64,000 nucleotides of DNA from a virus. The notes beneath the pieces were generated by a model. That model saw nothing but the letters and a program-made list of their open reading frames with translations. It did not search any database and was not told the DNA's origin. This document shows positions 1 to 64,000 of the stretch, piece after piece. The stretch is taken from IMG/VR virus record IMGVR_UViG_3300047666_001259, positions 32,001 through 96,000 of that record. One strand, 5' to 3'. Both the position numbers and the translations under genes were made by a program. Within the stretch, counting starts at the first letter, position 1. The number at the start of each line of letters is the position of its first letter.

Positions 1-177
1 GGGTCTATTCAGAACAACAGCTTTACAACTGCTTTCAGAAAAATAAGAGATTTCATTTCATTTGAATCACTTCACGAATTGTACGATGGAGTAATTGGGT
101 GGTCAGAAGAAGGTGGGAGAGAATACATTGTATATAATCCTAGAAACATTAAGATAATAAATTTTACGATCTTATAA
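1..177 (+). CDS. 3' end of a CDS truncated by the window edge; C-terminus resembles ADP-ribosyltransferase-like (ART-PolyVal-type) domains
   Basis: Frame 1 is open from 1 to TAA 175-177 and ends ...YDGVIGWSEEGGREYIVYNPRNIKII..., similar to the YDG..E..vf.p.qIk pattern. Confidence 0.35.
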   Translation, partial: GSIQNNSFTTAFRKIRDFISFESLHELYDGVIGWSEEGGREYIVYNPRNIKIINFTIL

Positions 178-197
178 TAATTTTGTAACTTTGCTTC

Positions 198-383
198 ATG
201 GAGCAAGTAGGGCAAGTACAAATATTTAGTCAAACGGACGACCCCGAAACACTACAACGTGAGATGAATGATTGGTTGGTTGATTGTGATGTGACAGTTG
301 TTCGTGTCCTACAAACCCAATCTGGTAGAATGGATACCACCTTGACTATCACTTTATTTTACGTGAATAATCCCGAAGATTAA
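198..383 (+). CDS. hypothetical protein; its stop codon TAA forms the TAA|C core of the first cassette site
   Basis: 61 aa ORF, TAACTTTG promoter box at 186-193. Confidence 0.7.
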   Translation: MEQVGQVQIFSQTDDPETLQREMNDWLVDCDVTVVRVLQTQSGRMDTTLTITLFYVNNPED

Positions 384-435
384 CGGTTTGTGTATGTACC
401 GTTTGAGGTACGAAAATGGAATATAAACAGTGTTA
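381..435 (+). repeat. attC-like hairpin A1
   Basis: TAAC GGTTTGTGTAT GTACC GTTTGA GGTAC GAAAATGGA ATATAAAC AGT GTTA. Confidence 0.7.
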
Positions 436-676
436 TAAAATTAAATTGATTATGGGAATGTTTGATACAGTAATAGTTCCGTGTCCAGAATGTGGAACAA
501 AAGAAGAATTTCAGAGCAAAAGTGGTGAATGTTTTTTACAAGAAGTAGAATTAAAAGACTGTCCAAGTGATATATTGTATGACGTGAATAGACACTCGCC
601 ATACACTTGTTGTGATTGCGGTACTTTATTCGAGGTAGACACAAAATCTAAAGAAAGTACTAAAGTAGTGTTGTAG
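416..676 (+). CDS. small Zn-ribbon protein (cassette cargo); start may be Met at 452
   Basis: CPECG and CCDCG motifs. Confidence 0.7.
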   Translation: MEYKQCYKIKLIMGMFDTVIVPCPECGTKEEFQSKSGECFLQEVELKDCPSDILYDVNRHSPYTCCDCGTLFEVDTKSKESTKVVL

Positions 677-677
677 A

Positions 678-904
678 TAACGATGTACCTTTTTAAAAGC
701 AAAACGGGCGAGTGTAAAATTTGAAAATTATGGATGATAAAACGATAGCTTATTATTTACAGCACAAAGTAGAAGTAAAAGAGAATAGCTTAAAACCTAT
801 GGATAAACGTCATAAAATACCTAAGCGCATAAAGAAGGAAATAAAAGAACTAAAAGCAATGATTGAACACTTGACGGAATAATTTTTTGTTTTTATACAT
901 TGTT
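678..904 (+). repeat. attC-like hairpin A2 with an ORF inside the loop
   Basis: Left arm AACGATGTAC..TAAAAGCAAAA pairs with right arm TTTTGTTTTTATACATTGTT. Confidence 0.65.
730..882 (+). CDS. 50 aa basic hypothetical protein inside the loop of site A2 (not in the ORF track)
   Basis: ATG 730 to TAA 880-882, MDDKTIAYYLQHKVEVKENSLKPMDKRHKIPKRIKKEIKELKAMIEHLTE, AT-rich leader. Confidence 0.6.
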   Translation: MDDKTIAYYLQHKVEVKENSLKPMDKRHKIPKRIKKEIKELKAMIEHLTE

Positions 905-935
905 GTGCTTAACGAAGTGGTGTTTTAATGAAGCA

Positions 936-1007
936 CAACGGTTGCAAATATGAGAAGTAAATCTTTTCATTAAAAAATAGACAAAGTAAGATTTATTTCT
1001 TATATTT
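936..1007 (+). repeat. attC-like hairpin A3 (GTT core degenerate)
   Basis: AAATATGAGAAGTAAATCTT pairs with AAGATTTATTTCTTATATTT. Confidence 0.65.
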
Positions 1008-1038
1008 AGTATCAAAAATTTTATACAAATTAAAAAAT

Positions 1039-1260
1039 ATGGAAAATACATTTGAACCAAGAAAATCCATCTCCGAAAGATATAGTTTGGAGAATATGTC
1101 TAAACAAAGAGGAATGTCTATTGATGACTATAAGTTAGAAATAGACAAACAACTCAAAATGAAACAGGATATTATTGATAAACAACTATCAAAAGGATGG
1201 ACACAGGAACAATCTGAAACTCACGCTATGAGGTGTTTGTATATTGATGGATTTTCTTGA
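1039..1260 (+). CDS. hypothetical protein (cassette cargo)
   Basis: 73 aa ORF flanked by a perfect 15 bp inverted repeat at 1010-1024 / 1285-1299. Confidence 0.7.
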   Translation: MENTFEPRKSISERYSLENMSKQRGMSIDDYKLEIDKQLKMKQDIIDKQLSKGWTQEQSETHAMRCLYIDGFS

Positions 1261-1306
1261 CCGACATTCAAAGATTAAGAACTCATAAAATTTTTGATAT
1301 TGAATA

Positions 1307-1429
1307 TAACGCTGAGTATATGAAACGTAAATTTTAAACAGACAAAATGAATAAAACAGGATATTATATATTAGGAATACTGAGCGGTTTGACCCTATAC
1401 AAACTAATTTATGTTTTATATACATTGTT
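1307..1429 (+). repeat. attC-like hairpin A4
   Basis: GTATATGAAACGTAAATT pairs with AATTTATGTTTTATATAC (two G.T pairs), then ATT GTT. Confidence 0.75.
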
Positions 1430-1586
1430 GTTGTTAGTTGATTTTACGCCTTTATACCCTTACTTAATAGATATAAACTATTATTGCGAAAAGTATACAA
1501 CTAAAAATATTGCTGAAATAGGTGCAATACTTTTGATAGTAATACCAATAGCAATATTTGTGATTAAAGAGCGCAGACTTAAGTAA
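1347..1586 (+). CDS. small two-TM membrane protein; starts in the A4 loop and reads through the right arm
   Basis: Two hydrophobic stretches; YVLYTLLL is encoded by the hairpin right arm. Confidence 0.65.
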   Translation: MNKTGYYILGILSGLTLYKLIYVLYTLLLLVDFTPLYPYLIDINYYCEKYTTKNIAEIGAILLIVIPIAIFVIKERRLK

Positions 1587-1599
1587 AATCTATTAACTA

Positions 1600-1651
1600 C
1601 AATGACTACTGTATGTGGCGTAGCTTTTCGCTATGACATATAAAGTTTGTT
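1600..1651 (+). repeat. attC-like hairpin A5
   Basis: CAAT..TGTATGTGGCGTAGC TTTTC GCTATGACATATA..GTT. Confidence 0.7.
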
Positions 1652-1688
1652 AGCATTAGTACGGATTAATAACTAAAAACTTAATAAG

Positions 1689-1880
1689 ATGACAAAAAGA
1701 GAAAGATTAAAAGAGTGGATTAAAACTCTAAACGAAGAACAAAAAGATACTGTGATACTTGAACTTACAGACTTTGCAATAGATGCCGAGTATGTTGGTT
1801 TTTATGATACTACGAAAGTACCATATTATGATTGTACTGGAGAAAATCTAGATGGAACTGAAAGCGATGATGAAGATTAG
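1689..1880 (+). CDS. hypothetical acidic protein (cassette cargo)
   Basis: Bounded by GTTAGCATTAGTAC (1649) and GTATTACTGCTAAC (1880-1893). Confidence 0.7.
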   Translation: MTKRERLKEWIKTLNEEQKDTVILELTDFAIDAEYVGFYDTTKVPYYDCTGENLDGTESDDED

Positions 1881-1931
1881 TATTACTGCTAACGTATAGT
1901 AATATGATTAGTGCGGATTAATAACAAGAAA

Positions 1932-2099
1932 ATGGCAAAGACACGAGAACAAAAAAGAATTGAAAATGCGGATAAAGTTTGTAGAGAACTTAGATACCAA
2001 ATAGTAGAATATGGACTAATAGGCGATTGGGATGCAATTAATAAGCATTTTAATTCTTGGATGAATAATGCTAAAAAATCTAAATACGAAAGACCTTAG
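1932..2099 (+). CDS. hypothetical protein (cassette cargo; likely ATG 1932)
   Basis: ORF track 1911..2099; the GTG at 1911 lies in the hairpin arm. Confidence 0.65.
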   Translation: MAKTREQKRIENADKVCRELRYQIVEYGLIGDWDAINKHFNSWMNNAKKSKYERP

Positions 2100-2136
2100 C
2101 ATTAGTACGGATTATTAACAGATAAATTATATAAAA

Positions 2137-2322
2137 ATGGAAGGAATAAAAGTAACATTAGTGCCAAATCAAGAAACAGACTACCAAGCGTTTAGATTTG
2201 ATGAATTAGGTATTACTTATTTTGAATGGTCAAAAATGAGTGAAGATGATAAAAGAATCTTGGTGTTAGAAAACATTATGGAAAATATATGCTCTCACGT
2301 TGACTCGATGGATGAGTATTAA
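2137..2322 (+). CDS. hypothetical protein (cassette cargo)
   Basis: Bounded by TTAGCATTAGTAC (2096) and GTATTAATGCTAAC (2316-2329). Confidence 0.7.
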   Translation: MEGIKVTLVPNQETDYQAFRFDELGITYFEWSKMSEDDKRILVLENIMENICSHVDSMDEY

Positions 2323-2325
2323 TGC

Positions 2326-2521
2326 TAACGGATATGGTTAAGGTTAGTTGCGGGTAGAATATTAATGAATTAAATAAACAAAAATGAAAGCAGATTTAGA
2401 ACAGTTGGAAAAAATGCAAGAAGACTTATTTAGGCAACAATGTGATTTAGATATACAGAAAGCAATGGTAAAACACTTTATAAAAAAGAAAGAAGACGAG
2501 CTATTAACTTTAACCGATGTT
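2326..2521 (+). repeat. attC-like hairpin A7 with long coding loop
   Basis: GGTTAAGGTTAGTTGC pairs with GCTATTAACTTTAACC, then GAT GTT. Confidence 0.75.
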
Positions 2522-2584
2522 GTGGACAGTTTGCCAAGTGATAGACCTAAATTAAGACCATCTTACATTGGCGATAAAGACTAA
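2384..2584 (+). CDS. coiled-coil hypothetical protein starting in the A7 loop
   Basis: ELLTLTDVV is encoded by the right arm and GTT core. Confidence 0.7.
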   Translation: MKADLEQLEKMQEDLFRQQCDLDIQKAMVKHFIKKKEDELLTLTDVVDSLPSDRPKLRPSYIGDKD

Positions 2585-2615
2585 AAAAAATAAAACAATA
2601 CGGTGTAATTGTCTA

Positions 2616-2685
2616 CAACACCGAAATAAACTCTTGTGCGTAGCATAGAGTTTATTGAATGTTAAAGTGCGTTTTTATGCACTTT
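2616..2685 (+). repeat. terminal attC-like hairpin A8 plus short tail hairpin
   Basis: AATAAACTCT..TGC GTA GCA..AGAGTTTATT GAAT GTT AAAGTGCGTTTTTATGCACTTT; homologous to 52133-52197. Confidence 0.75.
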
Positions 2686-3558
2686 TTAGCTATTTAAAAC
2701 AGTGTTAAATGTTTGAGTTAAATCAGGGTTTATGATTCTCTGCTTGTAATCAAGTTCTCCCGAAGTAAATTGAGATTTTCTAGTCAATAGATTGAATTCC
2801 CTAAACAAGAACCCATTTTCATCAAATACTCTGTATTTACCACTTGCATTATCACGAATAGTATTCCCATAGAGAGCGTATGAGAGCGTCTTAACAGTTT
2901 GATCGACCATTTCGATCTGAATCACTGTAGGATCGAAGGAAGTGGCTGTAATGAGTATCTTCTGCCCTGCATTACCTAAGTTCACTTGTTGTGAATTTGA
3001 AATAAGGTTTCTTTCATCAGGAGTTAGAGTTAAAAACAAGTTTGTTCCGTTTGGATCAAGAACATAAGTGCTTGAACTAGCATTGGCGTTGTTGTTGTTT
3101 GTAGAAACAGAAACAACCTCAGATGTAGTAACAATCCTGTGAAAGTTTTTTGTCTTTACTCCATTTTCATCAAAGTATTCGATCATGTAACCGATCAACG
3201 ACCCGGGACTCTGAAACTGAAGTTTTGGAATAATAATTCCTTTCTTAGAAATCTGAACCTCAGTATCTGTATTTGTTGTAATCATCGAACAATCAATAAT
3301 CGTTGTTTCAAACGACTTAGGTTTAATAAGCACAGTGTAGAAACCTAATCTGTTAAAAATTGAAGCAGGAAGCCTCAATTCGTAGACACCATCTGCTCCG
3401 ATCAGTTTCTTAAATTCATTATCTGATATTGCACCAAATAATGGAGCCATCTGAGGGTTCGTTGGAGTCTCTCTAGAGGCTGTATATGAATACAAAACAT
3501 CAACATCATTGCTGTTGACATTTGAAAGTACTTTTGTTCCGTATATTCCTACACTCAT
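2686..3558 (-). CDS. putative virion structural protein
   Basis: 290 aa, beta-rich, last gene of the structural block, TATTTAT motif upstream. Confidence 0.55.
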   Translation of the reverse strand: MSVGIYGTKVLSNVNSNDVDVLYSYTASRETPTNPQMAPLFGAISDNEFKKLIGADGVYELRLPASIFNRLGFYTVLIKPKSFETTIIDCSMITTNTDTEVQISKKGIIIPKLQFQSPGSLIGYMIEYFDENGVKTKNFHRIVTTSEVVSVSTNNNNANASSSTYVLDPNGTNLFLTLTPDERNLISNSQQVNLGNAGQKILITATSFDPTVIQIEMVDQTVKTLSYALYGNTIRDNASGKYRVFDENGFLFREFNLLTRKSQFTSGELDYKQRIINPDLTQTFNTVLNS

Positions 3559-3591
3559 TTCTTTGTTTTTTTATAAATATCTGTTTAAAAA

Positions 3592-5988
3592 TTATCCACC
3601 CGTGCTTCCATCAGTTGTTTCAGATTCATCCGTAGGGTCGAATAACTCATATGGAATACTTTGCCAAGAGCCAGCCTCTCCATCAAAACCAGTTGTTATT
3701 GGACAAATAGTACTCAATAAAGTAGATAATCTAAAGTTAAAATCACTATAGTTAGTGTCATTACTATAATCATCAAGTATCACAATTCCATTCATAGTTA
3801 TCTTATGCTTATGAATTTCACCTAAGAACGTGTCGGTGCAAAGACCTCCAGACTCATAAGTAACCGCCATGTTAGTGTAAGTTGTTTGTAGATTATATCT
3901 ATTCACAAACGGGTTCACTGGAGCAGTTGTAGTAAATGTTCCTAAATTTAGAGTCTCGCCATCTTCTGATCCCTTCATCACAAAATTGTGGAATCCATTT
4001 TCAATCCCACTCACTGGAATAGTTGGGTGAATATATCTTAGCTTCATTCCATAATCTGCTCTTAAATAAATTGGTCTATTAAAAGTAAACTCCCCTAATT
4101 GAACAGTAGTCTCTCCTAGTATAGCGTTTGTGGGTAAGAAGAATTGAAATTCATTTCCTGTCACAGGAATAATAAAATCCTCTCCCGCAGGAACTGTCTG
4201 TCCGTCAAAAATAATATCATCCCCATTATTGGTAATGATCATTTCAATTTTAGAAACAAAATCTCCATCACTATCGAATCCAAAATTAAAATCAGGGAAA
4301 CTAGAGAAGCTTTGATCAAAATCTTGAGTTGCCTCATTATATTGATGACCCATTTTAACTAACCAAACATTCGATTCTTGATTTGTAGCTTCAGATGAAA
4401 GCCTCCTTAAGTGAGTAGCACTATTACCCTCTGTCATTCTACCCTTTTGCCTATAAAGGTCACCTAGATTGAAAACTACAGGCTTTGTAATTATAGTAGC
4501 ATCTACAATATTAACAGCTCCTTGAATTGGGTATACAGAAGTATCAAATTCCAATCCGAAAGGATTCTCTAAACTAACTGTAACAGATTCAATAAACTCT
4601 GGAATTTGATCAGCAAGTAATTGAATATCTACTGTCTTAGTTAATTCCCCAATTCCCCAAACAACCCTCTGAGGGCTTATTAACCTAAAGTCTGCTTCTT
4701 GGATAGCTATATTTTGTGCTGAATTTAAGTAAGAAAAAACAACATCAACACTTTCTCCTCCGAGAGAGCTAGTTTGATCTAAAGTTAATTCAAGTCTAAC
4801 TAAATCACCTTCTTGCGCATTTAATGTGAACATCAAATCACCCCTTAGTGTTTGATACATTTGCCCAAGGTCTCCAGTAAATCCTACTTTTCTAAATATT
4901 GTGTTATCAATAATTACAGCATTATGCTCTAAATTGTCACCTCCATATACATTTAAGAGAGAAGTTAACTTTATAATAATACTTTCAGGTTGTTCAACAA
5001 CCAAATCGTTATTAACAGTAAGATTTATAGTTTTAAATTGTTCTCCTATACCCCATTGAATTAAGAAATTTTCTCCAATAATAACATCATTAGGATCAGC
5101 GGTTACATATTCGACAACAACCTCAACTTCTTCTATCCCTCTGATAGAAGGTTGAGAAAGAGTTAAGGGTATGGGATACCCAGCGCCTTCGATATACTGC
5201 CCTCTGTTTTCAAGGAAAGATACACCTAGCGCATTGTTATTAAACACTACGTTTTCGTTTGTTTCTAAATTTGTATCTACGAAACACTGAAGAATACTTG
5301 AAACAACGTTGGATTCACCCGGGTTGCTTGGAGAAACATTTTCTAATATTTCAAAATATTCAGCATTCAAGTCAATAATTCCTCCCACATAAGATTCAGC
5401 CAGAATTGGCTGAATCTGAACATCAATCACATCATTACAAACTTTATAAGTCTCAATAGCTGTTTTGTCGTAATTCTTGTAGAGTTTTATCGGAAGATAA
5501 TAACTATCCTCATTCGTGTATTCATACAAATAATCACGAGTAGAGTCAATTCTACTTGCGCCCCCAATGCTAGCTGGCGCACCCGAAGGTCTCACAAACT
5601 CATTCCCATCCCAAGCAAAACTATTGTCACTCACGATTATGTTAATTGTGTTTTTTAATTGATCATCAATAAACACGGTTGGAGAAGGAGTTCCTCCAGC
5701 TACGGTTGTTTGAAAAAATTGGTTAAAAACAATTGAAAGCTTTCGGTCATCATAGAATATTTCCTTCCTCTCTGCTTCGTTAGAATTTTCGTTTAGATAT
5801 TGAATGAAATTATCGATAACAATTTGATTTTGAGAATTGTTCAAATACCCACGAATGTTAAACTCACTAGTAATACCTCCACCCAAACTTTGAGTATAGA
5901 CATAGTAATCATCACTTAATTCCAATTCGCTAACTGTAATTGGAGAGCCTGTAAAACGTGGGTTTAAGAAAAGGTCAAACTGTTGCAT
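3592..5988 (-). CDS. large acidic virion/tail protein with Calx-beta-like repeats
   Basis: Two repeats of the type WGIGE..KT(I/V)....D...E..ES(I/V)...L. Confidence 0.55.
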   Translation of the reverse strand: MQQFDLFLNPRFTGSPITVSELELSDDYYVYTQSLGGGITSEFNIRGYLNNSQNQIVIDNFIQYLNENSNEAERKEIFYDDRKLSIVFNQFFQTTVAGGTPSPTVFIDDQLKNTINIIVSDNSFAWDGNEFVRPSGAPASIGGASRIDSTRDYLYEYTNEDSYYLPIKLYKNYDKTAIETYKVCNDVIDVQIQPILAESYVGGIIDLNAEYFEILENVSPSNPGESNVVSSILQCFVDTNLETNENVVFNNNALGVSFLENRGQYIEGAGYPIPLTLSQPSIRGIEEVEVVVEYVTADPNDVIIGENFLIQWGIGEQFKTINLTVNNDLVVEQPESIIIKLTSLLNVYGGDNLEHNAVIIDNTIFRKVGFTGDLGQMYQTLRGDLMFTLNAQEGDLVRLELTLDQTSSLGGESVDVVFSYLNSAQNIAIQEADFRLISPQRVVWGIGELTKTVDIQLLADQIPEFIESVTVSLENPFGLEFDTSVYPIQGAVNIVDATIITKPVVFNLGDLYRQKGRMTEGNSATHLRRLSSEATNQESNVWLVKMGHQYNEATQDFDQSFSSFPDFNFGFDSDGDFVSKIEMIITNNGDDIIFDGQTVPAGEDFIIPVTGNEFQFFLPTNAILGETTVQLGEFTFNRPIYLRADYGMKLRYIHPTIPVSGIENGFHNFVMKGSEDGETLNLGTFTTTAPVNPFVNRYNLQTTYTNMAVTYESGGLCTDTFLGEIHKHKITMNGIVILDDYSNDTNYSDFNFRLSTLLSTICPITTGFDGEAGSWQSIPYELFDPTDESETTDGSTGG

Positions 5989-6497
5989 TACTTGTTAATT
6001 GTTATATTTAAATCATTTGCTTTAGACGTTACATTAGATAGGTTAAGTTGTTCTAAATCTAAGTCATCTATCGTTATTGTGCTACCATCTGTCAAAGTCC
6101 AAGGTAGACTGTTCTTCCCTTGAGAATCAAACCATCTCTTCACTTCTTGATTGCTGAAATTAGATATCTCTGGTCTTAAAGACCTGATATAATCTATTAT
6201 AGTCACAATTAAATCTTCGCCTTTGTTAATATGAATTTCATTTACATTATCAAAGAAACCAAACTCCATGTAAAAAGGATTTACTTCCTGTCTTTCAATC
6301 TTCTTAATAGTGTCGTCAATAACAACATCGACATAATCTATGATTTTCTCTGTTCTCAACATCGGGAACTGAATAAAGAAATCGTTTTCAGGCACTTCTG
6401 CTAGAGTTCTATCGCTTTGAACGATACCATATCCTTGCGAATACCCGCTAAAAGGTAGGGTGTTAATATAGAGTTGATATTTTCTTGAGTCTTCCAT
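5988..6497 (-). CDS. hypothetical (probable structural) protein
   Basis: 169 aa, translationally coupled to the downstream gene. Confidence 0.55.
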   Translation of the reverse strand: MEDSRKYQLYINTLPFSGYSQGYGIVQSDRTLAEVPENDFFIQFPMLRTEKIIDYVDVVIDDTIKKIERQEVNPFYMEFGFFDNVNEIHINKGEDLIVTIIDYIRSLRPEISNFSNQEVKRWFDSQGKNSLPWTLTDGSTITIDDLDLEQLNLSNVTSKANDLNITINK

Positions 6498-6517
6498 TTA
6501 CATTAAATAAGAGAATA

Positions 6518-9500
6518 TTATATTTGATAGGCAAAACCACCTAAACCATTTCTTCCGACATTTGCATCTCCAACCAAAAGATTAGGTACAATTGTTTGCG
6601 CTGTAATATAAGTGCCTAACACATCTAGTTGAATTTGTGATAATTCCAACCCAGCTAACCCCAACTCTTCTTCATCGCTAATAAAGAAGTTATTGCTTGT
6701 ATTTCCAAAAGGATTGGCGAATTCCATACCGAAGTTAGGATCATATTCAGCAAAATTAAACCCTCCTGTATTATTAGAACCTCCCCCTATTTCCTGAATA
6801 ATATCAACAAAACCATCAAGAAGTTGTTGAAATAAATCAGCAGTGTCCTCAACTGGTGTGTATTGATCGATATTTGTAACAGCAAAATCTTGAGCTAAAA
6901 ATTTTGATCTCATTCTAAGCTTATCAACTTCAATAAGCTCTCCATCCACTAAGCCTCCAAAGTTTCCATCACTATCCCCAACATCAATAACCTCCTGCAT
7001 ACTTGGGTTTCCAGCCAATGTCTCACCTTCTGAGTTATAAACCCAAACTTGATCACCATTTTCCCACCATATACTTGCATCACCATGTAAAGTGTTGGAA
7101 CCACCAGCTCTTCCAATTTTATAAAGAACATCATTGTTCAGTTTAAAATCAAAACCCCTATATCCATCTACTTCTGAAAAGTCAGCGAAAGGAATATGGA
7201 CATCTATAACTTTTTTAGTTGGAAAAGATACTATGTTCTCATCTGTACAGGGAATGACTTCAACTGAATTTGAACTCCAAAAAGAAGATTCTAAAATTTC
7301 TCCATATAGATTAAATCTGCCATAAGTTGTCAGATTTAATCTAGAGTTTGGCAAGATATTATCAGACAAAAGAGCTATGTGATTTATGTAAACTTTTTCC
7401 GAGAAAGGCATTGGAGTTCCAACATACCCTTGTTCACCTTCGTCTTCAATAAAAGTAGTAAGTATGTCTTCCGAATCAGGAATAACATTTCCTAATCCAT
7501 AAAAATTACCTCCGTTATAAATTGATCTATTCAAATAGAAGCACTCTTCATTTTCCTGATCGTAAGGAGTTAGTACGCTCCCTAACACATTAACAAGATA
7601 TTTATTTACACCTTCCTCAGAAGTTTCTAAGAAATCTGGAGGAACTACCATTGTCCTATATCCTTCTTTTGCAAAAGATATTTCATAATAACACTTTTGG
7701 TTTGCTGTGTTAGCGTATAGCTCAAAATTGACACCACTCTGACTAGAGGGGGTGTATTCTTGGATTGTTTCTAAAAGCCACCCTTCCACTGTAATTTCTA
7801 CCGTTAAGAATCCTCCACCATCTTTTGAAGAAAAGGTAATCGATGATTCATTATCATCAAAAGTTGCTTTAAAATCTTTCTCTAATCCCTGATTTTTAAT
7901 ATAGTCATATTGACCGCCATCAAGCTTTGCTTTAAACCTTACATAGTAGCTACTAAAGGCTCCCTCAGCATCAACAGGCAGTTTTGTTCCGTTAACAATA
8001 AAGTCTTTGTCTGCTGGGAAAAAATCATAATCATTAGGGTTTGTAGACCCAGTGTAAGTTGCCTTAATTTTATGAGGAACAAAATTATCGTAACTAATTT
8101 TCACTGGGAAACTCTTTTCTTCTCCCGCTAAAATCGCAATTTCCTGATCTAAACCAAAAACTGGATTCACTGGAATTACTGAATTTATCCCAGTGTTTCT
8201 AATTTTAACAATCATAGTGTCGCAGGGAAAAAATTCAGCGTTCACCCCTTGCCAAGAAGCTCCGTTCCTTAAAACTGAAGGGCTAGAATAATTAAACACA
8301 TCATTGTTAGAGAAGTTTGAGTTATAAGCCTTTCTTCCTTCGAAGAGTAGCCTGTTTTTGTAAACATCTCCAATATTGAATTTAACCTTACCTCTTTCGG
8401 TTTGATCTAAAATGTAAAGCTGAGAAACTGGAATAATTCCATTTTCTAATCTGAATTTTTCAGATAATGAAAAATTAAACTCTTCTTTAAGCTCAATTTC
8501 AACATCATCATTAACTATTATTTGTAAATCCTTGCTTATCTCATTTTCTTCCCAAGACATAGAATAAGGGAATTCAATAGACTCCCCATTTAGCAAAACG
8601 TCCATATCAGGAACAGAGCCAATATTGTAGTTGATTATGTCAGAGAAGGTCTCATCTGCATTATCTGCATTAGGATCATAAGAAGCATCAAGAGTTATTC
8701 TGTATCTTGTGTAATATTCATCACCTTCTACATCAGGGTTAAAGAAAGAAATTTCTTCCACATTAAGAATAACATGAGTTCCGATATAACTTCCACTACC
8801 AATAACTAAAGAGAAACCAGCCGTAACAATATCTAAAGCCCCAGTTGGAAGCGCTGTATAGAATGCAACATTGCCTCCAACATTTCTAAATAGTATTCCT
8901 TGAGAACCCTCTTCTCCCTCAAGAGTTTGCGATGCTACCTGACCAAAGTAATAAGAAAAATTCGTAGCAGGAGAAGCTAGGTTAAATAAACAAGTTTCAT
9001 TTCCGAAAGGAGATGCTTCGTTTAAATATATTTGCATATTGAACACTTGACCTTCTTCAATTTCATCACCAGTGGTTGAGAAAGAAATTTCTCTAGGTTT
9101 TTCTTCCTTAACGTCTAAATCCAATCTAATCCAATGCTTATTGAAAAAGAAAGAAAAATCGTTTTCAATTATAAGAGCCGACTCTCCAAAAGCATCAAAA
9201 TCAAATGTATTTGTTCCGTAAGAAACAAAATCTCCATCAACATTATAAAAAACAAGCTTTTGTTCCCAAGACTGATCCTCATAATAAAAGTCATCTGATA
9301 CTAATCGAATATAAGCAGAATCGAATGGATAGTTGTTTAATTCAATAAGATATTTTCCATTTTTTCTTCTAAAAATGTTATCTGTATCAAAAGAGTAAGT
9401 ACTACTTTGAGTTGTGGAATATAAATCAGAATAATTTGCATCTGAATATATCTCAAGAGTCAAGTTGTTGCAATCAATAATTGTAGAGGATAGTTTTCCG

Positions 9501-9670
9501 TATATTCTAAAGTTACGTGATCGATCTCTTTCTATTCTAAACTGTCTACTTAAATCGAAATCATTGTCGTATTTCTCTTTTTGAATTTCATGAAAAGTTC
9601 TCCCTAAATCTATTCTGATGAATTGATCTATATTATCGTCATTGATTAATATTTTCTTTTTATTTGCCAT
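6518..9670 (-). CDS. large virion/tail protein with a Calx-beta-like segment
   Basis: 1050 aa, very acidic; WEENEISKDLQIIVNDDVEIELKEEFNFSL. Confidence 0.55.
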   Translation of the reverse strand: MANKKKILINDDNIDQFIRIDLGRTFHEIQKEKYDNDFDLSRQFRIERDRSRNFRIYGKLSSTIIDCNNLTLEIYSDANYSDLYSTTQSSTYSFDTDNIFRRKNGKYLIELNNYPFDSAYIRLVSDDFYYEDQSWEQKLVFYNVDGDFVSYGTNTFDFDAFGESALIIENDFSFFFNKHWIRLDLDVKEEKPREISFSTTGDEIEEGQVFNMQIYLNEASPFGNETCLFNLASPATNFSYYFGQVASQTLEGEEGSQGILFRNVGGNVAFYTALPTGALDIVTAGFSLVIGSGSYIGTHVILNVEEISFFNPDVEGDEYYTRYRITLDASYDPNADNADETFSDIINYNIGSVPDMDVLLNGESIEFPYSMSWEENEISKDLQIIVNDDVEIELKEEFNFSLSEKFRLENGIIPVSQLYILDQTERGKVKFNIGDVYKNRLLFEGRKAYNSNFSNNDVFNYSSPSVLRNGASWQGVNAEFFPCDTMIVKIRNTGINSVIPVNPVFGLDQEIAILAGEEKSFPVKISYDNFVPHKIKATYTGSTNPNDYDFFPADKDFIVNGTKLPVDAEGAFSSYYVRFKAKLDGGQYDYIKNQGLEKDFKATFDDNESSITFSSKDGGGFLTVEITVEGWLLETIQEYTPSSQSGVNFELYANTANQKCYYEISFAKEGYRTMVVPPDFLETSEEGVNKYLVNVLGSVLTPYDQENEECFYLNRSIYNGGNFYGLGNVIPDSEDILTTFIEDEGEQGYVGTPMPFSEKVYINHIALLSDNILPNSRLNLTTYGRFNLYGEILESSFWSSNSVEVIPCTDENIVSFPTKKVIDVHIPFADFSEVDGYRGFDFKLNNDVLYKIGRAGGSNTLHGDASIWWENGDQVWVYNSEGETLAGNPSMQEVIDVGDSDGNFGGLVDGELIEVDKLRMRSKFLAQDFAVTNIDQYTPVEDTADLFQQLLDGFVDIIQEIGGGSNNTGGFNFAEYDPNFGMEFANPFGNTSNNFFISDEEELGLAGLELSQIQLDVLGTYITAQTIVPNLLVGDANVGRNGLGGFAYQI

Positions 9671-9680
9671 TATTATATTC

Positions 9681-12600
9681 TTAAGCTAGATGATATGGTA
9701 TTAAATTACTAACCCCTCCATTACATGTATACCCAACATAATCAGACATAAATCTTGAGTCATACCATCCTCCTTTATTTTGTGCAGGATTAGCTATAGC
9801 CATTCCGTTTACCTCTATTGTGTGTTGACCTTTATTCCCACTAACCCAATGATCTTTACATCCTTCGCTAGAAGTCCAACTACCATCACTATAATTTGTT
9901 CTACAATTCAATAACCTTGTTCTCATGTGATAGGTCGGTATTGCGTTTTCGTCACCTCCCGTATGGTTTAAAGATACTATAGGGACTGAGAACCCTTCTG
10001 GCCCTTCGGCTTTCAAGTTATTTCCCCCATTATAAAGAGTGATATTTTTCCAAACTAAACCGTATCTTGCTTTAGTGTATTTAAAGTCATCAAAATCAAA
10101 TACTGCATTTGTCGGAAGGATTAACTCTAAGTGATTAAATGATCCAAATAAACCAAAAGGTATTGGGTATGATTGATTTGGGGTTAAAGTAATCATGCCC
10201 ATAATATCCACATCGACAACTCCTTTATTAGTGATTTCTAACGTCATAGCTTGCATGGTAAGCATATTACCCTCACTATCATTTGACCAGAACTTTCTAC
10301 CTCCAGCGCCTCCATCGTTTTTCGTCTGTGGTCTTAATCTATTTCCTGACTTACCTCTTTGAGCGTAAAACTTTCCGAACTTCAATTTTACAAACTGAGA
10401 AATTGGCACTGGGTCTGGTGAAACCAAGTTATAAGGAGATGGGTCTAATATTCTATAAATATCTAAAGAACCCTCTCTAATATTAGGGGAGTTTCCCATT
10501 TCTAAAGCAATTCTTCTTCCATCTTCAAAATTTTCAAAACTAATTGAATTACTATAAGGAGCAACGGAAGTGTAGTAGCTAGTAGTAGCTTCGCTCTCTG
10601 AGACTGTTAAGTTTGGTCTGTCAGTATCGTTTTCTAACATAGCCTCTGAACCTCCCCACCAAGGGTAACTAAACACTCTCGGCATACCTTCGGGTCTTAA
10701 CCAATACCCGTACCCACACTCAACTCTCTGATATTTCTCCCCATTTAAAACAGATGAGACACCATTATCAATCGGAAACAAAACATTTGGTTTATAACCG
10801 TTGGCATACATTTCATTCTGGTTAACTCCTTGTTCGTACTTATATAGATAATTTTGGGTCACTGTCTTAGAAAAATTGTTCTTAAACCAATTTAAACTAG
10901 CCCCAACACCTCCATCATAAGAAACCCCATAGCCTCCCGTACCACCCAAGCCAGAATCTGAATTTTCATCACTAAAGTCAGCAAACTGCCTTCCAACTAG
11001 ATCACCATCTATATACTTTGGTCGTTCAATATATTTTTTACCTTCCTCACTAAGAAGGTTGAAGTCAGGATTCATTACCACAGGCACTTTTGGAATGCTA
11101 TATTTTTCTGGATACAAAGGACTCCAAGGTTTTTCGTAAGGAAAGAACCCCTCAACACCAACTGATCCTGCGTTTGGTGTTGAGTAAGATGTATTGTTTC
11201 TGTTTAGATTAAAATGATCTCTTGTTGCATACTCAACCTCATCGAGATGAGTTTTTTCTAACCCTGTATGTCTAAATACGGCATCCTTAGAAATGTATTG
11301 TTGCGATATCTGATAACCAGCTAGCCAAACTCCTCTCTTGCCAGTTGGGTTTCCATTAGCATCAGTTCTAAACCCGTCAGGGTCATACATATTAGCTGGA
11401 ATCTTAAAAGCATGATATCCTTTAGTTCTAAATTCAGCATTCTTTTTTCTTTGAGCAAACTCATTATACCAAAATATTCTTGAATCCTCATCACGGTCAT
11501 ACATGTTGTGGATTTCAACAATTTCTTTATTTTTGATTGGATAACCTTCTTGAGACATATCTCTAACTGAAAAAGTTAGTGGTGAATTATAGCCTTTAGC
11601 CTGTAATTCCTCAATAGCTTTTCCTTCAAAAGAAATTGGAGTTGTAAAAAAGGTAACCCATTTTCTTAAATCTAGATTCACATCAATATTTACTTCCGTA
11701 TAACCTGTTTGAAATGAACCCCAGTTTGGAATAATATCTAACGGAATCTGACGGTAGAACAAACTAGGAATAGTATCTAAGTTTGGTTCGTCATTTACTG
11801 GGAATGGGAAATTGTTCAAAGCAATCTCATCCTTCGTTAGTCCTTGTTTAAATAAATCTACTTCAAACAACATTACTTGACTTCCTGTCGGAACATTGTT
11901 TAGAATGAACTCCCCATTATCGTTGGTGTATGTGAAGTGTTTGTAGTGAGAAGGGATAGTGTCAAACTCGCTACCACTTCTTAGATATTCTGAATTGTCT
12001 TGATTAAAAGACTGAGGGTCAAAGTACTCGTCTGGACTTGAACCTTCTTTTAGGTTTAAAGTAATTCTGTCACCTTGAGAATCTAAAGCTCCGAGTCTTG
12101 GGAACTGAGTTGAAGGCACAAAAACACCAACTGGCACATTGGCTAGTGGAATCCTTATTTTATTCCCTATTTCGTCTCTAATTGGCTGTAAAGCATTAAG
12201 AGTCCCCATTAGAGTCCCCGTGTCTGCCTCTTGATCAGGTAAGCTGTTGGTGAGATTATTGTAAACGTCAAGCGTATTTAAAAAATCTCTTGATCTAACA
12301 AGTTTTGTTGTAACAAATAAATCATCAATCTCTGCATCGTGAAAAAAGACAAACGACTTTGAGTCTCCCCCAAATCTTATGCTCATCTCTTCTAAAAAAG
12401 TTAATTTGAATGCATTTTTATCCTCCTCGTTAAAAACGAAATTATAAGCATTCGCATAACTATGTCCTGTGTAATATTGATCGAACTCAGTTGGTCGTAC
12501 TAAATTATTTTGAGAGTTTCTCAACCAAACCTCGTTTCCATCAAATTGATTTACGTATTGTGGAACACCCTGTTGATTCAACAGGACAATCGAAGGCACA

Positions 12601-12689
12601 CTATCTTTCTCACCCAACGGTATTTTGGTGTCGAAAAACACTACTGTTGTTCCTGTGCGTGACTTTTTAAGTAAAATTTCCTCTTGCAT
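9681..12689 (-). CDS. large putative baseplate/tail structural protein
   Basis: 1002 aa; TNDNGEFILNNVPTGSQ resembles a carboxypeptidase-regulatory-like beta sandwich. Confidence 0.55.
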   Translation of the reverse strand: MQEEILLKKSRTGTTVVFFDTKIPLGEKDSVPSIVLLNQQGVPQYVNQFDGNEVWLRNSQNNLVRPTEFDQYYTGHSYANAYNFVFNEEDKNAFKLTFLEEMSIRFGGDSKSFVFFHDAEIDDLFVTTKLVRSRDFLNTLDVYNNLTNSLPDQEADTGTLMGTLNALQPIRDEIGNKIRIPLANVPVGVFVPSTQFPRLGALDSQGDRITLNLKEGSSPDEYFDPQSFNQDNSEYLRSGSEFDTIPSHYKHFTYTNDNGEFILNNVPTGSQVMLFEVDLFKQGLTKDEIALNNFPFPVNDEPNLDTIPSLFYRQIPLDIIPNWGSFQTGYTEVNIDVNLDLRKWVTFFTTPISFEGKAIEELQAKGYNSPLTFSVRDMSQEGYPIKNKEIVEIHNMYDRDEDSRIFWYNEFAQRKKNAEFRTKGYHAFKIPANMYDPDGFRTDANGNPTGKRGVWLAGYQISQQYISKDAVFRHTGLEKTHLDEVEYATRDHFNLNRNNTSYSTPNAGSVGVEGFFPYEKPWSPLYPEKYSIPKVPVVMNPDFNLLSEEGKKYIERPKYIDGDLVGRQFADFSDENSDSGLGGTGGYGVSYDGGVGASLNWFKNNFSKTVTQNYLYKYEQGVNQNEMYANGYKPNVLFPIDNGVSSVLNGEKYQRVECGYGYWLRPEGMPRVFSYPWWGGSEAMLENDTDRPNLTVSESEATTSYYTSVAPYSNSISFENFEDGRRIALEMGNSPNIREGSLDIYRILDPSPYNLVSPDPVPISQFVKLKFGKFYAQRGKSGNRLRPQTKNDGGAGGRKFWSNDSEGNMLTMQAMTLEITNKGVVDVDIMGMITLTPNQSYPIPFGLFGSFNHLELILPTNAVFDFDDFKYTKARYGLVWKNITLYNGGNNLKAEGPEGFSVPIVSLNHTGGDENAIPTYHMRTRLLNCRTNYSDGSWTSSEGCKDHWVSGNKGQHTIEVNGMAIANPAQNKGGWYDSRFMSDYVGYTCNGGVSNLIPYHLA

Positions 12690-12814
12690 TTTGTACTTTG
12701 TCTTTGATATAAATAATACATGTTAAATTTCTGAAAGTAAAGAATTTTAATTATCTTTGATTTATTATGAGAAGCTAGCGTATTAAAAAAACAAAAATTT
12801 GAAGAAATATCATA

Positions 12815-12994
12815 ATGGAACTATCAAAAATAAATAATGTAGTTTTTGAAAACATTGATTTCAATGACTACCCAGATTACTCAGATGCTTATATATTTAG
12901 TGCTGACTATGACGGAAAACCAATGAGTAAAATAGAATTAGATTCACTTCCTAGCGAGTGGGTTTATGAACTGTTAATCAAACAATTAGACTAA
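12815..12994 (+). CDS. 59 aa hypothetical protein (not in the ORF track)
   Basis: MELSKINNVVFENIDFNDYPDYSDAYIFSADYDG..., downstream of TATCTTTG at 12752. Confidence 0.6.
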   Translation: MELSKINNVVFENIDFNDYPDYSDAYIFSADYDGKPMSKIELDSLPSEWVYELLIKQLD

Positions 12995-12995
12995 A

Positions 12996-13424
12996 ATGGA
13001 ATTAACAGAACAAGACAGGCAAGACCTTAAAGTAGAAATAGATCACATTTTTGACTCAGGAGCAAATAATATTCGTTTATCTGAAATGATGGATAGATTT
13101 ATCTCTCAAAAAACAGGCTCTTTAGATGTAAATTGCTTGGGCGAAACTCAAGATATGGAGTACTTAGAGAAGAATCTCCTTGCCTCTTTAAAGAAATTAC
13201 CGCATGAAATAAAATATCCAGAAGTAGATGGATTTTATAAGCACTATAAAGGTGGGGTGTATAAATTCATGTCTATGTCTGAACATACAGAGACAGGAGA
13301 AAAATTAGTCATTTACCAATCTTTATTATTCGGAAGTATCTACGCTAGACCTTTAGAAATTTGGAATGAAAGTGTAAATGTTGGATCAGAAGTAGTGCCG
13401 AGGTTCAAAAAAATGACTACTTAA
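12996..13424 (+). CDS. DUF1653-family protein with an N-terminal extension
   Basis: YKHYKGGVY...HTETGEKLVIYQSL...IYARPL...VPRF. Confidence 0.8.
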   Translation: MELTEQDRQDLKVEIDHIFDSGANNIRLSEMMDRFISQKTGSLDVNCLGETQDMEYLEKNLLASLKKLPHEIKYPEVDGFYKHYKGGVYKFMSMSEHTETGEKLVIYQSLLFGSIYARPLEIWNESVNVGSEVVPRFKKMTT

Positions 13425-13428
13425 AATT

Positions 13429-13617
13429 ATGAAATGCGAAAAACATAAGAAAGGCATGATTGTACTTCATGCTTTCTCAGAAGGTGAATGTATTATTTGT
13501 GATACTCATATTGACACTGCCCACATTCCCTGCGATTTGGTTTGTCAAAAATGTAGTGAAGAAAAAAACTTATGCCATATTTGTGGTGAATCTACTGCTT
13601 GCCCTGACAAGCAATAA
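13429..13617 (+). CDS. Cys/His-rich small Zn-binding protein
   Basis: Several CxxC motifs. Confidence 0.6.
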   Translation: MKCEKHKKGMIVLHAFSEGECIICDTHIDTAHIPCDLVCQKCSEEKNLCHICGESTACPDKQ

Positions 13618-13927
13618 CATCATCTAGCTCCTTCTTTATAGTTTCCATATATGATGCATCGAAAACATCATAAAAGAATCCTATCCTCATTGTGTGATAG
13701 GAGTTGTTTATAATATTTTTAAATTCTCTCTGATTATCTTGCTCATACCTTTGAAATGAATCCTTAGAATCTAGGACTTCAACAGGAAATCTATGAAAAA
13801 ATAACTCAAAATGATCTCCACATTCTTCTTGTAATTCAACCATTTCATTATAAGTACAGTCCGTAGGCTTAACGGTAGAGCCTAAAGTCAAACAAAAAAT
13901 CAACAGTATAAAGATTGATAGCTTCAT
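13592..13927 (-). CDS. secreted hypothetical protein
   Basis: N-terminal signal-like hydrophobic stretch; coupled to the baseplate gene. Confidence 0.55.
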   Translation of the reverse strand: MKLSIFILLIFCLTLGSTVKPTDCTYNEMVELQEECGDHFELFFHRFPVEVLDSKDSFQRYEQDNQREFKNIINNSYHTMRIGFFYDVFDASYMETIKKELDDVIACQGKQ

Positions 13928-15798
13928 TATAAAGAAGCTACACGGATTGAAACATCTTTTGCTACATCCATAATCTCGAACATCACCAAAGGTAAACCTC
14001 TTACTGAATTGTCTAGTAAGTCAATCTCAGTAATATAACCCCCTGTTTCAGGAATCAATTGTGTGTTTGATCCAGCTTGTGGGTGAAGAGTTTCTGAATA
14101 ACCACCATCTTGCATGTTGAAGAACTTAATCTCGACAACGTTAATCACGCCCGGTACCTCTCGGAGGGTGTCTACAATTTGAGATACGTAAATATGCTCA
14201 TTCATTTCCCATTTTTCTACATCAAAGAAATCGTTAATCTCTTTCACTGTAGCTTGCTTAATCTCTTTTGAATTAAAGTTATCTCCATCAATCAACAGAT
14301 CAACATTTATTCTAAGATTTATAATCTTTCCATCGTTGATCTCAACAAAGTCGTTTATCATTCTGTAACGAGAAATGTAATTAATCAAATTGTCTTTAAT
14401 TCTATCGGTTGAAGGAGATACTAGTTTTCCATTTCCAGCTCTGGAAATGATATGCATGATTACCTTATTCTCATCAACTTCAGCTGCAATTCTAAATGGT
14501 GATCCGAATTTTCCATCAATCTGATAGGCACGAGATGTGTAATCCCTGAGAGTAACACATCTCTCTTGAGCTGCGTGGTTAGCTGCTGTGTTGCTGACGA
14601 TTTCTTCAACAGAAGGCAATCCTCTACCCCCAAGAGCTGGAAATGGGTTACTTACTCTTGTTGAAGCTACGACTGCATCGTTAGTTCCTTGGTCGATTCC
14701 CGGGTTGGTTGAGTTGATATTACTAACCTCCTGTAAAACATTTGCCCCAACATTAGAAGTCAAACCCCCACCAGCTCTATACTTTACATAAACAGTACAA
14801 TTTGCAGGTAATTTTTTTCCTAAAGCCTTATTATCTAGTACATCTCCAATATTGATCGCACTCTGAGGCTTGAAAGGATTTTCAACCCCAATCAATGAGT
14901 CCAAATAATTCTCATAAGCATCATACGACTCTACGCCACCACCAAAAGTAATCCTACAAGAACCGTCTGCTAAAAATTCTTTCTCAAACCTTCTAGGAAC
15001 TTCTTTCCAATATCCTTGGAAATTTCCATTTGCATCTTGAACATCTGATTGCTTAAAAAATAAATCATCAGTCGGAAGAAAGTCTACTTCATACCATTTA
15101 ATCGAATCGTTGTTGAAATCTGAAAATGTTGGATTAGAATCCAACCCTAACTGCTCGTATATGATTATAGAATCTACATGAAGAACATTCTTATCAGGGA
15201 TATTGAATTTATAGAAAGGCTTATTGCCATCAGTAATTTCTCTTTTTATGATCTTAGTAACCCCTGCCTTAACCTTTTCTCTCTTTACGATTTGATATCT
15301 AAGAAGTTGTTGGTTCTGGTTTAAAACCTCATTAATAACTCTGTTTGGTATTCCGTCTTCCGAGAAGTCAGAAGAAAAATCTATATCTTCAAGAGTTTCA
15401 AAAACTTGACCACCACCAGCAACCCTTAACCCTGAACGGTATATTGGTAAATATGAAGTGTCTGGCCCGTCAGAGGTAGCTGGTACATCAATGATTATAT
15501 CAACAACTGTTACCGCAGGGCGTACACCCGGCACCCTATAACCTTTGGTTTTTGCCAACCTATAAGCATCAACTCTTTGACGAACTCCGTCTAAAAACAG
15601 TGAGTTGAATTTTTTGTCCGCAAGGTGAGAAAGAAGATCACCAACATAGGCATTCAAGTCGAGTATTGCCATGCCCGGTGATGCTACATTGAAATCTTGC
15701 CACTCATCTGGATAAAAGGCTTTTAGATAATTCTCCAAATCTGTTCTAATGGAAGAAAAATTTCTACTTAAATAATTAACTTGTACTTGATCTGACAT
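13927..15798 (-). CDS. baseplate wedge subunit (T4 gp6 / baseplate J-like)
   Basis: NYLSRNFSSIRTDL..YLK..YPD.WQDF..ASPG..LDL.AYVGDLLS; AAQERCVTLRDY. Confidence 0.85.
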   Translation of the reverse strand: MSDQVQVNYLSRNFSSIRTDLENYLKAFYPDEWQDFNVASPGMAILDLNAYVGDLLSHLADKKFNSLFLDGVRQRVDAYRLAKTKGYRVPGVRPAVTVVDIIIDVPATSDGPDTSYLPIYRSGLRVAGGGQVFETLEDIDFSSDFSEDGIPNRVINEVLNQNQQLLRYQIVKREKVKAGVTKIIKREITDGNKPFYKFNIPDKNVLHVDSIIIYEQLGLDSNPTFSDFNNDSIKWYEVDFLPTDDLFFKQSDVQDANGNFQGYWKEVPRRFEKEFLADGSCRITFGGGVESYDAYENYLDSLIGVENPFKPQSAINIGDVLDNKALGKKLPANCTVYVKYRAGGGLTSNVGANVLQEVSNINSTNPGIDQGTNDAVVASTRVSNPFPALGGRGLPSVEEIVSNTAANHAAQERCVTLRDYTSRAYQIDGKFGSPFRIAAEVDENKVIMHIISRAGNGKLVSPSTDRIKDNLINYISRYRMINDFVEINDGKIINLRINVDLLIDGDNFNSKEIKQATVKEINDFFDVEKWEMNEHIYVSQIVDTLREVPGVINVVEIKFFNMQDGGYSETLHPQAGSNTQLIPETGGYITEIDLLDNSVRGLPLVMFEIMDVAKDVSIRVASL

Positions 15799-15811
15799 CT
15801 TCTTTTGTTTT

Positions 15812-16201
15812 TTAAACTACTGGGTTTTGAAATTGGAATGACAAATTTATCTCGTCTTCCAGTGAATTGAATACAACTATGCTGTAAACAAATCTCACTT
15901 TCAAAACGTAAGTGTTTTCATCAAATTCAAAGATTAATTCTTCTAATTTAATTTCTGGAATTACATCCTCTATAACTTGCCTAACTTCGGCTTCTAGCAT
16001 ATCCTCAGTAATATCATCCCAAGGATCAAAAATATAGTTATAGAAAGGTGAATAAACGTTAGAGCGCATGGGACGCTGACCCGGTTTCGTAGTCATCAAC
16101 GAAATCAAGTTTGTCTTAATCGCATCTCTGGTGGTTTTTGTGGTTTGAAACCTACCTCCTTGAGAAGAGTCATTAAACGGAAAAGCTATGCCTATATTCA
16201 T
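15812..16201 (-). CDS. baseplate wedge subunit (gp25/W-like)
   Basis: IGIAFPF...AIKTNLISLMTTKPGQRPM; likely start ATG 16201. Confidence 0.85.
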   Translation of the reverse strand: MNIGIAFPFNDSSQGGRFQTTKTTRDAIKTNLISLMTTKPGQRPMRSNVYSPFYNYIFDPWDDITEDMLEAEVRQVIEDVIPEIKLEELIFEFDENTYVLKVRFVYSIVVFNSLEDEINLSFQFQNPVV

Positions 16202-16273
16202 TTTTATACCTTTGTATTCATAATGTAAATAATGCAGCAAAAAAAATAAACTAATTAAATCTTTTTGCCACAG

Positions 16274-16280
16274 TATTTAT
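16274..16280 (+). promoter_or_regulatory. putative phage late promoter TATTTAT (representative copy)
   Basis: Same heptamer about 5-35 nt upstream of at least 10 genes, on the coding strand. Confidence 0.65.
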
Positions 16281-16294
16281 AATAAAAGTTCACA

Positions 16295-17713
16295 ATGGGA
16301 ATCTACAGAATATATCCTTCCTCATCAAACACTATTGCTAACGGTAGGTATGCTACATACAACTCTAGCCAGAATGCCGTAGCCAATTTGTGGTATGGAG
16401 GTGGAATGGGTGCAAACACCTCTTTCCGTCAAAATACTTACAGTAGATTTATGATGCAATTTGACCTATCTACTTTAATGCAAAATTTTGCAGACAAGAC
16501 AATTGTTTCTGGAAGTGTATCTTCTTATAAATTAAAAATGACCAGTACTGTTGTAGGTGGTCGTGAATTAGAGAGGGAGGGAAGGATTGCAAAGTTAGAT
16601 GCAGTTATTGCTACGTCTTATGACCTTCTTGCTTTTCCGATCAATAAAGATTGGGATGAAGGTAGGGGTTATGATATTCTAGAATCTGAATTTGTATTTA
16701 CCCAATATGGTGTTCCTAGAATTACTGGTTACTCAAACTGGAATTCGGCAACGACCCTAACCGCTTGGGATGAAGATGGAATTTTTGAAGACCCATCAGC
16801 TTCTACAATTAACAACGCTACTCAACATTTTGCTTTAGGAAACGAGGATATTAATATGGACGTTACAGACATAGTTAGCTCTTGGGTTGACGCATCGGCT
16901 GCAAACAACGGTGTAGCGCTATCGTTTTTACGTCCCTACGAGCTTATAAGCTCCGATACACAGAGTTTCACGTCTTTCTTTACCCAACACACCAATACAG
17001 CTTTAAAGCCTCATATAGAGGTTAATTTCGATCAATTGATTGAAGATGATCGTTTGTATGTTTCTAATAATAGAACATCCAAGCTTTACCTCTACACTTT
17101 TAGTGGTGATTCACCAGCAAACTATGTATCAATTGGGTCGGTTGATATCACCGACAACGCTGGAACTGTAATTTATTCTGGTTTACCTGTCAATCAAACT
17201 GAAAGAGGAGTTTATTATGTGGAAGTTCTAATGAGTGGAGCTACTAGAGGTCAGAAATATAAAGACGTATGGAATGACGTTGTATTTAATGCAGGAGTAG
17301 ACTCAACAACATTTACTCAAACATTTACAATTAAAGATAATTACTACCAAAGAACTCCTTCGGTAAATGATTATTCAGTTGATATTTATGGAATTGAAAA
17401 TGGTCAGAAAATTGTAACGGGAGACAAAGTGAAAATCTTCTGCGATCTTAGGTCAAACTACCAATCTTTTAAAGCTCCTTCTAATCCATTTAGAATGTTT
17501 TATAGAATTGTGATGAATTCACAAGTAGAGGTTGTGCCTTGGAGTCAAGTGAATAGAATCGTTACGGATAATTGTCTTTCTCACTATATTGATCTAGATA
17601 CTATTTGGTTGCTTCACAACCAAAATTATAGAGTTGAATTTAAAATGCAAGAGTACGGAACCAACAGAAGGCTTCCTGAAACTCTTGAGTTTAAAGTAAT
17701 TAACCCTTTTTAA
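16295..17713 (+). CDS. putative virion protein with a DNRLRE/disaggregatase-like carbohydrate-binding region
   Basis: SRFMMQFDLS, WDEGRG, MDVTDIVSSW..NNG, PHIEV; TATTTAT upstream. Confidence 0.55.
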   Translation: MGIYRIYPSSSNTIANGRYATYNSSQNAVANLWYGGGMGANTSFRQNTYSRFMMQFDLSTLMQNFADKTIVSGSVSSYKLKMTSTVVGGRELEREGRIAKLDAVIATSYDLLAFPINKDWDEGRGYDILESEFVFTQYGVPRITGYSNWNSATTLTAWDEDGIFEDPSASTINNATQHFALGNEDINMDVTDIVSSWVDASAANNGVALSFLRPYELISSDTQSFTSFFTQHTNTALKPHIEVNFDQLIEDDRLYVSNNRTSKLYLYTFSGDSPANYVSIGSVDITDNAGTVIYSGLPVNQTERGVYYVEVLMSGATRGQKYKDVWNDVVFNAGVDSTTFTQTFTIKDNYYQRTPSVNDYSVDIYGIENGQKIVTGDKVKIFCDLRSNYQSFKAPSNPFRMFYRIVMNSQVEVVPWSQVNRIVTDNCLSHYIDLDTIWLLHNQNYRVEFKMQEYGTNRRLPETLEFKVINPF

Positions 17714-18137
17714 TAGCGGCTCTAGGCTCAAGGTCTCCTTGTAACATTCTCCTAAGGGAGCTAACAATGTCTTCTTCAAATTGTTTTACGTAATCCTGCG
17801 CCTCATTGCAATAGCTGGAAATAATCTCATAATTTCTATAAGAACTATCTGATTCAATTCCCCACAATACTCTGATCCCAGTTTCTTTAGACAAAACTTG
17901 TAAATCCATTATGTAAATTTTGTTGGAATCTTTTAGGCTTGATTTATCTAATTCTTCGAAGAAAGGAATCACCTCTTCCTCAACTTCTAAACAATCATTG
18001 TCGCTAAAAAAAACAAAGTTAACTTTATAGTTTTTTATTAAGCGCTTTATATCTCTTTTACTTGAATCCGTTATCTCGTAGTTCTGTTTCATTTGGGTAT
18101 CCTGTTTTTTTGTAACACGTTGTACAATACTTGTAGA
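17700..18137 (-). CDS. hypothetical protein
   Basis: ORF track 17700..18188; true start uncertain. Confidence 0.5.
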   Translation of the reverse strand, partial: STSIVQRVTKKQDTQMKQNYEITDSSKRDIKRLIKNYKVNFVFFSDNDCLEVEEEVIPFFEELDKSSLKDSNKIYIMDLQVLSKETGIRVLWGIESDSSYRNYEIISSYCNEAQDYVKQFEEDIVSSLRRMLQGDLEPRAAIKKG

Positions 18138-18297
18138 CATTGTTGCTCTCCCCAAATTTAAGCATTTTTTCTGAATGATTACAATCATTTTGAAAAATAG
18201 TTAATTCTTCTTGAAGAATCGCCATCTGCTTTATAATTTCAGAACACCTTTCATGCCTGTTTACTTTTTGAACCTTAGGTTCGCTATTCTTTCTCAT
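18058..18297 (-). CDS. small protein with C..H and CxxC
   Basis: 79 aa ORF. Confidence 0.55.
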   Translation of the reverse strand: MRKNSEPKVQKVNRHERCSEIIKQMAILQEELTIFQNDCNHSEKMLKFGESNNVYKYCTTCYKKTGYPNETELRDNGFK

Positions 18298-18370
18298 GTG
18301 AGTCTAAAATACTGTAATGATAAGTACATTATAGATTTTTCTAACTCTTATGTTTCCAAAAGGAAAGGTT

Positions 18371-19306
18371 TTAGTTTATTCTTACATAAGAAGAAATTAT
18401 TCTCTGCAATTCCCCATCAACAGTGTATCTTGAGAGCTGTTCTGATAGAGACGTTGGAGCTAATGGGCTTTGTGGAGTGTGAATATGAGTCAACAACAAC
18501 CTGATCATCAAATCAAGCAATTTAATCAACTCATCACCTTTAACGGAAGGGCTTAATGAGTTAGCTAAATCTCCAAAAGAACTTAAATTATCATTTTTCT
18601 CAAACTTCGCAATACTCTTGTCTCTAAATTTACCTAAATGAGAATATAGATTAATTACTGTTGATGTAAGGTCAGATTTCGAATAAGCTTTTAACTCAAC
18701 ATCTTCATCAGTGTTTTCTTTTTGAGAAATACTAAGGAAAGCAGGTGTTTTGGTGTTTGGTTGTAAAGTTCCTTTTTCAAAAGCTCCCGCCACCAGTCTA
18801 ACTTCTTTTGATTTCAGTATTACCCAAGCATCATCACGACCTTCTAATCCTACATCAAAACCTTTAGGGATATCTAAATTACTTAAATCTTTACTTGAAA
18901 TCTGAGCTTTAGAATTTGTAGCTGTATCCTTATATATGTTCTTAGCACTAGAATAGGATTCAATCTTGTGTTGAAATTGAGAAGTGTGGACTGGCCCTGA
19001 CCAGTATCTGATTCCCGTATTATTCTTTGGGTCTTCTAAAAATACAAAGACCATTTCACCTACTCTAGGTTTAGAATAAATAAAAGAACTCTTCAAAGGT
19101 ACACACCAAGGAAGTTCATTGACATTCTTAGCCAAACGATCACGATCATCAATCCTTACTTTGATCCTACCTTGAGCCAAAGGGTCATCAACAAACTCTA
19201 CTTTAGCAGGGTAGACGTTTCTAAAATTAGCATCACCCTTGCTTGAGTAGCTTTTTTGACCCTGAATATTCAGGTTATGTCGCATCTGCTCATCAAATCC
19301 ACTCAT
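18371..19306 (-). CDS. baseplate hub/central spike (gp5/gpV-like OB-fold)
   Basis: DDPLAQGRIKVRI, LPWCVPL, PRVGEMVFVF; C-terminal HIH metal-binding apex motif. Confidence 0.85.
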   Translation of the reverse strand: MSGFDEQMRHNLNIQGQKSYSSKGDANFRNVYPAKVEFVDDPLAQGRIKVRIDDRDRLAKNVNELPWCVPLKSSFIYSKPRVGEMVFVFLEDPKNNTGIRYWSGPVHTSQFQHKIESYSSAKNIYKDTATNSKAQISSKDLSNLDIPKGFDVGLEGRDDAWVILKSKEVRLVAGAFEKGTLQPNTKTPAFLSISQKENTDEDVELKAYSKSDLTSTVINLYSHLGKFRDKSIAKFEKNDNLSSFGDLANSLSPSVKGDELIKLLDLMIRLLLTHIHTPQSPLAPTSLSEQLSRYTVDGELQRIISSYVRIN

Positions 19307-19515
19307 TACAATTGATTTATTAGTTCACTATGATTGTGACTTAGTTTATTTAAATCCTCAATACTCTTTACTACCGCTAAACGAATAATTTCCTTTTTTT
19401 CAATAGTTTCCTCTTTATCAAGGTCATCACACATCTCAAGGATTAAGTCCCTCAGAGATATAATTTCTTTTTCAACATTCTTTGCTGATTTTAATATTTT
19501 ATCTTTTCCGATCAT
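19306..19515 (-). CDS. hypothetical coiled-coil protein
   Basis: Overlapping start/stop coupling. Confidence 0.6.
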   Translation of the reverse strand: MIGKDKILKSAKNVEKEIISLRDLILEMCDDLDKEETIEKKEIIRLAVVKSIEDLNKLSHNHSELINQL

Positions 19516-19922
19516 CTTGCTATTCCAATTCCAGTGTGAGGTGCAATTGTGGCTCCAACTACTGAGATTGGCCCACCTGCATTAGCTCCGTTTGCATTTA
19601 ACAAAGCTCCTTGATCTAATACTACATCAACTCTCATTTGACCTTGAAGGTGGTCAACAACTTCTTCGCACATCACTTTTACAAATGCCTCGAATACATT
19701 TGGTGTTCCGTCAGCAAGAACTCCTGTAGGGATTCCCGCTTCATCAAATCTTGAAACTATGGAAGAAGAAAGTAGTTGAGAGTTCAGCCCGGGTCTACCC
19801 TTTGCCATCAATATCTGTCCAATAGAAAGTCTAGGGACAGGAATCCTATCCTCTTCCAACATGAACAAAAGAAAGTTTGCCACCTCCTCTGATTTATTTA
19901 ATCCTTGATCTATTTTTAACAT
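19512..19922 (-). CDS. putative baseplate-associated protein
   Basis: Gly-rich C-terminus GANAGGPISVVG; lies next to the spike gene. Confidence 0.5.
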   Translation of the reverse strand: MLKIDQGLNKSEEVANFLLFMLEEDRIPVPRLSIGQILMAKGRPGLNSQLLSSSIVSRFDEAGIPTGVLADGTPNVFEAFVKVMCEEVVDHLQGQMRVDVVLDQGALLNANGANAGGPISVVGATIAPHTGIGIAR

Positions 19923-19931
19923 CTTGTTTTT

Positions 19932-21197
19932 TTAAGCGGTTGGTATTGGTACTATGGTTGCTAAAGTCGATGCAGCAGCGGCAAATTTTCTTGCTTTCTC
20001 TGCCGTTTCAGCAACGTCTCCCAGCATTCCAAACCTAGCCTTTATTTTTTCAGCCTTTCTTCTTTGTCTTTCTAAGAAAGTTCTAGCAAAATAGTTTGTC
20101 ACTAATCTTTTGAAAACTTTGATTACTTCCAACAAGATAATTGCTAACAACCCTTTTAGTAGAAGGTTTAATATTCTTTCGGAGAATTCAGCTTTTTCTT
20201 GGTTGTCTGGGTCGTTTATAATAGAGCAGGGATCAGAAAGTAAACTATCCTTTGTTACATTAACTCCCGCAGGAGTTGATTGAATAGCGTCCATAATTGG
20301 ATCAATATAAGCGTAAATTATAGTAGAAAAATATCCAATCAACTTCTCTATTAATATTCTGAAGAAACTTTTACCAGCCTTATTAGCGTTCTGTTCGTTA
20401 TTAATTCCTTGTGTTTGACTTTGAACGTAATTCACCATCACCTCCATACTTTGAGCTGGAGTCACAGCTTGACCTTCTATGGTTTCTGTTCCTCCTCCTT
20501 CAAAAATAAAAGATGGGTCTTCTGGTAATTTAATCTTTATTGTCTGACAATTTATCTCAAACTCTACTTGCCCAGCCTCTAATTGTCTTTTTAAAGCTAT
20601 TCTATTGTATTCTAAATCTTGATCCTTAACAATTGCTTTGTTTGATAAATCAAAATTCGAAGCAGCGCATACAGCTGCATTAATAAGCCTATCTCTTTCA
20701 GCAGCACTAGGATTTAAATATTCTCCCGCTGGTGAGTCCTTCCCTCCAAATATCATTAAAGCTAAATCTTTAGCCATCTGTTGCTTAAAAGTTTCTAGAA
20801 AATTAGTCGGCATCACAGCACTAAAATAAGCCATGTTTTGTGACTTAAAACTTGAGGCAGTTTCTGCGTCTATTGCACCTGATTGATTGATGTTTGGTAA
20901 AGAAATCCCCTTCTTAGAGAGAGTTTCTGCCAACCCATCTAGAACAGTATCTTCTAAAAAACTTGATCCAGCACCAAAAAGCCTATCAATAAAAACCAAA
21001 AACAATACCTCAGGTTGAATACCCATACTCTCCATCACTTTGTTTAGATAATCAAACATAGAAACTTGTTGAAATTTCGGAATGTTTATCTGCTTAAACA
21101 AAGGAATGTTTAACAGGTTTTTCATCGAAGATATTTTCGATACAAGTTCTGACTGAGAACTTGTTAAAGGATTTTGGGCTGGTACGTTAAAAGCCAT
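19932..21197 (-). CDS. putative structural protein (helical)
   Basis: 421 aa, in the late operon. Confidence 0.5.
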   Translation of the reverse strand: MAFNVPAQNPLTSSQSELVSKISSMKNLLNIPLFKQINIPKFQQVSMFDYLNKVMESMGIQPEVLFLVFIDRLFGAGSSFLEDTVLDGLAETLSKKGISLPNINQSGAIDAETASSFKSQNMAYFSAVMPTNFLETFKQQMAKDLALMIFGGKDSPAGEYLNPSAAERDRLINAAVCAASNFDLSNKAIVKDQDLEYNRIALKRQLEAGQVEFEINCQTIKIKLPEDPSFIFEGGGTETIEGQAVTPAQSMEVMVNYVQSQTQGINNEQNANKAGKSFFRILIEKLIGYFSTIIYAYIDPIMDAIQSTPAGVNVTKDSLLSDPCSIINDPDNQEKAEFSERILNLLLKGLLAIILLEVIKVFKRLVTNYFARTFLERQRRKAEKIKARFGMLGDVAETAEKARKFAAAASTLATIVPIPTA

Positions 21198-21622
21198 TAT
21201 CTTTCTTTATTGTTGTCGTTATCTATTTTTCTCTTTTCTTTCTTTGATCTCCTACCGTCTCTCATGTCTTTTGCCATTTCAGCAAAAAGCTCTCTCTCTT
21301 CAAGAGTGACAGCAGAAGCTTGAGTCGATTCATCTAATTCGCTATATGCAATCTTCTGGATCGAATTTGCTATATCAATGATTGATGATGACGACTTCGA
21401 AGCAAGCTCTAAATAAGAGATTGCTGTCTTACCAAGCATGGCAATCATTTCTCCCTCATCCATTTCGTTTGCAGCCGCTCGGTACATATCCATTGATTCA
21501 TTTCTTTCTTCCATTTTAAGCTTAATGGCATAGTTCATCAGTTCGGTATAAGAGTCTTTGGTAGTTTCGACTACAGGAGTCTTACTATTACTCTCTTCTG
21601 GTGTTAAATTTTGATCTTCCAT
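21197..21622 (-). CDS. hypothetical protein
   Basis: 141 aa, TATTTAT upstream. Confidence 0.6.
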   Translation of the reverse strand: MEDQNLTPEESNSKTPVVETTKDSYTELMNYAIKLKMEERNESMDMYRAAANEMDEGEMIAMLGKTAISYLELASKSSSSIIDIANSIQKIAYSELDESTQASAVTLEERELFAEMAKDMRDGRRSKKEKRKIDNDNNKER

Positions 21623-21656
21623 ATCAATTTGTTTTTCATAAATAAAGCATTAAAAA

Positions 21657-22043
21657 TTATCTACTTTTAAGAAAATTAGTTTTCATCACAGCATATTTAA
21701 ATTCTAAGCTTCTTGTGATGTTTAATAAAGCGGGTTTACTTGCCCTAACAGGAGTCTCTCGGATTAAATATTGGATGAAGTGTTTCCTTGAGTGAATAAT
21801 CTCTTTCAATTCAGAATATGGCATTTCATTAAAGTCTTCAATTAAACTAGCCACCGTCTGAAAAAAGAAATATTTCTCATCGTTATCTGTATTCAAATAC
21901 ATATCGCAATCATGGTCTAACCCAGCTAGTATAAAATGATAAAAGCCAGCACAGTTCTGGTTATTGATCCCTGCGTGGCTTTTGTCATTAAATATAGTTC
22001 TGAGGAAAGAGTAAAAAATTGCTTGTCTTACTTCTAAATCCAT
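21657..22043 (-). CDS. hypothetical protein
   Basis: 128 aa, coupled to the sigma-like gene. Confidence 0.6.
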   Translation of the reverse strand: MDLEVRQAIFYSFLRTIFNDKSHAGINNQNCAGFYHFILAGLDHDCDMYLNTDNDEKYFFFQTVASLIEDFNEMPYSELKEIIHSRKHFIQYLIRETPVRASKPALLNITRSLEFKYAVMKTNFLKSR

Positions 22044-22918
22044 TATCCTTCTTCTTTCTTCTTTATAAATCCTTGTTTCTTAACTCGGTAGAAGGCTCTG
22101 ATCCTAGTTAGAGAGTAAGTGATATCTTTTCTCTGTAACCCAGTTTCTTCCGCTATCTCTTTATAAATATCAACTTTATTATAAGCTCCAATTTTATGGT
22201 GTTCCGTTAGGATATACACTAGAGCTTTTGAAACTGTGATATCATTCTTTGTCCACTTACTCTCTTCACCTTTCTCAATTTCTTCTTCAAGAAGAGATTT
22301 TATGTAGTGAAAGAGTTGGAACATGATATCCATTTCTTCTAATGGCAATCCCTCCTCATCTAAGCTCTCCAGTCTCTTCGCATCCACTTCTGGTTTATGA
22401 TCTTCATAATCCAAAAGTCTAGACTTAGTTTCGTGGGTCTTCTTTATTTCATTCATACAATAGTTCTTCGCCATTGTCCCGAAATAAGAAAAAGATTTAT
22501 GACCCTTGTAAGGATCAAAGTTTGCAAACTTGTCGTGTATGTGACCAAGACAGTCGTTGTGAGCTGTCCTTACGTCAATGTCATATCTGAAAAGTTTATA
22601 TCTATAAATGATATTCTCGACTAACCTGTTTAAAGGTTTTTCTAAATGCTTTATGTACAAGCGATTCTTCTTATCTTGTACTTCCTCGCTCATAGACCAT
22701 TCAATCTTGTCTTGAAACTCCGCCAGAGTTCCATCTTCAATTGTTGAGTCATAAGTTTCTTTCCTGTTTTCTAAGTACTGTTTCATCTTAGCAGTTAAAA
22801 ATCGAGTATCCATTTCTAAGAACACTCTCACCGCCTCTTCTGTTTCAGCTGTCCAGTATATTTTCTTCTTCTTTTTTTCAGGTATTACATTAACTATTGG
22901 TGCTGTGTTACCTGTCAT
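22043..22918 (-). CDS. phage sigma-factor-like protein (gp55-like late sigma)
   Basis: YWTAETEEAV, LVENIIYRYK, FDPYKGHKSFSYFGTMAKNY (region 2-like), C-terminal HTH-like IAEETGLQRKDI. Confidence 0.65.
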   Translation of the reverse strand: MTGNTAPIVNVIPEKKKKKIYWTAETEEAVRVFLEMDTRFLTAKMKQYLENRKETYDSTIEDGTLAEFQDKIEWSMSEEVQDKKNRLYIKHLEKPLNRLVENIIYRYKLFRYDIDVRTAHNDCLGHIHDKFANFDPYKGHKSFSYFGTMAKNYCMNEIKKTHETKSRLLDYEDHKPEVDAKRLESLDEEGLPLEEMDIMFQLFHYIKSLLEEEIEKGEESKWTKNDITVSKALVYILTEHHKIGAYNKVDIYKEIAEETGLQRKDITYSLTRIRAFYRVKKQGFIKKKEEG

Positions 22919-23366
22919 TATATTTTTTATTTTTTTTAATCTTATAAATCTCGTTCATAACATAACTTTTTATTATTGTACTGTAGTAAGAGTAAGATTT
23001 ATATCCTATGTAGGGATTAAAATTTGTAAATTTTTCATATACATAACTTAAACAATCATTATGAGCTGTTATTATATCAATGCCATAATCGGATAGCATG
23101 TAACGATAAAAAATGTTTTCTATCATTTGATTTAAAGGTTTTTCTAATTGATTTTTGTACAATCTATTTTTCTTATCTTGCACTTCTTCACTCATTGACC
23201 ATTCAATTTTCTTCTGATACGATGCTAAACTACCTTTAAGACACCTAGTTAAAAATTGAGTGTCCATCTCTAAAAACAACCTAACAGATTCTTCCGTTTC
23301 ATCTGTCCAACATATGTTGTTATTTTCAGGCGGTGCAGTTTTTTTTCGCTCTGCGTTACCTCTCAT
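22908..23366 (-). CDS. truncated paralog of the adjacent sigma-like gene (N-terminal half only)
   Basis: Shares KIEWSMSEEVQDKKNRLY, LEKPLN, TAHNDCL with 22043..22918. Confidence 0.75.
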   Translation of the reverse strand: MRGNAERKKTAPPENNNICWTDETEESVRLFLEMDTQFLTRCLKGSLASYQKKIEWSMSEEVQDKKNRLYKNQLEKPLNQMIENIFYRYMLSDYGIDIITAHNDCLSYVYEKFTNFNPYIGYKSYSYYSTIIKSYVMNEIYKIKKNKKYNDR

Positions 23367-23368
23367 TT

Positions 23369-24331
23369 TTACGCTGTTTGTTCGATTAATTCTACTCTGC
23401 TTAAATCGTCATCGAAGAATACATAATCATCTAGAGCTGCTTGCGTCCAGTGTTGAATCTCTCCTTGAGTAATTCCACCATTTTCAGGCTTCAATTGTGT
23501 AAGGTGAGAAGGAATTTTAGAAGATTTATGAGTAAATGTATCGGTAGCTGTGTGTCTCAGCAAATAACCTACTCTTGGGATATTCATCACCTGAATATCG
23601 TTGTATACCATTCTCAAAAAGAATTCGTAATAGTTTGTTATTTTTAAACATCCTTTCATAGGATACATTAAACCATCTCTTTCCTCAATATTATCACTCT
23701 CCTCCACTAAAGATGACACTCGATAAAGTGCGCCTAAAGGGTGAATACAATTAAATCTACTCAATAACATATAGTCATAGTATCCTGCGGATTCAGCCAT
23801 GTTGTCTGCCCAGCAGAATTCATTAATATATGAAGTAAATGATTCAGCGATCATATTCTTGATCAAAGGTAGGAAGATTCCAACTTTAGCGTTTTCTTCA
23901 GCATATTTCTCTGCTATTTCGTACCACTTAAGAGATACTTCATCTTCACATTCAACAACCGAGAAATAATCATACCCAGAATCTACCGCTAGTTGGAACG
24001 TCTTATTAAAGATGTCCGCAAAGCTATTAATCTCGATCTGCTCAATTGTGTGATTTACCTCTGTTCCATCGAAATATTCGATTTTCTTTTCAGTTTCTTT
24101 TCCATCCTCATCTTCTCCGTCTACGAAAACAGAAATAGTAGGCTTCTTAATAACTTCAGAAATTGTCTCTAACTCGTCATCTGCAAAACCTTCGTGTAGA
24201 AATACTACATCAATGGGTTTGTCTTGCATAGAAAGTCCGTATAGACACTTATTTAAAAGCTCAATTCTTAAGTCTTTGTTGAGGTATACCCCAACAAGTG
24301 TATTAGTTTGTTTTTGCGGCTTCAAGCTCAT
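23369..24331 (-). CDS. GT-A-like glycosyltransferase (family 2-like, divergent)
   Basis: LNKCLYGLSMQ, FSVVECEDEV, GALYR, YEFFLRM..IPRVGY; likely start ATG 24331. Confidence 0.6.
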   Translation of the reverse strand: MSLKPQKQTNTLVGVYLNKDLRIELLNKCLYGLSMQDKPIDVVFLHEGFADDELETISEVIKKPTISVFVDGEDEDGKETEKKIEYFDGTEVNHTIEQIEINSFADIFNKTFQLAVDSGYDYFSVVECEDEVSLKWYEIAEKYAEENAKVGIFLPLIKNMIAESFTSYINEFCWADNMAESAGYYDYMLLSRFNCIHPLGALYRVSSLVEESDNIEERDGLMYPMKGCLKITNYYEFFLRMVYNDIQVMNIPRVGYLLRHTATDTFTHKSSKIPSHLTQLKPENGGITQGEIQHWTQAALDDYVFFDDDLSRVELIEQTA

Positions 24332-25511
24332 GTGTTCTTTCAGTTTTATATTCTTTAATAATTTCAAAAATTCTTTCCTTCTCACCACTTACGGTATAAT
24401 TCTTAAGAAGGTCTTCATAGTCAGATTGGATTTGTGGAACATCCATTTCTCCAGATAACCATTTTTCCAATGCTACACCTAAAAGTTCTACCATTTGGAA
24501 TATTTCTCCGTTGTGCGCCCAGAATCCATTATTATCCTTCACATACTCTTTTGAGCCGAATGGGAACCATCCAACTACGTGAGTACCAGAAGCCATTGAT
24601 TCTAGTGGTAATGTACCAAATCCAGCAATCTCATCTGTATACATACAGAAAGCGAATTCTGAAAGTCTTTCAGCAAACTCTTCACGCTTCAAACCTCCTA
24701 GCTCCACAAATCTCACCCATCTTAGGTGTGGGTTTACAGCACGGAACATTTTAATGATGTTCATTACTTTGAGATTAGTTTCTTGACCTCTTGGGGTCAT
24801 GAAAGCCACCATAGGCTTTTTCTTTGAGATTTCCTCTGGAAGTTGAAAGACTTCTCTATCGATCCCTTGACGAATCTTCTTGATGTTCATGCCCGGCATC
24901 GTGGTGTTGATAAACTCGGTAATAGCATCCGAAACAGAAACAACGTCTCTAATTCCGAAGTTTTGCCAGCTTTGACCATCCTGCATTCCAGTAAGGACAT
25001 ATGCCCAACTTTGCGCTAACACAATTCTCTTACAAGAAACTTGTGCTGTCATTTGCATAATATTAGGGAATCCCTCAGGGATAAACATAAAGTCTTCCGA
25101 CTGAACTTGAAGTGGCGTAGTTTCAAACGTAACTACCTTACCTTCCGAGTTGATCGTCTTTGCCTCTTTGTCTCCTAATGCTTTGAATTCTATTTTACTA
25201 ATATCAAAATCAACCCAATCAGCATTAAATGTATTAAAAATGTCTACTCTCTTTTTAGCTTTCACAGACTCTTGTTGTGATAAGTTAGGGTCGTGTTGTG
25301 GCTCATACCACACCTTGATATCATATCTCTCAGATAAGTGAGATGCCAACCTTAAGAGAACGCCAACGCCACCACTAGGGGTAGGCATTGCAGGACAATA
25401 AAAATGTACAGTGAATTTATCTCCTCTGATTCTTTCTACCACCTGATCGATTAGTTCGTTACGGCTAACCTCTTCTTTTTGGACTTCTTGCTCTTGAATT
25501 TCTTCTGCCAT
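24303..25511 (-). CDS. GT-B glycosyltransferase (family 4-like)
   Basis: PSGGV N-terminal motif; DEIAGFGTLPLESMASGTHVVG. Confidence 0.8.
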   Translation of the reverse strand: MAEEIQEQEVQKEEVSRNELIDQVVERIRGDKFTVHFYCPAMPTPSGGVGVLLRLASHLSERYDIKVWYEPQHDPNLSQQESVKAKKRVDIFNTFNADWVDFDISKIEFKALGDKEAKTINSEGKVVTFETTPLQVQSEDFMFIPEGFPNIMQMTAQVSCKRIVLAQSWAYVLTGMQDGQSWQNFGIRDVVSVSDAITEFINTTMPGMNIKKIRQGIDREVFQLPEEISKKKPMVAFMTPRGQETNLKVMNIIKMFRAVNPHLRWVRFVELGGLKREEFAERLSEFAFCMYTDEIAGFGTLPLESMASGTHVVGWFPFGSKEYVKDNNGFWAHNGEIFQMVELLGVALEKWLSGEMDVPQIQSDYEDLLKNYTVSGEKERIFEIIKEYKTERTHELEAAKTN

Positions 25512-25648
25512 AATTGTTTTATTTGGATTACTAAGTCAAACTTAGACAGCTAGGATTTAAAATTCAAGTTTTTTTTAAAAAAACTATTTAACCATGTTTT
25601 TTTTGATTTTCACGATCAATCTTCTTATTTTAATTAAAATTATACACA

Positions 25649-25864
25649 ATGGATTTAAATTCAGCAATTAAAGTACTTATCGACAGCACTCTTAAAGCTC
25701 AAGAAAGTGGGCTTTACTCTTGGTATGAATCAAGAGATATAGCTAACGCAGTTGACGCTATAGAAGAAATTTCTAGACAACAACAAGAAATATTAGCAGC
25801 TCAACACGTTAAAAAAGAAAACGAGCAACCAGCTATCCCGCCTGTTGCTCGTCCTCAAGAGTAA
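25649..25864 (+). CDS. hypothetical protein
   Basis: 71 aa ORF with A-rich leader. Confidence 0.6.
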   Translation: MDLNSAIKVLIDSTLKAQESGLYSWYESRDIANAVDAIEEISRQQQEILAAQHVKKENEQPAIPPVARPQE

Positions 25865-25872
25865 GTTTGATT

Positions 25873-26454
25873 TTAAAGGATTCTATACTGAGAATCCCTT
25901 TTTAGAATGAAGTCATTTTTCGTTTCAACGAAGAATGATTCTTTAATTGTGTCGTATATTACAGTTTCCTTGCTATCTTTACCTAGATCAATGTAAACTC
26001 CAACTACATTATCCCAATCTGCATTCCAGTGGTTTTTTCCGTAGATTTCTTTGTATCCATTACCTTCTAAGATAGAATTAATCTCATCGAGAGAATCTCT
26101 CACGTCACTCACCATCCCATTTCTAGCGGAAACCAGAATAGATTTCGTCTTGTTTGGGAATGACTCTAAAAGACCTTTTGAAAAGTCATCGTATTCAAAT
26201 GTGCTTTCATGCAATAACTTTTGTCTGTTGAATTCCATATCAACATGTTCAGTTAATGGCTTACCATTAACTGCTTTAACATTGTAAAGGATGCCATCAT
26301 ACTTTCCTTTCTCAAACGACCTTCTTTTAAACTTGATGGTTTTCTTAACTGTCTCGTCTTCTTTTCCTTCGTTAAGAATCTTAATTGTATTCAACGTCCT
26401 GCTTTCACGAATTCCGATTAACTCCAAATTCCTCTTTTTTCCTGTTTGTTCCAT
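25873..26454 (-). CDS. hypothetical late protein
   Basis: 193 aa, TATTTAT upstream. Confidence 0.6.
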   Translation of the reverse strand: MEQTGKKRNLELIGIRESRTLNTIKILNEGKEDETVKKTIKFKRRSFEKGKYDGILYNVKAVNGKPLTEHVDMEFNRQKLLHESTFEYDDFSKGLLESFPNKTKSILVSARNGMVSDVRDSLDEINSILEGNGYKEIYGKNHWNADWDNVVGVYIDLGKDSKETVIYDTIKESFFVETKNDFILKRDSQYRIL

Positions 26455-26488
26455 AACTTTTTCATTTCTAATAAATAGTTAAGGAAAT

Positions 26489-26761
26489 TTATTTTTTGCC
26501 ACTTTTAATGTTATCGAGATTGATATTCAACCCACTTAACATGCCGTTATCTTGCACTTTATCATTCTGGCTTCTAATCCCTTTCTTTTGATCAGTAAAG
26601 GCTGTTTCTAGTATTGTTTCTATGATCTCGGAAGAAACCCCTATTAATCTATTTTTCATTTGGTCTGCATCTAAACCCTCTTCGTTATTATGCCAGCTTG
26701 CTATCTTAAAATAAGTTAGCTTAACAAGCTCGTCCATGTCAATCTGTATTTCTTTCATCAT
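26489..26761 (-). CDS. hypothetical protein
   Basis: ORF track. Confidence 0.55.
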   Translation of the reverse strand: MMKEIQIDMDELVKLTYFKIASWHNNEEGLDADQMKNRLIGVSSEIIETILETAFTDQKKGIRSQNDKVQDNGMLSGLNINLDNIKSGKK

Positions 26762-27158
26762 CTATCATTTTTAAACATTTATCTATTATACTACTTTTTA
26801 TGTCATACTCCAAATTAACAACACCACCCTCTCCTTCAATTTTCTTCTCAATTCTCCATTCAGCACCCTCTTTCTTAGTGTAGTGCTTCATGGTGGAATA
26901 TTCGTTTCCTGATTCAATGATTTTCATCCAAGTATAATCTTTCGGAAGAAGTTGATATACAATCTGTTTTTTAGAAACCATAATACTTTCATACAGCTTC
27001 CCGTCTTTATGCTTTTCTATTTCTAGGTAGTTTGCAAAGTTCACTCCCGTCATTTTGGGATTAAATACATATTTATAGGAGACACCATCTTCTGCCTCAG
27101 TCGTGAAGTTGTGAGTGGTTCCCATAAAATGAGAAGAGTGATAATTAGAAGTCTTCAT
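26739..27158 (-). CDS. hypothetical protein
   Basis: ORF track 26739..27173, likely ATG 27158. Confidence 0.55.
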   Translation of the reverse strand: MKTSNYHSSHFMGTTHNFTTEAEDGVSYKYVFNPKMTGVNFANYLEIEKHKDGKLYESIMVSKKQIVYQLLPKDYTWMKIIESGNEYSTMKHYTKKEGAEWRIEKKIEGEGGVVNLEYDIKSSIIDKCLKMIDDERNTD

Positions 27159-27174
27159 ACTAAAAGATAACAAC

Positions 27175-28131
27175 GTGGCTAAGAAAAATCAAATAGAAGA
27201 CCGAAAACCTGTTTTAAGAGATGCCATGCTCTACTATTATTTAGAGTTTGAATCTGAAGTTTTAACTGGAGAAGATATCAAAAAACTTTTAAGTTATGCC
27301 GATTTAGATAAGGTTCCAGATAGGGTCATCCTTCTAAATGATATCTACTCAGAAAACCTTGACTGGAACCAACTATCCAACGCAAAAATAGCTAGACTAA
27401 TTTCTATGTTCATTGACCGTAAGGATGTCCAATTCATTCTGGATAAAGTCAATTTGAAAGAAAAAAAATTTAAGATCAGGGAAATCATTTGGTGTATAGC
27501 TAGAATGCCTGAACTTACAGAAAATACTTTTGGAATAGATTTAAAAAAACTCACAAAAAAAGATGCCTACACTCTATTGAGTCTTGGGCATGATTATTTT
27601 ATTGACAGGATCGATATATCTCGATACAGGTTCAATCCAACAGAGATATATAAAATTGTCAGATCATATCTGTTCGACAGACCAATTATGGAAAAAGTTA
27701 AATCTAATACATTAGAAGGGTTTCACGTATCTCAAGTATTAATCAATACTGGGAGAGATAATCTTGATCTTATAAAATTAGAGAAACTCACCCCAAGTCA
27801 TTGGGTAGAAGTTTTAGGGAAAAGGAAATTTTTATTTGATCTTTGTGATTTCAGTAAGTTTCTCGAAGAGGATGTAATCTTTGCTATTAAACTAGTATCA
27901 ATATTTCCCGATTATCAACCTGCTCATAATTTCATTCTAAAAAAGAAAGACACTATTGGGGATAAAGGGTGGGGTATGTTGTTAGAGTTGTTTCCAACTA
28001 AATACATAGATCACTGCGATTACGGTAGCTTGTATGAAGGTACGTGGGTTAAAGTTGTAGACAAACATCCAGAGCTTCTATCTTATAGAGCTAAAGTGGT
28101 TAAGAAGGCTCCAGAACTTCCGATAATATAA
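27175..28131 (+). CDS. helical-repeat hypothetical protein
   Basis: Recurring roughly 24 aa units ending L...W..(V/L)L...P. Confidence 0.55.
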   Translation: MAKKNQIEDRKPVLRDAMLYYYLEFESEVLTGEDIKKLLSYADLDKVPDRVILLNDIYSENLDWNQLSNAKIARLISMFIDRKDVQFILDKVNLKEKKFKIREIIWCIARMPELTENTFGIDLKKLTKKDAYTLLSLGHDYFIDRIDISRYRFNPTEIYKIVRSYLFDRPIMEKVKSNTLEGFHVSQVLINTGRDNLDLIKLEKLTPSHWVEVLGKRKFLFDLCDFSKFLEEDVIFAIKLVSIFPDYQPAHNFILKKKDTIGDKGWGMLLELFPTKYIDHCDYGSLYEGTWVKVVDKHPELLSYRAKVVKKAPELPII

Positions 28132-28752
28132 TTACTTCTCAGTTTCAATTATAGTAATCCCCATACTGTGAGGTGCTGGGTATTTTCCACCAAAATACGG
28201 AAACAATTTATATGTGAACCACTGGAGTAAACCAGTTGGGTTTTTATCAACTCTTTTTAACGCTCTTTCTCCATCAATATTTTTAGCTTTGAATTCATAA
28301 TAGGTTTTGAAAGCATCTAAATCCAACTCCACCCACTCTTCAGGTAAACAATCGATTAATTTTTCGTACTTTCGCTCCCCGTTAACATAGCAGTAAGTGT
28401 GAATTTCTATTTTTTGACCCATAGCTCTCCATCCAAATCTTGCGGAATTTTTATGGTGGTGACCAAAAGAGAATCCAAAAAGTTTATTGATTTGATCGTA
28501 TTGATCAGGTAGAGTATAAAGGCATTCTTTATCAAATTTCACTTTGATATTTAAGTCTTTCATTTTAAAATAAAAGAAAACCCAAACCAACGCAGTCATA
28601 ACTATAGATGCCCAGCCGTAAATATTTTCAATGTTACTATTCAAGAATATTCCTGCGGTCAAAAAAATCATTCCAAGCGGATAAAGTAATTCCTGAAACT
28701 TCAGCCCTTTAAAAAAATGTTTACCTTGCTTAATATTGAATCTCTTTTCCAT
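28132..28752 (-). CDS. membrane protein with a beta-sandwich-like domain
   Basis: Two TM segments; INKLFGFSFGHHHKNSARFGWR; LFPYFGG. Confidence 0.6.
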   Translation of the reverse strand: MEKRFNIKQGKHFFKGLKFQELLYPLGMIFLTAGIFLNSNIENIYGWASIVMTALVWVFFYFKMKDLNIKVKFDKECLYTLPDQYDQINKLFGFSFGHHHKNSARFGWRAMGQKIEIHTYCYVNGERKYEKLIDCLPEEWVELDLDAFKTYYEFKAKNIDGERALKRVDKNPTGLLQWFTYKLFPYFGGKYPAPHSMGITIIETEK

Positions 28753-28813
28753 CGTTCTTTGAATTTGCTAATAAATATGTATATATTATCTTAACTTTTA
28801 TTGAAAAAACAAA

Positions 28814-30019
28814 ATGATAAATTTAGAATACTGTTTAATTGAAAATCAATACAGCAAAGACAAAGAAACTATTGTCTGCATTACACGTAAGGGGGAAATA
28901 GAACTAGATAGGTCAATCACAGAAGATTTGAACTACAAGAGAGCGGTCTTGATTCTACAGAAATATGAATTCCTCGCATTAGAGAAATTATGGTTTGAAT
29001 GTTACAAGAGTGATGGTTTAGATAAAGAGCAGCTTGCGAAAGACTTTTATGATATTGGGATTGATCAATCTGAAGATTTAAAAAACCACTTAAAGGATAT
29101 GATTGAACTTACTTTTGAACTAGAAAGCGACTCTCCTGTTAAAGATAATGGTGATCCTGAGTTTTTTGTACCAGACCAAAATAGTTACACAATTAATATT
29201 GACGATAAGTCAGTAGACACTACTGACTCAAATACGTTTAATTTCACAGATATTAACTTTACCGCTAACAATACAGAAAAAGCTAAGCCAACTTACCAAG
29301 CAAGCAGAAACAGTTTGATATCCTACAAAACTCCAGAGAACAAAGAAGTTGTCTCATTCTGTTTTTATCTTTTCTTAGATGCAAAGCTTTCTGTTAACGG
29401 AGAATACTATTTCCTTTTTAGAGGAGATTTCTTTAATGAGATAGGAAGTGAATCATCCAACTTCATTAAGCCAATAAAATTAGACTTTAAAAGAATTGTG
29501 TATGACGTTAACGCTGTACAAAATAAAATTGTCTTTGAAAGCATAAAAACTTCACAAGAAATTATGGAAGACATTGATTGCCTGTTCTCCACTAAATACA
29601 AATTCTTTAAAGAGTTAAAAAATTCCAAAGGAAAAACTACAAAAGGAACGATGGATTTAGATTTCAACATTCTTGAGATCAAAGACTGTATTGATAAGGG
29701 TGCTAAAATCGTTTTTGAGACATCAATGATGGACTTTCAGACACTTTGTGTGATAAGTGACCGAGTAGAAAAAGAAATCGAAGCAGAGTTATCTGATATG
29801 ATGCCAGTAGTATTTTTACAAAAAGCTGTTGACGAACTACATGAGAAAATAAACACAAAAAGAGTAGAGGCAGCTACGGCAGAGGATTATGAAGACGCTT
29901 CCAAATACAAAGAGCTTCTTGAAGCTGTAGAGGGAAAAAGAAATATGATTTACTCTTACCCTAGTAAAGACATGCCGATGGAAGATTACTTTGAGAAATT
30001 CAAGATAGGAAAATTCTAA
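28814..30019 (+). CDS. hypothetical protein with a C-terminal UVR-like motif
   Basis: EAATAEDYEDASKYKELL. Confidence 0.55.
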   Translation: MINLEYCLIENQYSKDKETIVCITRKGEIELDRSITEDLNYKRAVLILQKYEFLALEKLWFECYKSDGLDKEQLAKDFYDIGIDQSEDLKNHLKDMIELTFELESDSPVKDNGDPEFFVPDQNSYTINIDDKSVDTTDSNTFNFTDINFTANNTEKAKPTYQASRNSLISYKTPENKEVVSFCFYLFLDAKLSVNGEYYFLFRGDFFNEIGSESSNFIKPIKLDFKRIVYDVNAVQNKIVFESIKTSQEIMEDIDCLFSTKYKFFKELKNSKGKTTKGTMDLDFNILEIKDCIDKGAKIVFETSMMDFQTLCVISDRVEKEIEAELSDMMPVVFLQKAVDELHEKINTKRVEAATAEDYEDASKYKELLEAVEGKRNMIYSYPSKDMPMEDYFEKFKIGKF

Positions 30020-30077
30020 AATATGGCTTGTTATTAGAATATTTTTTCTATATTTGCTGTGACAAAAAAGCACAAGT

Positions 30078-31202
30078 ATGGATTACAAAGACTACAAGCC
30101 TTGGGTGCAAACCAAACTATCGCCCAAATTCCACTCAGACCCTGAAGATGATCGGGAGAGTGAATTGAGAACAGTTATTGAAGACTTCATTAAAGTCGGA
30201 AATCAACTAGATGTTCTTAAAAAGAACAAATTTTACGGAAGAGTTAAAGGTCATCCCAATCACGTAGAGTCAGGGGTTGAGGTTCGTCCCTCAGATTCTA
30301 ATTTTATAAAAGAATCTGAAGATGAACAGCTTCTTCATGCTATTATCGGAATGGCAACTGAAACAGTAGAAATGCTGGAGGCGATCTATGCCTCAAAATG
30401 GAAAGGAGAAGAATTCGATACAGTGAATTTCTTTGAAGAAATGGGAGACCTTGAGTTTTACCGTAGCATTCCATTTAATAACCTCGATTGGACTGAGAAA
30501 CAAGTCCGTGATACCAATTATTTCAAGTTAGAGAAAAGATATCCAGAGGGTTACACTGATAACAGTGCGAATAACCGTGATCTGGAATCAGAAAGAGAAA
30601 TTCTCGAAAAAGGTTTGTCAGAAAAAGTCACCACAATTATCGATGAACCAGTAATTCTGGTTTTCTATCTCAATGTTGGTAATTTAGAAGAATGTGATGT
30701 GCAGGAATCCATTGAAAAGATCAAGCATCAATTCCGTTTTAAAGATGAAAAATTTTTAAGTTTTTTTATTCCTGTGCGTAACCAAGATTCTAAGGTCGAA
30801 TGTATCTATCCTGTTCTCCTTGATGATACACAAAAATCAAAAGTCAAAAAAGCAATTCAGCGACTCGAAAAAGAAATACCTGAAATAAGCTATAAATTTA
30901 TTTATGTTGCCTTAACAAGTTTTGATGCATTTCATGGAATAAAAGTTCCAGCAAGATTTGAAAATTTGATGAGGGAAATTGAATCCACTTATGACGAGAT
31001 GATTGAAGGTGTGTTTACTGATTATGACGAGTACAGAAGTTTTGAAGTTGAATGCGCTTCGCAAGCAAGGCATGGTTCAAACGGAACAACTGAGTATGAA
31101 TCTCTTAAAACAGATGATTTAACTGACCTTTTTGATGTAGAAAAAGAACAGATAATAAAACTTGAAAGTTATAAATTTCTAACCTTCAGTTATGATGTCT
31201 GA
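30078..31202 (+). CDS. MazG-like NTP pyrophosphohydrolase with C-terminal extension
   Basis: LLHAIIGMATETVEMLE, EEMGDLEFY, N..KLEKRYPEG. Confidence 0.8.
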   Translation: MDYKDYKPWVQTKLSPKFHSDPEDDRESELRTVIEDFIKVGNQLDVLKKNKFYGRVKGHPNHVESGVEVRPSDSNFIKESEDEQLLHAIIGMATETVEMLEAIYASKWKGEEFDTVNFFEEMGDLEFYRSIPFNNLDWTEKQVRDTNYFKLEKRYPEGYTDNSANNRDLESEREILEKGLSEKVTTIIDEPVILVFYLNVGNLEECDVQESIEKIKHQFRFKDEKFLSFFIPVRNQDSKVECIYPVLLDDTQKSKVKKAIQRLEKEIPEISYKFIYVALTSFDAFHGIKVPARFENLMREIESTYDEMIEGVFTDYDEYRSFEVECASQARHGSNGTTEYESLKTDDLTDLFDVEKEQIIKLESYKFLTFSYDV

Positions 31203-31599
31203 AAGAAAAATTATCGAAAAAGGTCTTATAAATGACGAGTATTTTTATCTATCTTTAATAGAGGTGGGGGCTAAAATTCCATTAAAATTTAAACCTTTAA
31301 TGGAGGAAATAAAAACTAACTTTAATGGAAGTTTTGAATATATATTTGATAATTATGAAGATTATCAAATACAAGTAGAAGTTTTCAAATCTAACAATGA
31401 TATTGAGTCATACGAGACAATAGAATATGAAGATGATTATAATGCAATACTTTCTGATTTATGGAATATTTCAGAAAATAAATTATTAAAGCTCAAAAGT
31501 TATAAAGAACTTAAAAAGAAAGATATTATTGAAAAGCTGAATGCAGCCAATGAAAGTAAAGATTTGCTTTCAACAATAAAACATCAAAAATTAAAGTAA
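31192..31599 (+). CDS. hypothetical protein
   Basis: ORF track. Confidence 0.55.
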   Translation: MMSERKIIEKGLINDEYFYLSLIEVGAKIPLKFKPLMEEIKTNFNGSFEYIFDNYEDYQIQVEVFKSNNDIESYETIEYEDDYNAILSDLWNISENKLLKLKSYKELKKKDIIEKLNAANESKDLLSTIKHQKLK

Positions 31600-31603
31600 C
31601 AAC

Positions 31604-32713
31604 ATGAACAATCTAGATAAACAATACCAAGACTTACTTCAAGATATTCTTGAAAACGGCACAAAAAAAGGAGATAGAACAGGAACAGGAACTATCTCAG
31701 TGTTCGGAAGACAAATTCGACACAACATGAAAGATGGGTTCCCTCTTTTGACTTCCAAGAAAATGGCAACCAAACAAATTATCACTGAACTTCTTTGGTT
31801 CTTACGTGGTGAGACAAATATTCAATCTCTAGTTCAAGATGGAAACTATATTTGGGTTGGTGATGCTTATAAGAAATACACCACGTACCACAATAACCAT
31901 CCAACTATCCACTCCAATAGATTTGAGATTCTTTCTAGAAAAGATTTCATCGAAAAAATCAAAACTGATAACGATTTTGCTAAACAATGGGGCGATTTAG
32001 GGCCAATCTACGGGAAACAGTGGAGAAAGTGGACTTCCACTTATTTTGATAAATACACCTCTCAAGACCCGAAAGATTTATCAGTTCACGTAGATCAAAT
32101 TGCAGAGATGATAGATAAGCTCAAAAACCGACCAGATGATCGAAGAAATATGGTTACTGCTTGGAATCCAGCTGAAGTAGATGCCGCAACACTTCCTCCA
32201 TGTCATTATGGTTTTCAAGTTTGGACAAGAGAACTCTCTATAAGTGAAAGAAATATGATCATGTACGATCACCCTGAGTTTGATGTAGGTGATGTTCCAA
32301 TAGGAAAGCGAGAAGAGGAAGATAAAGAACATTATCTCAAAATGGATCACCAATTATGTGATGGGTATAATGTTCCAAGGCGAGGAATTTCACTTCTCTG
32401 GAATCAAAGGTCTTGTGATACTCCTTTAGGGATTCCGTTTAACATTGCTTCTTACGGAGCTTTGTTGCAAATATTAGCCCAAACAGTAAACATGGTTCCT
32501 GAGGAGTTGATTGGAAATCTTGGCGACACTCACATTTATTTGAACCAAGTAGATGCAGTAAAAGAACAGCTTAAAAGAGCTTCTCACAAACTACCTCAAT
32601 TGGAAATTGAAATACCAAAAGGAATGACTGACCCTGCTGAGTTAAAGTATGAAAACTTCAAGTTATTAAATTATATATCAGAAGACAAAATTGCCTTCGA
32701 ATTATCAAATTAA
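31604..32713 (+). CDS. thyA: thymidylate synthase
   Basis: DRTGTGT, ELLWFLRG, LGPIYGKQWR, LPPCH, QRSCD..LGIPFNIASY, GDTHIY. Confidence 0.97.
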   Translation: MNNLDKQYQDLLQDILENGTKKGDRTGTGTISVFGRQIRHNMKDGFPLLTSKKMATKQIITELLWFLRGETNIQSLVQDGNYIWVGDAYKKYTTYHNNHPTIHSNRFEILSRKDFIEKIKTDNDFAKQWGDLGPIYGKQWRKWTSTYFDKYTSQDPKDLSVHVDQIAEMIDKLKNRPDDRRNMVTAWNPAEVDAATLPPCHYGFQVWTRELSISERNMIMYDHPEFDVGDVPIGKREEEDKEHYLKMDHQLCDGYNVPRRGISLLWNQRSCDTPLGIPFNIASYGALLQILAQTVNMVPEELIGNLGDTHIYLNQVDAVKEQLKRASHKLPQLEIEIPKGMTDPAELKYENFKLLNYISEDKIAFELSN

Positions 32714-33031
32714 ATGAAAAAATACAAAGCATACCTAAAACAAAGCGGAGAAGGTTGTGATTACACAATTGGATGCGCTCAAACTGTGGTGGGATTTTTA
32801 GCAGAGAACATGGAGTCAGCTCACCTTAGGCTTAAAGAGATTATTATGGATGAATACACTGGAGAGCGCCAGTTAGATTCAGCAAATATTTACGAAGTAA
32901 CTGAGGAGGTGTCTGTAAATTTAGAAACACTCTATGCTGAGTATAATGAAATGCAAAGAGCTGCCGCTCAGGGTTATAAACTCCAGAAGGAAAGAGAAGA
33001 ATACGAACGACTAAAAAATAAATTTGAATAA
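32714..33031 (+). CDS. hypothetical protein
   Basis: ORF track. Confidence 0.6.
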   Translation: MKKYKAYLKQSGEGCDYTIGCAQTVVGFLAENMESAHLRLKEIIMDEYTGERQLDSANIYEVTEEVSVNLETLYAEYNEMQRAAAQGYKLQKEREEYERLKNKFE

Positions 33032-33261
33032 TGGCAAAAAAAGATGAATCATGGAAAGAGGAATGGAAAGACATGCCTGAATTCCACCAAGAAGATTTAA
33101 CCTCTCACAGAAAAGTTGTTATTCATTTTAGAAATGACGAGGATGTGGAAGAATTCGCAAATCTTATTGGTCAGAAATTAACTCCGAAACAAAAAAGCAC
33201 TTGGTTTCCTCACATGGAGCCAAGAAGATATGCACACTTAAGATATACTGATGAATCCTAA
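33031..33261 (+). CDS. small partner protein upstream of the TAGT-type glycosyltransferase
   Basis: EWKDMPEF, VIHFRNDEDVEEFANLIGQ, STWFP; overlaps the GT start. Confidence 0.6.
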   Translation: MAKKDESWKEEWKDMPEFHQEDLTSHRKVVIHFRNDEDVEEFANLIGQKLTPKQKSTWFPHMEPRRYAHLRYTDES

Positions 33262-34105
33262 ATATCCCATTTACATCCCATCCAAAGGAAGGTGGGAAAC
33301 AAGGAAAACAGTAAAGGCTCTTGAGGCAATTAATGTGCCTTACAGTATTGTTGTAGAACCTTTTGAGTATGATTTGTATTCGGCAGTTATTAATCCTGAC
33401 AATATTCTGGTATTACCAGAAAATGACATGAAATTAATAGGGTCAAGAAACTGGATAAAAGCACACTCAATTGAAAAGGGTTTTAAAAGACACTGGCAAC
33501 TTGATGATAATATTGAACAGTTCAATAGGCTTAACCAAAATTTGCAAGTAAAGGTTTCTTCTGGAACAGTTTTTAGGTGTATTGAAGACTTTACCGATAG
33601 ATATGAAAACGTAGCTTATTCAGGTTTTCAATATGACCACTTCGCAAAAGCTAAAACAAAAATGTCGCCCTACATTTTAAACACAAGAATTTACTCTTGT
33701 ACGCTAGTAAATAACAGCGTACCGTTTAAATGGAGGTCAATATACAATGACGACACAGATGTTTGCTTACAAGCTCTTAAAAGCGGTTGGTGTACAATAT
33801 TATTTAATGCTTTCCTACAATGTAAAGCAACAACGATGACCGTCAAGGGAGGAAACACGGAAGAGTTATACTTGATTGAAGATGGTCGAAAGAAGATGGC
33901 TCAAGCGTTAGTGGATTTACATCCAGATGTTGCGAGAGTAGCGTGGAGGTTTAATAGATGGCAACATGTTGTAGATTACAGTTCATTTAAGTCAAACAAA
34001 CTAAATAAAAGAGAGGGTTTAGTAGTTCCCGACAGAGTGAATAACTACGGAATGGTCTTGAGAGATTTTGGAACTCCAAAGAACGTTCCTGAACAATATA
34101 AATAA
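33251..34105 (+). CDS. TET/JBP-associated (GREB1-like) glycosyltransferase, putative DNA base glycosylation
   Basis: YPIYIPSKGR, VVEP, RNWI, HWQLDDNI, RIYSC, YNDDTD..LQ.LK.GWCT, KGGNT. Confidence 0.75.
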   Translation: MNPKYPIYIPSKGRWETRKTVKALEAINVPYSIVVEPFEYDLYSAVINPDNILVLPENDMKLIGSRNWIKAHSIEKGFKRHWQLDDNIEQFNRLNQNLQVKVSSGTVFRCIEDFTDRYENVAYSGFQYDHFAKAKTKMSPYILNTRIYSCTLVNNSVPFKWRSIYNDDTDVCLQALKSGWCTILFNAFLQCKATTMTVKGGNTEELYLIEDGRKKMAQALVDLHPDVARVAWRFNRWQHVVDYSSFKSNKLNKREGLVVPDRVNNYGMVLRDFGTPKNVPEQYK

Positions 34106-34222
34106 AAATAATGAGACTAATTGACTACCTGCTGATAGCTGATATGAATTCTTTGAAATCTAAATATGAGATTATACTTTGGACAGGAGAAAAGGGAGCA
34201 GAACAATTTAAAACAAAAAACG

Positions 34223-35554
34223 ATGAATTACGAAAAAATTAAAGAAGGAATCGAAGTATTCGGGTTCTGTGGTAAAATTGGAACTGGCAAAAATTATATT
34301 GCCGAACAAATTTTCCAAAAGATGATGCCAGAAAAGCAGACAGCAGTTTTAGCGTTTGCAGATCAACTAAAAATTGATGGAATTGTAAAGCTTGGTTTGG
34401 AGCGTTACAAATGTTTTGTTGAGAAAGATGAATTCACAAGAAAATCCCTTCAACGCATCGGAACAGAAGAGGGTAGAGATGTTTATGGAAAAGATTTATG
34501 GATCAACTATATGAGAGAGTGGATCATGGTCAACGCTGAGCGTGGAGTTAAAAGATTTATCATTTCGGATGTTCGTTTCAAAAATGAGTTTGATCTAATA
34601 GCGGAAGAATTTAATGGAATCAATATTAGAGTAAATGCTCCCGAAAGAAATAGAGAAAAATTGATCCAAGAAGCTAAGGGTGATGAGGAAAAACTAGCAC
34701 TATTATCAGCTCATATCTCTGAAACTGATTTAGATGAAGGTAGAGATTTTGGTTACACAATCACTAACGACTATCAAGATAACGCTGTACTTCAAGTCAG
34801 AGAACTTATAAAAGAAATTAAAGCAAAGGATAAAGAGGATTTAGTAGTATTTTGTGATGTTGATGACACAATCTGTAAATGCGGTATTTATTATGAAAGT
34901 ATCATTAATGAAGTTCGAGATTTGATCTGGAGTAACCTATCAATCAGGGTTGATAAAGAATTCTTTAATGACTCTTACAATTCTGCTTTTAAAAAGAGAG
35001 ATGGAGGTTATTATAAAGTCTTCTTTGAGCTTACTAGATTTGCAAACTCACTAGCTGGAACTGTTGAGGAATTTAACATGCACATCAACCCTAAAAATTA
35101 TGCAAGAATTCATAAAAAAGCTTACGAATTAGGTATGAGTGTATTCGATGTAAATTATGAAGAAATACCAAATAGAATCAATGAGTTACGGGAGCTTCAA
35201 AAGAGTGCTAGAGTAGTTTTATTTACAATGGGTGATCATTTGGAGCAATCTAAAAAAATATGTCAGCTAGGCATACAAGATATTGAGTTTGAAATATTTG
35301 ACTTCAAAGACGCAACGATATTTAGAAATTTAATGCATAAGTATCCAGCTCATAAGTACGCAATGATTGGGGACTCTCTCCAGAGAGATGTTCTTTCAGC
35401 AAAAGAGGCTGGTGTAGATTACCCTATTTTAATGTTGGCAAAGCCAAATCCTTTTGTAAATTATGACAAATCAGAAGAGGAAGGATACCATATTGTCAAA
35501 AGTATTGAGGAGGCTAAAGTCTTCATTGAGAGAGAAGTTCAGGTGTCTCAGTAA
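34223..35554 (+). CDS. dNMP kinase (T4 gp1-like) fused to a HAD hydrolase
   Basis: GKIGTGK, AFADQLK, LQRIGTE.GR, ISDVRF.NE; then DVDDT and MIGDSLQRD. Confidence 0.85.
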   Translation: MNYEKIKEGIEVFGFCGKIGTGKNYIAEQIFQKMMPEKQTAVLAFADQLKIDGIVKLGLERYKCFVEKDEFTRKSLQRIGTEEGRDVYGKDLWINYMREWIMVNAERGVKRFIISDVRFKNEFDLIAEEFNGINIRVNAPERNREKLIQEAKGDEEKLALLSAHISETDLDEGRDFGYTITNDYQDNAVLQVRELIKEIKAKDKEDLVVFCDVDDTICKCGIYYESIINEVRDLIWSNLSIRVDKEFFNDSYNSAFKKRDGGYYKVFFELTRFANSLAGTVEEFNMHINPKNYARIHKKAYELGMSVFDVNYEEIPNRINELRELQKSARVVLFTMGDHLEQSKKICQLGIQDIEFEIFDFKDATIFRNLMHKYPAHKYAMIGDSLQRDVLSAKEAGVDYPILMLAKPNPFVNYDKSEEEGYHIVKSIEEAKVFIEREVQVSQ

Positions 35555-35578
35555 ATTTTTATCAACACTAGAGCTAAA

Positions 35579-35977
35579 ATGATAAATGAACCATATTTAA
35601 AAATACATTTCTATAATAAACCAATAATGTTAGATAAAAAAAAGTTCTATGATTTGGGAGACAATCTTAATTCCAAAATTCATAGCCAAACCTTTTGTGA
35701 AGCAATTTCATTAGATAAGTTTGAGGGTTGGACAGAAGTAGGCAAAGTCTACAATCTTAAAGCGCAGGGTAAAGAATTTGGTGAGGCAAGAATTCTTGCT
35801 GTTCATGAATGCGACAAGTCAGATGTGTACAGTAGGAGCTTACCTTCGATGTTGATGTCTTTAGCATCGGGAGAGAGCAGTACTAGATGGGCTGAAAAGC
35901 TTGAAGACTTATCTCCTAAATTTTATTTTGTATTGTTTGAAAGAATAGTTCAGTTAGAACTAAATCTTAGTGACTAG
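35579..35977 (+). CDS. hypothetical protein
   Basis: ORF track. Confidence 0.55.
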   Translation: MINEPYLKIHFYNKPIMLDKKKFYDLGDNLNSKIHSQTFCEAISLDKFEGWTEVGKVYNLKAQGKEFGEARILAVHECDKSDVYSRSLPSMLMSLASGESSTRWAEKLEDLSPKFYFVLFERIVQLELNLSD

Positions 35978-36386
35978 GATCAACGTCAGTTGGTGTTGGT
36001 AGAGAATCTAATTCAGGGGGAGAATAAGTGCTAGTAGGATTTGAAGTTGGAACGGGAACGGGTTGAAGAACAACTGTTCCTGTAGTTCTATCCAGAAGTA
36101 ACTTAACATCCCCCTTAATTTCCCACACATCATCTTCAATAGCTTCTGTGTCTTCAGATACTTCTTTTACTTCAAGAAGAACTTCTTGTTTCATTTTATT
36201 CAATCTCTCAATGTCCTTTTGTTGATTTTCATCAATTGCAGAGTTAAGATTTAAATAGAAATACACGAGCAATCCCATAATAATAGACGAGACAATTCCT
36301 AAGAACCAAAAAATAGTTTTAATATTTGTGGTTACAGTTGAATCTTCATTGAACTCCTTATTTCCTACTTTAAGTCTATTTCCCAT
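35967..36386 (-). CDS. single-TM coiled-coil protein with Pro-rich tail
   Basis: TM segment IFWFLGIVSSIIMGLLVYFYL; likely start ATG 36386. Confidence 0.6.
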   Translation of the reverse strand: MGNRLKVGNKEFNEDSTVTTNIKTIFWFLGIVSSIIMGLLVYFYLNLNSAIDENQQKDIERLNKMKQEVLLEVKEVSEDTEAIEDDVWEIKGDVKLLLDRTTGTVVLQPVPVPTSNPTSTYSPPELDSLPTPTDVDPSH

Positions 36387-36387
36387 T

Positions 36388-36852
36388 TTAAAAAGATGTG
36401 CAGCTATCCCAAGTAATAAAATACTGTGTGTTTGGCTGTAAGTTATACAAACTAGACACCGCTCTAGTTTCAGCAAAGTTTATTAATAAATATCTATCTT
36501 GATAAATTACTTGATCACCGTAAGGCGTAATTGCGTGAACTTTAAAGTTCGTTATGTAAGTAGCTGATCCCACACCACCTTTTCTGCTTTCGCCATAAAT
36601 GTATAAAACATTCCAATAATATCCTTGACTCCAAGTTGTGTTGCTAATAGCTGCTTTAAAATGAGAATTCCCATTCCAGTGGGCATTCCACTGAATTGAG
36701 TTCACATGCATCTTATTAACATAAGGAGTTGATTCAGAGTAAGATATCCCTATCTTTTCCTTTTCTGTTGAATCAAATGTTGAATTTGCAACAGCCGAAG
36801 GAAACAAAGTTAGAGATAAAATTAAAAACAAATATGTTAAGAGCTTTTTCAT
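36388..36852 (-). CDS. secreted hypothetical protein
   Basis: Signal peptide MKKLLTYLFLILSLTLFPSAVA. Confidence 0.65.
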   Translation of the reverse strand: MKKLLTYLFLILSLTLFPSAVANSTFDSTEKEKIGISYSESTPYVNKMHVNSIQWNAHWNGNSHFKAAISNTTWSQGYYWNVLYIYGESRKGGVGSATYITNFKVHAITPYGDQVIYQDRYLLINFAETRAVSSLYNLQPNTQYFITWDSCTSF

Positions 36853-38402
36853 ATATCGTAAATATGTTCGTTTCCGTAATTTTTTGCATAATCTTTAATA
36901 AACACACCGGCTATAGAGTTTGCTTCATCCTCGATGTCCCCACCAATATCTTGTACTGGATCACCAATATTAAACAACCCAAGTTCTCTCTGCCTGTTGT
37001 GAACTAGCTCATGAGCAATACTTCTTAAGATATCTACCATAGCTCTACCTCCGCAGACAATGTAATTCTCATTATAGTAAGGAGAATAAGCTGCTGTAGT
37101 CATCCCATCCTTTTTCTTATCCATTAAAATAACTTTAATAGGCTCTTTCATTTCAAGCTTGAATTGAACAAAGCACATGAAGTCTTGTATGGTCTCTAAT
37201 TTTATAGGGGTCATTCCTCTAATTTCTCCCTCTATCGTAATCCAATTCTCATCGTCCTCGATATCCTTGGCTTCGTTTATTTTGTTTTTTGCTACCTTCT
37301 TTTTTTCTTTAGCCATTTCAGGATTGGTAGTAAAAGCAAAATCATCAACATCACCTTTTTTCATTTGCTTAGCAGCTTTTCCAGCTTCTCCCGAAGGCTC
37401 AATGTCTCCTGACTGCATTTGGTCAACAACATTGAAAAACTTTCTTTGCTTGTCCGATACAGCTTTCTCATCAATTGAGATGTAATCGTTAAAGGATTTT
37501 ATCTTAAGATCAGATAATGTGTCTAGATACCCTTTCTTTCTAAGGTATTTAAAAGCTAAATTTGCTGCACTCAGCTCTTCTTTATCAGTTTCAAGACCTT
37601 TAGAACGAGCATTCCATATTTTATCAGAGATTCTATCTACTAGTCCCCCGATTTTGTCAAACCCATTTGCTTTCTCAGCTTTTTCAATCATTCCAATAAA
37701 AGAAACCACCTTCTTTTTAACATCTTCGACATCAATTTTAGAGTTGTTCTTTTCTGGTTTTGTGTTCCATGTATTTTTTACAAGAGAATACTCACCATTA
37801 GAGTGAGTTTTTTGTTCAGAGTCTTGAGCATACAATTCTATATCGTGTCCTTTAATGCGAACATCGTACTTAGAATTCCAAACAGTTTTCTTAGCATGAA
37901 GAAATTCAGATACTAAATCTTCATCATCATCGATCTTATCGTAATCAATCACAAGGTGAACATCAATATCGCTAGTTTCGTTGTAAGTATAATGAGCCAT
38001 TGACCCAACTATAACAACATCTCTAATAGGTGCTTTGATCTTTAAGAACTCATAAAAGTCTTTTGCAGCCGTAAGAAGGGCAGTGCGGACATCACTCTTG
38101 AGAGTTTGGTCTTTATCCCACAGAATATCACTCAAACCATCTTTAATCACCCCAGAGGCTTTAAAATCGATATCGTCAACATTGATCTCATCTAAAATTT
38201 CTCTGTACCTGTGAGGGTAGAAGTATTTTTTAGATGGGCTATTTGGGTTTCTATGTGCGGCTGATTTCTTAGACGCAAGGGAAGTGTTACGGGGGGATTC
38301 TTGAGTTAAGTCCTCGTTTTCTGTCGAAAGAATAAACTTATCGTCAGCTCCATTCCTCTCGGAAATATTTTTCTTTTTGTAAGTTCTTGAACTTCTTGAC
38401 AT
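36849..38402 (-). CDS. Pol-beta-superfamily nucleotidyltransferase fused to a C-terminal HExxH zincin-like domain
   Basis: VGSMAHY....SDIDVH, third acid in DIELY; ILRSIAHELVH..Q...EDEAN. Confidence 0.75.
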   Translation of the reverse strand: MSRSSRTYKKKNISERNGADDKFILSTENEDLTQESPRNTSLASKKSAAHRNPNSPSKKYFYPHRYREILDEINVDDIDFKASGVIKDGLSDILWDKDQTLKSDVRTALLTAAKDFYEFLKIKAPIRDVVIVGSMAHYTYNETSDIDVHLVIDYDKIDDDEDLVSEFLHAKKTVWNSKYDVRIKGHDIELYAQDSEQKTHSNGEYSLVKNTWNTKPEKNNSKIDVEDVKKKVVSFIGMIEKAEKANGFDKIGGLVDRISDKIWNARSKGLETDKEELSAANLAFKYLRKKGYLDTLSDLKIKSFNDYISIDEKAVSDKQRKFFNVVDQMQSGDIEPSGEAGKAAKQMKKGDVDDFAFTTNPEMAKEKKKVAKNKINEAKDIEDDENWITIEGEIRGMTPIKLETIQDFMCFVQFKLEMKEPIKVILMDKKKDGMTTAAYSPYYNENYIVCGGRAMVDILRSIAHELVHNRQRELGLFNIGDPVQDIGGDIEDEANSIAGVFIKDYAKNYGNEHIYDI

Positions 38403-38414
38403 GTTCGAGGGGTT

Positions 38415-39122
38415 TTAAATTAATTTTTCAAAATCCTCGCTGCTGTATTCATACCAAGTTTCAAATAGTTGATTGAAAACATTCAAGGAATGTCCTGCTT
38501 TAGAGGCGTTCATTTGATTTGCTTCATCAAGCTTGTCAAAATCAAAATTAGCTTTCTTTACTAGGACACACTCTTCTTTGTCCATAATAACTACTAATCT
38601 GTCTTGATTCTGCGGAAGACCCCACATTCTAGATTCTTTGATTCTACCTTTGTCTTCAGGGATTTCATAACCCATTAATCTTTTAAAGGTATCTTGCTCC
38701 TGTTCTTTCTTGTAGCTCTGCTTCTTTTGATCGTTGTAAACCTTCATAGCCTCATTGATCTTTGGGTTTCCTTTTTCCCAAGACTTCCCTTCTTGACCTG
38801 TAGGGACTTTAATTGTGGAGTCGGGGTTAAATGATGGGCAAATTGCTGGAATAGAGTTTCCTGATTTGTCGGTCATTCCCGGCAATAGAAGCTCATCCTC
38901 ATCCTGATGAAGCTTAGAATCATGCATCTCATTAATTGAAGTGAAAATACCTTTTTCCAAATCTTCTTTCATTTGATTCACATCAGCCATAAGAGAATCA
39001 ATATCATATTCCTCCCCTTCAGGAAGAATAATATTCTTCTCAACAGCATCAGCCTTTTGGTCAGAGGTTAAATCCCTGTTCAATTTCTCCAAAAGTTTTT
39101 CGAAACTTGTTTTATTTTTCAT
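38415..39122 (-). CDS. hypothetical late protein
   Basis: 235 aa, TATTTAT upstream. Confidence 0.6.
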   Translation of the reverse strand: MKNKTSFEKLLEKLNRDLTSDQKADAVEKNIILPEGEEYDIDSLMADVNQMKEDLEKGIFTSINEMHDSKLHQDEDELLLPGMTDKSGNSIPAICPSFNPDSTIKVPTGQEGKSWEKGNPKINEAMKVYNDQKKQSYKKEQEQDTFKRLMGYEIPEDKGRIKESRMWGLPQNQDRLVVIMDKEECVLVKKANFDFDKLDEANQMNASKAGHSLNVFNQLFETWYEYSSEDFEKLI

Positions 39123-39202
39123 CGCAAAGTTGTAGATATATGTTCTCTGTTAATAAATACCTAAAAAAAACCCCTTATTTTAAGCTCTTTTAAAAAAATT
39201 AG

Positions 39203-39210
39203 TATCTTTG
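39203..39210 (+). promoter_or_regulatory. Bacteroidota sigma-A -7 box TAnnTTTG (representative copy)
   Basis: Also at 186, 12752, 30049, 41331 (+) and 54905, 59960 (-). Confidence 0.65.
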
Positions 39211-39230
39211 TAAAGAACAAACTTAAAAAG

Positions 39231-39743
39231 ATGACAAAAGAAATTCAAGAAAATGCTCAAAAAGTAATCGATGCTGGAATAGCACACGATGGGCAGAGAC
39301 CTACTATGTTTGACTCACTAGACTACGCTCTAGAGGGATATGTGATTCTGACTAATGGGGATTTTAGGTCTGTTTACAACAAACAGACCATTATCGAAAC
39401 CCTCTCTAAAGAATATCAGGAAGATTGTGACCCTGAAGATGATCCGATGGAGATGGCGTATGAGTGGTTTTATTTCAATATTCTCGGAACAGGTCTTTCC
39501 GAAGGGACTCCAGTATTTATGGAAGGGTTTTATGATGACCTATTTTCTGACCTAGAATTATCCGAAGACGAAGACCTCTTCATGAAGACAATAGTGGAGG
39601 ATGGTGTTTGGTCTATTTTCGAATGTGGAGCTGAAAGTTTTGAGTATGATTACCTATTGGTTTTTGATGCTAAAAAAATGAAAGCCCTCGATATTTCTAC
39701 CGAAGGCTTTCCAGATTGTAGTGCTTTTCTTCAAAGGTTATGA
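39231..39743 (+). CDS. acidic hypothetical protein
   Basis: TATCTTTG upstream; AYEWFYFNILG...GTPVF. Confidence 0.6.
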   Translation: MTKEIQENAQKVIDAGIAHDGQRPTMFDSLDYALEGYVILTNGDFRSVYNKQTIIETLSKEYQEDCDPEDDPMEMAYEWFYFNILGTGLSEGTPVFMEGFYDDLFSDLELSEDEDLFMKTIVEDGVWSIFECGAESFEYDYLLVFDAKKMKALDISTEGFPDCSAFLQRL

Positions 39744-41285
39744 AAGTAACTCTGTAAACCTTTGAGCTTCAGCCTGAGCTAACCATTTACCCATTTCTGG
39801 GGTTCCATTAGTAAGCCCTGCTGCTTCCGCATCCTTACCACCTAATTTAGGTAGATTGATGTAGTCCATAAAAGCTTCAATCATCTTTGGATCACCCATT
39901 CCTAACAGCCCAGCTTTTGCTATCTGCTCAAAAGAAGCAGACTGTTTGTCTCTCTTTGATTTAGCATTGTTTGGGTTTAGGGATTTTAGGTCAACCAAAT
40001 AAGAGACCGCCTTAGCAAAATCCCCAGAGTACTTTGCAGCCATTAAAGCCTTGAAAAGCTTATTTGGGTTGTTGTTTCTAGCAATCGAAGCCAAAACAAC
40101 AACCTGATCGTGATCATTTACCAATTTCTCTTTAACATTAACGTTAATGTTAGGGAGAACCTGTGGCATCATTCCAAAATCCTCAAGCATATCCAAGTAG
40201 TTTTGGACAGACTTAGCTTGTTGTATTCCCTTCAGAAACTCAGCCATAATAGCTTCAGCTGGCTGACCTCCGAGAGAATTGTTCTGACGGATAGAATCAG
40301 CAGTCGCTTGATCCAAAGGGTTACCAACACGAGCAGCAAACCTAATTGCCCTCATAACTCTAATTCTGTGTTCATCAAACCTTTGAGTAGGATCACCTAC
40401 AGTTCTTACAATTCCGTTCTTGATATCCTCGATACCACCAACGAAGTCAATGATTTCTTTAGAATCAATATCATAGTATAAGGCGTTGATCGTCAAATCA
40501 CGTCTGTAAGCATCTTGGTCAATGGTTGAGTATGCAGTTTCAGGTTTAGTGTGATCATCTCCGATGTCAGTTCTAAACGTAGCAATCTCATACAATCCGA
40601 TATCAGTATTAGGAATATGATCAGGAGTGGCTACGTGGACTACGGGGAATGTAGCACCAGCTTCTTTGATTCCGTACCCACCAACTGCATTAAACATAGC
40701 CAAAATCTCTTGCGGCTTGGCATCAGTTGCTAGATCGTAATCTTTAGGTTGCACCTTATTTAAGGCATCTCTAACTGCCCCTCCAACAACATACAGTTCA
40801 AATCCAGACTTCGTAAAAATCTGGTTAATCACCAACAGGTCATTCGGTAAAGATAGCTCAAAAGGCACTCTTATTTCGTTTTCTATTTTCTTCAAAGCTT
40901 GTTCCATTAAATCTATTTCTTCAATTGTTGCTTCCACCTCTCTTTCTTGTGGAAGAACCTTAATCCCTTTCTTCTCTAGGAAAGCAACTAAAGCTACCGT
41001 CAAAGGTACGGAAATTACTCCACCCGCCAAAAGACCTAAAGCTTTTCCTACGTCACCAGTTTGCCTTTTAAGAAAAACCTTCTCTTGTTTAGTGACTTTT
41101 TGTCTTTTGAGGATTCTCATGAGAATCTCCATTGCTTGCTTAGTCTCTTGAGTTTCTCGTTTAATAACATCAGGGGCTTGTTTCTTAACATCCTTAGTTG
41201 TATCCCAAGCCTTATTGACTCCCTTTCTTATTTTCTGAAAAACATTCTCCTTAACGAGCTGTTTTAACTGTTCTTCTTCTTTCAT
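39738..41285 (-). CDS. cca: CCA-adding enzyme / poly(A) polymerase family (class II) with N-terminal extension
   Basis: VGGAVRD, DYDLAT, EIATFR, RRDLTINAL, RF.EH.IR.MRAIRF. Confidence 0.85.
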   Translation of the reverse strand: MKEEEQLKQLVKENVFQKIRKGVNKAWDTTKDVKKQAPDVIKRETQETKQAMEILMRILKRQKVTKQEKVFLKRQTGDVGKALGLLAGGVISVPLTVALVAFLEKKGIKVLPQEREVEATIEEIDLMEQALKKIENEIRVPFELSLPNDLLVINQIFTKSGFELYVVGGAVRDALNKVQPKDYDLATDAKPQEILAMFNAVGGYGIKEAGATFPVVHVATPDHIPNTDIGLYEIATFRTDIGDDHTKPETAYSTIDQDAYRRDLTINALYYDIDSKEIIDFVGGIEDIKNGIVRTVGDPTQRFDEHRIRVMRAIRFAARVGNPLDQATADSIRQNNSLGGQPAEAIMAEFLKGIQQAKSVQNYLDMLEDFGMMPQVLPNINVNVKEKLVNDHDQVVVLASIARNNNPNKLFKALMAAKYSGDFAKAVSYLVDLKSLNPNNAKSKRDKQSASFEQIAKAGLLGMGDPKMIEAFMDYINLPKLGGKDAEAAGLTNGTPEMGKWLAQAEAQRFTELLS

Positions 41286-41500
41286 ACGTATAAATACTTT
41301 AAAGTATTCTTTGTTAAAACGAAAATTTTGTACATTTGTTGCATGATAGAAATATTAGAAAAAATTGTACCTTCGCAAACAGGCGACCCTCTCGGTCAAG
41401 TTATTGATTTATTTGATGACCTTACGGATGGAGAAAGAGTCATAGTGATGGATGGGTTTAACCAAAGAACAGGAAAGAAGCTAGAAAATTCAGAAAAATA

Positions 41501-41689
41501 ATGGAAAGAGATTCGACAGAATACAAGTTAGCTGAGAAAATAGTGCAACTAGAAAAAGCTTTGAGGGTAGCAAACAGAGCTTTGGAGTTGAGTGGCTCTT
41601 ACGGAGTCCACCCTGACATATCAGTTAGTTTTAGGGAAAGTCAGAAGTTCCACAAAAGAGTAAGAGAAGTAATAAAAGAAAACAAATGA
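41501..41689 (+). CDS. hypothetical protein
   Basis: ORF track. Confidence 0.55.
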   Translation: MERDSTEYKLAEKIVQLEKALRVANRALELSGSYGVHPDISVSFRESQKFHKRVREVIKENK

Positions 41690-42093
41690 AGAAAGATAAA
41701 GAACCATTATTCCATTTAGAATTTGTTACAGAAGAAGATCAAAAAAAGAAAGATGCTGAAACAATTTCCAATCTCAAAGAGGAACAGAAGAGTGAGTTCG
41801 TTTTTGAAGGAGAATCTCTTTATTTAGATTATTCAGGTCACGCTTTTTTGAATGGATTCTTTAATAGTTACATTACCAAATCTAGCATAAGAGCTACACA
41901 ATATCTTAGCGGATTCTGGAATATAAATGGTGATGGCTACAATTATGAAGATGGCAAATTTATAAAAATAGAATACCCTGAACAACCATCAGAGCCAATA
42001 GATTTCAATAATATTAGTTTTCCGATAGTAAAAAATGTTGTTGCAAAACTAATTTCTGATGATTTAGTTTCAGAAACACCAAAACACGATTGA
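41686..42093 (+). CDS. hypothetical protein
   Basis: ORF track. Confidence 0.55.
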   Translation: MKKDKEPLFHLEFVTEEDQKKKDAETISNLKEEQKSEFVFEGESLYLDYSGHAFLNGFFNSYITKSSIRATQYLSGFWNINGDGYNYEDGKFIKIEYPEQPSEPIDFNNISFPIVKNVVAKLISDDLVSETPKHD

Positions 42094-42115
42094 TAATAAG
42101 CAAATTAACAGGGTT

Positions 42116-42325
42116 ATGAATGTAAAAGAAAAAACCTTCAAAATGGTGGACTGGAATGATATATTACCTATAGTTCCTGAACACAGTTATTTATGGGACG
42201 TTGGAAATGATTCCTTCACCATTTACTTTATTAATGATCCCAGTGAAGAAGATGATCCTATCTCTAAATTTCTTATTGAGAAATATGATAATATTAGTGT
42301 GGGGGATTCAATATTAATAGGATAG
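42116..42325 (+). CDS. hypothetical protein
   Basis: ORF track. Confidence 0.55.
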   Translation: MNVKEKTFKMVDWNDILPIVPEHSYLWDVGNDSFTIYFINDPSEEDDPISKFLIEKYDNISVGDSILIG

Positions 42326-42331
42326 AACAGA

Positions 42332-42766
42332 ATGACAAAGAAGAAAAAGAAAATAGTACAAATTGATCTTGACGGAGTTATGGTCGATTACATGGAGCAA
42401 AAGGAAAACGGCTCTCTTCACCAAGATGAAAGAGGCTTCTTTTTGACAATGAGACCAATAGTTGGAGCTGTAGATGCTTATCACAGACTTCATTATAGTG
42501 AAGAATATGAACCTTACATTCTTTCTACCGCACCTTGGAGCAACACTTGGTCTTGGATGGAAAAAAGAATCTGGGTCGAAACTTTTATTGGTGAGAAAGC
42601 TTTTAAGAAGCTCACTTTGACTCATAACAAAAACTTAGTCATAGGTGATTATTTAGTCGATGATAGACCTTTTAATGGTGCAGCTGAGTTTACGGGAGAA
42701 TGGATTCAAATGGGTTCGGAGAAATTTCCAGACTGGGACGCAGTGTTAGAATATTTAGGAGTATGA
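42332..42766 (+). CDS. 5'(3')-deoxyribonucleotidase (NT5C, HAD family)
   Basis: IDLDGVMVD, ILSTAPW, EKRIWV, HNKNL..GDYLVDDR. Confidence 0.9.
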   Translation: MTKKKKKIVQIDLDGVMVDYMEQKENGSLHQDERGFFLTMRPIVGAVDAYHRLHYSEEYEPYILSTAPWSNTWSWMEKRIWVETFIGEKAFKKLTLTHNKNLVIGDYLVDDRPFNGAAEFTGEWIQMGSEKFPDWDAVLEYLGV

Positions 42767-42987
42767 GATACTTTAAAAGGAAATTCAAAACCACTCAAGG
42801 AGTTAGGTTAGCTATCTTCCTGAAGAGACCTTATGATTGGGTTAGATTAAAGCTAGAAGGACAATCTATACTTTCTCACAAGTATAGTTATTCTCTCATT
42901 GGTTTTGGGGAGTATCAAGGAAGATATAAGATAGTAAATTTAATCATTACTCAAGAGATGATTGATGATATAAAAAAAACAATTTGA
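42763..42987 (+). CDS. hypothetical protein
   Basis: ATG overlapping the upstream TGA. Confidence 0.5.
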   Translation: MRYFKRKFKTTQGVRLAIFLKRPYDWVRLKLEGQSILSHKYSYSLIGFGEYQGRYKIVNLIITQEMIDDIKKTI

Positions 42988-43070
42988 AGAATCATTTTTA
43001 AAACTTGTCCATATAAGAAACTTATCAGTCGAGCAGAGAAAGCTCTAGAATTATAATAAAACCAAAAACA

Positions 43071-43280
43071 ATGAAAGAATTTAATACCATAGGAACTATT
43101 ACATTTGATTTCAGTATCGATGTTGAAGCCTTAACGGAAGAAGAAGCTGAAGCAAAAGCGTTGGAGATAGTTAAGAATTATTACCACCTAAGCGTTACTG
43201 GTGCATATCATCAAAAAGATGAAATAAAAATCAAACACCTAGACACAGGAGTTTCTCGAAATATTCAGACGGAATTTTAA
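43071..43280 (+). CDS. hypothetical protein
   Basis: ORF track. Confidence 0.6.
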   Translation: MKEFNTIGTITFDFSIDVEALTEEEAEAKALEIVKNYYHLSVTGAYHQKDEIKIKHLDTGVSRNIQTEF

Positions 43281-43297
43281 CAGAACGGCTTTGATTT

Positions 43298-43322
43298 GCA
43301 ACAAATAATTTTTTCTTGCGTT
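43298..43322 (+). promoter_or_regulatory. ECF-sigma-like promoter (AAC-N16-CGTT)
   Basis: GCAAC-16 nt-CGTT; same spacing at 43866, 60177 and 63745. Confidence 0.55.
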
Positions 43323-43340
43323 AAATAAAAAAAATTTAAC

Positions 43341-43847
43341 ATGCAAATAAAACTAAAAAGTAATAGTTTAAAGAATCTTTCATTTATCTTTGATGCTCTT
43401 GGAACGTTAAATTTATCTTACGAAGATGAAGTAAGTATCAACCAGCATTTAAATTCAATAAAAATTGATATCCACCATCTTCAATATAAAGGAGAATTTG
43501 ATGGTGATAAATTTATAGATTTTATTGATCGAGTTAAGTTTGTTAATAATCTAGAAATCAAACACCCTAACTGCTTAGCTGAGAGGATATTTGCTTTAGA
43601 TATATTAAAATCAAACGGTGTTGATTTATCTCAACCAAAAATAGGTGAATACGAGGTGGTTAAAAAAAAGTCGAGCGAGAGATTTTTTCAAAAATCCTCT
43701 GGTAATATTAGTAGTGTTTTTAGTTTTGTAAACCTTGTTGGTGACAAATTAATTTTCAGTTCTATCACTATAAATAAGTTTAGTTCATTTGAGATAATAA
43801 GTAAAATTTTAATTGATAAGGTTGAAAATTATAAAACTCAAAACTAA
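43341..43847 (+). CDS. hypothetical protein
   Basis: ORF track, very AT-rich. Confidence 0.55.
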   Translation: MQIKLKSNSLKNLSFIFDALGTLNLSYEDEVSINQHLNSIKIDIHHLQYKGEFDGDKFIDFIDRVKFVNNLEIKHPNCLAERIFALDILKSNGVDLSQPKIGEYEVVKKKSSERFFQKSSGNISSVFSFVNLVGDKLIFSSITINKFSSFEIISKILIDKVENYKTQN

Positions 43848-43865
43848 TTCTTTGCGAAACGATTT

Positions 43866-43890
43866 GCAACAAAACGATAAATAATACGTT
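43866..43890 (+). promoter_or_regulatory. ECF-sigma-like promoter upstream of the NAD operon
   Basis: GCAAC-N16-CGTT. Confidence 0.55.
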
Positions 43891-43915
43891 AAAGAGGAAA
43901 CAAACAAGTAAATAT

Positions 43916-45190
43916 ATGACTCACAAGGAGCTAACAAACATCGAAGGAAGGTATACGCAGTCAACTATTGATGACGATTTATATAAGCTGAACATGCAGT
44001 ACGCAGCCTTTGTTCTTTTTCCAAGAGCTAAAGTTCAATATAAGTACATCCTTCGATCTGATGTTAAATTCCCAAAAGGATTCGGAGCCGTCCTGAGAGA
44101 CATCATCCACCAATATTCTGGACTTACTGCTCCAGAAGGTGCAGAAGAGTTTCTTAATAGAAGATGTGGGTATTTACCTCCTACTTTTATAAACTTCTTA
44201 TTGAATTTCCGTTTCAACCCTTCTGAGGTTGGAATTATTCAACATAAAGATGGATCAATTGAAATTGATATCGAAGGATACTTTTTCTCAGCTATTAGAT
44301 GGGAAGTAACTTTGATGGCAACAATATCTGAGCTTTACTTCCTAATGACGGGAGAGGCTGATAAGATTGATATCGAAAGAATGAACAATTCTGGAGAAAA
44401 AGCAAGTCATCTTAGATTGCATGCAATCAAGTTTGCTGAATTTGGAACTCGAAGAAGATTCTCTTATAAAAACCAACTTCATACAGTTAAAGAATTGAAG
44501 AGAACTGGTTGGGACAGTTTTATCGGAACATCTAATGTTCACATCGCCATGATGGAAGATTTAACTCCAATTGGAACTCAAGGTCATGAGTGGTTCATGT
44601 TTCACCTAGCCATGTATGGTGCTAGAATGGCAAATGTCATGGGAATGAGAAATTGGGCTGATGTCTTTAATGGAGACAACGGAATTATCCTTCCTGACAC
44701 ATTTACTACTGATGAATTCTTAAAAGTATTTGACAAAAGAATGTCTAAGCTTTATGATGGATCAAGATGGGATTCTGGAAGCTATAAGGATTTCACCGAC
44801 AAATTCGTTGAACATTACAAAAAATTCAAAATAGATCACACTTCTAAACAATATGTTTACAGTGATGGGATTAACTCTTTACAAAAGTGTTATGATATCG
44901 TAAGCTACGGAAATAAAGTTCACGATATTCCTAGATCAAACTTACCTTTAGGTATCGGAACTTGGTTTACCAACGACTTTGAAGGAATCACTCCTTTGAA
45001 TCAAGTAATCAAAATGTGGGCAGCACAACCAATCGAAGACGGAAGGTGGATTGATGTTTGTAAAATTTCTGACTCTTTCGGTAAAGTTACTGGAGAGAAA
45101 GAAGAAGCGGACTTGACTATGAAGGTGCTTGGGGTTAATTTAGAAGACCTTCAGAAAAAGAGTGAAGAAGCAGAAGTGTCAGAAGTATAA
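43916..45190 (+). CDS. pncB: nicotinate phosphoribosyltransferase
   Basis: DDDLYKLNMQ, EFGTRRRFS, GTSNV, GTQGHEW, DSG, SDG, GIGT..TND, KISD. Confidence 0.92.
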   Translation: MTHKELTNIEGRYTQSTIDDDLYKLNMQYAAFVLFPRAKVQYKYILRSDVKFPKGFGAVLRDIIHQYSGLTAPEGAEEFLNRRCGYLPPTFINFLLNFRFNPSEVGIIQHKDGSIEIDIEGYFFSAIRWEVTLMATISELYFLMTGEADKIDIERMNNSGEKASHLRLHAIKFAEFGTRRRFSYKNQLHTVKELKRTGWDSFIGTSNVHIAMMEDLTPIGTQGHEWFMFHLAMYGARMANVMGMRNWADVFNGDNGIILPDTFTTDEFLKVFDKRMSKLYDGSRWDSGSYKDFTDKFVEHYKKFKIDHTSKQYVYSDGINSLQKCYDIVSYGNKVHDIPRSNLPLGIGTWFTNDFEGITPLNQVIKMWAAQPIEDGRWIDVCKISDSFGKVTGEKEEADLTMKVLGVNLEDLQKKSEEAEVSEV

Positions 45191-45600
45191 TGGAAAAAAT
45201 GGGAAGCAAATTAACACATAGATTTACAGTATTTCCTCAAGACACCAACAATCTCCAAACTTTATTTGGAGGAAAATTGATGGCTGAGATGGATTTAGCA
45301 GCAGCAACTCTTTGTAGAAAGCTTTTGATAACATCTGAAGCAGAAGGAGCGGTTACTGCATCTTTCTCTAGGATTGATTTTACAGCACCTGCTCATGTGG
45401 ATGACTTAATCGAAATCAAAGCTGAGTTAAAGATGATTGGAAAATCTTCATTGAGGATACGGTTGGTGGCTTCAAAAGAAGACCCAGACGGAAAGGTAAT
45501 AAAAATTGGGAGTTCTAACGCAACTTTTGTATCTTTGAAAGAAGGGAAATCTTTTCCTCATGGAATTAACTGGAACAATGTATGTTCCGAATACTTTTAA
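45190..45600 (+). CDS. hotdog-fold acyl-CoA thioesterase (YciA-like)
   Basis: VFPQDTN...LFGGKLMAEMD, VTA...IDF.AP, GKSS. Confidence 0.85.
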   Translation: MEKMGSKLTHRFTVFPQDTNNLQTLFGGKLMAEMDLAAATLCRKLLITSEAEGAVTASFSRIDFTAPAHVDDLIEIKAELKMIGKSSLRIRLVASKEDPDGKVIKIGSSNATFVSLKEGKSFPHGINWNNVCSEYF

Positions 45601-45603
45601 AAT

Positions 45604-46242
45604 ATGATTACAATAGGTTTATATTTCGGATCATTTAACCCGCTCACGAGAGCGCACTACAAAATTGCAGAACATTCTTTGACTCATTTGGATGAAGTTT
45701 GGTTTGTGGTTTCTCCCGCCAATCCTGATAAGGAAGCAACTGGAGAGTTAGAAGATGCTAGTCATAGGCTTGAAATGGTTAAAAGAACAGTGGATTTCTA
45801 TAATGAAAACAAGAAATCTGTAAACCTATTTGCTTCTGATGTAGAGTTTCATCTTCCTAACCCATCTTGGACTGATTCTTCAATTAAGAAGATTAAAGAA
45901 GAGCTTCTTAGAGATCGAGGTTTGAATGAGGGTGAATATGATCTTCGAATCATTTGTGGTCGTGACACTCACTACAGAATTCAAACTTGGAAGAACAAAG
46001 ATTACATTATTGACAACTGTAGTTTCTTGGTTTATGACCGTGCTGGAGTTGATTCAGTAGAAGACGAAGCTCTTCATCTAAAGAGTTATTATGTTAATGA
46101 TCTTGGCATCCTTCCAATATCTTCTACAATAGTCCGAGAGACTATTCATAAAGGAGGAGAAATATTTAATCTCGTCCCAGATGTCGTTGACTGTTACATT
46201 AGAGAGAACGGCTTGTATCCTTACAAAACTAAGAAACGATGA
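45604..46242 (+). CDS. nadD: nicotinate-nucleotide adenylyltransferase
   Basis: GLYFGSFNPLTRAH, VWFVVSP.NP.K, RLEM, ISSTIVR, YI.ENGLY. Confidence 0.9.
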   Translation: MITIGLYFGSFNPLTRAHYKIAEHSLTHLDEVWFVVSPANPDKEATGELEDASHRLEMVKRTVDFYNENKKSVNLFASDVEFHLPNPSWTDSSIKKIKEELLRDRGLNEGEYDLRIICGRDTHYRIQTWKNKDYIIDNCSFLVYDRAGVDSVEDEALHLKSYYVNDLGILPISSTIVRETIHKGGEIFNLVPDVVDCYIRENGLYPYKTKKR

Positions 46243-46502
46243 TCCCAATAGATATAGAACATGAACTCTATTATGATCGTGGCAAGCCTGAGTTAAGAGA
46301 GAGAACTCGTAATAGATTAATTAAGATGAAAGAGGTTGGGATGGAAGCATACCATAACTATCAATTCGGTTATGAAGGTGTGATGTCAGGTCTTTGGATT
46401 GAAAGAGTTTGGGGCTTTAGTGAAGAGAGATGGAATAAATACATGAAATGGGCAACGGACTTAATTAAAGAGAAAACAGATGAAGCTACTAAGGTGTCCT
46501 AA
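46239..46502 (+). CDS. hypothetical protein
   Basis: ORF track, overlaps both neighbours. Confidence 0.6.
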   Translation: MIPIDIEHELYYDRGKPELRERTRNRLIKMKEVGMEAYHNYQFGYEGVMSGLWIERVWGFSEERWNKYMKWATDLIKEKTDEATKVS

Positions 46503-47838
46503 TTGTAATGACGTTATCCGTTTAGTTCATATTGAATGGAGAACTTGTGAGTGTGGAGGTTGTGGAGGTCAATATAATAAAGACCTCATGAGCGCAACCA
46601 TCGGAGGGAAATGCGATGTAATTGGGCTATCAAATTTATTCTTCAACGAAGACTTTAGAAAAAAGACTTGGGAAGAAAAAGTGGAATTCAGAAAAGAAAT
46701 TAACCATTACCCCGCTGAGATTTGGTTCGGAGAGATGCAAGGCGACAATCAGATCATTCGTATTGAAGACCCTAAAGGTGGGAGAATTGAAATGGATGTA
46801 GAGTTTGACCCAGAGAGTGAAACTACTAAATCAATCATCACAGACAAAAGAAATTATTTTGTTAACCTTGCTGACGATACAAAGCCGAAAGAATTAATTA
46901 TTCATAATAAAATGGTTCCGTCTTTTAGAGATGCTGAAATGAGATTGGGAGGAAAGTCTTCCGCTGTTGAAGCCATAACAGATAGAACAAAAGAACAAAA
47001 GAACAATAACATGGAGACAATCAATTACGAAGAAGTAGCAACCCATATTACCAAGTGGTTGAAAAATTACAGCGTAAAAGCTGGGGCTAAAGGATATGTT
47101 CTTGGTATTTCAGGAGGAGTGGATTCAGCGGTAGTTTCTACTTTGTGTGCCAGAACTGGACTGCCTCTAACTTGTTTGGAAATGCCGATCCACCAAAACG
47201 AAGAACATGACACTCGTGCTGCAAGACATATTGATTGGCTTGAAGAAAATTTTGATTACGTAACAAGAGAAAGAGTTGATTTGACAGCAACTTTCGATTT
47301 GTTCATGAACTCAAACAGTATTATTCAAGGTGGGGACATGTCCGCTGTTCGGCTAGCAGGAGCCAACGCCAGAAGTAGACTTAGAATGGTTCAGCTTTAC
47401 TTAATAGCTTCAATCAAGAATATGTTGGTCTGCGGTACGGGAAACAAGGTTGAAGATTTTGGTGTAGGATTCTATACTAAGTACGGTGATGGAGGAGTTG
47501 ATGTAAGTCCAATTGCAGACCTTTTAAAGACAGAAGTTTGGGGATTGGCAAAACACCTTGGAATAAACGAAGAAATCGTTTCTGCCATACCTTCAGATGG
47601 TTTGTGGGGAGATACTAGATCAGATGAAGATCAGATTGGAGCCTCTTACCCAGAGCTTGAATGGGCAATGGCTTATATCGATAAAAATTACACTGACATT
47701 TCAATGGGGGTTCATCCTTACAATGATGTTACGGAAAGACAAATGGAAGTAATTGACATTTATAGAGGATTCAATTCTCGAAACCAACACAAGATGGTAG
47801 AGATTCCCGTTTGCGATGTTTCTAAATTTAGAAATTAA
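46480..47838 (+). CDS. nadE: NH3-dependent NAD+ synthetase with an in-frame N-terminal Cys-rich domain (NadE domain starts at ATG 47011)
   Basis: LGISGGVDSAV, NARSRLRM, GTGNKVE, FYTKYGDGG, PSDGLW, DEDQIG, HK. Confidence 0.92.
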   Translation: MKLLRCPNCNDVIRLVHIEWRTCECGGCGGQYNKDLMSATIGGKCDVIGLSNLFFNEDFRKKTWEEKVEFRKEINHYPAEIWFGEMQGDNQIIRIEDPKGGRIEMDVEFDPESETTKSIITDKRNYFVNLADDTKPKELIIHNKMVPSFRDAEMRLGGKSSAVEAITDRTKEQKNNNMETINYEEVATHITKWLKNYSVKAGAKGYVLGISGGVDSAVVSTLCARTGLPLTCLEMPIHQNEEHDTRAARHIDWLEENFDYVTRERVDLTATFDLFMNSNSIIQGGDMSAVRLAGANARSRLRMVQLYLIASIKNMLVCGTGNKVEDFGVGFYTKYGDGGVDVSPIADLLKTEVWGLAKHLGINEEIVSAIPSDGLWGDTRSDEDQIGASYPELEWAMAYIDKNYTDISMGVHPYNDVTERQMEVIDIYRGFNSRNQHKMVEIPVCDVSKFRN

Positions 47839-47856
47839 TAACATTTAAATCGAATT

Positions 47857-48168
47857 ATGAAAAAAGAAAATTTAATAGAACAATATAAAGAAATATCGAA
47901 AACATATTCATCTTTTGAAGATTGTTATAATCTTGTAACAGAAACTAATAATGTAGAAATATGTAAATTTTGTTTAGATTCTGATGGTATTTGGAAAAGA
48001 CTTGAATTACAATGGATGTTGGAATTTTTTCAAACCAACGAAGAATATGAAAAATGTGAAGTTTTGAAAAAATTAATAGAAGAACATTTTATTGCTGATG
48101 AATATAAACAAAATGAGTTGAATAGTAAATTAGATGAATATGTTTCTTATATAAATAACGGTAGTTAG
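47857..48168 (+). CDS. hypothetical protein (possibly first cassette of array 2)
   Basis: EEYEKCEVLK motif; very AT-rich; ends in TAACGGTAGTTAG. Confidence 0.65.
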   Translation: MKKENLIEQYKEISKTYSSFEDCYNLVTETNNVEICKFCLDSDGIWKRLELQWMLEFFQTNEEYEKCEVLKKLIEEHFIADEYKQNELNSKLDEYVSYINNGS

Positions 48169-48512
48169 TAATCCTATATAAGAATAGTAATAAAGGACGT
48201 GGAACTGCCGCTAATGAAATAATGAGTGGTTATGCGTTGTATAATAACAACTGTGCTGAACCCACTTGGTTACTTACTGAGTTTAATTATTTAAAAGAAA
48301 CAACAAATATTAAATTCAAAAAATACTTTGGATATAAATTAACTGAAGAAGAAAGCGTTGTGTTTTGCTATGAAAATGATTGATATAATGAGTGAGACAC
48401 TAAGGAGTGCAAAGGGAGTGCCTAATGGCTCTTTTCGGTGTGCCGATGACGAATGTATGTTATCCCCCTCTCATTCATTATATCTTTTGTTATTGTGCGT
48501 TTTAATACACTC

Positions 48513-48714
48513 TAACGGTTTGTGTATGGGTATTTTTTGCCCGATTTAATAATAACTAAAATTTAATAAAATGACTGAGGAAATTAAGCAATTACTGATT
48601 GACTGTGCAAACTTTATCCAACCGTATGATGATGGAGGAAACGAAGCTGAAAGGTTAATGATAAGACTTGATGAAGCACTAAAGCAAGGGTAATAATTAC
48701 CTATACACGTTGTT
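48513..48714 (+). repeat. attC-like hairpin B2 with an ORF in the loop
   Basis: GTGTATGGGTATTTTTTGCCC pairs with GGGTAATAATTACCTATACAC. Confidence 0.75.
48571..48693 (+). CDS. 40 aa ORF inside the B2 loop (not in the ORF track)
   Basis: MTEEIKQLLIDCANFIQPYDDGGNEAERLMIRLDEALKQG with the shared AATAACTAAA leader. Confidence 0.55.
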   Translation: MTEEIKQLLIDCANFIQPYDDGGNEAERLMIRLDEALKQG

Positions 48715-48736
48715 GTATGTCTTTTTTAATTGCATA

Positions 48737-48790
48737 CAATATGTTGTATGTGCCGTTATGAGGCACGAGCAATGAATTTTAAACCTTGTT
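48737..48790 (+). repeat. attC-like hairpin B3, homolog of A1
   Basis: GTATGTGCCGTTATGAGGCACGA..AATG..TAAAC..TGTT. Confidence 0.65.
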
Positions 48791-48805
48791 AGGCACTTTA
48801 CGATA

Positions 48806-48997
48806 ATGGATAAGATGGAATCATTCACGTACAAAGGCTTCAAGGTAGACCCAACTTGTTATAACTATGGTTTTGAATGTATAGTTCAAGACGAAGCACC
48901 AAAGCTATTTGGTATGTCTATAAATGGCATCAAGTTAGAGATTGACGAATGGATTAAAAAAGAAAAAAGGGAAGGGGAAAACTTAGAGTACCTATAA
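48806..48997 (+). CDS. hypothetical protein (cassette cargo)
   Basis: ORF track. Confidence 0.65.
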   Translation: MDKMESFTYKGFKVDPTCYNYGFECIVQDEAPKLFGMSINGIKLEIDEWIKKEKREGENLEYL

Positions 48998-49014
48998 AAT
49001 TAAAGACAAATAAA

Positions 49015-49320
49015 ATGAACGAATCAAAAGAAATGATGGGGGAGCAATGTTTAACCGAAAAACAAACATTAAAAACCTCTTTAGAAAAATTAAACCAAAG
49101 AAACTATGAACTGAATGATATTGCGTCATTAAGTTCTCTATTAGTAGAAAAATTCTTTAACCCTAATAACGAGCCTAGAGATAATCAAGGTTCTGATAGA
49201 GAAAAAGAAAGACAGCCTGATAATATAGTTGAAGTTTTTGACGAGGTATCTAAAAAGCTTGGTAATAACATAAACACTATTGGGAGCAATTTGCAAAGAA
49301 TATTGGCAATAATGGAATAA
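49015..49320 (+). CDS. coiled-coil hypothetical protein (cassette cargo)
   Basis: ORF track. Confidence 0.65.
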   Translation: MNESKEMMGEQCLTEKQTLKTSLEKLNQRNYELNDIASLSSLLVEKFFNPNNEPRDNQGSDREKERQPDNIVEVFDEVSKKLGNNINTIGSNLQRILAIME

Positions 49321-49392
49321 CCAACTTGTGAGCGTGGGCTTTTTCTTATTAGCAGAATGTTTGATTTGAAACTGAATTTAGCCCATGACTTA

Positions 49393-49479
49393 CAACGTTT
49401 AGGCTAAGGTTAGTAGCCTTTAATACTAACCATTAAATTATAACAAGACCTATTGAGGCTATTAATTTTAGCCATTGTT
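49393..49479 (+). repeat. attC-like hairpin B5
   Basis: GGCTAAGGTTAGTAGCCT pairs with AGGCTATTAATTTTAGCC; related to the A7 arms. Confidence 0.75.
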
Positions 49480-49493
49480 AGGCATAGTTTATT

Positions 49494-49697
49494 ATGGAAG
49501 CAAGAGAATTTTACGACAAAAGAATTAACGAAGAACCGACTATTGGAAGCGTACAGTTAATGGAAGAATATGCAAAACATATTATTGAAATTAACTTTTG
49601 TGATGGCTCTCCTATTGAATTTAACAAACTATCGGTTGAGCAACTAAAAACAATTCACAAAAATATAAATAAGTGTGTCGATTGGGTTAACTCCTAA
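49494..49697 (+). CDS. hypothetical protein (cassette cargo)
   Basis: Bounded by GTTAGGCATAGTT and AATTGTGCCTAAC. Confidence 0.7.
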   Translation: MEAREFYDKRINEEPTIGSVQLMEEYAKHIIEINFCDGSPIEFNKLSVEQLKTIHKNINKCVDWVNS

Positions 49698-49704
49698 TTG
49701 TGCC

Positions 49705-49828
49705 TAACGGAATTGTATAAGGTTTCGTTACGTAGATTAAATAATAAATTAACAAATAAAAACTGAATTGTGATTAAGCAAGAAAATAATAAACAAACAG
49801 AAATTAGTAATGAACTTTATACGGTGTT
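49705..49828 (+). repeat. attC-like hairpin B6
   Basis: GTATAAGGTTTCGTTAC pairs with GTAATGAACTTTATAC, one extra base in the left arm. Confidence 0.75.
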
Positions 49829-50108
49829 ATGCCCCGTTAATTTGTTTAGGTACTTCCTTCGCAAGCAATACAAAGACGTTGAAATTAGTAACGAAGAATG
49901 CGATGAATTAAACACAGACTTTCACAAACACTTAACAAGCCTAAAGTTAAGCGAAAAGCAAAAGGAAAACATAATGCCTAAAAGTGAAATAGATGTAATA
50001 ATGAACTCTGAACACCCATTAAGAATGGATGGATTTAGCCCTGCTTATGTTTTTCATTTTGGTGAATATATAAAAAGTAGAGCAGTCGCATTGGCTAATG
50101 GGGCATAG
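49770..50108 (+). CDS. hypothetical protein starting in the B6 loop
   Basis: SNELYTVL is encoded by the right arm; ends TAATGGGGCATAG, complementary to GTTATGCCCCGTTA. Confidence 0.65.
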   Translation: MIKQENNKQTEISNELYTVLCPVNLFRYFLRKQYKDVEISNEECDELNTDFHKHLTSLKLSEKQKENIMPKSEIDVIMNSEHPLRMDGFSPAYVFHFGEYIKSRAVALANGA

Positions 50109-50113
50109 CTGTT

Positions 50114-50302
50114 GTTATCGGCAGTTTAATTGAAAAATATCAAAAAGTTCGCAATAAAAATCAGGAGCAATTTATGACTCAATTTGGAAATGAATATTCT
50201 ATATCAAACGCACTTTTATTGGAAGAAAGAGATTGTTGCGACAGATTTATAGAAGATTTGAAAAAACTGCCGATAACGGCTGATGATAAACAATCGTTTT
50301 AA
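50114..50302 (+). pseudogene. headless cassette ORF left after collapse of its upstream hairpin
   Basis: Open frame VIGSLIEKYQKVRNK...KLPITADDKQSF* beginning exactly at the GTT core. Confidence 0.45.
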
Positions 50303-50320
50303 TGTTGTTTATCATTTGTT
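50274..50320 (+). repeat. attC-like hairpin B8 (shortest intact site)
   Basis: TAAC GGCTG ATGATAAACAA TCGTTTTAATG TTGTTTATCAT TT GTT. Confidence 0.8.
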
Positions 50321-50433
50321 ATGTGTAGGTGTGGTTAATTAAGGTAGAATGTTTAATCGGAGAACTGAACAAAAATTTTAAAAGAAAAAGAAGGGTTGAT
50401 TTTAAAATTTGAATATTTATATATAAACATATT

Positions 50434-50952
50434 ATGAGTGAAGATATGAGAAAAATGATTGATAAAGCTAAGAACTTTAATCAGTTTTTAAATGAAAACG
50501 AAAATTTAATGAACCAAATATTAGATAAAATTAGTTCTAATGGTATAACATCATTAAATACTGGTGAATTAAAATATTTGAAACAATATTCTTCTGGACA
50601 AATAAATCCAGATTTAGAAAAAGCACTTCAAGTTGAAAGTGGTTTTGTTTTTGTTTCAAAAAATATACCACTGTTAAGATTTGAATATAATTTCACCGAA
50701 GAATCAGATGAAGAATATCAAAAAATGCTACACAAAGGAACCGTTTATATTGACGGATTAGAATTTGATGGAGATATTTATTGTGATGAAAATGGAAAAT
50801 ATGAAGCATTCGATTTTCACACATATCAATCCAATGATGATGGCACAACTGACCAAATAGAAGATTTAGCTTACTATGATGATGAGTTAGATGGTAAGAT
50901 AGAAAAATTCTTTAAAAATGAAGTTTCTCCTTACTTAACCTATTCATTTTAA
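50434..50952 (+). CDS. acidic protein with a phage-late-type N-terminus (cassette cargo)
   Basis: MSEDMRKMIDKAKNFNQFLNENEN; TATTTAT at 50414-50420. Confidence 0.7.
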   Translation: MSEDMRKMIDKAKNFNQFLNENENLMNQILDKISSNGITSLNTGELKYLKQYSSGQINPDLEKALQVESGFVFVSKNIPLLRFEYNFTEESDEEYQKMLHKGTVYIDGLEFDGDIYCDENGKYEAFDFHTYQSNDDGTTDQIEDLAYYDDELDGKIEKFFKNEVSPYLTYSF

Positions 50953-51001
50953 AAAGTTGGCGGGATTTTTCTTTTAAAATTTTCAACCGAAATGTTGATT
51001 A

Positions 51002-51041
51002 GAACGATAAACGGAACGATAAACGGAACGATAAACGGAAC
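51002..51041 (+). repeat. 12 bp tandem repeat GAACGATAAACG x3.3
   Basis: Direct reading of the sequence. Confidence 0.9.
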
Positions 51042-51050
51042 ACTTACACA

Positions 51051-51140
51051 TAACGTTAAGTATATGGTTTTGTAAGCCATAGCAGAAATTTACAAATTAA
51101 AAACGAATATTAATTAGGCTTATAAACTATATACATTGTT
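51051..51140 (+). repeat. attC-like hairpin B9
   Basis: GTATATGGTTTTGTAAGCC pairs with GGCTTATAAACTATATAC. Confidence 0.8.
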
Positions 51141-51178
51141 GTGTGTAATACGGGATTTAAGCCACAAACTTTATAAAA

Positions 51179-51361
51179 ATGCAAAGAAAGATAAATTGCA
51201 AACACAACAACATGGGTGCTTGGTGTACCAACAAGGATATAAAACGCTCATTGTTTGGTATAGGTGCAAGATGTTGTACTGAATTTAATGACAAAAAATG
51301 TGATTTAAAAGAAATTAGAACAAGGAAAGGCAAGCCGCCACCAAGACCAACGAAAGCGTAG
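51179..51361 (+). CDS. small Cys-rich basic protein (cassette cargo)
   Basis: Bounded by GTTGTGTGTAATAC and GTATTACACACAAT. Confidence 0.7.
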   Translation: MQRKINCKHNNMGAWCTNKDIKRSLFGIGARCCTEFNDKKCDLKEIRTRKGKPPPRPTKA

Positions 51362-51370
51362 TATTACACA

Positions 51371-51588
51371 CAATGTTATGGATATGGATTGATTTTTAAC
51401 GGATAAATAAACACAGAATTATGAATATAGACGAAGAAAATAAAGCAAAAGAATTTTACATTAAGAGTGCTATAAATGGCATTCATACACCACGAACTAA
51501 TATGGTTGAGATAAACTATTTAGATATGCTAAAGCTAATGCACTCTTACAGCCAAGAGGTAGTTAAAAATTTATCTATATCTGGTGTT
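51371..51588 (+). repeat. attC-like hairpin B10 with coding loop
   Basis: GGATATGGATTGATTTTTAAC pairs with GTTAAAAATTTATCTATATCT. Confidence 0.75.
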
Positions 51589-51759
51589 AAGAACTGGGTG
51601 GCGGTTAAAGACTCTATGCCCGAAAATTGCGACCAAGTTTTTGTAAAGTATGAAAATGGCAAATATGGAATAAATGAATGGTGGAAAAGTGATGATTGCT
51701 GGAAATACCAATTTGATAATATGATAGTAAAAGAATGGTGTAAGCCACCTTGTTCTTAA
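51421..51759 (+). CDS. DUF551-like protein starting in the B10 loop
   Basis: NWVAVKDSMPE...VFV...V.EW.KPP. Confidence 0.7.
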   Translation: MNIDEENKAKEFYIKSAINGIHTPRTNMVEINYLDMLKLMHSYSQEVVKNLSISGVKNWVAVKDSMPENCDQVFVKYENGKYGINEWWKSDDCWKYQFDNMIVKEWCKPPCS

Positions 51760-51819
51760 CGTCTCGTATATGGTGTCGGAATTTTATTTTTCTTAAAATT
51801 ATGCATTATATACTTTGTT
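51757..51819 (+). repeat. attC-like hairpin B11
   Basis: GTATATGGTGTCGGAATTT pairs with AAATTATGCATTATATAC. Confidence 0.7.
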
Positions 51820-51853
51820 ACCAATAGTACGGATTTTAATAACTAAATTTAAT

Positions 51854-52135
51854 ATGAAAACAATAACTTCAATTATAGCACTAGCTAAGGCATTTTTTAT
51901 ATTGCTTGTTAGGCGTAGTGCTTCTTTACCGCAAGTCTTAATGACTAAAAATGATTTTGAATTAGTTTTAAACCACTATCTACTAAATTATTGGGATATA
52001 AAACATGAAAATATTGATGGATTTGAACATTTAACAATTCAAAATCATTTACCATTTTATAAAAAAAGGTTTGAAGAAATGAAAAAAGTAATTGATGAAC
52101 GCAAGATTATTCGTGTGATGGTGCATTACACCTAA
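51854..52135 (+). CDS. hypothetical protein (cassette cargo; likely ATG 51854)
   Basis: Crosses an orphan right arm and GTT at 51890-51910; ends GCATTACACCTAA, complementary to GTTAGGCGTAGTGC. Confidence 0.65.
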   Translation: MKTITSIIALAKAFFILLVRRSASLPQVLMTKNDFELVLNHYLLNYWDIKHENIDGFEHLTIQNHLPFYKKRFEEMKKVIDERKIIRVMVHYT

Positions 52136-52197
52136 CACTGGAATAGATTGCGTTTCAATGCAACTCTATGGAATGTTAAAGCACGTTTTAATGTGCT
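52133..52197 (+). repeat. terminal attC-like hairpin B13 plus tail hairpin
   Basis: TAACACTGGAATAGATTGCG..TGCAACTCTATGGAATGTTAAAGCACGTTTTAATGTGCT. Confidence 0.75.
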
Positions 52198-52215
52198 AAA
52201 TTTTAAATTCATAAA

Positions 52216-52500
52216 ATGAAAGATTTGAAACCAAATTTTAAATCAGTTAGAGAACTCTGTGAAGAGTTCGGAGTTCAGGTAGAGCTTTCTTTCGGGAAGA
52301 AATTTAGAGCTATCGTGAGCAATGATGAAGAAATTCATGTGTTACAAAACGGATGGGATAAAAATCTAATTGAAGAAATCTCAGCCTTATCTGCTGAGAT
52401 GTGGAAAAGAGAAGAAAAAAGATATAAGGAGATTTCTGATAGGCTTAAAAACTTAGACCCTGAAATCTTTCCAGACAACTTATTTGAAGATAAAGAATAA
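52216..52500 (+). CDS. hypothetical protein
   Basis: ORF track. Confidence 0.6.
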   Translation: MKDLKPNFKSVRELCEEFGVQVELSFGKKFRAIVSNDEEIHVLQNGWDKNLIEEISALSAEMWKREEKRYKEISDRLKNLDPEIFPDNLFEDKE

Positions 52501-52700
52501 TGGTAAGAAGGAGCGATATTTGGTTTTTTGGAGTAATTGCATTTGCGATGTTCCTAATAATATATGATGTAGTTACGCAGACATTTCAACCTTGGCATAA
52601 CTACTGGATGATTCTCCTGATACCTTATGTTCCTATTAAGATTTTTTATTCAAAATCAAAGCTGTTCAGATGGCTTAATACAGATATATGGAAAAGTTAA
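52500..52700 (+). CDS. small membrane protein
   Basis: Two hydrophobic segments. Confidence 0.6.
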   Translation: MVRRSDIWFFGVIAFAMFLIIYDVVTQTFQPWHNYWMILLIPYVPIKIFYSKSKLFRWLNTDIWKS

Positions 52701-53152
52701 AAGCAGCAATCGAACTTAAGAGTAAGTATAACCAAATGGAGCTTGAAGAAGTGGCTGAAGAGTTCTCTAGATTCTCTGGTCAAAAAATTCCTCAGAAAGC
52801 TATTGAGGATTTTAGATTTGTTGGTCTAAACAATGTAGACTTTTTAACATCTGATTGGCTAAACCGATACAGCTTGAAAAATCTTTTTCAATACGAGGTT
52901 AAGAAAGAAAAGAATAAAATACCAAACCCAGAAGATGGTGAATTCCTAATCATGAGAATCATGCACACTTCTGATAAACAATTCCAAAAAGGAATGAATG
53001 TTTATGTGCTAAATAACGAAACTGAAGGAAACTGGGTTTCCCGACATTGTGATACAGGTTATTTAACAATTCCAAAAAAGTTTAGGCATATGGAGGTTAA
53101 AGTCTTTGAATATAACGATGACAATTGGTATTTAACAGGACTTAAATCTTGA
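52688..53152 (+). CDS. hypothetical protein
   Basis: ORF track. Confidence 0.6.
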   Translation: MEKLKAAIELKSKYNQMELEEVAEEFSRFSGQKIPQKAIEDFRFVGLNNVDFLTSDWLNRYSLKNLFQYEVKKEKNKIPNPEDGEFLIMRIMHTSDKQFQKGMNVYVLNNETEGNWVSRHCDTGYLTIPKKFRHMEVKVFEYNDDNWYLTGLKS

Positions 53153-53190
53153 GTTTCTCATTTGTTTTTATTAATTTAAAAATAAAACAA

Positions 53191-53580
53191 ATGGAAAACT
53201 CAGAATTTTCACTTTCAGGAGGCAATGATACAATCGGATTAGATTCAATCGGAACTGGTGATGGTGTTATAACAATCACAAACGGAACCACAACAAGTTG
53301 GGTTCAACTTGAGCCTCAGCCTCAGTATGTTGATCAAGAGATATTGGAATATAATGTTTCGGAAAACAGAAAAAATATAGAAATTATTGTCAAGCAAAAA
53401 CAGGCTTGGGGACAGACCTACATAGGAACTACTCCAAACTTTTCTGTTGATGAAAGAATTTTAAAAAGAATCTATAAAGTTAGAAATGGGAAGTTGAAGC
53501 TATTTAAAGAAGAAGTAGGAGAGGTTATACCTCCTCAACACATTCCAGAAAGTTATAGGTTCAATGAAGAGAAGAAGTGA
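53191..53580 (+). CDS. hypothetical protein
   Basis: Likely ATG 53191. Confidence 0.6.
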   Translation: MENSEFSLSGGNDTIGLDSIGTGDGVITITNGTTTSWVQLEPQPQYVDQEILEYNVSENRKNIEIIVKQKQAWGQTYIGTTPNFSVDERILKRIYKVRNGKLKLFKEEVGEVIPPQHIPESYRFNEEKK

Positions 53581-53998
53581 TAAGTCAGTGTTAACGAAAG
53601 CCTTCGCAATAGCGAAAAGAAATGGCTTTGATGTAAATCCTGCCATATTCACTGACGCTAGAACTGACAGTTGGTTGATTTCAGACCAAAAAAATTACTA
53701 CAACCTTATTTTTGATCACAGATTTGCTAGAGCTTTGTTCGGCAAAGAATTAGTGACGATTGATCCTTACGGTGAAGAATTTGAAGAAGATGAAAAAGAA
53801 TTCTATCAAATAGATTTAGTCAAGACAGTAACAGCAGGGAATTTCCCGCTAGCTGGACTAGTTTATATCGAGGATGGTGTCGAAATCCCTCATTGGCAAT
53901 ATCACTTAAGTCACATGGCTCTATCTGAAGACCCAGTGGATTACTTAAGGATTTACCTGAAAGACTTCGACAGACTCACCAAGAAAATTGAGAAGTAA
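53564..53998 (+). CDS. hypothetical protein
   Basis: IFDHRFARALFG, WQYHL..M....DP..YL. Confidence 0.65.
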   Translation: MKRRSDKSVLTKAFAIAKRNGFDVNPAIFTDARTDSWLISDQKNYYNLIFDHRFARALFGKELVTIDPYGEEFEEDEKEFYQIDLVKTVTAGNFPLAGLVYIEDGVEIPHWQYHLSHMALSEDPVDYLRIYLKDFDRLTKKIEK

Positions 53999-54000
53999 TA

Positions 54001-54900
54001 TTAACTCATTGTAATAGGGGCGATATTTTTGTTAAATTTGTCCCAAAGCTTCTCAATCAACTCACTTTTTGTAACCTCAGTGTTTCCTTTTTTCTTAAGA
54101 GTAATCACCTCACAACCAGTTAACCCGTATCTGTTTCCGCTTTTGTAAGGATTTTTTCCTACACTCAAATTGTAATCAAAATAAAACAAATCTTCCCCCT
54201 CATCGTCAAGGTTTTTTTCCACTCTATCTGATATATCATAGCATATCACTTCTGGAACAAAGTAATTCCCTTTTCCATCAGTTACGAATTCATTGTGAGG
54301 AATAGATTCAATTTCTTTAATGTATTCAGTGAAGACTTCTTTGGCTGACTTAAATTTATAGTCCTCATCTTCTATAAAATCAACATTGTAATCTCTGGAC
54401 TCTATATTTCCTTCTTCGTTGAATTCTATAAAACAACATCCGTATCCAATTGTTGTTTCAAATTCAAAACGGTCACAACCATCGTAAGAGCTATATCTTT
54501 CAGACAAGTAATGAATGTTATCCAATCTACCCTCTTGATTTTCTCCAAGCCTTCTTATCTTTCTTACAAACTCACCCTGCTTGCTAGGGATTCCTTCTGA
54601 GTGAAACCTATTGAAGTATTGACAAACATCAAACTTCTTGTTGATCAAATAGATTTTTGTCTTTTGCTTTAACTCTTCAATTTCTTCTTTCGGAATAACC
54701 ACTGAATTACCATCAGGGTCTTGACATAAAACTTCTTTACCACTCAAGTCCTGAATGACTTTCAAATTGATGTGATGCCTATAATTAAATGTTTCTGGAG
54801 TCTCAATAGCCTTAATTTGCTCCACTAATGCTGGGTCGAGATTTTTGTAAACACTATGAGCGTCTGAATCTTCTTTTATCTTTTCTAATAGTTCTATCAT
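54001..54900 (-). CDS. hypothetical protein
   Basis: Likely ATG at 54900 just downstream of TATATTTG. Confidence 0.6.
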   Translation of the reverse strand: MIELLEKIKEDSDAHSVYKNLDPALVEQIKAIETPETFNYRHHINLKVIQDLSGKEVLCQDPDGNSVVIPKEEIEELKQKTKIYLINKKFDVCQYFNRFHSEGIPSKQGEFVRKIRRLGENQEGRLDNIHYLSERYSSYDGCDRFEFETTIGYGCCFIEFNEEGNIESRDYNVDFIEDEDYKFKSAKEVFTEYIKEIESIPHNEFVTDGKGNYFVPEVICYDISDRVEKNLDDEGEDLFYFDYNLSVGKNPYKSGNRYGLTGCEVITLKKKGNTEVTKSELIEKLWDKFNKNIAPITMS

Positions 54901-54937
54901 GCAACAAATATACAAAATTTACGTTAAGTATAGTATT

Positions 54938-56092
54938 ATGTGGAAATGTTTTGGTTATACGGAAAAAGTAGAAGATTTAGACTGGCAAGCAATTACCAAT
55001 AAGTTTGAATGGATTAGGGATATGATAGGTGTCCCTCAAGACCCCGTGTTCCATGCTGAAGGTGACGTTTGGACGCACACACGCATGGTTACGGAAGAAG
55101 TTATATCTCATCCAGACTTTCTAAAATTAGACTTACAAACCAGACACATCATGTTTACATCTGCTTTGTTGCATGATGTCGAAAAGAGATCAACCACTCA
55201 GGAAGAGTTTAACGAAGAGTTAGGTAGAATCCAGATCGTTGCACCATCTCATGCTAAAAAAGGTGAATACACCGCCCGTCAAGTTCTCTACCGTGATCTT
55301 GACTGCCCTTTTGATGTCAGGGAAAAGATTTGCAGAATCGTAAGATATCATGGACTCCCTATTTTCGCAATAGAAAAAGATAATCCACAAAAATCTGTTA
55401 TTCAAACTTCCCTCTACGGAATAAATCACTTATTGCGTATTTTTTCTGAATGTGATATGAGAGGAAGGGTGTGCGGTGATTTTGAGTCTCAAATGTATCG
55501 CATTGAATTGTTCGAAGAGCTTTGTAAAGAGAACAACTGTTTTGATAAACCTTATGAGTTTGAGTCAGACTTATCTAGATTTATCTTCTTCAAAAAGAGC
55601 CAATCCTCTCCAGATTATGTTCCTTTCAATAACATTGAAATGACAGTTCACTTGATGTGTGGAATACCTGCTTCGGGGAAAGACCACTTTATCAAGAATA
55701 ACCTGCCTGATCTCCCAATGATATCGCTAGATGATATCCGAGAGGAGCTTGGATTTAAAGCTGGAACAGGAACTGGTCAAGCTATTCAGGAGGCTAAAGA
55801 ACGTGCGAAGCAATACTTGAGAGTTGGTCAAGATTTTGTTTGGAACGGAACAAACATCACAAGAGAAACTAGAATGCAGTTGATTGATTTGTTTACTTCA
55901 TATAAAATACACCCCGCCAGAGTGGTGATTCAGTATGTGGAAACTGCATCAAATCAGCAGGTTGTGCAAAATAAAGACAGAAAAGCTGTTGTTCCCTCGA
56001 AAATTATTGCTAAATTTGTAAGAAATCTTGAAGTGCCTGATTTGTCAGAAGCACATCAGCTCAATTACAATTTAAACTATGGCAGTAACTAA
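54938..56092 (+). CDS. HD phosphohydrolase - P-loop kinase fusion (RNA end-healing type)
   Basis: QDPVFHAEGDVWTHT, LLHDVEK, H..KG, CGIPASGK, SLDDIR, WNGTN. Confidence 0.85.
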   Translation: MWKCFGYTEKVEDLDWQAITNKFEWIRDMIGVPQDPVFHAEGDVWTHTRMVTEEVISHPDFLKLDLQTRHIMFTSALLHDVEKRSTTQEEFNEELGRIQIVAPSHAKKGEYTARQVLYRDLDCPFDVREKICRIVRYHGLPIFAIEKDNPQKSVIQTSLYGINHLLRIFSECDMRGRVCGDFESQMYRIELFEELCKENNCFDKPYEFESDLSRFIFFKKSQSSPDYVPFNNIEMTVHLMCGIPASGKDHFIKNNLPDLPMISLDDIREELGFKAGTGTGQAIQEAKERAKQYLRVGQDFVWNGTNITRETRMQLIDLFTSYKIHPARVVIQYVETASNQQVVQNKDRKAVVPSKIIAKFVRNLEVPDLSEAHQLNYNLNYGSN

Positions 56093-56987
56093 AAAAAGAC
56101 CAGCAAGAAAACCTCGATCATTCAAGAAAACGTTTTCACCATATAAAGCCCTCAAGGTTGATGAACAACACTTAGAGCTTGAAGGTAAAATAATCCCAAT
56201 TAACGGCATCACCTTTCAACAGAGTGGAGATATCCTAAGTGAAATCCCTCACCCAAAAGCAGAAGGAGCAACTCTGACCACTCACAGCAACTCTGCTTTA
56301 GAAAGATATAGTCCCAATAACATCGATTGTGTTCAGTTTTGGCAAAATGCCACTAGAGACTTCCCAATCAATGCAATCGCAGGTAGTCAATGTATGAGTG
56401 TGAAAGACATTGATGACAACCATAAACAGTTGATTCATCACGAGTATTTCAAAAACTTTGTCGGAACTCTAAAAAAAGAAGAAAAGGTTTTAGAGATCGG
56501 AGTAGGATATGGCTCTCTTTATAAAGCTCTTCTAGCTGAAGATAGAATTAAAAAGGAAGATTGGAATTTTTTGGATGTAGTGAAGTTAATCGATTTCGAA
56601 CACCCAAACTTCTACTTAGGAAATGGATGGGACATTCCAAGAAAAAATGGAATTCCAGAAAAGTTTGATGTAGTGGTTAGTCATAACTGCTTCCAGCACT
56701 TATCTCATGACCAAAGAGTTTCTTATTTGATTGACATCTTTGATCGATTAAAGTCTGGCGGCAGACTTCATTTCAACGCATTTGTATTTGATGATCAAGA
56801 TCACTCGAACATTGAGTTCTTTACAGGAGTGAGTGAAGATGGTTATCCTTTGAGTTTTTTCTTTGGTCAATACACTAAATGCATGCCTTTCACAGATAGT
56901 TGCAAACTCCTTGCGGAGATAGGTTTTAAGGTTGTAGAATTTGACACTGACCACAACAGCGGATTCTTCCATTGTATTAAACCTTGA
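56079..56987 (+). CDS. class I SAM-dependent methyltransferase
   Basis: VLEIGVGYG, FDVVVSHNCFQHL, LKSGG. Confidence 0.85.
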   Translation: MAVTKKRPARKPRSFKKTFSPYKALKVDEQHLELEGKIIPINGITFQQSGDILSEIPHPKAEGATLTTHSNSALERYSPNNIDCVQFWQNATRDFPINAIAGSQCMSVKDIDDNHKQLIHHEYFKNFVGTLKKEEKVLEIGVGYGSLYKALLAEDRIKKEDWNFLDVVKLIDFEHPNFYLGNGWDIPRKNGIPEKFDVVVSHNCFQHLSHDQRVSYLIDIFDRLKSGGRLHFNAFVFDDQDHSNIEFFTGVSEDGYPLSFFFGQYTKCMPFTDSCKLLAEIGFKVVEFDTDHNSGFFHCIKP

Positions 56988-57153
56988 TATTTTAGAAAAA
57001 TTCTTTTATATTCCTTTATGGAAGCAAAAGTAATTTCTGAAATAAAAAAAGCTTTAAACTATTTAAAAGAGAATCAGTCGCAAATTTCAGAGGATGTTTC
57101 TGAATTTGAGGACTCGATTCTCTTTGCGTTTAAAGAATTAAAGAAAATAGAGC

Positions 57154-57603
57154 ATGAACAACCAAAACAATAGACCACTGCTGCAACAATGGGCAGGAGG
57201 GATTGATTTTAAGACGATCCTTATCATCATCTTAGGGTTGCTGGTGGCGTTTATATTTCTTTTTAATTCTGGATGGCAACAAAATACTGGTTATTCTGAT
57301 GATCAAGTTGATCAGTTAAAAGCTATCTTTGAAGAAAGAATAACTGACTTAGAAGAAGAAAACAGTCAACTAACCGATTCTATAGTAGTGTACACCGAAG
57401 TTGCCAGACAACTCAGAGAATCTATTACTGATAGAGAAGGCGTAATAGATGGGCTTCAGGAAATAATCGATAAAGAGCAAAAGAAGATTGATGATCTACT
57501 TGCACAAAGAGAAGAGATAAGAGAAGAAATAAAGAGCTTGGACGATAAAGGGTTGGAAGATTGGTGGATAGAATATTTCAAGAGTAAAGAAGAAAAAGAA
57601 TGA
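57154..57603 (+). CDS. N-terminally anchored coiled-coil membrane protein (spanin-like?)
   Basis: One TM followed by long heptads. Confidence 0.55.
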   Translation: MNNQNNRPLLQQWAGGIDFKTILIIILGLLVAFIFLFNSGWQQNTGYSDDQVDQLKAIFEERITDLEEENSQLTDSIVVYTEVARQLRESITDREGVIDGLQEIIDKEQKKIDDLLAQREEIREEIKSLDDKGLEDWWIEYFKSKEEKE

Positions 57604-58262
57604 AGAGACTAATACTAATATCATCTTTGTTGTTTCTATTTTTAGGAACAGGATTCTCTCAGCATAGCTCAGACTTTCTAGCAGAAAGAATTGGCTTTGC
57701 CGAGCAAGATTCCGTTGATAGAATTACGAGACAAGCGACTGTGGTTTACAGTTCAACTAAAGATACAATAGACTTTCCAGATCAAGTAAACGAGTTTCCT
57801 CCGATAGAGGCAGAGACTGATTCGACTGGATATGTTTTTTTTAATTTTAACAAACCTTATCCGTACTTCAAGTATATTAACGGAACCAATGTTCTTTTGA
57901 TGACTTCTATACAAAGTAGACAAATAGCTAGTGATATCTCAGATTATTCAATTATGGATTCAATCATTGTTTCATATGAATTTAAAAATGCTCACTACCT
58001 TAATTTGATTGAACAAAAAGATTTCACTATCCTTGATTTAGAAGGAATAATCACACAAAAAAATAGTACAATAGATGCTCACGACTCTATGTTGGCTAAC
58101 AAAGACGCTATCATAGATGAAAAAGATACAGAGATCAGATTACTAAATGATGACATAGAACTCAAGAACAAAGCTCTTAAGAAGCAAAAATGGCTTATTG
58201 GTGGAAGTTTAGGAATAGCTATTGCTGTACCTGTAGCTGTCTTGATTTTTGGAAACAAATAA
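57600..58262 (+). CDS. signal peptide + coiled-coil + C-terminal TM protein
   Basis: MKRLILISSLLFLFLG; C-terminal WLIGGSLGIAIAVPVAVLIFG. Confidence 0.6.
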   Translation: MKRLILISSLLFLFLGTGFSQHSSDFLAERIGFAEQDSVDRITRQATVVYSSTKDTIDFPDQVNEFPPIEAETDSTGYVFFNFNKPYPYFKYINGTNVLLMTSIQSRQIASDISDYSIMDSIIVSYEFKNAHYLNLIEQKDFTILDLEGIITQKNSTIDAHDSMLANKDAIIDEKDTEIRLLNDDIELKNKALKKQKWLIGGSLGIAIAVPVAVLIFGNK

Positions 58263-58268
58263 AAAATA

Positions 58269-58829
58269 ATGGAAGAAAACAATAACATAGAAACTCAATC
58301 GGAAGAAAATAATCTTCTATCTGAGACTCAGGCGCAAAAAAACAACCAGTTGGTTACGCAGTTAAAAGATGCCTTGTTAATTAATCAAGTTTTAGCCTCA
58401 TCGGTTGAAATTCTTGGTGAAGCTCATTTGACAAAAAATGAGAAATACGAAATGATTAGAAACCTGAATGAAGCCTCAACAATTAGTGAGGTTCAAACTC
58501 GTGCCAATATCATTAGAGAACAATTTGGAATTCAATCTCAGTCTCAAAACTTTAGAGATATTCAAGAGGACGATAGCTTTTGGTCATCTAGCTTTAGAAA
58601 TGAGCTAGACAATTACTATGATCTTCATAAAGGGGTTAATGTAAAAATGACTCTAGCAGAAAGTTTGATTGAAGTTGAAAAATACTTCAAACTTCTTACG
58701 GAGTACGGTAAATCTAACGAGACCAATGTTCAAAGCATTACTGATAGAATTCTTGAACAAGAACCTAAAGCTAGAACTGGACTCGAAAGACTTAAAGGGC
58801 TAAACGTCTCGATTAACACCATTCAATAA
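58269..58829 (+). CDS. hypothetical protein
   Basis: ORF track. Confidence 0.6.
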   Translation: MEENNNIETQSEENNLLSETQAQKNNQLVTQLKDALLINQVLASSVEILGEAHLTKNEKYEMIRNLNEASTISEVQTRANIIREQFGIQSQSQNFRDIQEDDSFWSSSFRNELDNYYDLHKGVNVKMTLAESLIEVEKYFKLLTEYGKSNETNVQSITDRILEQEPKARTGLERLKGLNVSINTIQ

Positions 58830-59940
58830 AAGAGAAAGCATAATCGTGCTTTTCATCTTTTTCATGTTTTATTGGATCACCTGCTTTCAGCTTGAATTTA
58901 TTCAGGTCTGGAAAAAAACTGTCTGCCTCAAATTCTCCTTCTACTTGAGTTTTATAAACTTTACTGATCAATCCCTTATCTAGGAATTCTGAGTATATTT
59001 GAGAGCCACCACAGACCATAATCTCGTTCTGATCATTGTTCTCTGTCCAGTCAATCGATTTAGCTACTGCTTCTTCAATCGTGTGAACTACAGTTACGTT
59101 GTCCTTAGAACCTTTGTACATCCCACTTTTATCAAGGGCATCAATAGCTACTTGGTAATTTAGGTCTCTAGTAACAACAAAAATGTGTCTCTTTGGTAAA
59201 TCGAGTCTCCCAAGAGATTCATAGGTCTTTCTTCCCATAACCAAAGCCTTCCCTATAGTGTTATCTTGGAAATACTTGAAATCATCAGGAAGATGCCATA
59301 AAAGCTTGTTGTCGCTACCAATCTCGTTATTCATCCCAGTAGCCACAATTGCAGAGAAGTTCGGCTCAAAGCCCATTGCTTTACGCACACGAGCATACTG
59401 CTGCTCAATTGTGCCTGAAGCATCAATCTCAATAACTTTTCCTTTTCCAGCAAAATAATCCAGAATAGGTTTTGTTTCGTCTTCGTATTTTTTAAGTCTT
59501 CTTTTGAAGGTATCTTCCGTATCGTCCTCACGACCTAGCTCTTTAGCTCTGATGTTCATTCTCTCAATGAGAGTAACGTTATCAGTTTTGAAGTGAACAA
59601 GAGCTTCGAATGGCTCTCTACGGTTAAACATATATGAAGCAATATCTTTTGCTTGAGCAATAGTTCTAGGGTAGCCATCTAAAAGAAACCCTGCATCTAC
59701 GTGTGGGTATTCCATAATGAAATGATTCTTCACCATTTCGCTTATAATTTTGTCTGGCAGAAAAGTTCCTTTGTCTACTCCAATCAATTTAGCGTACTCG
59801 CCAATTTTAGTTCCCCTCTCCATTTCCTTTCGGATCATATCTCCAGTAGATAAGTGTTTGAAATTTTGTCTCTCCGCAAGTAGGTTGCAAATTGTTCCTT
59901 TTCCTGTGCAAGGAGCGCCAAAAATTAAGTAATTCTTCAT
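58813..59940 (-). CDS. adk-folA: adenylate kinase - dihydrofolate reductase fusion
   Basis: GAPCTGKGT, HLSTGDMIR, FLLDGYPRT, R.DD; then AIVA....NEIG..NKLLWHLPDD.KYF, MGRKTYESL, GGSQIY, DSFFP. Confidence 0.92.
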   Translation of the reverse strand: MKNYLIFGAPCTGKGTICNLLAERQNFKHLSTGDMIRKEMERGTKIGEYAKLIGVDKGTFLPDKIISEMVKNHFIMEYPHVDAGFLLDGYPRTIAQAKDIASYMFNRREPFEALVHFKTDNVTLIERMNIRAKELGREDDTEDTFKRRLKKYEDETKPILDYFAGKGKVIEIDASGTIEQQYARVRKAMGFEPNFSAIVATGMNNEIGSDNKLLWHLPDDFKYFQDNTIGKALVMGRKTYESLGRLDLPKRHIFVVTRDLNYQVAIDALDKSGMYKGSKDNVTVVHTIEEAVAKSIDWTENNDQNEIMVCGGSQIYSEFLDKGLISKVYKTQVEGEFEADSFFPDLNKFKLKAGDPIKHEKDEKHDYAFSFIEWC

Positions 59941-59992
59941 TATCGAATGTTTGTTTTAGCAAATATAGACATAAAGTTGTATATTCGCAAAT

Positions 59993-60178
59993 ATGGAAAA
60001 GATAGAGGACATAGTTATCGGTCAAGCAATGGGCGATATATTCGATTATTTAAGAAAAAAACACCCTGATAAAGATGTGTTCGAATTCAAGATTGGAAGA
60101 GTAAGAGGTCATGCAGAAAATTCGCTAGACTTAACGATTACAGACTTCGATTATAAAAATATAGACGAGGGTTGTTGA
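59993..60178 (+). CDS. hypothetical protein
   Basis: ORF track. Confidence 0.55.
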   Translation: MEKIEDIVIGQAMGDIFDYLRKKHPDKDVFEFKIGRVRGHAENSLDLTITDFDYKNIDEGC

Positions 60179-60201
60179 AACAAGTTTCTTTTTTTTACGT
60201 T
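60177..60201 (+). promoter_or_regulatory. ECF-sigma-like promoter
   Basis: GAAAC-N16-CGTT just upstream of ATG 60211. Confidence 0.55.
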
Positions 60202-60210
60202 TAACTTAAT

Positions 60211-60915
60211 ATGTACAAGAAAAAACAGAGCGTTAAGAAGACTTACTCCAATTACACTATCGAGTGTACTTACGAGAGATTTAACGGAACGTATATCAAC
60301 CAATACCACATCACTTACTCTGGAGTTCATCTTCCGAGAGAAACAAAACTTAAAGAAGAGTTTCTTTATTTAGAAGAGTCATGGTGGAACATTCCAGACA
60401 ATACCAGAGATACTCAAAAACAAAAAGTATATGATGCCGAAAAAGTAGCTTGGGCAAAAATAGGGAAGACAAAATTTAAAGATCACATGCAAGCCTCTAG
60501 GTTTATTGCAAAGGTGATCTCAAATAAATGGTTTGTTGACAATTTTCATATTCGAAAGATGTCAATGAGACACGATCACAGAAACCACGTTTCAGCCAGA
60601 GGTGGAGGTAAATACAATTGGCACTCTAGAGATGGGAAGATCATTATTCCTGACTGGGCATTATCAGATTATGTTATTCTACATGAGATTGCTCATTGTT
60701 GCCAGCAGTTTAGACCCGGGCATGGGAGAAACTTCTGCTTCATATACCTTCAGCTAGTAAGAAAGTTTGTCGGCAAAGAAGCAGCCGAAGAACTTGAGCT
60801 TCAATTCAAAAAGAACGGAGTACAATATTGGATTTACGGTACAAGAGAACCGCACATTCAAGAAAATTTAGAAACACTCATGAACAAAAGAAATGAAAGC
60901 TACTGTCCTTTTTAA
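60211..60915 (+). CDS. HExxH zinc metallopeptidase-like protein
   Basis: YVILHEIAH....PGHGRNF. Confidence 0.75.
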   Translation: MYKKKQSVKKTYSNYTIECTYERFNGTYINQYHITYSGVHLPRETKLKEEFLYLEESWWNIPDNTRDTQKQKVYDAEKVAWAKIGKTKFKDHMQASRFIAKVISNKWFVDNFHIRKMSMRHDHRNHVSARGGGKYNWHSRDGKIIIPDWALSDYVILHEIAHCCQQFRPGHGRNFCFIYLQLVRKFVGKEAAEELELQFKKNGVQYWIYGTREPHIQENLETLMNKRNESYCPF

Positions 60916-61634
60916 AGTTCGTGAGGCATTATCTTTCTGATCCTGAAAGTTAAATCCCAATAAGGATTGAGGTCTTCAGTCTTATATTGCTTGTTCAGTC
61001 TTTCTAATTGAATAAAGACCACTTTACTGAGTACTTCAACCCCAGAAGATGAGGTAAAGACTATAACCACTTTCTTTTCATCAAAACCATCACCAATTCT
61101 TTCAAATGATCTCTTAATAAAGTGATTCATTTTAGTGTGAGCGCCCATCTCTTCTTCATTGATATTAATGATTTTTAATTTTTTATCAAACAGCTGATCG
61201 AAGTTCTTCTCATTGAACTTTCCAGCAATCGCTTCATCTTGATAAAGCATTGATCCCTTTATTCCGAATATTTTCTCTTCCTCTGGAAAGTGAATGTAGA
61301 CCGTCTCGACTGAATCTTTCTTATAGACATCAAAACCCAATGCTTTAAGCTTGTCGATCATATCGGAAGCCTCACTTACCTCGAAGTCACTAATTTTGGA
61401 CTCTATCTCAAAAAGACTGCTCTTTAGTTTCTTTAAACCCTCTTTCCCTTCCTGAAGGTTTTCCTTCATTATTTCAATATCAGTCTCATAACAAGAGATT
61501 TCGTGTTCTTCTCTTTGAATTTTTTTAACCAATTCATCTTTCTCTATTCTTAGATTAAAAAGATTTGGAGACTGCAACTCCTCTTTTACTACTGTTTCGT
61601 TTGTGAAATTACAAACTGTATATCCTGTACCCAT
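60912..61634 (-). CDS. coiled-coil hypothetical protein
   Basis: ORF track. Confidence 0.6.
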   Translation of the reverse strand: MGTGYTVCNFTNETVVKEELQSPNLFNLRIEKDELVKKIQREEHEISCYETDIEIMKENLQEGKEGLKKLKSSLFEIESKISDFEVSEASDMIDKLKALGFDVYKKDSVETVYIHFPEEEKIFGIKGSMLYQDEAIAGKFNEKNFDQLFDKKLKIININEEEMGAHTKMNHFIKRSFERIGDGFDEKKVVIVFTSSSGVEVLSKVVFIQLERLNKQYKTEDLNPYWDLTFRIRKIMPHEL

Positions 61635-61848
61635 TACTATGTGTTTTATACAATATATGAATAAATTAATTGAAATTCAAGAAAAAAAAGTTGTCAACAA
61701 ATATATAATGAATCTATAGAAACACAAGTCTAACGGCAATGAAACCTCGATAAAAACTCCTCCCTATTATATTGATCTTTTTCTTTATATTGCTATTTTA
61801 CCAAACAACAAATAAGAAGCTATTTATTTTCAAAGAACATAAATTGTT

Positions 61849-62733
61849 ATGAGAAAACTACTTACTATCCACTTAGTCTGCTGCGCTCTTTTATTCTCAG
61901 TCTTTATAAGCTGTAAAAAAGAGGTCATCGAACCAGACGCTCCACAAATAGAAAATGTTATAAGAACAACTGAGATGCCTACTCAAGAAGAGTTTGACAA
62001 AAAAGTTGATTGTGTATACCAGATGTTACAAAACACTGGTAACGAAGAAATAATGGCTATTGAGTATCAAGTAGTTCATAATACAATGAAAGAAGCATAT
62101 AAGAATAAAAGAAAGGTATGTTATGACACAATAGACCTTCTTGGTTTGCTTGCGGAATACGGAATAACTACTCCAGATTATATTCCTGTTTGGAACAGCC
62201 ACTTTCAAGATGCAAATTGCACTGTTGCACAATGGCAATATTTCGCTAAAGAAAGAGGAGAAGATGGAACGGCAGAGAATACAGACTTAATTCCTGATCA
62301 AGTTATATGGACTGTTTCTGGAACTGATGTTGATGCTACCGCTACAGAAGGAACTTTGAAATTTGTTACATATACCACTAATTTAGAAGGAGATACTATT
62401 CCTAACACAAATTGCCCGGGTACGTTTCAACCACCCTGTAATGGCGCTCATCCAGTAGATGTTACAGCTACAGTGGGGATCGCTGTATATCAGAGGTCTA
62501 ATATTAGCTACGGACATGTAAATAACGTTCCTGTTGGAATAGCCCCACCTTGTACTGAGTATTCAAGTGCTGATATCACGAATTCTTCAACATTCGACTT
62601 TGACTGTTTTTGTCCAATCGTATTTGATGAGTTTGAGTTCTTAATCGATGATGGTCTAGTGTGGGATTTGAATGGGGATCATTCTGTTAATTCAGCTGAT
62701 CTTCTAATTTTATTGGCAGCTTACGGTTGTTAA
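61849..62733 (+). CDS. lipoprotein with dockerin-like Ca-binding motifs
   Basis: Lipobox FISC-KKE; C-terminal DLNGDHSVNSADLLILLAAYG; internal DTIDLLGLLAEYG. Confidence 0.7.
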   Translation: MRKLLTIHLVCCALLFSVFISCKKEVIEPDAPQIENVIRTTEMPTQEEFDKKVDCVYQMLQNTGNEEIMAIEYQVVHNTMKEAYKNKRKVCYDTIDLLGLLAEYGITTPDYIPVWNSHFQDANCTVAQWQYFAKERGEDGTAENTDLIPDQVIWTVSGTDVDATATEGTLKFVTYTTNLEGDTIPNTNCPGTFQPPCNGAHPVDVTATVGIAVYQRSNISYGHVNNVPVGIAPPCTEYSSADITNSSTFDFDCFCPIVFDEFEFLIDDGLVWDLNGDHSVNSADLLILLAAYGC

Positions 62734-63104
62734 TCCTCTTCTTTTACTAAAACAAATTCTGGACTCACACTATAGATGAGATTTTTATATTGAAAATCTT
62801 TCGTAAGGTACACATGAATAGAGTCGCCTTCTTGGATACAACCCCAAGAATGAAGGTAACTGTCTTGAGTAATGTGGTGTCTGTAATTTTCATACTCCAA
62901 AAACAAATCATCCCTACCATTACGTTCATTTTTTTGAACACAAATAGTTGCAGCTAAGACTTTTTCATCTCCTCTCGGATCGCATTTGGTTAGAATGACC
63001 GCAAATATCCCAAAGAACATAACAGTCCAAAGGAAACCTCGGATTCTCAAGCCCATTAGAAGGACTAGAAATAATAGCAAGAAAAATAAAGTAGTTACAC
63101 TCAT
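62730..63104 (-). CDS. membrane protein
   Basis: Two N-terminal TM segments. Confidence 0.6.
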   Translation of the reverse strand: MSVTTLFFLLLFLVLLMGLRIRGFLWTVMFFGIFAVILTKCDPRGDEKVLAATICVQKNERNGRDDLFLEYENYRHHITQDSYLHSWGCIQEGDSIHVYLTKDFQYKNLIYSVSPEFVLVKEED

Positions 63105-63123
63105 AAAGTGTTAACGAAAAAAA

Positions 63124-63717
63124 TTAATCATTGTTACCATCGTAACCTCTTAATTTTCTCATCTTAAGATAGAATGGAGAAGTTTTCTTAGCAATACTAA
63201 GTTTCTCCTCGTCATTTGCATCATAGAACTCTAAGCTATTAAAGTTGGAGTCTGGCGCTTTAGAATAAATTATATTACTTAGAAAGTTCTTGTCGGTACT
63301 AGTCTGAAAGTCACTCCATTCTGGATTCTCTTTCTTTTTAATATCGTCTCGTTTAAAAAACTTACTCCAAACACCATATGCTTCATCAGTAGTGTTCCCA
63401 GTTCGATCAGGCATTAACCCTTTAGGGAAAACGTCCATCATTGCAATCTCGTACATTGATGCTCCGAAGTTAGGAGAAGCTGCCACACCTGTTACTTCGT
63501 AGTCTCCAGAATTAGTTTGAAAAATCTCTATGTTTCCAACAACTTTATCTGTTACAAAATCAAACAGATTATAAGAGGTGCGTCCACCAGACTTTTCTAC
63601 TACAACTTTCATTGATTCGGCAAATTCGCCTATACCAATTCTAGCTTCAGGTAGAACTTCTTGTTCGCATTTGCAAATATGCTCTTGAATTTTGTTTCTT
63701 ATCTTGTCTCTTAGCAT
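63124..63717 (-). CDS. hypothetical protein, possible GNAT-like fold
   Basis: VTGVAASPNFGASMYE...TTDEAYGVWSKF. Confidence 0.45.
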   Translation of the reverse strand: MLRDKIRNKIQEHICKCEQEVLPEARIGIGEFAESMKVVVEKSGGRTSYNLFDFVTDKVVGNIEIFQTNSGDYEVTGVAASPNFGASMYEIAMMDVFPKGLMPDRTGNTTDEAYGVWSKFFKRDDIKKKENPEWSDFQTSTDKNFLSNIIYSKAPDSNFNSLEFYDANDEEKLSIAKKTSPFYLKMRKLRGYDGNND

Positions 63718-63744
63718 TGTAATAACTTTCTTTCTCTAAATAGT

Positions 63745-63769
63745 GAAACATTTATGTATTTTTTACGTT
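63745..63769 (+). promoter_or_regulatory. ECF-sigma-like promoter
   Basis: GAAAC-N16-CGTT upstream of ATG 63779. Confidence 0.55.
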
Positions 63770-63778
63770 ACACAAATT

Positions 63779-64000
63779 ATGGAACAAGATACATTTACAG
63801 AGATTGAAGAGAAATATATCAACCGACCATTTGAAGAAGAGCATATGTCTTTTGAAGATTTTCAAAAAATAGACGATATTCGAGAGAAAACAAAGGTTAG
63901 TAACAAAACTCACAAAGAAAGACTTGAAAGAGCAAACTCTTTCCGAGAGCTTCAGAAAGGTGACCGTGTTTACTTCACTTATAAGTATGAAAATAAGTCC
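63779..64000 (+). CDS. hypothetical protein, truncated by the window end
   Basis: Open frame from ATG 63779 to the edge. Confidence 0.55.
   Translation, partial: MEQDTFTEIEEKYINRPFEEEHMSFEDFQKIDDIREKTKVSNKTHKERLERANSFRELQKGDRVYFTYKYENKS

Follow-up and report, generated by a model that had tools for sequence, protein, structure and literature searches.

Array 1, a run of nine small genes that occupies about 2.3 kb in a large marine phage, is probably a recombinase-less cluster of about nine cassettes belonging to a Bacteroidota-type integron-like system. Recombination itself is inferred, without read evidence. The window, as we call the whole 64-kb stretch of DNA that was analysed, is part of a 106-kb viral record, and all coordinates refer to it unless otherwise indicated.

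The array is flanked by a resident gene on the + strand (198-383, 61 aa) and by a convergent gene on the - strand (2686-3558, 290 aa) that marks the edge of a tail/baseplate block. The 290-aa protein itself gave no PHROG or Pfam family match, and a baseplate wedge match lies near its gene, at 13927-15798. Both edges are as the first-pass annotation had described them. On the left, the sequence reads GAT TAA↓C, the TAA stop of ORF 198-383 (381-383) overlapping the AAC of the junction (382-384); GGTTTGTGTATG comes directly afterwards, and a site at 48511 has the same 16 nt, counted from the stop. On the right, the last hairpin ends at 2685 and abuts the stop codon of the convergent gene (2686-2688). 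At this edge TTAGC aligns with the TTAAC of relatives, and the expected AAC reads AGC.

The same annotation predicted that, in a relative without the array, the flanking genes would abut at a TAA junction. When the check was run, two close relatives were found in which both genes meet at TTAAC with no array in between. In L002, whose 290-aa gene product shows 94% amino acid identity, the 2.3-kb array is absent and the ORF 198-383 homologue (63 aa) ends GAGGAT-TAA-CC, its stop overlapping that of the convergent gene (TTAA). A TARA relative (L264) likewise lacks the array and has its flanks joined at ..TTAACC.., the native end of the 290-aa gene in relatives. In further relatives the slot holds instead a 106-aa ORF or a TnpB gene. 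As aligned, array 1 is an indel at overlapping stop codons, and gain here has not been polarised against loss in the relatives. The locus thus offers a clean natural experiment: one phage backbone with the array present or absent, joined at a single triplet. ORF 198-383 was also considered as a cassette, a possibility rejected in view of L002, where AAC is missing upstream of the gene; a 12-bp pairing around this ORF (178-189 with 432-443) was set aside as low-complexity and probably fortuitous.

The array had been described as eight sites of the same design. The description is roughly right; our own count is nine junctions, with AAC at 382, 679, 937, 1308, 1891, 2327 and 2617, AAT at 1601 and AAA at 2073. 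A bacterial covariance model (see below) gives significant scores to three, those at 937 and 2327 have homologous sites in other phages, and the one at 679 is weak. Junctions 1891 and 2073 are degenerate, so array 1 may be decaying rather than active. An attC-type architecture, R''(..AAC)-spacer-L''-loop-L'-spacer-R'(GTT..), is found at 382-434, 1308-1429, 1601-1651, 2327-2521 and 2617-2663. Inspection of the sequence recovered all five complementary pairs quoted in the annotation (902-910 with 931-939, 1010-1024 with 1285-1299, 1427-1447 with 1583-1603, 1649-1662 with 1880-1893, and 2519-2529 with 2609-2619), the second of which extends to 25 nt (1000-1024 with 1285-1309) with no mismatches and two G.T pairs. 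Ends that are complementary across a gene make up five pairs in array 1.

All units lie on the + strand. Cassette 1 (384-681) has a folded site that runs from AAC 382-384 to GTT 432-434; the cassette ends with AAC 679-681, and its ORF (416-676, 86 aa, zinc-ribbon-like) starts within the folded site. In cassette 2 (682-939), a long stem (677-687 with 896-906) encloses ORF 730-882 (50 aa) in its loop, and the ORF is followed by an "empty" R'/R'' hairpin made of GTTGTGCTT (902-910) and AAGCACAAC (931-939). In cassette 3 (940-1310), a hairpin (945-1008) and R' (998-1024) precede ORF 1039-1260, and R'' occupies 1285-1310. The arms of cassette 4 (1311-1603), 1316-1333 and 1406-1423, form 18 bp with two G.T pairs; ORF 1347-1586 starts in their loop, GTT is at 1427-1429, and R' (1427-1447) pairs with an R'' (1583-1603) that ends in AAT. 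Cassette 5 (1604-1893) contains a hairpin (1612-1642), GTT 1649-1651, R' 1649-1662 and R'' 1880-1893. Cassettes 6 and 7 have lost the hairpin. The former (1894-2075) is degenerate, with ORF 1932-2099, an R''-like AATAATGCTAAA (2064-2075) and a copy of the R'/leader repeat (direct-repeat family D1) at 1902-1935; the bacterial model covers its left half only, with 9.9 bits. The latter (2076-2329) has R' (C)TTAGCATTAGTAC (2095-2108), ORF 2137-2322 (61 aa) and R'' GTATTAATGCTAAC (2316-2329), and shares its end family with cassette 5 while the genes are different. In cassette 8 (2330-2619), the arms are 2335-2351 and 2500-2516, R' 2519-2531 pairs with R'' 2607-2619, and ORF 2384-2584 has its start in the loop and continues across GTT 2519-2521; Polaribacter phage P12002S has a homologous site with the same read-through, "LTLTDV". 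The terminal unit (2620-2685) consists of a hairpin (2625-2656), GTT 2661-2663 and a second hairpin, AAAGTGC / GCACTTT (2665-2683). It shares 80% identity with the last part of array 2 (52116-52216), and a TG/CA to CA/TG swap between the two is compensatory.

Evidence for movement of a unit came from a comparison with L259, a distantly related phage: the 290-aa protein and its L259 homologue share only 34% identity, and in L259 more than 110 kb separate the homologue from the array. Positions 924-1311 of the window match L259 2874-3273 with 88.5% nucleotide identity, the identity ends at an AAC at either boundary, and the two copies have different neighbours. Different arrays thus contain one and the same cassette, with breakpoints at core triplets, and we count its transfer as established. 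The comparison places the + strand boundaries at AA↓C, and the unit boundary initially proposed at G↓TT was not borne out. As units run from AA↓C to AA↓C, each hairpin belongs to the downstream gene; the first reading of ORFs that start inside a hairpin had to be corrected, as they remain within one cassette. The view that ORFs crossing GTT are chimeric, with "swappable halves", was rejected because hairpin and gene travel together in L259. Relative to L259, cassette 3 has lost 12 nt (GTTGTTATATTT), a loss that removes GTT, and its ORF has a premature TGA six codons ahead of the family stop. Homologues of this ORF make up 34 protein clusters with 70-92% identity, mostly of 79 aa; an alignment-based search with it returned the same contig only. 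A hairpin about identical to 937-1008 over 71 nt is present in LR756500.1 and is followed there by a different gene. Either some exchange takes place elsewhere than at AA↓C, or different cassettes reuse the same sites. The ATGATAAACAAT-CGTTTTAATG hairpin is present in three copies in L259.

Could the units be transposon-like, with GTT...AAC terminal inverted repeats, or could the stems be chance palindromes in AT-rich DNA? Inverted repeats do surround single genes, and weak stems are abundant if G.U pairs are allowed: counts of such stems exceed those in shuffled AT-rich DNA only about 2-fold, and about 18 GTT..AAC stems occur as background on each genome strand. Significance therefore rests on Watson-Crick runs, model matches and comparisons. 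Perfect Watson-Crick inverted runs of at least 10 nt number 6 in array 1 against 1.9 in shuffles (maximum 5), and four GTT...AAC-bounded stems occur in 2.3 kb where about 0.4 are expected. The 937-1311 segment folds with -85.1 kcal/mol (z = -6.4). In five arrays, R'(n) pairs with R''(n+1) with a mean anchored pairing of 9.8, compared with 5.4 for other pairs (p = 0.0017). The strong stems are concentrated in the two arrays, on one strand, and covary, and conserved hairpins whose family spans the phylum alternate with the units. There is no transposase, and target duplications were not observed. Both ideas are therefore hardly tenable.

The relationship with bacterial sites was examined with a covariance model, R1, built from 104 Bacteroidota chromosomal elements only, with no phage site in the build. 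The bacterial element is 45-62 nt long (AACG-4nt-GTATAWG..TATAC-3nt-GTTR); 98% of its stem positions are paired, with 34 G.U pairs versus no A.C, and covariation amounts to 92 compensatory cells versus 21 in shuffles. R1 detects 373-443 (27.9 bits), 1299-1438 (33.7 bits) and 1592-1660 (31.4 bits) in array 1 and four sites (15.6-38.4 bits) in array 2. Its matches in the window are confined to the two arrays and to the + (coding) strand; the remaining 42 kb of the record gave none at E<0.8, and L001 and L002 gave none at E<=10. The whole record contains exactly two arrays; the annotation had inferred at least two independent integration loci. The R boxes ATTnnnnnnAAC / GTTnnnnnnAGT are common to phage and bacterial sites. 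Judging from these matches, the predicted folded sites of array 1 belong to a site family that is shared with Flavobacteria chromosomes. Rfam contains no family for either the phage sites or the bacterial element, and our literature search found no paper on Bacteroidota integron-like cassette sites (a working name). Matches to the exact 14-mer TATACATTGTTGTG in a scan of viral contigs were mostly due to chance and were left out of the evidence.

Phage genes lie on the folding strand and each site stands ahead of its own gene, the reverse of the arrangement in bacterial arrays. In bacteria, the folding strand is the bottom strand relative to the cassette genes, as in classical integrons. Another explanation is that the hairpins are RNA signals (terminators, or processing or stabilising stems) amid fast-evolving small early genes, like the promoter/stem-loop cassettes of T4-type phages, and that these genes turn over by homologous or illegitimate recombination without any site-specific enzyme. 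Phage stems contain 40 G.T and 8 A.C pairs, the G.T-bearing strand being the coding strand; such a bias would also fit a role in mRNA, a point that speaks against our main explanation. Other features agree with RNA signals: as RNA, the + strand folds with z = -6.4 against -3.4 for its complement, the terminal hairpin is followed by Ts like a terminator, and a leader, TAGTRCGGATTAATAAC, is repeated ahead of three genes (copies at 1650, 1902 and 2096). In bacteria, however, the element is antisense to neighbouring genes (97 versus 4), and therefore the G.U-bearing strand is not mRNA there. RNA signals also leave unexplained the AAC/GTT boundaries, the breakpoints at AAC, the R'/R'' pairing across each gene and the association with recombinases described below. 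We consider this explanation unlikely, although an added RNA role is not excluded.

The absence of an adjacent integrase, also stated in the annotation, holds for this 31%-complete record but not for related jumbo phages, in which an Xer-like recombinase lies directly downstream of such arrays. The 106-kb record contains no PF00589 match, no match with the bacterial enzyme and no tyrosine recombinase, and no recombinase was found in two other array-bearing sequences, the 462-kb record LR756500.1 and the complete P12002S genome. In bacteria, the best IntI-like match lies within 4 kb of the sites in 4/4 genomes, and the two enzymes that were typed are both XerA-like. In phage G008, a recombinase homologue is encoded 36 nt downstream of the array (45% identity, E = 5.5e-56), and relatives of this Xer-like type, devoid of the integron-integrase insert, are found in 96 viral contigs. 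R1 matches occur near the viral recombinase in 31 of 79 loci; all 52 matches share the strand of the recombinase gene and lie upstream of it. In the complete jumbo phage G012, sites are present also at distances of 9 and 28 kb from the recombinase. We thus regard the link between such sites and Xer-like recombinases, in bacteria as well as in phages, as established.

Integrons are regarded as bacterial, IntI-dependent and nearly absent from Bacteroidota, and attC clusters borne by phages have until now been interpreted as fragments of bacterial integrons that are carried along passively. Array 1 might likewise be a classical integron fragment (CALIN), its attC sites made and moved by a host IntI with the phage as passive carrier. 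Textbook cores exist in the sister array (GCCTAAC at 49703 and GTTAGGC at 49477), the R''-spacer-L''..L'-spacer-R' architecture is that of attC, and attC clusters have been reported in virulent phages, including CALINs called by attC models in Polaribacter phage P12002L (Qi et al. 2023, PMC9892861); its sister phage, P12002S, has the site family of array 1. However, no IntI above cut-off was found in the Flavobacteriaceae-type genomes tested, and integrons are reported to be rare in Bacteroidetes (PMC9024848). For the array-adjacent enzymes, bacterial and phage alike, the match to TIGR02249 is split in two and below cut-off, with positions ~185-240 missing; their best family is NF040815 XerA_Arch, and the additional domain specific to IntI is absent. 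A true IntI was found in a single case, an Ignavibacteriaceae MAG, and no such element lies within 18 kb of it. P12002L_attC1 (AAC-GGCTA-stem-CGTTTTAATG-stem-ATT-GTT), by eye a member of the same family, was alone among six phage sites in not being recombined by IntI1 (PMC9892861), a result that counts against our main explanation as well. Together with the reversed gene-to-site polarity, these observations make a passively carried IntI fragment very improbable.

Under the integron-like explanation that we favour, each cassette would read, on the + strand, C - spacer - hairpin (L''..L') - spacer - GTT-R' ... gene ... R''-AA. In a free circle, R'' and R' would pair and form with the hairpin a complete attC-like folded site. 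An Xer-like tyrosine recombinase is inferred to cut the folded + strand at AA↓C, inserting or excising cassettes; the enzyme might be supplied by the missing two thirds of the genome, by a co-infecting phage or by a Flavobacteriaceae host. The AA↓C at which the array is seated and the TAA stop of ORF 198-383 overlap; relatives have the TTAAC of the overlapping stops at this spot. The first insertion may have used this genomic AAC as a secondary site, as IntI1 does with attG. For IntI1, insertion has been shown at ordinary genomic sites in which a GWT is conserved (Loot et al., 10.1101/2022.09.11.507474). As in attG insertion, array 1 starts at a plain genomic AAC (GTT on the other strand) with no attI; unlike it, the target is in a phage genome and both enzyme and event are inferred, while IntI1 insertion has been shown in E. 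coli.

With integrons and CALINs (PMC9892861, PMC4889954, PMC9024848), array 1 shares tandem co-oriented small genes, imperfect hairpins, AAC/GTT cores, unpaired spacers, cassette ends complementary as in an integrated circle and one strand that folds better; like a CALIN, it has no adjacent integrase. It differs from integrons in its own conserved site family (12-bp R box, GTATATG/CATATAC L boxes), in R'/R'' pairing over 12-26 nt rather than 7, in loops that can contain gene starts or whole genes, in genes on the folding strand behind their site, in a family member that is not an IntI1 substrate, and in the associated XerA/Xer-like recombinase, which lacks the insert that defines IntI and in phages lies downstream of the array and co-oriented with it. 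Sedentary chromosomal integrons, such as the Vibrio cholerae repeats, have homogeneous attC sites, one site type serving many cassettes. The hairpin reuse seen in L259 and in cassettes 5 and 7 is similar, although recombinase, site family, polarity and host (a phage) all differ. PeSL (promoter-early stem-loop) cassettes were reportedly described by Arbiol et al. in 2010 in hyperplastic regions of T4-type phages, and their shuffling is ascribed to homologous recombination among modules of similar sequence. There too, small orphan phage genes each stand beside a repeated module (a promoter/stem-loop) and gene content varies among relatives; the AAC/GTT cores, cassette-specific complementary ends, bacterial counterpart and associated tyrosine recombinase of the present system set it apart.

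The locus and the recombinase-headed arrays of about 30 viral contigs point to a phage-adapted cassette system with a different recombinase subtype and with a polarity that places the folded site on the mRNA strand. With somewhat more confidence than doubt, we propose that large phages of Flavobacteriaceae run their own integron-like capture, with an Xer-like enzyme without the IntI insert, a site family shared with the host and reversed polarity. Arrays like array 1, remote from any recombinase and lodged between stop codons, would be seeded in trans at plain AAC, phage and host would use the same chemistry with separate cassette pools, and integron-type capture would have arisen, or been retained, in the absence of the domain considered to define integron integrases. 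If active, the system would explain the turnover of many small orphan genes in jumbo phages of marine Flavobacteria, and the minimal needs of single-strand, structure-specific recombination could be tested with a simpler enzyme.

Pfam and PHROGs searches with the nine cassette ORFs gave nothing beyond weak zinc-ribbon matches, in both databases, of ORF 416-676. No loci related to this ORF were found, nor any phage homologue of the cassette 5 ORF (1689-1880, 63 aa). The Bacteroidota -7 motif TAnnTTTG is present, as judged by eye, at some sites only. Weak homologues of ORF 416-676 were detected in Vibrio and Rhizobium phages.

Array 1 (384-2685, + strand) holds nine small ORFs between ORF 198-383 and a convergent ORF of 290 aa (2686-3558, - strand) at the edge of a tail/baseplate block. 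Every complementary pair quoted in the first-pass annotation was found at its coordinates, and several were longer than first stated; for example, 1000-1024 and 1285-1309 form a 25-nt pairing that includes only two G.T. The assignment of both array edges to stop codons also held. The left edge, at the stop of ORF 198-383, reads GAT-TAA|C-GGTTTGTGTATG, the initial 16 nt of which are repeated at 48511 in array 2, the second cassette array of the record; on the right, the terminal hairpin ends one base before the stop codon of the convergent gene. The stem signal exceeds chance: six Watson-Crick inverted runs of at least 10 nt were observed vs 1.9 in shuffles, stems bounded by GTT..AAC number four in 2.3 kb (about 0.4 expected), and the fold of 937-1311 has z = -6.4.

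Degenerate junctions at 1891 and 2073, together with a premature stop in ORF 1039-1260, suggest that parts of array 1 are decaying. The stop of this ORF is a TGA where members of its 79-aa family have GGA, and the family stop is the TAA at 1276-1278; the product is therefore six residues short. A perfect 14-bp inverted repeat (1058-1071/1246-1259), conserved in L259 (the end of the 122.6-kb viral contig G008), lies within the same ORF, near its start and at its stop. Comparable inner stems are found within other cassette ORFs (51949-51963/52036-52050; locus L005, 1932-1950/2190-2208), adding to each such cassette a nested third stem of unexplained role. A repeated leader, TAGT(A/G)CGGATTAATAAC, is detected at 1650-1683, 1902-1935, 2096-2129 and also 51825; it sits 15-25 nt 5' of several cassette start codons and may serve cassettes without a common promoter, either as promoter or as translation leader. 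Upstream of ORF 198-383, TAATTTTGTAAC (178-189) is complementary to GTTATAAAATTA (432-443), the R' of the first site, R' and R'' being the complementary boxes at cassette ends. Such pairing would be consistent with ORF 198-383 having split an older, intact site; the sequences are, however, of low complexity, and chance may be the explanation.

Relatives of the locus were retrieved by search with the 290-aa protein. The first-pass annotation had proposed testing whether, in a relative without the array, the gene of ORF 198-383 abuts the 290-aa gene at a TAA junction, and L002 is such a locus. Its 290-aa homologue is 94% identical at the aa level, and its ORF 198-383 homologue ends GAGGAT-TAA-CC, with a stop that overlaps that of the convergent gene. 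Positions 173-389 map to L002 5798-6004 and positions 2693-6618 to L002 6002-9919; therefore, array 1 is absent in L002. In the TARA contig L264 (93%), an ART-like gene is directly followed by ..TCTTAACCGTTTA.. and the 290-aa gene, and neither ORF 198-383 nor array 1 is present in the slot. Loci L001 and L003 carry a different 106-aa ORF there, and in L265 the slot next to the 290-aa gene is occupied by a TnpB/IS605 OrfB gene (L265 7079-8281; Pfam PF07282, PF01385 and PF12323). Because these relatives differ in content at this place, the slot is a hotspot. Array 1 itself is an insertion or deletion whose edges coincide with the TTAAC of two overlapping stop codons; gain and loss have not been polarised. 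A possible structured RNA lies beside the TnpB gene of L265. Just upstream of ORF 198-383, an ORF of 174 aa (positions 31653-32177 of the record, window -347..177) encodes an ART-PolyVal ADP-ribosyltransferase domain (34.9 bits) and makes a second presence/absence difference in the slot: it is present in L264, absent from L002, and has no hairpin sites.

Rows similar to array 1 were found in LR756500.1, a 462-kb phage record, and in Polaribacter phage P12002S. A search pattern derived from the commonest phage form (AACG-4nt-GTATAWG..TATAC-3nt-GTTR) and scanned over one genome per prokaryotic species retrieved more than 120 loci, nearly all from Bacteroidota. These bacterial loci contain a 45-62-nt element, with a few highly conserved subfamilies, that is not covered by any Rfam family; the loop of its short form, CGTTT(C/T)AATG, is found too in phage 'empty' units. 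The short gaps that hold the element separate co-directional genes, to which the element is antisense: 97 right-hand neighbours lie on the minus strand vs 4 on the plus strand, and their stops fall -2 to +12 nt from GTTR. The stem is 98% paired and shows 92 compensatory cells vs 21 in shuffles, and at one stem pair there are 69 G-C and 34 G-U cases but no A-C. Because of the pairing, the compensatory cells and the occurrence of G-U without A-C, the bacterial pattern strand (the one carrying AACG..GTTR) is the strand selected to fold. Relative to the genes this is the bottom strand, as in integron attC sites. In five arrays, pairing of R'(n) is far stronger with R''(n+1) than with other ends, and adjacent bacterial sites obey the trans-complementarity rule too (e.g., GTTATGCTC and GAGCATAAC in bacterial locus L142). 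One short-form element, in an Ichthyobacteriaceae MAG (L171 4572-5036), lies about 300 nt downstream of a 5S rRNA gene; the element therefore occurs also singly, outside gene arrays.

A covariance model built only from bacterial elements was then run on the window, on the remaining 42 kb of the record and on array-less relatives. In the 64-kb window it gave seven matches, every one on the + strand and inside array 1 or 2: three in array 1 (373-443, 1299-1438 and 1592-1660) and four in array 2. The other 42 kb of the record and the array-less relatives gave none. Because the matches of a bacterial-only model are confined to the two arrays and to one strand, the phage sites belong to the bacterial site family. 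The earlier inference of more than one array was likewise borne out, the record having exactly two by this model. In array 2 (48156-52200), at least seven sites belong to this family, and the textbook cores GCCTAAC and GTTAGGC are among them. The unit that closes array 2 shares 80% identity with the end of array 1, the final hairpin showing a compensatory swap.

In phages, cassette genes lie on the pattern strand, according to our own ORFs for this record and to the depositors' CDS for P12002S, and non-Watson-Crick stem positions on that strand are 40 G.T vs 8 A.C. Evidence on the cassette boundaries comes from G008, which encodes a homologue of the 290-aa protein with only 34% identity, over 110 kb away from its array. 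Positions 924-1311 match L259 with 88.5% nucleotide identity, spanning hairpin 937-1008, R', ORF 1039-1260 and R''. Identity ends right after the AAC at 1310 and decays upstream of the one at 937, and the flanking neighbours are different on each side. Because identity breaks at AAC on both sides, the transferable unit runs from AA|C to AA|C on the pattern strand, which equals G|TT, the classical crossover point, on the other strand. The folded site thus lies upstream of its own gene in phage cassettes. On this reading, three oddities are resolved. ORFs that start in a hairpin and cross GTT (cassettes 1, 4 and 8, and the P12002S homologue) stay in one cassette, without implying chimeric proteins; ORF 730-882 can lie entirely in a loop. 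Comparison with L259 also indicates that the GTT missing at 1008 was lost by a 12-nt deletion between two TTATATTT repeats. Elsewhere in G008 (L271 4548-4920), the cassette adjoining a recombinase has the hairpin and R'/R'' family of cassette 3 (that of ORF 1039-1260) with a different 79-aa gene, so that one complete site type has been reused with different cargo.

No tyrosine recombinase was found in this record, LR756500.1 or P12002S. In four of four element-bearing bacterial genomes, sites are no more than 4 kb from the best match to the integron-integrase model, and in an Aquimarina MAG the enzyme is followed by six site-terminated cassettes. The site-adjacent enzyme aligns to that model in two pieces, skipping positions ~185-240, and the two typed enzymes (bacterial loci L257, 9303-10376, and L258) match NF040815 XerA_Arch. 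A tyrosine-recombinase survey describes incomplete conservation of the IntI insert in the integron-like subgroup. When compared with phage records, the bacterial enzyme had one match, a 268-aa homologue in G008 (L271 4957-5763; 45% identity, E = 5.5e-56; NF040815, 184 bits) that starts 36 nt past the last AAC of an array. Relatives are encoded by 96 IMG/VR contigs. The bacterial covariance model, run on 79 of these loci (E<=0.01), gave 52 matches over 31 loci, every one on the recombinase strand and upstream of the recombinase. G012 (288 kb, with terminal repeats) and G013 (362 kb), both complete jumbo phages, carry the recombinase-site module and a 32%-identical homologue of the 290-aa protein. 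Because G012 has further sites 9 and 28 kb from its recombinase, arrays remote from the enzyme, like both arrays here, are normal for the group.

The window covers positions 32,001-96,000 of a single viral record of 105,908 bp (~34% G+C; CheckV completeness 31%). On that estimate the complete genome would span about 300 kb or more, and the recombinase may well be encoded in its unsequenced part. No close relative was found among deposited phages, whose DNA matches are limited to intergenic pieces of 34-126 nt. As these pieces are shared with phages of Polaribacter, Tenacibaculum, Cellulophaga and Maribacter, the host is probably a marine Flavobacteriaceae bacterium; two uncultured huge phages share them as well.

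Clusters of attC sites without integrase have been described in virulent phages, including Polaribacter phage P12002L, whose P12002L_attC1 was the sole site of six not recombined by IntI1 (Qi et al. 2023, PMC9892861). By eye, its layout is that of the phage/Bacteroidota family, and the failure of IntI1 is consistent with another enzyme acting on this site family. In IntegronFinder surveys, integrons are almost absent from Bacteroidetes (PMC9024848), and full-text literature searches turned up no paper describing a Bacteroidota-wide cassette system of Xer-like type.

The site family, the TTAAC indel, the transfer of a cassette with breakpoints at AAC, the bias between strands and the association of sites with the recombinase are observations; the mechanism is inferred, without direct evidence of recombination. 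A Xer-like enzyme would bind the folded + strand and exchange strands at AA|C. The entry point of the first cassette would have been the genomic AAC within the overlapping stops, by likeness to IntI1, which inserts cassettes at genomic attG sites with a conserved GWT (10.1101/2022.09.11.507474), and later cassettes would have been added at existing sites. An additional role of the hairpins in mRNA is not excluded. The junctions fit the expected insertion products: the left one is GATTAA|C followed by the site, and the right one, ..GCACTTTTTAG|C, aligns with ..TTAA|C of the relatives with one A-to-G change, so that the inserted end supplies the stop of the convergent gene.

Follow-up and report, generated by a model that had tools for sequence, protein, structure and literature searches.

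Long-range stems formed by the sequences that flank a functional unit are familiar from the RNase III stalks around rRNAs and from the intercistronic hairpins of phages (T7 early mRNA); these act on RNA, and they have neither AAC/GTT feet nor units with complementary ends. The attC sites of integrons measure 57-141 bp and are organised as R''/L''/loop/L'/R' with an unpaired central spacer and a variable terminal structure, and long loops reduce recombination at attC sites that have to be extruded from duplex DNA (PMC5027507). An attC cluster without an integrase (CALIN) was reported by Qi and colleagues in the region of Polaribacter phage P12002L that holds sites of the kind described below; in the portion of their report considered here, the P12002L_attC1 oligonucleotide consists of AAC, 5 nt, an arm, TCGTTTTAATG, an arm, ATT and GTTAGGC, and P12002L_attC1 is the only one of six phage sites for which the IntI1 assay gives no verified recombinants, attC2 having recombined (PMC9892861). 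Finally, T4-type phages carry PeSLs, composite promoter-terminator stem-loops located between genes (PMC2839356, PMC4122927).

The sites analysed here share with integron attC the AAC and GTT at the foot, an unpaired spacer before the main stem, a variable loop, an orientation in common with the genes and the presence of GTT...AAC units whose start is complementary to their own end. They differ from attC in that their spacers are of 5 + 3 nt rather than 5-6 nt per arm, two fixed G.T pairs stand in place of the extrahelical bases that direct strand choice in attC, sequence conservation across many phages covers the spacer and the first 7 stem pairs, no IntI was found and boundaries lie at AAC rather than at G|TT. 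In addition, the sites that carry a gene (hereafter loaded sites) are 200-340 nt long, with ORFs located in the loop or running through an arm. The published P12002L_attC1 shares the layout of our sites, so this kind of site has been published before as a phage 'attC'; the P12002L CALIN and the arrays described here both lack an integrase and both lie amid small accessory genes, whereas the consulted sections of PMC9892861 treat the sites as short attC between ORFs. Neither those sections nor the integron papers, in the parts consulted, describe whole genes in the hairpin loop or sites of 200-340 nt. Relative to that material, what is new here is the occupation of the loop by whole genes and the length of the sites that results, phage CALINs of this layout having already been published. 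The resemblance to PeSLs lies in conserved intergenic stem-loops that flank small accessory ORFs, in the variable regions of large myoviruses and in module shuffling; in contrast to PeSLs, the stems here enclose genes, have AAC/GTT feet and show no enrichment of a promoter or terminator consensus (sigma-70 scan).

Phage setting and the A2 unit

The window, by which we mean the whole 64,000-nucleotide stretch of DNA that was analysed, comprises bases 32001-96000 of a 105.9-kb IMG/VR virus record whose completeness is rated 31%. It is AT-rich and encodes baseplate, tRNA nucleotidyltransferase, NAD-pathway and nucleotide kinase functions, a set typical of jumbo phages. Among cultured phages, the window had DNA matches to Polaribacter and Tenacibaculum phages only; the host is probably a member of the Flavobacteriaceae, and the metagenome runs that contain the source phage are from sea-ice, sediment and marine samples. 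ARAGORN identified no tRNA in the window or in locus L014, and promoter-like sites in 150-2750 were at chance level when scored against the sigma-70 consensus, from which host- or phage-type promoters may differ. Two arrays of small co-oriented ORFs are present:

198-2584, array 1 of small co-oriented ORFs
47857-53152, array 2 of small co-oriented ORFs

The A2 unit belongs to the first array and the B2 unit to the second. The features in and around the A2 unit are as follows:

416-676, preceding ORF, with its stop at 674-676, upstream of the AAC of A2
679-681, + strand, AAC triplet forming the left foot of A2; homology to locus L012 begins at ...ATAAC, and one X9 contig has its break directly after 681
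682-706, + strand, 25-nt insertion between AAC and spacer, missing from the L012 ortholog and in part a duplicate of the left arm of site A1 (ATGTACC)
707-711, + strand, unpaired 5-nt spacer GGCGA; GTTAA occupies the same place in L012
712-731, + strand, left arm of A2, which opens with the family core GTGTA and has the AT of the start codon as its last two bases; stem given by RNAalifold
730-882, + strand, 50-aa ATG ORF filling the A2 loop; homologs at 72-76% identity
879-898, + strand, right arm of A2, with the stop codon as its first bases and the family core TATAC at its end
899-904, + strand, ATT spacer (899-901) and GTT triplet (902-904) forming the right foot of A2
902-939, + strand, 38-bp GTT...AAC stem-loop after A2, with a perfect 9-bp stem of 902-910 with 931-939
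937-1011, + strand, site A3, a highly conserved portable element (21.5 bits) that adjoins the A2 unit and lies outside it

The stem formed by 712-731 with 879-898 contains 15 Watson-Crick pairs, 3 G.T pairs and 2 mismatches, and the start codon of the 50-aa ORF shares bases with the inner end of the left arm. Since the left arm runs into the start codon and the right arm opens at the stop codon, the 50-aa gene fills the loop of this approximately 226-nt site exactly, in agreement with a preliminary description that had placed the ORF inside the hairpin. A variant in run X8 (882 A>G) retains both the stop codon (TAG) and the pairing (T.G). Two other pairings were considered and set aside. Arms at 678-687 with 896-904 were weak and unconserved and were replaced after RNAalifold, applied to the window and L012, gave 712-731 with 879-898; pairing of the left half of A1 (383-400) with a right half at 894-900, across both ORFs, was rejected because the covariance model described below finds A1 complete at 376-438. 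When 672-945 was folded alone as DNA, its stability was no greater than that of shuffles (z = +1.5).

The comparison of A2 with an ortholog was made at a single locus, the metagenome contig L012, which carries the ortholog of the 50-aa gene with 73% DNA identity in the gene. The L012 site is canonical, having AAC, the spacer GTTAA, a 20-bp stem, the ORF as its loop, ATT and GTT, and its stem is in register and contains 17 Watson-Crick pairs together with G.T at arm positions 7 and 12. In the RNAalifold alignment of the two, the outermost stem pair is altered on both sides, from G-C to A-T, which constitutes one compensatory pair, and several of the wobbles and mismatches of A2 are full pairs in L012. 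Differences between the two genes at codon positions 1/2/3 number 13/6/22, the third position being the richest. A2 itself has the geometry of the family, its cores (GTGTA / TATAC-ATT-GTT) and G.T at position 12, and the TATAC-ATT-GTTGTG of its right foot is repeated at 51126-51144 within a site scoring 55.7 bits. With its 25-nt insertion, its 2 mismatches and its lack of detection by the covariance model, the window copy is nevertheless somewhat degraded and less regular than L012. The A2 feet AGATAAC / GTTGTGC fit the extended attC consensus RYYYAAC / GTTRRRY in part, and some units of the arrays fit it fully (GCCTAAC / GTTAGGC at 49701 and 49477).

The 50-aa protein is basic and probably helical, and it has three homologs, each of exactly 50 aa; a search of viral contigs with this protein gave no relative. 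Ten homologs with 79-98% identity and differing C-terminal tails were found for the 40-aa protein encoded in B2, and PHROGs and Pfam gave no function for either ORF. Since both have homologs, conserved in length and sequence, the two ORFs are real genes. The refuting condition named in the preliminary description, loop ORFs lacking homologs, coding conservation and translation, thus does not refute it. Loop ORFs are found both inside the hairpin and apart from it: L012 has the canonical hairpin, but a more distant 50-aa homolog in L013, fused to a zinc-ribbon-like tail, is without one, and in L134 a 40-aa homolog lies in an ordinary operon from which the arms are absent. The further suggestion that gene callers would miss loop ORFs was not upheld, because they are present in protein collections and because gp41 and gp37 of P12002L, which start in the loops of model-detected sites (weak hits, E 0.04-0.11), are annotated genes.

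The 38 bp that follow A2 had been regarded as an empty cassette body. They instead form a conserved stem-loop in which a 20-nt loop with an inner AAC..GTT mini-hairpin ends in the motif GTTTTAATG, and comparison with L012 revealed four consecutive stem pairs altered on both sides around a nearly identical loop. Because similarity between the window and L012 is confined to the interval from ...AAC (681) to AAC (939), the gene-bearing hairpin and the short hairpin make up one conserved unit, and 902-939 is a structured part of that unit that travels with the gene and is not a leftover.

The B2 unit and short hairpins of the arrays

The second gene-bearing site, in array 2, lies between two further short stem-loops:

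48489-48516, + strand, 28-bp GTT...AAC stem-loop, loop sequence CGTTTTAATA, paired at 7 of 9 stem positions
48514-48539, + strand, left half of B2: AAC (48514-48516), spacer GGTTT and left arm (48522-48539)
48571-48693, + strand, 40-aa ATG ORF in the B2 loop, its stop codon supplying the three opening bases of the right arm
48691-48714, + strand, right arm of B2 (48691-48708), then GTT GTT (foot GTT at 48712-48714)
48712-48740, + strand, 29-bp GTT...AAT stem-loop after B2, GTTGTATG / CATACAAT; its loop resembles the GTTTTAATG motif

The 40-aa ORF is thus located in B2 as initially described, between arms 48522-48539 and 48691-48708 that form 14 Watson-Crick pairs and 2 G.T pairs, one of these at arm position 7, and the 28-bp and 29-bp bodies are likewise present. 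The covariance model found B2 at full length (48508-48718, 43.7 bits, E 3.8e-7). At about 201 nt, B2 exceeds the 57-141 bp of integron attC (PMC5027507), as does A2, in keeping with the earlier remark that the longest sites surpass typical attC.

Other short GTT...AAC hairpins also contain the GTTTTAATG motif (48489-48516, L079, L014 and L108), and the motif closes the short AAC...GTT sites of L028, L082, L094 and P12002L_attC1. The succession of a loaded site and a 29-41-nt hairpin of the GTTTTAATG kind was observed in L012 and L079 and at two places in the window. Longer GTT...AAC units have 8-14 nt complementary ends around genes (50114/50264, 1649/1880, 49477/49701 and 50318/51045), and complementary ends of this type are the signature expected of integron-type cassettes. 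Immediately beyond the A2 unit, approximately 70 nt of A3 are 100% identical in eight large-phage contigs; the upstream flanks are unrelated from directly after AAC in seven of the eight, and the downstream genes are unrelated as well.

A covarying site family with genes in some loops

The layout of the family is AAC, 5 unpaired nt, stem, loop, return stem, 3 unpaired nt and GTT, and its features (R1) are AAC, GGTTT and a stem beginning GTGTATG, with the return stem ending in TATACAC followed by kTT and GTT, and with G.T at stem positions 7 and 12. The first 7 stem bp are conserved; because the conserved sequence of the family is confined to the foot of the stem, the length of the loop is free. 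The 15-mer AACGGTTTGTGTATG, which forms the left end of two window sites, occurs in more than 117 viral contigs, a count for which chance might suffice given the size of the collection, although the contexts of the copies are clearly non-random. Most of these copies read AAC-GGTTT-GTGTATG, a variable arm, a loop of 11-75 nt, a complementary arm with TATACAC, 0-3 nt and GTT, and unloaded members are 55-135 nt long.

Pairing within the family was assessed by aligning 37 distinct short sites, modelling 20 pairs and generating 500 shuffles. Pairing occurred in 95.3% of cells, compared to 78.7% in the shuffled alignments, and 118 cells were double changes, compared to 38; neither value was reached by any of the 500 shuffles. 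Controls in which the arms were slid gave 28-56% pairing. Compensatory changes were found at nine pairs, with three or four pair types each, AAC and GTT were invariant in 36-37 of the 37 sites, and stem positions 7 and 12 were G.T in 35 and in all 37 sites, respectively. The 17-bp main stem contains no bulged (extrahelical) bases. A covariance model built from these 37 sites, which is family-specific and has a consensus of approximately UAAC ... GUUAugu, identified 9 sites in the window, each in the same orientation as the genes, 114 sites in 100 viral loci and 8 sites in the cultured Polaribacter phage P12002L, which lie on the gene strand among methyltransferase genes. Many loci contain several sites, indicating that arrays are common. 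About 5 of the 114 hits span at least 190 nt, and the model misses A2 and all sites longer than about 211 nt. The preliminary description had held that attC models would miss gene-bearing units; since this family-specific model detects B2 and misses A2 and sites beyond that length, the statement is true of no more than the longest or degenerate copies.

Loaded sites were sought by finding, within 1.6 kb downstream of each instance of the left core, the best complement of its 18-nt arm. For most instances the partner was 30-75 nt distant. Six independent sites with loops of 134-290 nt were recovered with arm matches of 13-16 of 18, and 8 of 299 mismatched-locus controls reached at least 14 matches. 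Arm position 7 is G.T in five of the six (the sixth has a different mismatch), and position 12 is also G.T in four. Complete loop ORFs of 40-72 aa, with a stop codon overlapping or abutting the right arm, are present in window B2, L065, L014 and L079; in L053 and L080, the ORF begins in the loop and continues through the arm. Loaded sites other than A2 and B2 extend up to 340 nt, and in four of the six a gap of 30-47 nt separates the left arm from the start codon that follows it. When leader/trailer pairing was scored for all 224 ORFs of the 105.9-kb record, the top four (18-20 of 20) were array ORFs, including the 50-aa and 40-aa ORFs. Thus, in a minority of copies, among them A2 and B2, the loop of the AAC...GTT hairpin holds a complete small gene with its leader. 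The preliminary proposal that the loop is a cargo compartment is upheld to the extent that whole, real genes occupy the loops of a covarying site family; such a compartment may belong to a recombination site or to an RNA structure.

In AT-rich DNA, A-rich leaders might complement T-rich trailers by chance. The arms of A2 are indeed of low complexity, and genome-wide, perfect inverted repeats of at least 10 nt within 1 kb were no more common than in Markov shuffles (208 versus 208), with GTT-anchored 8-mers in modest excess (80 versus 54.8). However, the complementarity signal sits in the arrays and not genome-wide, the arms line up with the conserved cores (GTGTA... and ...TATAC-ATT-GTT), L012 retains the stem, B2 is detected by the model with the score given above, and both loop ORFs are among the top four of 224 for leader/trailer pairing, making chance complementarity a highly improbable explanation.

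Loaded sites might also be relics, in which a gene landed in the hairpin loop by illegitimate recombination and inactivated the site, the arms being complementary only because the event was recent. The insertion in window A2, its greater number of mismatches than L012 and its lack of model detection are in keeping with decay of this kind, as are the rarity of long-loop sites among the model hits and the armless 40-aa gene of L134. On the other hand, six independent loaded sites retain 13-16 of 18 matches together with the G.T at position 7 in five and at position 12 in four, the stop codon lies at the right arm in all four complete cases, an arrangement that looks fitted rather than accidental, and the window and L012, at 73% DNA identity, have both kept the stem, with one compensatory pair and several changes from wobble to full pair. 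We therefore regard the origin of loaded sites as relics as unlikely.

Possible site function and module exchange

We favor a role of the hairpins as DNA recombination sites over a role as RNA elements. Our assessment, held with roughly equal measures of belief and doubt, is that a jumbo phage carries an array of attC-like hairpin sites that lacks an integrase, that the stretch described here is one unit of this array and that the sites act as exchange junctions. The sites would serve as junctions for the exchange of modules between phages, most likely as folded single-stranded DNA, as in integron attC; a protein would recognise the foot of the hairpin on the folded single strand, and a gene in the loop would ride along with its own site. 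Homology boundaries located at AAC in the A3 contigs and in the comparison of the window with L012, not at G|TT, mark where such exchange might take place.

The alternative is that the hairpins act in RNA, the leader/trailer stem bracketing each cistron of a polycistronic phage transcript for processing, stability or translation control and the foot binding an RNA-binding protein or nuclease, with modules exchanged by ordinary homologous recombination in conserved sequence. The hairpins resemble RNase III stalks in being formed by sequences on either side of a functional unit. All 9 window sites and all 8 P12002L sites are on the sense strand of the surrounding genes, and because the sites are always on this strand, a role in RNA fits equally well. 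The fixed non-Watson-Crick pairs are G.T on the sense strand (that is, G.U in RNA), the A2 left arm spans -18 to +2 of the start codon with the right arm beginning at the stop, and leader/trailer pairing is general among the array ORFs, which supply the top four of 224. Furthermore, ORFs in several sites run through the arms, so the arms must be transcribed and translated. Nevertheless, G.T outnumbers A.C by 12 to 6 at the variable stem positions, and with this twofold difference, strand preference is weak. That two positions are fixed as G.T and not as G-C or A-T resembles a recognition feature more than plain pairing, and the invariant AAC/GTT feet, the asymmetric spacers and the complementary ends of the GTT...AAC units are a signature of the integron type. 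Additionally, there were no canonical intrinsic terminators in 150-2750 and no credible Rfam match in either window array, and the start region is left uncovered in four of the six loaded sites, whose left arm is too far upstream. On balance, action in RNA is a possible but doubtful explanation.

Several observations speak against the preferred reading of the hairpins as DNA sites. A search with PF00589 found no tyrosine recombinase in either the 105.9-kb record, of 31% completeness, or a 429-kb relative that is 96% complete; a single copy is present in each of two of five related records, far from the examined sites. The hairpins have no extrahelical bases, and their boundaries at AAC differ from the G|TT of integrons. 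Moreover, in the portion of the report considered, P12002L_attC1 is a site without verified IntI1 recombinants (PMC9892861), and the long loops of loaded sites are of the sort that reduce attC recombination from duplex DNA (PMC5027507). The DNA-site reading can be extended to a system of the phages' own. In this scheme, phages of the kind that infect marine Flavobacteria would possess a hairpin-site recombination system distinct from integrons, a site and its loop gene would form a single-stranded 'lollipop' module, and AAC...GTT and GTT...AAC hairpins, loaded or empty, would be swapped between unrelated phages at the AAC foot. We offer this extension tentatively and consider it more apt to be wrong than right.

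The small accessory genes of large phages turn over fast by a mechanism that is poorly understood. If the family mediates exchange, then a recognisable folded junction would mark the movable units, among them units that have their gene inside the site and so would escape present attC finders and length limits. The published 'CALINs' of virulent phages may accordingly represent a phage-specific system instead of stray integron parts. Members of the family occur in upwards of 100 viral contigs, which come from marine, sea-ice and sediment samples, and the presence of the family in a cultured and published phage-host pair (Polaribacter phage P12002L) makes it testable at the bench.

Metagenome runs provided two further observations on exchange at the sites. 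The contig of run X9 that breaks after 681 (the C of AAC) joins this position to 2104 via 51 other bases, a weakly supported joint with a 23-nt side and a depth of 2. In some ice and sediment metagenome runs, the summed contig depth over sites was several-fold above that of neighboring bins, which suggests that many co-occurring phages share the sites.

Portability of the hairpin element at 937-1011

Eight large-phage contigs (37-429 kb) share a 100% identical hairpin element of ~70-100 nt, located at 937-1011 in the window (site A3) and also present in L003-L011. The flanks 5' of the element are unrelated among the eight contigs, with divergence beginning directly after AAC in seven of them, and the small genes 3' of it are likewise unrelated. 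Relatives contain TATATTTG, which is similar to the Bacteroidota -7 promoter box, and 12 nt present in L005 (GTTGTTATATTT) are missing from the window copy. Over all loci, site lengths fall into classes of ~55-63, 95, 120-135 and 195 nt, and in the 120-135 nt class the loop often contains a leader and start codon.

Reading frames that overlap hairpin arms

The ORF encoding an 86-aa zinc-ribbon protein (416-676) starts at GAAAATG within the right part of site A1 (376-438), and its reading continues across the right arm and GTT. Sites closely related to A1 occur at two other loci (L109 and L123), where no ORF starts at the corresponding point. Cultured-phage examples are provided by Polaribacter phage P12002L (L133): gp41 (50 aa) and gp37 (96 aa), both annotated as genes, each have their start within a family-site loop and continue across the right arm and GTT.

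Location of the P12002L examples (L133 coordinates)
32488-32700, minus strand, gp41
31114-31319, minus strand, gp37

The 50-aa gene that fills the loop of site A2 (ORF 730-882) has its stop codon in the right arm, and metagenome run X8 carries an A>G substitution at window position 882. This change converts the stop from TAA to TAG and the stem pair from T-A to T.G, so that neither the reading frame nor the pairing is lost. The 50-aa protein also has a more distant homolog at L013 648-926, fused to a cysteine-rich tail for a total of 92 aa; this locus is without a hairpin, and a gene for an HNH-type endonuclease lies nearby.

Metagenomic depth and junctions

In some ice and sediment metagenomes, summed contig depth is several-fold higher over hairpin sites than in adjacent bins (e.g., 114 versus ~9), which suggests that the same hairpin sites are carried by many co-occurring phages.

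Window bins with raised summed contig depth over hairpin sites
368-451
956-1039
1628-1711

In addition, a 151-nt metagenome contig from run X9 links the end of AAC, at position 681, with 2104 via 51 other bases, a junction of low depth with a short side that leaves out 1422 nt of the array.

A tRNA-like sequence and the array ends

At oriented positions ~4980-5080 of L014, a GTT...AAC unit (GTTGTAAAA ... TTTTACAAC) contains a look-alike of a tRNA 3' half (GAGTTCGATTCTCGCCCC); ARAGORN called no tRNA at these positions. Finally, both window arrays are closed by a small hairpin whose loop reads GTTTT(A/T)AT (2657-2683 and 52171-52197). The stems are swapped between the two copies (GTGC/GCAC versus GCAC/GTGC), and a T run follows the copy at 2657-2683.

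Follow-up and report, generated by a model that had tools for sequence, protein, structure and literature searches.

Palindromic sites in small-ORF arrays of marine Flavobacteriia phages: a candidate integron-like cassette system on the coding strand

Two arrays of small ORFs and their palindromic sites

The DNA analysed here (the window) comprises 64,000 nucleotides, bases 32001-96000 of the 105.9-kb IMG/VR virus record IMGVR_UViG_3300047666_001259 (CheckV completeness 31%). The source phage is large and marine. Among its larger phage genes lie two arrays of small ORFs, A and B, in which the ORFs are set apart by imperfect palindromes (Table 1); positions 1307-2584 are part of array A. All of these sites are co-oriented with the genes and follow one plan: YAAC, 3-6 unpaired nt, an arm of 12-23 bp (frequently GTATATGR..TAGT.GCGG), a loop, the second arm, 0-3 nt and GTTR. 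As in integron attC sites, the palindrome is imperfect: an unpaired central spacer separates the outer (R) from the inner (L) paired boxes, and the terminal loop is variable. A pyrimidine precedes AAC in 89 of 90 sites and a purine follows GTT in 84 of 90. Compared with the attC-type context RYYYAAC/GTTRRRY, the core triplets are thus present and the consensus is followed at the first flanking position only. The TAA of TAAC ends an open frame of at least 40 codons in 24 of the 90 sites, and the TAA/AAC junction at 383 to which the initial annotation drew attention is there as described.

Table 1. Features of the two small-ORF arrays (window coordinates)
Feature	Position	Strand	Description
Array A	178-2700	+	small-ORF array
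ORF 5' of array A	198..383	+	stop TAA 381-383 overlaps first AAC 382-384
Short site	382..434	+	right arm holds start codon of ORF 416-676
202-nt site	703..904	+	147-nt loop contains entire 50-aa ORF 730-882
Site	1308..1429	+	AAC, gctga, GTATATGAAACGTAAATT (18-bp arm, 2 G.T), 72-nt loop, AATTTATGTTTTATATAC, att, GTT
ORF	1347-1586	+	start in loop of site 1308-1429; arm and GTT read as YVLYTLL, 1410-1430
Short-loop site	1595..1651	+	AAC 1595-1597, arms 1608-1624 / 1630-1646, GTT 1649-1651; hand-paired
Body module	1649..1893	+	R' GTTAGCATTAGTA from 1649, ORF 1689-1880, R'' TATTACTGCTAAC 1881-1893
Left half-site	1891..1931	+	AAC, gtata, GTAATATGATTAGTGCGG, leader, then ORF 1932-2099
195-nt site	2327..2521	+	AAC, ggata, TGGTTAAGGTTAGTTGC, 148-nt loop, GCTATTAACTTTAACCG, at, GTT; 17-bp arms, 3 G.T
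ORF	2384-2584	+	start in loop of site 2327-2521; arm = LLTLTDV; ELLTLTDVV at 2498-2524
Array A terminal element	2617..2685	+	perfect 10-bp hairpin AAC to GTT 2617-2663, then AAAGTGC-GTTTTTAT-GCACTTT
Array B	48169-52220	+	small-ORF array
201-nt site	48514..48714	+	22-bp arms; loop contains 40-aa ORF 48571-48693
86-nt site without ORF	49394..49479	+	then R' GTTAGGCA, pairs with TGCCTAAC 49701-49708 across ORF 49494-49697
123-nt site	49706..49828	+	ORF 49770-50108 (GTG start) begins in loop; arm = NELYTVL, 49809-49829
Canonical 89-nt site without ORF	51052..51140	+	
Site	51372..51588	+	left triplet AAT in place of AAC
ORF	51421-51759	+	start in loop of 51372-51588; arm and GTT = KNLSISGV, residues 49-56, 51565-51588
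62-nt site	51758..51819	+	after stop of ORF 51421-51759 (cttAAC)
Weaker site	51841-51910		left arm holds start of ORF 51854
Array B end	52134-52197		counterpart of array A terminal element

Loops measure 9-150 nt and often contain, besides a leader and a start codon, the initial 20-40 codons of an ORF, or else a complete mini-ORF. The left arm lies 15-33 nt 5' of the start codon and the leader is conserved. Site lengths are bimodal, near 122 and 195 nt, with few sites at 44-90 nt. Most apparent half sites are in fact long-range hairpins, the right arm of which falls within or just past the downstream ORF, as in site 2327-2521 and in sites 703-904 and 48514-48714, each of which surrounds a complete ORF of 40-50 aa; for the half-site 1891-1931 no clear right arm was found. 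Site 1595-1651 has two G.T pairs and two G.A mismatches, and its 10-nt spacer after AAC is beyond the usual range.

That ORFs 1347, 2384, 49770 and 51421 start in a loop and cross the right arm and GTT had been proposed in the initial annotation; coordinates and translations agree with this, and translation yields the very peptides quoted for the arm and GTT (YVLYTLL, ELLTLTDVV, NELYTVL and KNLSISGV). GenBank-annotated CDSs of the Polaribacter phages P12002S and P12002L have the same loop-start layout, among them that of a 231-aa methyltransferase whose start codon is within the loop. In our reading of the sequence, an in-frame TTG at 49845, 3' of site 49706-49828, is an alternative start for ORF 49770-50108. 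Pfam left nearly all cassette ORFs unnamed (ORF 416-676 has weak zinc-ribbon matches), and searches of the whole window against Rfam at gathering thresholds and for tRNAs gave no matches. The 452-aa protein encoded 5' of array B has relatives that are at most 70% identical, the best of which stops at a contig edge, and no close relative of the phage was found.

The arrays may be described as chains in which hairpin modules (AAC to GTT) alternate with body modules (GTT to AAC), the latter closed by complementary sequences, R' and R''. The boundary element consists of a cassette-specific R'' ending in YAAC on its 5' side and of GTTR plus a cassette-specific R' on its 3' side.

Strand asymmetry and cassette ends

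We ran an unbiased, constrained stem search in which G.T and A.C pairs were scored alike (both neutral). In the array-bearing loci it recovered 82 distinct sites in gene orientation, with the long spacer next to AAC; their coding strands have 199 G.T pairs but 11 A.C pairs. With the spacer geometry mirrored there were 16 matches (21 G.T, 18 A.C), and the 94 kb of this phage that lie outside the arrays yielded three. Arms differ between sites yet stay paired, and permuting the partners brought pairing down to 50%. The hairpin pattern exceeds chance. The excess of G.T among the non-Watson-Crick pairs of the plus strand, which had been noticed in a few hand-paired arms, extends to the 82 sites; however, most wobbles stand at homologous positions of the shared arm consensus, so that the 199 G.T pairs represent far fewer independent events and are a feature of the family.

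The proposal that the coding strand is the better-folding one was borne out when both strands were folded. As arms-only constructs, the plus strand was more stable in 45 of 49 candidate sites, with mean DNA energies of -8.35 against -6.39 kcal/mol for the minus strand (about 2 kcal/mol apart) and mean RNA energies of -18.0 against -10.9, a larger strand gap than for DNA. As whole sites it folded better in five of five, with z-scores against shuffles of only -0.3 to -2.5; the best was obtained for 51045-51147, that is site 51052-51140 with its flanks (plus -13.1, minus -10.0 kcal/mol, z = -2.5). Folding energies of the single-stranded DNA are modest. Only the coding strand is able to form the full stem, conserved G.T pairs included.

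The bottom strand of classical attC sites is richer in G:T (1.24 vs 0.39), folds about 2.1 kcal/mol better, is cut within its 5' AAC and bears extrahelical bases on the arm opposite that AAC (Nivina et al., 2016; PMC5027507). The coding strand of the phage sites is likewise G:T-rich and better folding, but its unpaired surplus is next to AAC, whereas classical bottom strands have their extrahelical bases on the other side: the spacer measures 3-6 nt beside AAC and 0-3 nt beside GTT, and an extra base on the far arm (one T) was seen in P12002L_attC1 only.

The ends of the bodies are complementary in the manner of attC-type cassettes, R' pairing with the R'' of the same cassette. In 58 bodies, the R' that follows GTT pairs across the body with the R'' that precedes the next AAC, typically over about 9-10 bp and up to 22 bp, against only about 4 bp for the R'' and R' that flank one hairpin. 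The R' and R'' of body 1649-1893 are cassette-end inverted repeats of this kind. In a circularised unit, R'' and R' would extend the hairpin stem, as they do in integron cassettes; in mRNA, R'/R'' stems would instead surround each ORF.

Breakpoints between related phages

Classing all HSP ends by landmark mostly reflected the conserved left arm and leader, and was replaced by a programmatic count restricted to high-identity (recent) homology boundaries, the resolution of which is limited to the bases common to both parents. Counted in this way, there are about 21 boundaries at AAC, compared with about 4 that are at GTT or directly follow R'. About three more are within the left arm or at its end, and several are beside ATG; boundaries inside the left arm or right after ATG are such as homology-driven exchange would give.

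On the coding strand, homology between P12002L and P12002S ends at ..ACAACGT|, ..GGTAACGT| and ..ACAACG|, and resumes at |AACAACGG. The unit that P12002S has in addition consists of a hairpin, GTTACC.., a methyltransferase gene and ..GCTAAC, with TAACGT at both borders, and the hairpin downstream of it is kept in P12002L; in one three-cassette indel between the same two phages, the crossover lies in TGTAT of the left arm. In the Cellulophaga phages phi17:1, phi18:1 and phi12:1 (Helsingorviruses), a conserved gene ends ..GTTTAACG| and is followed by three different hairpin-plus-gene units, after which homology is back exactly at |AAC of a common terminal element, the R'' that precedes this AAC pairing with the unit's own R'. 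A 277-nt unit running from AAC to AAC distinguishes two IMG/VR loci (L100 and L110), and in three others (L111, L115 and L117) a common block starts at AAC behind three different contexts. AAC-exact breakpoints therefore occur in two isolate genera and in metagenomic contigs. The clearest indels have AAC at both borders, so that the hairpin is lost to the upstream gene and moves together with the downstream one. Most of the recent exchange is at AAC, with the hairpin usually travelling with the downstream gene, contrary to classical attC.

These comparisons bear directly on the polarity suggested in the initial annotation. In P12002L against P12002S, in the Helsingorviruses and in the pair of IMG/VR loci that differ by one unit, the hairpin does not co-segregate with the upstream ORF, nor did the minus strand fold as well as or better than the plus strand. 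As the hairpin is not tied to the upstream ORF, the classical polarity is excluded for the phage site family. What has been learned from attC would otherwise assign each site to the ORF before it, let the non-coding strand fold and place the crossover at G|TT only. Two observations agree with such an arrangement: the longer unpaired stretch of the coding strand flanks AAC, as in a classical top strand, and GTT junctions exist. It is contradicted by the conserved upstream genes that precede different hairpins in two phage genera and by the minus strand, which would bear A.C mismatches and folds worse, and we regard it as extremely improbable. The bias towards AAC is to be read with care. Selection for intact genes could alone enrich AAC over GTT, because AAC is the true intergenic point and GTT often lies inside an ORF, and the 5:1 ratio of AAC to GTT is for that reason no proof of a preferred cut.

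GTT is a second real junction, visible in proteins as well as in DNA. Homologues of ORF 51421 fall into two classes: those of the first match residues 1-56, ending at the GTT codon, and those of the second match residues ~48-112 and are joined to arms of other sequence types; in both classes the other halves are unrelated. A search with the N-half of this ORF found nothing in IMG/VR and two loci in metagenomes. About 24 loci have the TGGTTAAGG arm; their ORFs begin 44-53 nt past it and have unrelated N-halves of 36-40 residues; the right arm is always read as (E/K)QLTLTDV, and the C-halves recur with other N-halves. At the DNA level, what metagenomic contig L125 has in common with the window is the hairpin module only (51381-51593), L093 and L094 likewise share a hairpin module only, and L101 and L105 share blocks of a body plus the next arm that begin at GTT. 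Over longer times, hairpin and body modules thus assort independently of each other. Since N- and C-halves assort independently, the read-through ORFs are mosaics and not kept intact.

The inverted polarity proposed in the initial annotation accordingly stands in part: AAC of the plus strand is the main junction (about 21 boundaries against about 4) and classical polarity is excluded, but the unit is not strictly [C..AA], GTT being a junction as well. Its corollary, that crossover at AA|C keeps the read-through ORFs intact, is contradicted by the split of ORF 51421 homologues at residue 56/57. In its strict form, with AA|C of the plus strand as the sole crossover, a unit that is always [C-hairpin-GTT-body-AA] and intact read-through ORFs, the model draws on the predominance of AAC-to-AAC indels and AAC boundaries in recent events and on the fact that a cut at AA|C often preserves the stop TAA. 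The mosaic proteins, with independent halves and a junction at the GTT codon, contradict it, as do the loci that share a hairpin module only or blocks starting at GTT, and we consider it very unlikely.

Distribution, known systems and possible mechanisms

Stretches of the window about as long as a site have matches in Polaribacter phage P12002S, Cellulophaga phage phi17:1, Maribacter phage Panino and a 462-kb uncultured phage; in blastn of both arrays against isolate phages, matches were short and site-sized only. The site type of 2327-2521 is present too in P12002S and about 30 IMG/VR contigs. One arm 18-mer was found in 30 IMG/VR contigs, and its three occurrences in 596 Gb of bacterial genomes, which are without site context, are at chance level. 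The site family, as far as these sequences tell, is restricted to phages (Polaribacter and Cellulophaga phages and about 30 IMG/VR contigs) and absent from the 596 Gb of bacterial genomes. Searches for Phage_integrase (PF00589), Resolvase and RecT were without matches in the window's record, P12002L, P12002S and phi17:1, and nothing there was above cut-off for Y1_Tnp (PF01797). No protein common to the three phage groups was found by blastp at E < 1e-4. In array A, a sigma-70-type scan, outside which Bacteroidota promoters fall, gave 19 promoter-like matches against 15.1 +/- 3.8 in shuffles, and no intrinsic terminators were found in 1-2800.

The sites resemble those of integrons and CALINs in their YAAC...GTTR core, in the arrays of small co-oriented ORFs with cassette ends complementary across the ORF, and in having one strand that is richer in G.T, folds better and has the main crossover at its 5' AAC. 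They differ from classical attC sites, which lie 3' of the cassette ORF with the crossover at G|TT of the top strand: here it is the coding strand that folds, and the site stands in front of its gene and overlaps it. The length of attC sites is about 57-141 nt; the phage sites cluster at about 122 and 195 nt, and their loops, of up to 150 nt, are protein-coding. Other differences are R'/R'' pairing over up to 22 bp, the use of both triplets as junctions, the lack of an integrase in the four phage records, and the location of the sites in virulent phages rather than bacterial genomes. In the inverted cassettes of sedentary chromosomal integrons, too, the recombinogenic bottom strand of the attC is also the coding strand of the ORF; such cassettes are a minority there, with ordinary attC and integrase in an otherwise classical array, whereas in the phage family the coding-strand polarity is the rule and ORFs overlap the site.

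One member of the family has already been put to an experiment. In P12002L, Qi et al. (2023) reported a CALIN with two predicted attC sites; IntI1 gave no verified recombinants with P12002L_attC1, a HattCI prediction (PMC9892861). This site belongs to the phage family; it is flanked by two methyltransferase genes and has the form AAC..GTT on the coding strand. Judging from the aadA7 control, the Forward primers in the supplement of that study (PMC9892861) would be the bottom strands.

We favour, with slightly better than even confidence, an integron-like gene-cassette system specific to phages of marine Flavobacteriia, which would act on the coding strand and have its main junction at AAC and a second one at GTT. 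Phages swap the modules at both triplets, and the swaps at GTT yield mosaic proteins. The underlying process may be structure- or site-directed DNA recombination on the folded coding strand, with a cut at AA|C by analogy with IntI and circular intermediates in which R'' and R' extend the stem. It may be carried out by an enzyme that the phages examined would not encode themselves, possibly a host-derived one that acts on folded single strands. We infer the strand cut and the enzymatic action from the likeness to integrons.

The main rival to the integron-like reading is that the stems act in mRNA, in processing, stability or translation control around the ORF or its start, and that shuffling is a by-product at conserved regulatory sequence. 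Comparable RNA stem structures are the RNase III stalks around rRNAs and the T7 early sites. This would account for the orientation of all sites with the genes, for wobbles that are G.U on the transcript, with the largest strand gap in RNA (-18.0 vs -10.9), for the left arm placed 15-33 nt 5' of the start codon with a conserved leader, for R'/R'' stems around whole ORFs and for boundaries within an arm or at ATG, and it agrees with the failure to find a recombinase in the four phage records. There is also a precedent: the PeSL cassettes of T4-type phages consist of a sigma-70 promoter and a terminator stem-loop, recombine by homology, can bring about the shuffling of ORFans and give rise to mini-circles (Arbiol et al., 2010, PMC2839356; Comeau et al., 2014, PMC4122927). 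Like PeSLs, the present sites are short, structured and conserved motifs that separate ORFans in the plastic regions of virulent phages, they bound indels and replacements between close relatives, and circular intermediates have been proposed. However, array A showed neither an excess of sigma-70-type promoters, in a scan that does not cover Bacteroidota-type promoters, nor terminators in 1-2800. Boundaries fall at fixed triplets, the stems span up to 200 nt and enter ORFs, and cassette ends are complementary. Most recent boundaries are at the triplets even where the arms share longer identical stretches, C-halves are joined to arms of different sequence types exactly after GTT, and the YAAC/GTTR core with complementary cassette ends is a specific integron-cassette signature. 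We therefore think the mRNA reading rather unlikely.

The hairpin modules might also be small mobile elements, with the arms as terminal inverted repeats or as HUH-type subterminal hairpins and both flanks cut on one strand. One module is indeed seen with different upstream and downstream neighbours, and the one-strand bias, hairpins and fixed flanking triplets recall IS200/IS605-type transposition. Yet there is no Y1 (HUH) transposase (PF01797) above threshold in the four phage records and no target-site duplication, the spacers on the two sides are unlike in length and sequence, and indels between close relatives contain bodies, not hairpins alone; this we hold to be very improbable. A tentative possibility, less likely than not, is a phage-only recombination unrelated to IntI, in which the folded coding strand would be cut at the AAC and GTT flanks and the modules would assort independently. 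The hairpin modules would then supply leader, start codon and the N-terminal 20-40 residues, and the bodies the rest of the protein or a whole gene. If this is true, it would amount to an exon-shuffling-like assembly of small phage proteins, and it would carry methyltransferase and ORFan genes from one virulent phage to another, unrelated one within a single host class.

Until now, when integron-type sites turned up in virulent phages, they were taken for stray attC sites of bacteria. Our comparisons point instead to a coherent, phage-restricted family that differs from classical attC in the polarity of site and gene, in being partly coding and in having both triplets as junctions. If recombination at the DNA level is confirmed, it would explain how ORFan and anti-restriction methyltransferase genes move between unrelated Flavobacteriia phages, and the arrays would be a natural case of two-part proteins being put together at a site of recombination.

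Length classes, core triplets and stems of the sites

The distance from AAC to GTT is quantised among the 92 curated sites of the window, the Polaribacter phages P12002L and P12002S (L006 and L007) and the further compared loci L092-L121. Sites of 170-210 nt (43/92) and of 110-130 nt (22/92) stand beside a few of 44-90 nt, none of the 92 measures 150-170 nt, and the loop sequences are unrelated despite this regularity. The base preceding GTT is T in 86 of 90 sites and the base following AAC is G in 64 of 90; therefore, on the coding strand, one further G.T pair could lengthen the R stem. The ORF upstream of the site terminates at the TAA of TAAC in 24/90 cases.

The cassette-end repeat R' (after GTT) and the left arm of the site's own stem share the ending ..ATTAGTRCGG and, judging by this likeness, the two stem types may have had one origin. 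The A-rich leader TTAGTRCGGATTAWTAAC, or related text, is conserved 5' of start codons, both within loops and after R'. A perfect tandem repeat of GAACGATAAACG (3.3 copies) sits in the 226-nt spacer directly 5' of site 51052-51140.

Coordinates of the features in the window
Feature	Position	Strand	Remarks
Conserved leader copies	1656-1673, 1908-1925, 2102-2119		also in L092-L121
Terminal element, array A	2617-2685	+	AAC..GTT hairpin, equal spacers, then short hairpin
Terminal element, array B	52134-52197	+	similar to that of array A
Tandem repeat	51002-51041		
ORF with DUF6576	50434-50952		
ORF with weak zinc-ribbon matches	416-676		

Terminal elements of the arrays

The short hairpin of both terminal elements carries the loop CGTTTT(A/T)ATG. 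The counterpart in the Helsingorviruses (L088-L090, Cellulophaga phages) reads AAC-TACCATATATAAAAC-CGTTTTAATG-.. and has C.A mismatches on the coding strand; the non-coding strand is its better folder under RNA parameters. This element may act as an acceptor site.

Gene content and occurrence in other phages

In a Pfam search, nearly all cassette ORFs of the window were without a match, the exceptions being the two ORFs tabulated. DNA methyltransferase genes are frequent in the variable units of isolate phages (P12002L, P12002S, phi18:1 and phi12:1), a pattern consistent with anti-restriction functions travelling as cassettes.

Window stretches 926-1007 and 49673-49724 are concerned in a likeness to LR756500.1, a 462-kb uncultured phage: 82 intergenic nt are 95% identical to its positions 400993-401074, and a second match lies 3 kb away in that genome. 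Furthermore, the 34 nt at 48759-48792 recur identically in Maribacter phage Panino. Taken together, these sequence matches suggest that very different phages carry these same arrays.

Follow-up and report, generated by a model that had tools for sequence, protein, structure and literature searches.

A gene-less end unit with an attC-like site borders arrays of small genes in marine phages

Arrays of small genes in marine phages end in a unit that has no gene of its own and that combines a folded site of the attC kind with a short hairpin. Comparison of related contigs places cassette gain and loss precisely at the AAC that forms the 5' edge of this unit; the unit thereby appears as the border between hypervariable DNA upstream and a conserved backbone. 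We propose that the unit is a gene-less anchor cassette, i.e. a distinct class of attC-like site joined to an empty body, which would occupy the attI-equivalent end while the array grows upstream of it; we put the probability of this reading at roughly 0.5. Clusters of attC sites in phages (CALINs) have already been published (PMC9892861); the end unit and the base-precise junction are new.

Results

The window, i.e. the whole 64,000-nucleotide stretch of DNA that was analysed, comprises bases 32,001-96,000 of the 105,908-bp IMG/VR virus record IMGVR_UViG_3300047666_001259, a contig with 34.8% G+C and a CheckV completeness of 31%. Runs of small ORFs on the plus strand occupy positions 198-2584 and about 48,200-52,135, and the remaining window is typical phage DNA. 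An Rfam gathering scan of the window returned no family, a tRNA scan of the window returned none, and PHROGs assigned no family to ten flanking proteins. DNA of this phage is present in sea-ice and marine metagenomes. Since one of its inter-gene modules is 83% identical to Polaribacter phage P12002S, its host is likely to belong to the Flavobacteriia, and the same is probably true for the hosts of the marine phages that carry the end unit. A module of array 1 (926-1007) is 95% identical to part of LR756500, a 462-kb uncultured phage record in which the flanking genes of the module find no match; the long gene-free part of array 2 holds GAACGATAAACG three times in tandem (51002-51041).

The first-pass annotation had described one 27-nt core that closes both arrays, and this is confirmed, with the strings exactly where it placed them: GAATGTTAAAG-TG-CGTTTTTATG-CA-CT at 2657-2683 (site A) and GAATGTTAAAG-CA-CGTTTTAATG-TG-CT at 52171-52197 (site B). 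With up to 2 mismatches allowed, the 27-nt pattern matches the window twice, compared with 0.00 times in 100 dinucleotide-preserving shuffles, and the two sites hold the only copies of the core in the whole 105,908-bp contig. The exchange of TG/CA for CA/TG does retain the stem, here called H2 (AAAGTGC/GCACTTT at site A, AAAGCAC/GTGCT at site B). AAC-AC(C/T)G(A/G)-AATA opens both sites (at 2617 and 52134), and the earlier statement that internal sites mostly begin with AACG also stands, as 17 of the 25 penultimate sites of other arrays do so. What the first reading missed is a second hairpin, H1, upstream of the noted core, whose arms are wholly different between the two sites with pairing retained in both. 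Sites A and B fold into an outer AAC..GTT pairing with H1 and H2, at z values of -4.8 and -3.6, respectively, relative to shuffles (plus strand; Table 1).

The surroundings of the two sites differ. Site A is located between the last gene of array 1 and a convergent 290-aa gene, the stop codon of which (2686-2688) directly abuts H2. Downstream of site B, a tightly packed block of plus-strand genes starts after 18 nt, with the next gene beginning at 52216; for the gene at 52688-53152 in this part of the window, our search for relatives found none. At site B, T52133 and the AA of the core provide the TAA stop of ORF 51854-52135. A last-cassette stop built in this manner, from the base before the core and the AA of AAC, is found at 52133-52135 and in contig L029 (6011-6013), and a T precedes the AAC in most family members. 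From the family alignment, the AAC at 2617-2619 is probably both the crossover point and the 5' edge of the end unit.

Table 1 Features of the two arrays and end units (window coordinates)
Feature	Positions	Strand	Details
Array 1: small plus-strand ORFs between AAC..GTT hairpins	384..2616	+	With the end unit, an insertion relative to a close relative
Site A, right arm b' of last-cassette stem	2608..2616	+	Pairs with 2522-2530, just 3' of GTT 2519-2521; inverted repeat I14
Site A, AAC core	2617..2619	+	Family homology breaks at this triplet; column invariant in alignment A1
Site A, spacer ACCGA, H1 and spacer GAAT	2620..2660	+	H1 arms 2625-2634 and 2647-2656, loop 2635-2646; fold, covariation
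Site A, GTT core	2661..2663	+	Pairs with AAC 2617-2619; AU/AU/CG invariant in 57/57
Site A, H2	2664..2685	+	Arms 2664-2670 and 2679-2685; loop GTTTTTAT 2671-2678
Array 2: small plus-strand ORFs, same type of inter-gene hairpins	48169..52133	+	Ends at site B
Site B, right arm b' of last cassette	52125..52133	+	Pairs with 51911-51919, after GTT 51908-51910
Site B, AAC core	52134..52136	+	Family alignment
Site B, spacer ACTGG, H1 and spacer GGAAT	52137..52174	+	H1 arms 52142-52151 and 52160-52169, one bulged C, loop GTTTCAAT 52152-52159; fold, covariation
Site B, GTT core	52175..52177	+	Covariation analysis
Site B, H2	52178..52197	+	Arms 52178-52184 and 52193-52197; loop GTTTTAAT 52185-52192

Relatives were collected with the pattern AACAYYGRAR, gap, GAATGTT, gap, CGTTTYWATG, which matched 26 IMG/VR contigs, 63 metagenome contigs and one of 185,579 prokaryote species genomes. 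The end-unit family is therefore almost restricted to phage contigs. The first three loose pattern scans of IMG/VR gave mostly chance matches, which were filtered by hairpin checks; the first of these scans contained one true relative, L029. The family comprises 59 distinct sequences from marine and sea-ice phage contigs, built in the order AAC, 5-nt spacer, H1, GAAT, GTT and H2 with the loop GTTTYAAT. A covariance model made from the 59 sequences matched sites A and B only in the 64-kb window, and each of five complete phage genomes of 33-50 kb (95-100% complete) contains one canonical unit, located at an array border. The model also detected a second, divergent unit in G005, a complete 50-kb phage (42197-42280; L424 2197-2280, minus strand), in which internal TATA-type arms are followed by a strong hairpin; it looks like an intermediate between the end-unit and internal site classes. 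A blastn search with site A and a consensus-like copy against 50,697 GenBank phage records produced no real match. In assemblies the end unit forms a repeat node with several different flanks, identical copies are found in unrelated flanks, and three relatives of site A do not extend to site B. The suggestion that the element would recur in relatives, and always as the 3'-most unit, holds in part. The unit marks a fixed 3' boundary of the arrays; on the other side, contigs L134 and L136 carry two end units each, one cassette apart, and the array of Polaribacter phage P12002S consists of internal-type sites with no end unit. In this phage, internal-type AAC..GTT sites separate some 13 genes, two for methyltransferases and one for an HNH endonuclease among them (L447 4411-9719), and these sites far outnumber the published attC sites of its sister phage P12002L, of which there are two.

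As two sequences alone cannot prove covariation, the family alignment was used, for which 57 distinct relatives were aligned with MAFFT, a structure-blind procedure, and the structure was supplied by us. Both H1 and H2 covary strongly in the family. In total, 81% of the cells pair, compared with 69% in shuffles and 39-47% in slid controls, and changes on both sides are seen in 151 cells, compared with 44 in shuffles (reached in 0 of 500). The AAC/GTT pairs are invariant (57/57 sequences). At the two flagged positions of H2, next to the loop, the pairs are CG30/AU14/GC12 and GC32/CG16. The H2 loop itself is GTTTTAAT in 50 copies, GTTTCAAT in 7 and GTTTTTAT in 1, the mean MFE of H2 in the family is -7.1 kcal/mol, and two extra pairs can form inside the 'loop'. 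The coding strand, which carries the 5'-AAC, has the lower MFE in 58/58 copies, and on this strand the H1 arms hold 22 G.T compared with 2 A.C. The two spacers of the unit are unequal, at 5 nt and 4 nt, and a bulged base is present in most copies. In four contigs (L135, L346, L353 and L421), a strong GC hairpin (GGGTATAAC..GTTATACCC) lies 10-20 nt downstream of H2, with an A-run on one side and the convergent operon on the other, and is probably the real terminator of that operon.

The position of the unit at the edge of variable DNA was evident in four groups of related phages, in which 2-3 kb downstream are conserved, the DNA upstream is unrelated, and the break falls exactly at the AAC of the unit. 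In another lineage, the unit immediately follows a conserved 205-aa gene in five contigs from different samples; in four further contigs, one 354-bp cassette, consisting of a hairpin site and an 82-aa gene, is inserted at that AAC, with the repeat TAAC at both junctions. The proposal that arrays grow on the upstream side of the unit agrees with two pairs of arrays and less well with a third. L367 consists of the two cassettes of L395 plus 1,070 nt adjoining the unit, and in the pair L345/L353 the extra cassette DNA likewise adjoins the unit; in the pair L379/L389 the proximal cassette is common and the differences are further out, so turnover is not confined to the unit. The whole of array 1 can be absent together with its unit. 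In L342, a close relative in which the neighbouring gene product is 94% identical to that of the window, both are missing, and the ORF 198-383 homologue runs into the convergent gene, the two overlapping in their stop codons (GATTAACC); an X7 metagenome contig likewise joins 167 to 2702. The absence from L342 indicates that the unit is not part of the backbone and could be a founder. Around the units of the family, AAC..GTT hairpins numbered 63 upstream, compared with about 12 in shuffled sequence, and 25 downstream, compared with about 10. These counts were made at stricter thresholds, since a looser detector (at least 9 pairs) gave 144 hairpins genome-wide compared with about 140 in shuffles; simple motif maps of internal sites over the contig were likewise not specific.

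The end unit has the AAC..GTT hairpin plan of the internal sites and is distinct from them in sequence. In 38 of 54 contexts, compared with 3 and 6 in controls, the last 9 nt upstream of the terminal AAC are complementary to the bases that follow an upstream GTT, and this b/b' stem encloses the last gene of the array. The penultimate sites belong to the other class, AAC-G..-(A/T)GTATA(T)G ... TATAC(A)-TT-GTT, so that the boxes AYYGA..AATAA/TTATT..GAAT of the end unit face G..GTATATG/TATACA..TT in the internal sites. In all true matches the site half of the end unit is followed by an H2-like, gene-less hairpin and never by a gene. Loaded cassette bodies start with ..CGTT(T)AA and end with ..TAATTG, and the H2 loop CGTTTTAATG therefore looks like the two ends of a body fused together; this loop is also present in other, ordinary empty hairpins inside arrays. 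An AAC after H2, which would be expected if the unit were an inserted empty cassette, is not enriched in the family (32%, compared with a background of 31%), and the right junction of site A, TTAGC where a relative has TTAAC, is suggestive only.

A recombinase was sought in the phages themselves. None of the families PF00589, PF00239 and PF01797 occurs in the five unit-bearing genomes (95-100% complete), and the contig of the window also lacks PF00589. All that these five genomes share is ERF, DUF3127 and one large protein; as the genomes are related to each other, the shared genes do not amount to an association with the unit. In all five, the ERF annealing protein adjoins DUF3127 (e.g. L422 4659-5518 and L429 13990-15166). 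In the L029 lineage, the unit comes directly after a gene pair (L029 4456-5656) which, by its position, may encode putative recombination functions.

Discussion

The reading of the unit as a founder or attI-like acceptor, put forward in the first-pass annotation, is the best fit to the comparisons of related contigs. It agrees with the 3' boundary, with the breakpoint at the AAC, with the existence of alleles holding no cassette or one, and with the extra cassettes that adjoin the unit; what has to be given up is a likeness to attI in structure. We propose that the end unit has two parts, namely an attC-like recombination site in folded form, which consists of AAC, a 5-nt spacer, variable arms, GAAT and GTT, and H2, which would be a minimal cassette body without a gene. 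Crossover would take place in the AAC, with the coding strand folded. On the opposite strand, this would correspond to G|TT, the canonical cut at an attC 3' end, and the coding strand would be the folded 'bottom' strand. The end unit would then be the first site of the array, in the position of attI, with the genes pointing towards it. A cassette circle recombining at a resident AAC would land only upstream of that site and, from this geometry, the first unit to arrive would stay last and the array would grow on the upstream side of the unit. The covariation of H2 may be explained by a need for its two flanks to stay complementary, and H2 with its T-run could perhaps also damp read-through transcription to some degree. 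The recombinase would be a host enzyme or a new one, as no tyrosine or serine recombinase and no Y1 HUH protein was found to be encoded by the five complete phages. Against the anchor reading stand this missing recombinase, the lack of AAC enrichment after H2, the double units of L134 and L136, the P12002S array with no unit, the outer differences between L379 and L389, and P12002L_attC1, which yielded no verified recombinants with IntI1 (PMC9892861).

The likeness to integrons extends over several levels. As in an integron attC site, the AAC and GTT cores of the unit form the foot of an imperfect hairpin with variable arms and loop and a spacer that may be unpaired, and folding is specific to the 5'-AAC strand. 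As in integrons, the cassette ends are complementary across the unit and cassette-sized indels occur at the core. The position is that of attI, which is a distinct site at one end of the array. However, attI is located beside intI, whereas no intI adjoins the unit or is present in the five complete genomes; attI is a double-stranded site with integrase-binding repeats, whereas the unit is a covarying hairpin with an empty body; an attC site belongs to a gene-carrying cassette, whereas the body of the unit is always the gene-less H2; and integron genes read away from attI, whereas here the genes read towards the attI-equivalent end. A study of virulent phages, among them Polaribacter phage P12002L, reported attC clusters that have no integrase; it gives no more than two or three attC sites for each phage and describes no end unit (Qi et al. 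2023, PMC9892861). The predicted P12002L_attC1 site gave no verified IntI1 recombinants (PMC9892861); its primer sequence has the architecture described here, with the CGTTTTAATG loop, and can also be likened to the internal sites. For P12002L_attC2, IntI1 did bring about recombination, at G|TT as read on the non-coding strand of the array (PMC9892861), which is the same orientation as we infer for the end unit. This second site corresponds, in reverse complement, to the final intergenic region of the P12002S array and is built unlike attC1.

With respect to shuffling, the nearest phage analogues are the promoter-early stem-loops (PeSL), which are mobile regulatory cassettes of T4-type phages (PMC2839356, PMC4122927). 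There, too, repeated stem-loops flank small, variable early genes in the hyperplastic regions of lytic phages and mark the borders of indels between closely related phages. The PeSL are, however, near-identical, promoter-bearing repeats that recombine by homology, whereas the arrays described here have cassette-specific flanks, 3-8 nt in common at the junctions and one end unit per array; an excess of sigma-70-like promoters was not seen. In a rival reading, the unit acts mainly as RNA: the polycistronic early transcript of the array would end in it, H2 and its U-run would be an intrinsic terminator, H1 would block 3' exonucleases or be a processing stem, and the breakpoints would arise from recombination between phages at a conserved module, as with PeSL. 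We consider this unlikely, even though the better folding of the coding strand in every copy fits an RNA role equally well. The same reading could draw on the stability of H2 with its extra pairs in the loop, on a median T count of 5 in the 9 nt that follow the stem, on a GTTTT run common even to groups with unrelated downstream DNA, and on the location of site A between convergent genes, and the ERF protein of the five complete phages could recombine at repeats. With its hairpin and T-rich run behind a series of co-directional genes, the unit does resemble an intrinsic terminator, a role for which the first-pass annotation had allowed, but the stem of H2 is short (3-7 pairs and 2 inside the loop), the sequence of its 8-nt loop is conserved, sites A and B both fail a simple terminator scan, and two groups have a further strong GC hairpin, with its own T-run, 10-20 nt downstream of H2. 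Termination has a weak case at the two sites of the window and a moderate one in the family. Moreover, in group 3 and at site B the next gene begins 17-30 nt after H2, which leaves little room for a promoter, so that read-through seems necessary. The invariant AAC/GTT cores, a breakpoint of such precision with a repeat of only 4 nt, and the b/b' complementarity are all left unexplained by an RNA role.

The unit could also be simply the oldest of the ordinary attC-like sites, with no acceptor role, in which case one successful type of cassette would have spread among phages. Its AAC..GTT hairpin follows the same plan as the internal sites, it can stand one cassette from the end (L134 and L136), arrays without it exist (P12002S), and turnover takes place at inner positions as well (L379/L389). 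We nevertheless judge this quite improbable, because the spacer and arm boxes are distinct from the internal class, the site is always tied to a gene-less body, it occurs once per complete genome, at the array border, and identical copies lie in unrelated flanks. Far less credible is a binding site for a regulatory protein, i.e. an operator or nut/put-like element controlling the downstream module. Conserved loops on variable stems, with two hairpins per site and two sites in the contig, would suit such a role, but the downstream modules are wholly different between groups, the genes downstream run towards the unit at site A and in groups 1 and 2, no conserved partner protein adjoins the unit, and the CGTTTTAATG loop is not exclusive to it, being also found in ordinary empty hairpins inside arrays. 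An antitermination signal of the nut/put type was rejected on position, i.e. the 3' end of an array with convergent neighbours.

Beyond the anchor cassette as such, it is possible, though doubtful, that the arrays form an integrase-independent system, in which a mobile anchor would land at a TAAC of the backbone, seed an array there and serve as the preferred entry point, with recombination carried out by a host enzyme or by a kind of recombinase so far not connected with integrons. Small early genes that change quickly are kept in banks by lytic phages, and many of these genes probably act in host takeover or against host defence; little is understood of how such banks are assembled. A defined end unit whose junction is precise to the base provides a handle on this assembly. 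It allows the borders of arrays in metagenomes to be called automatically, and it offers a target for an integration assay and a bait for the missing recombinase. The single published observation of attC-like sites in P12002L is thereby extended to a widespread, structured system.
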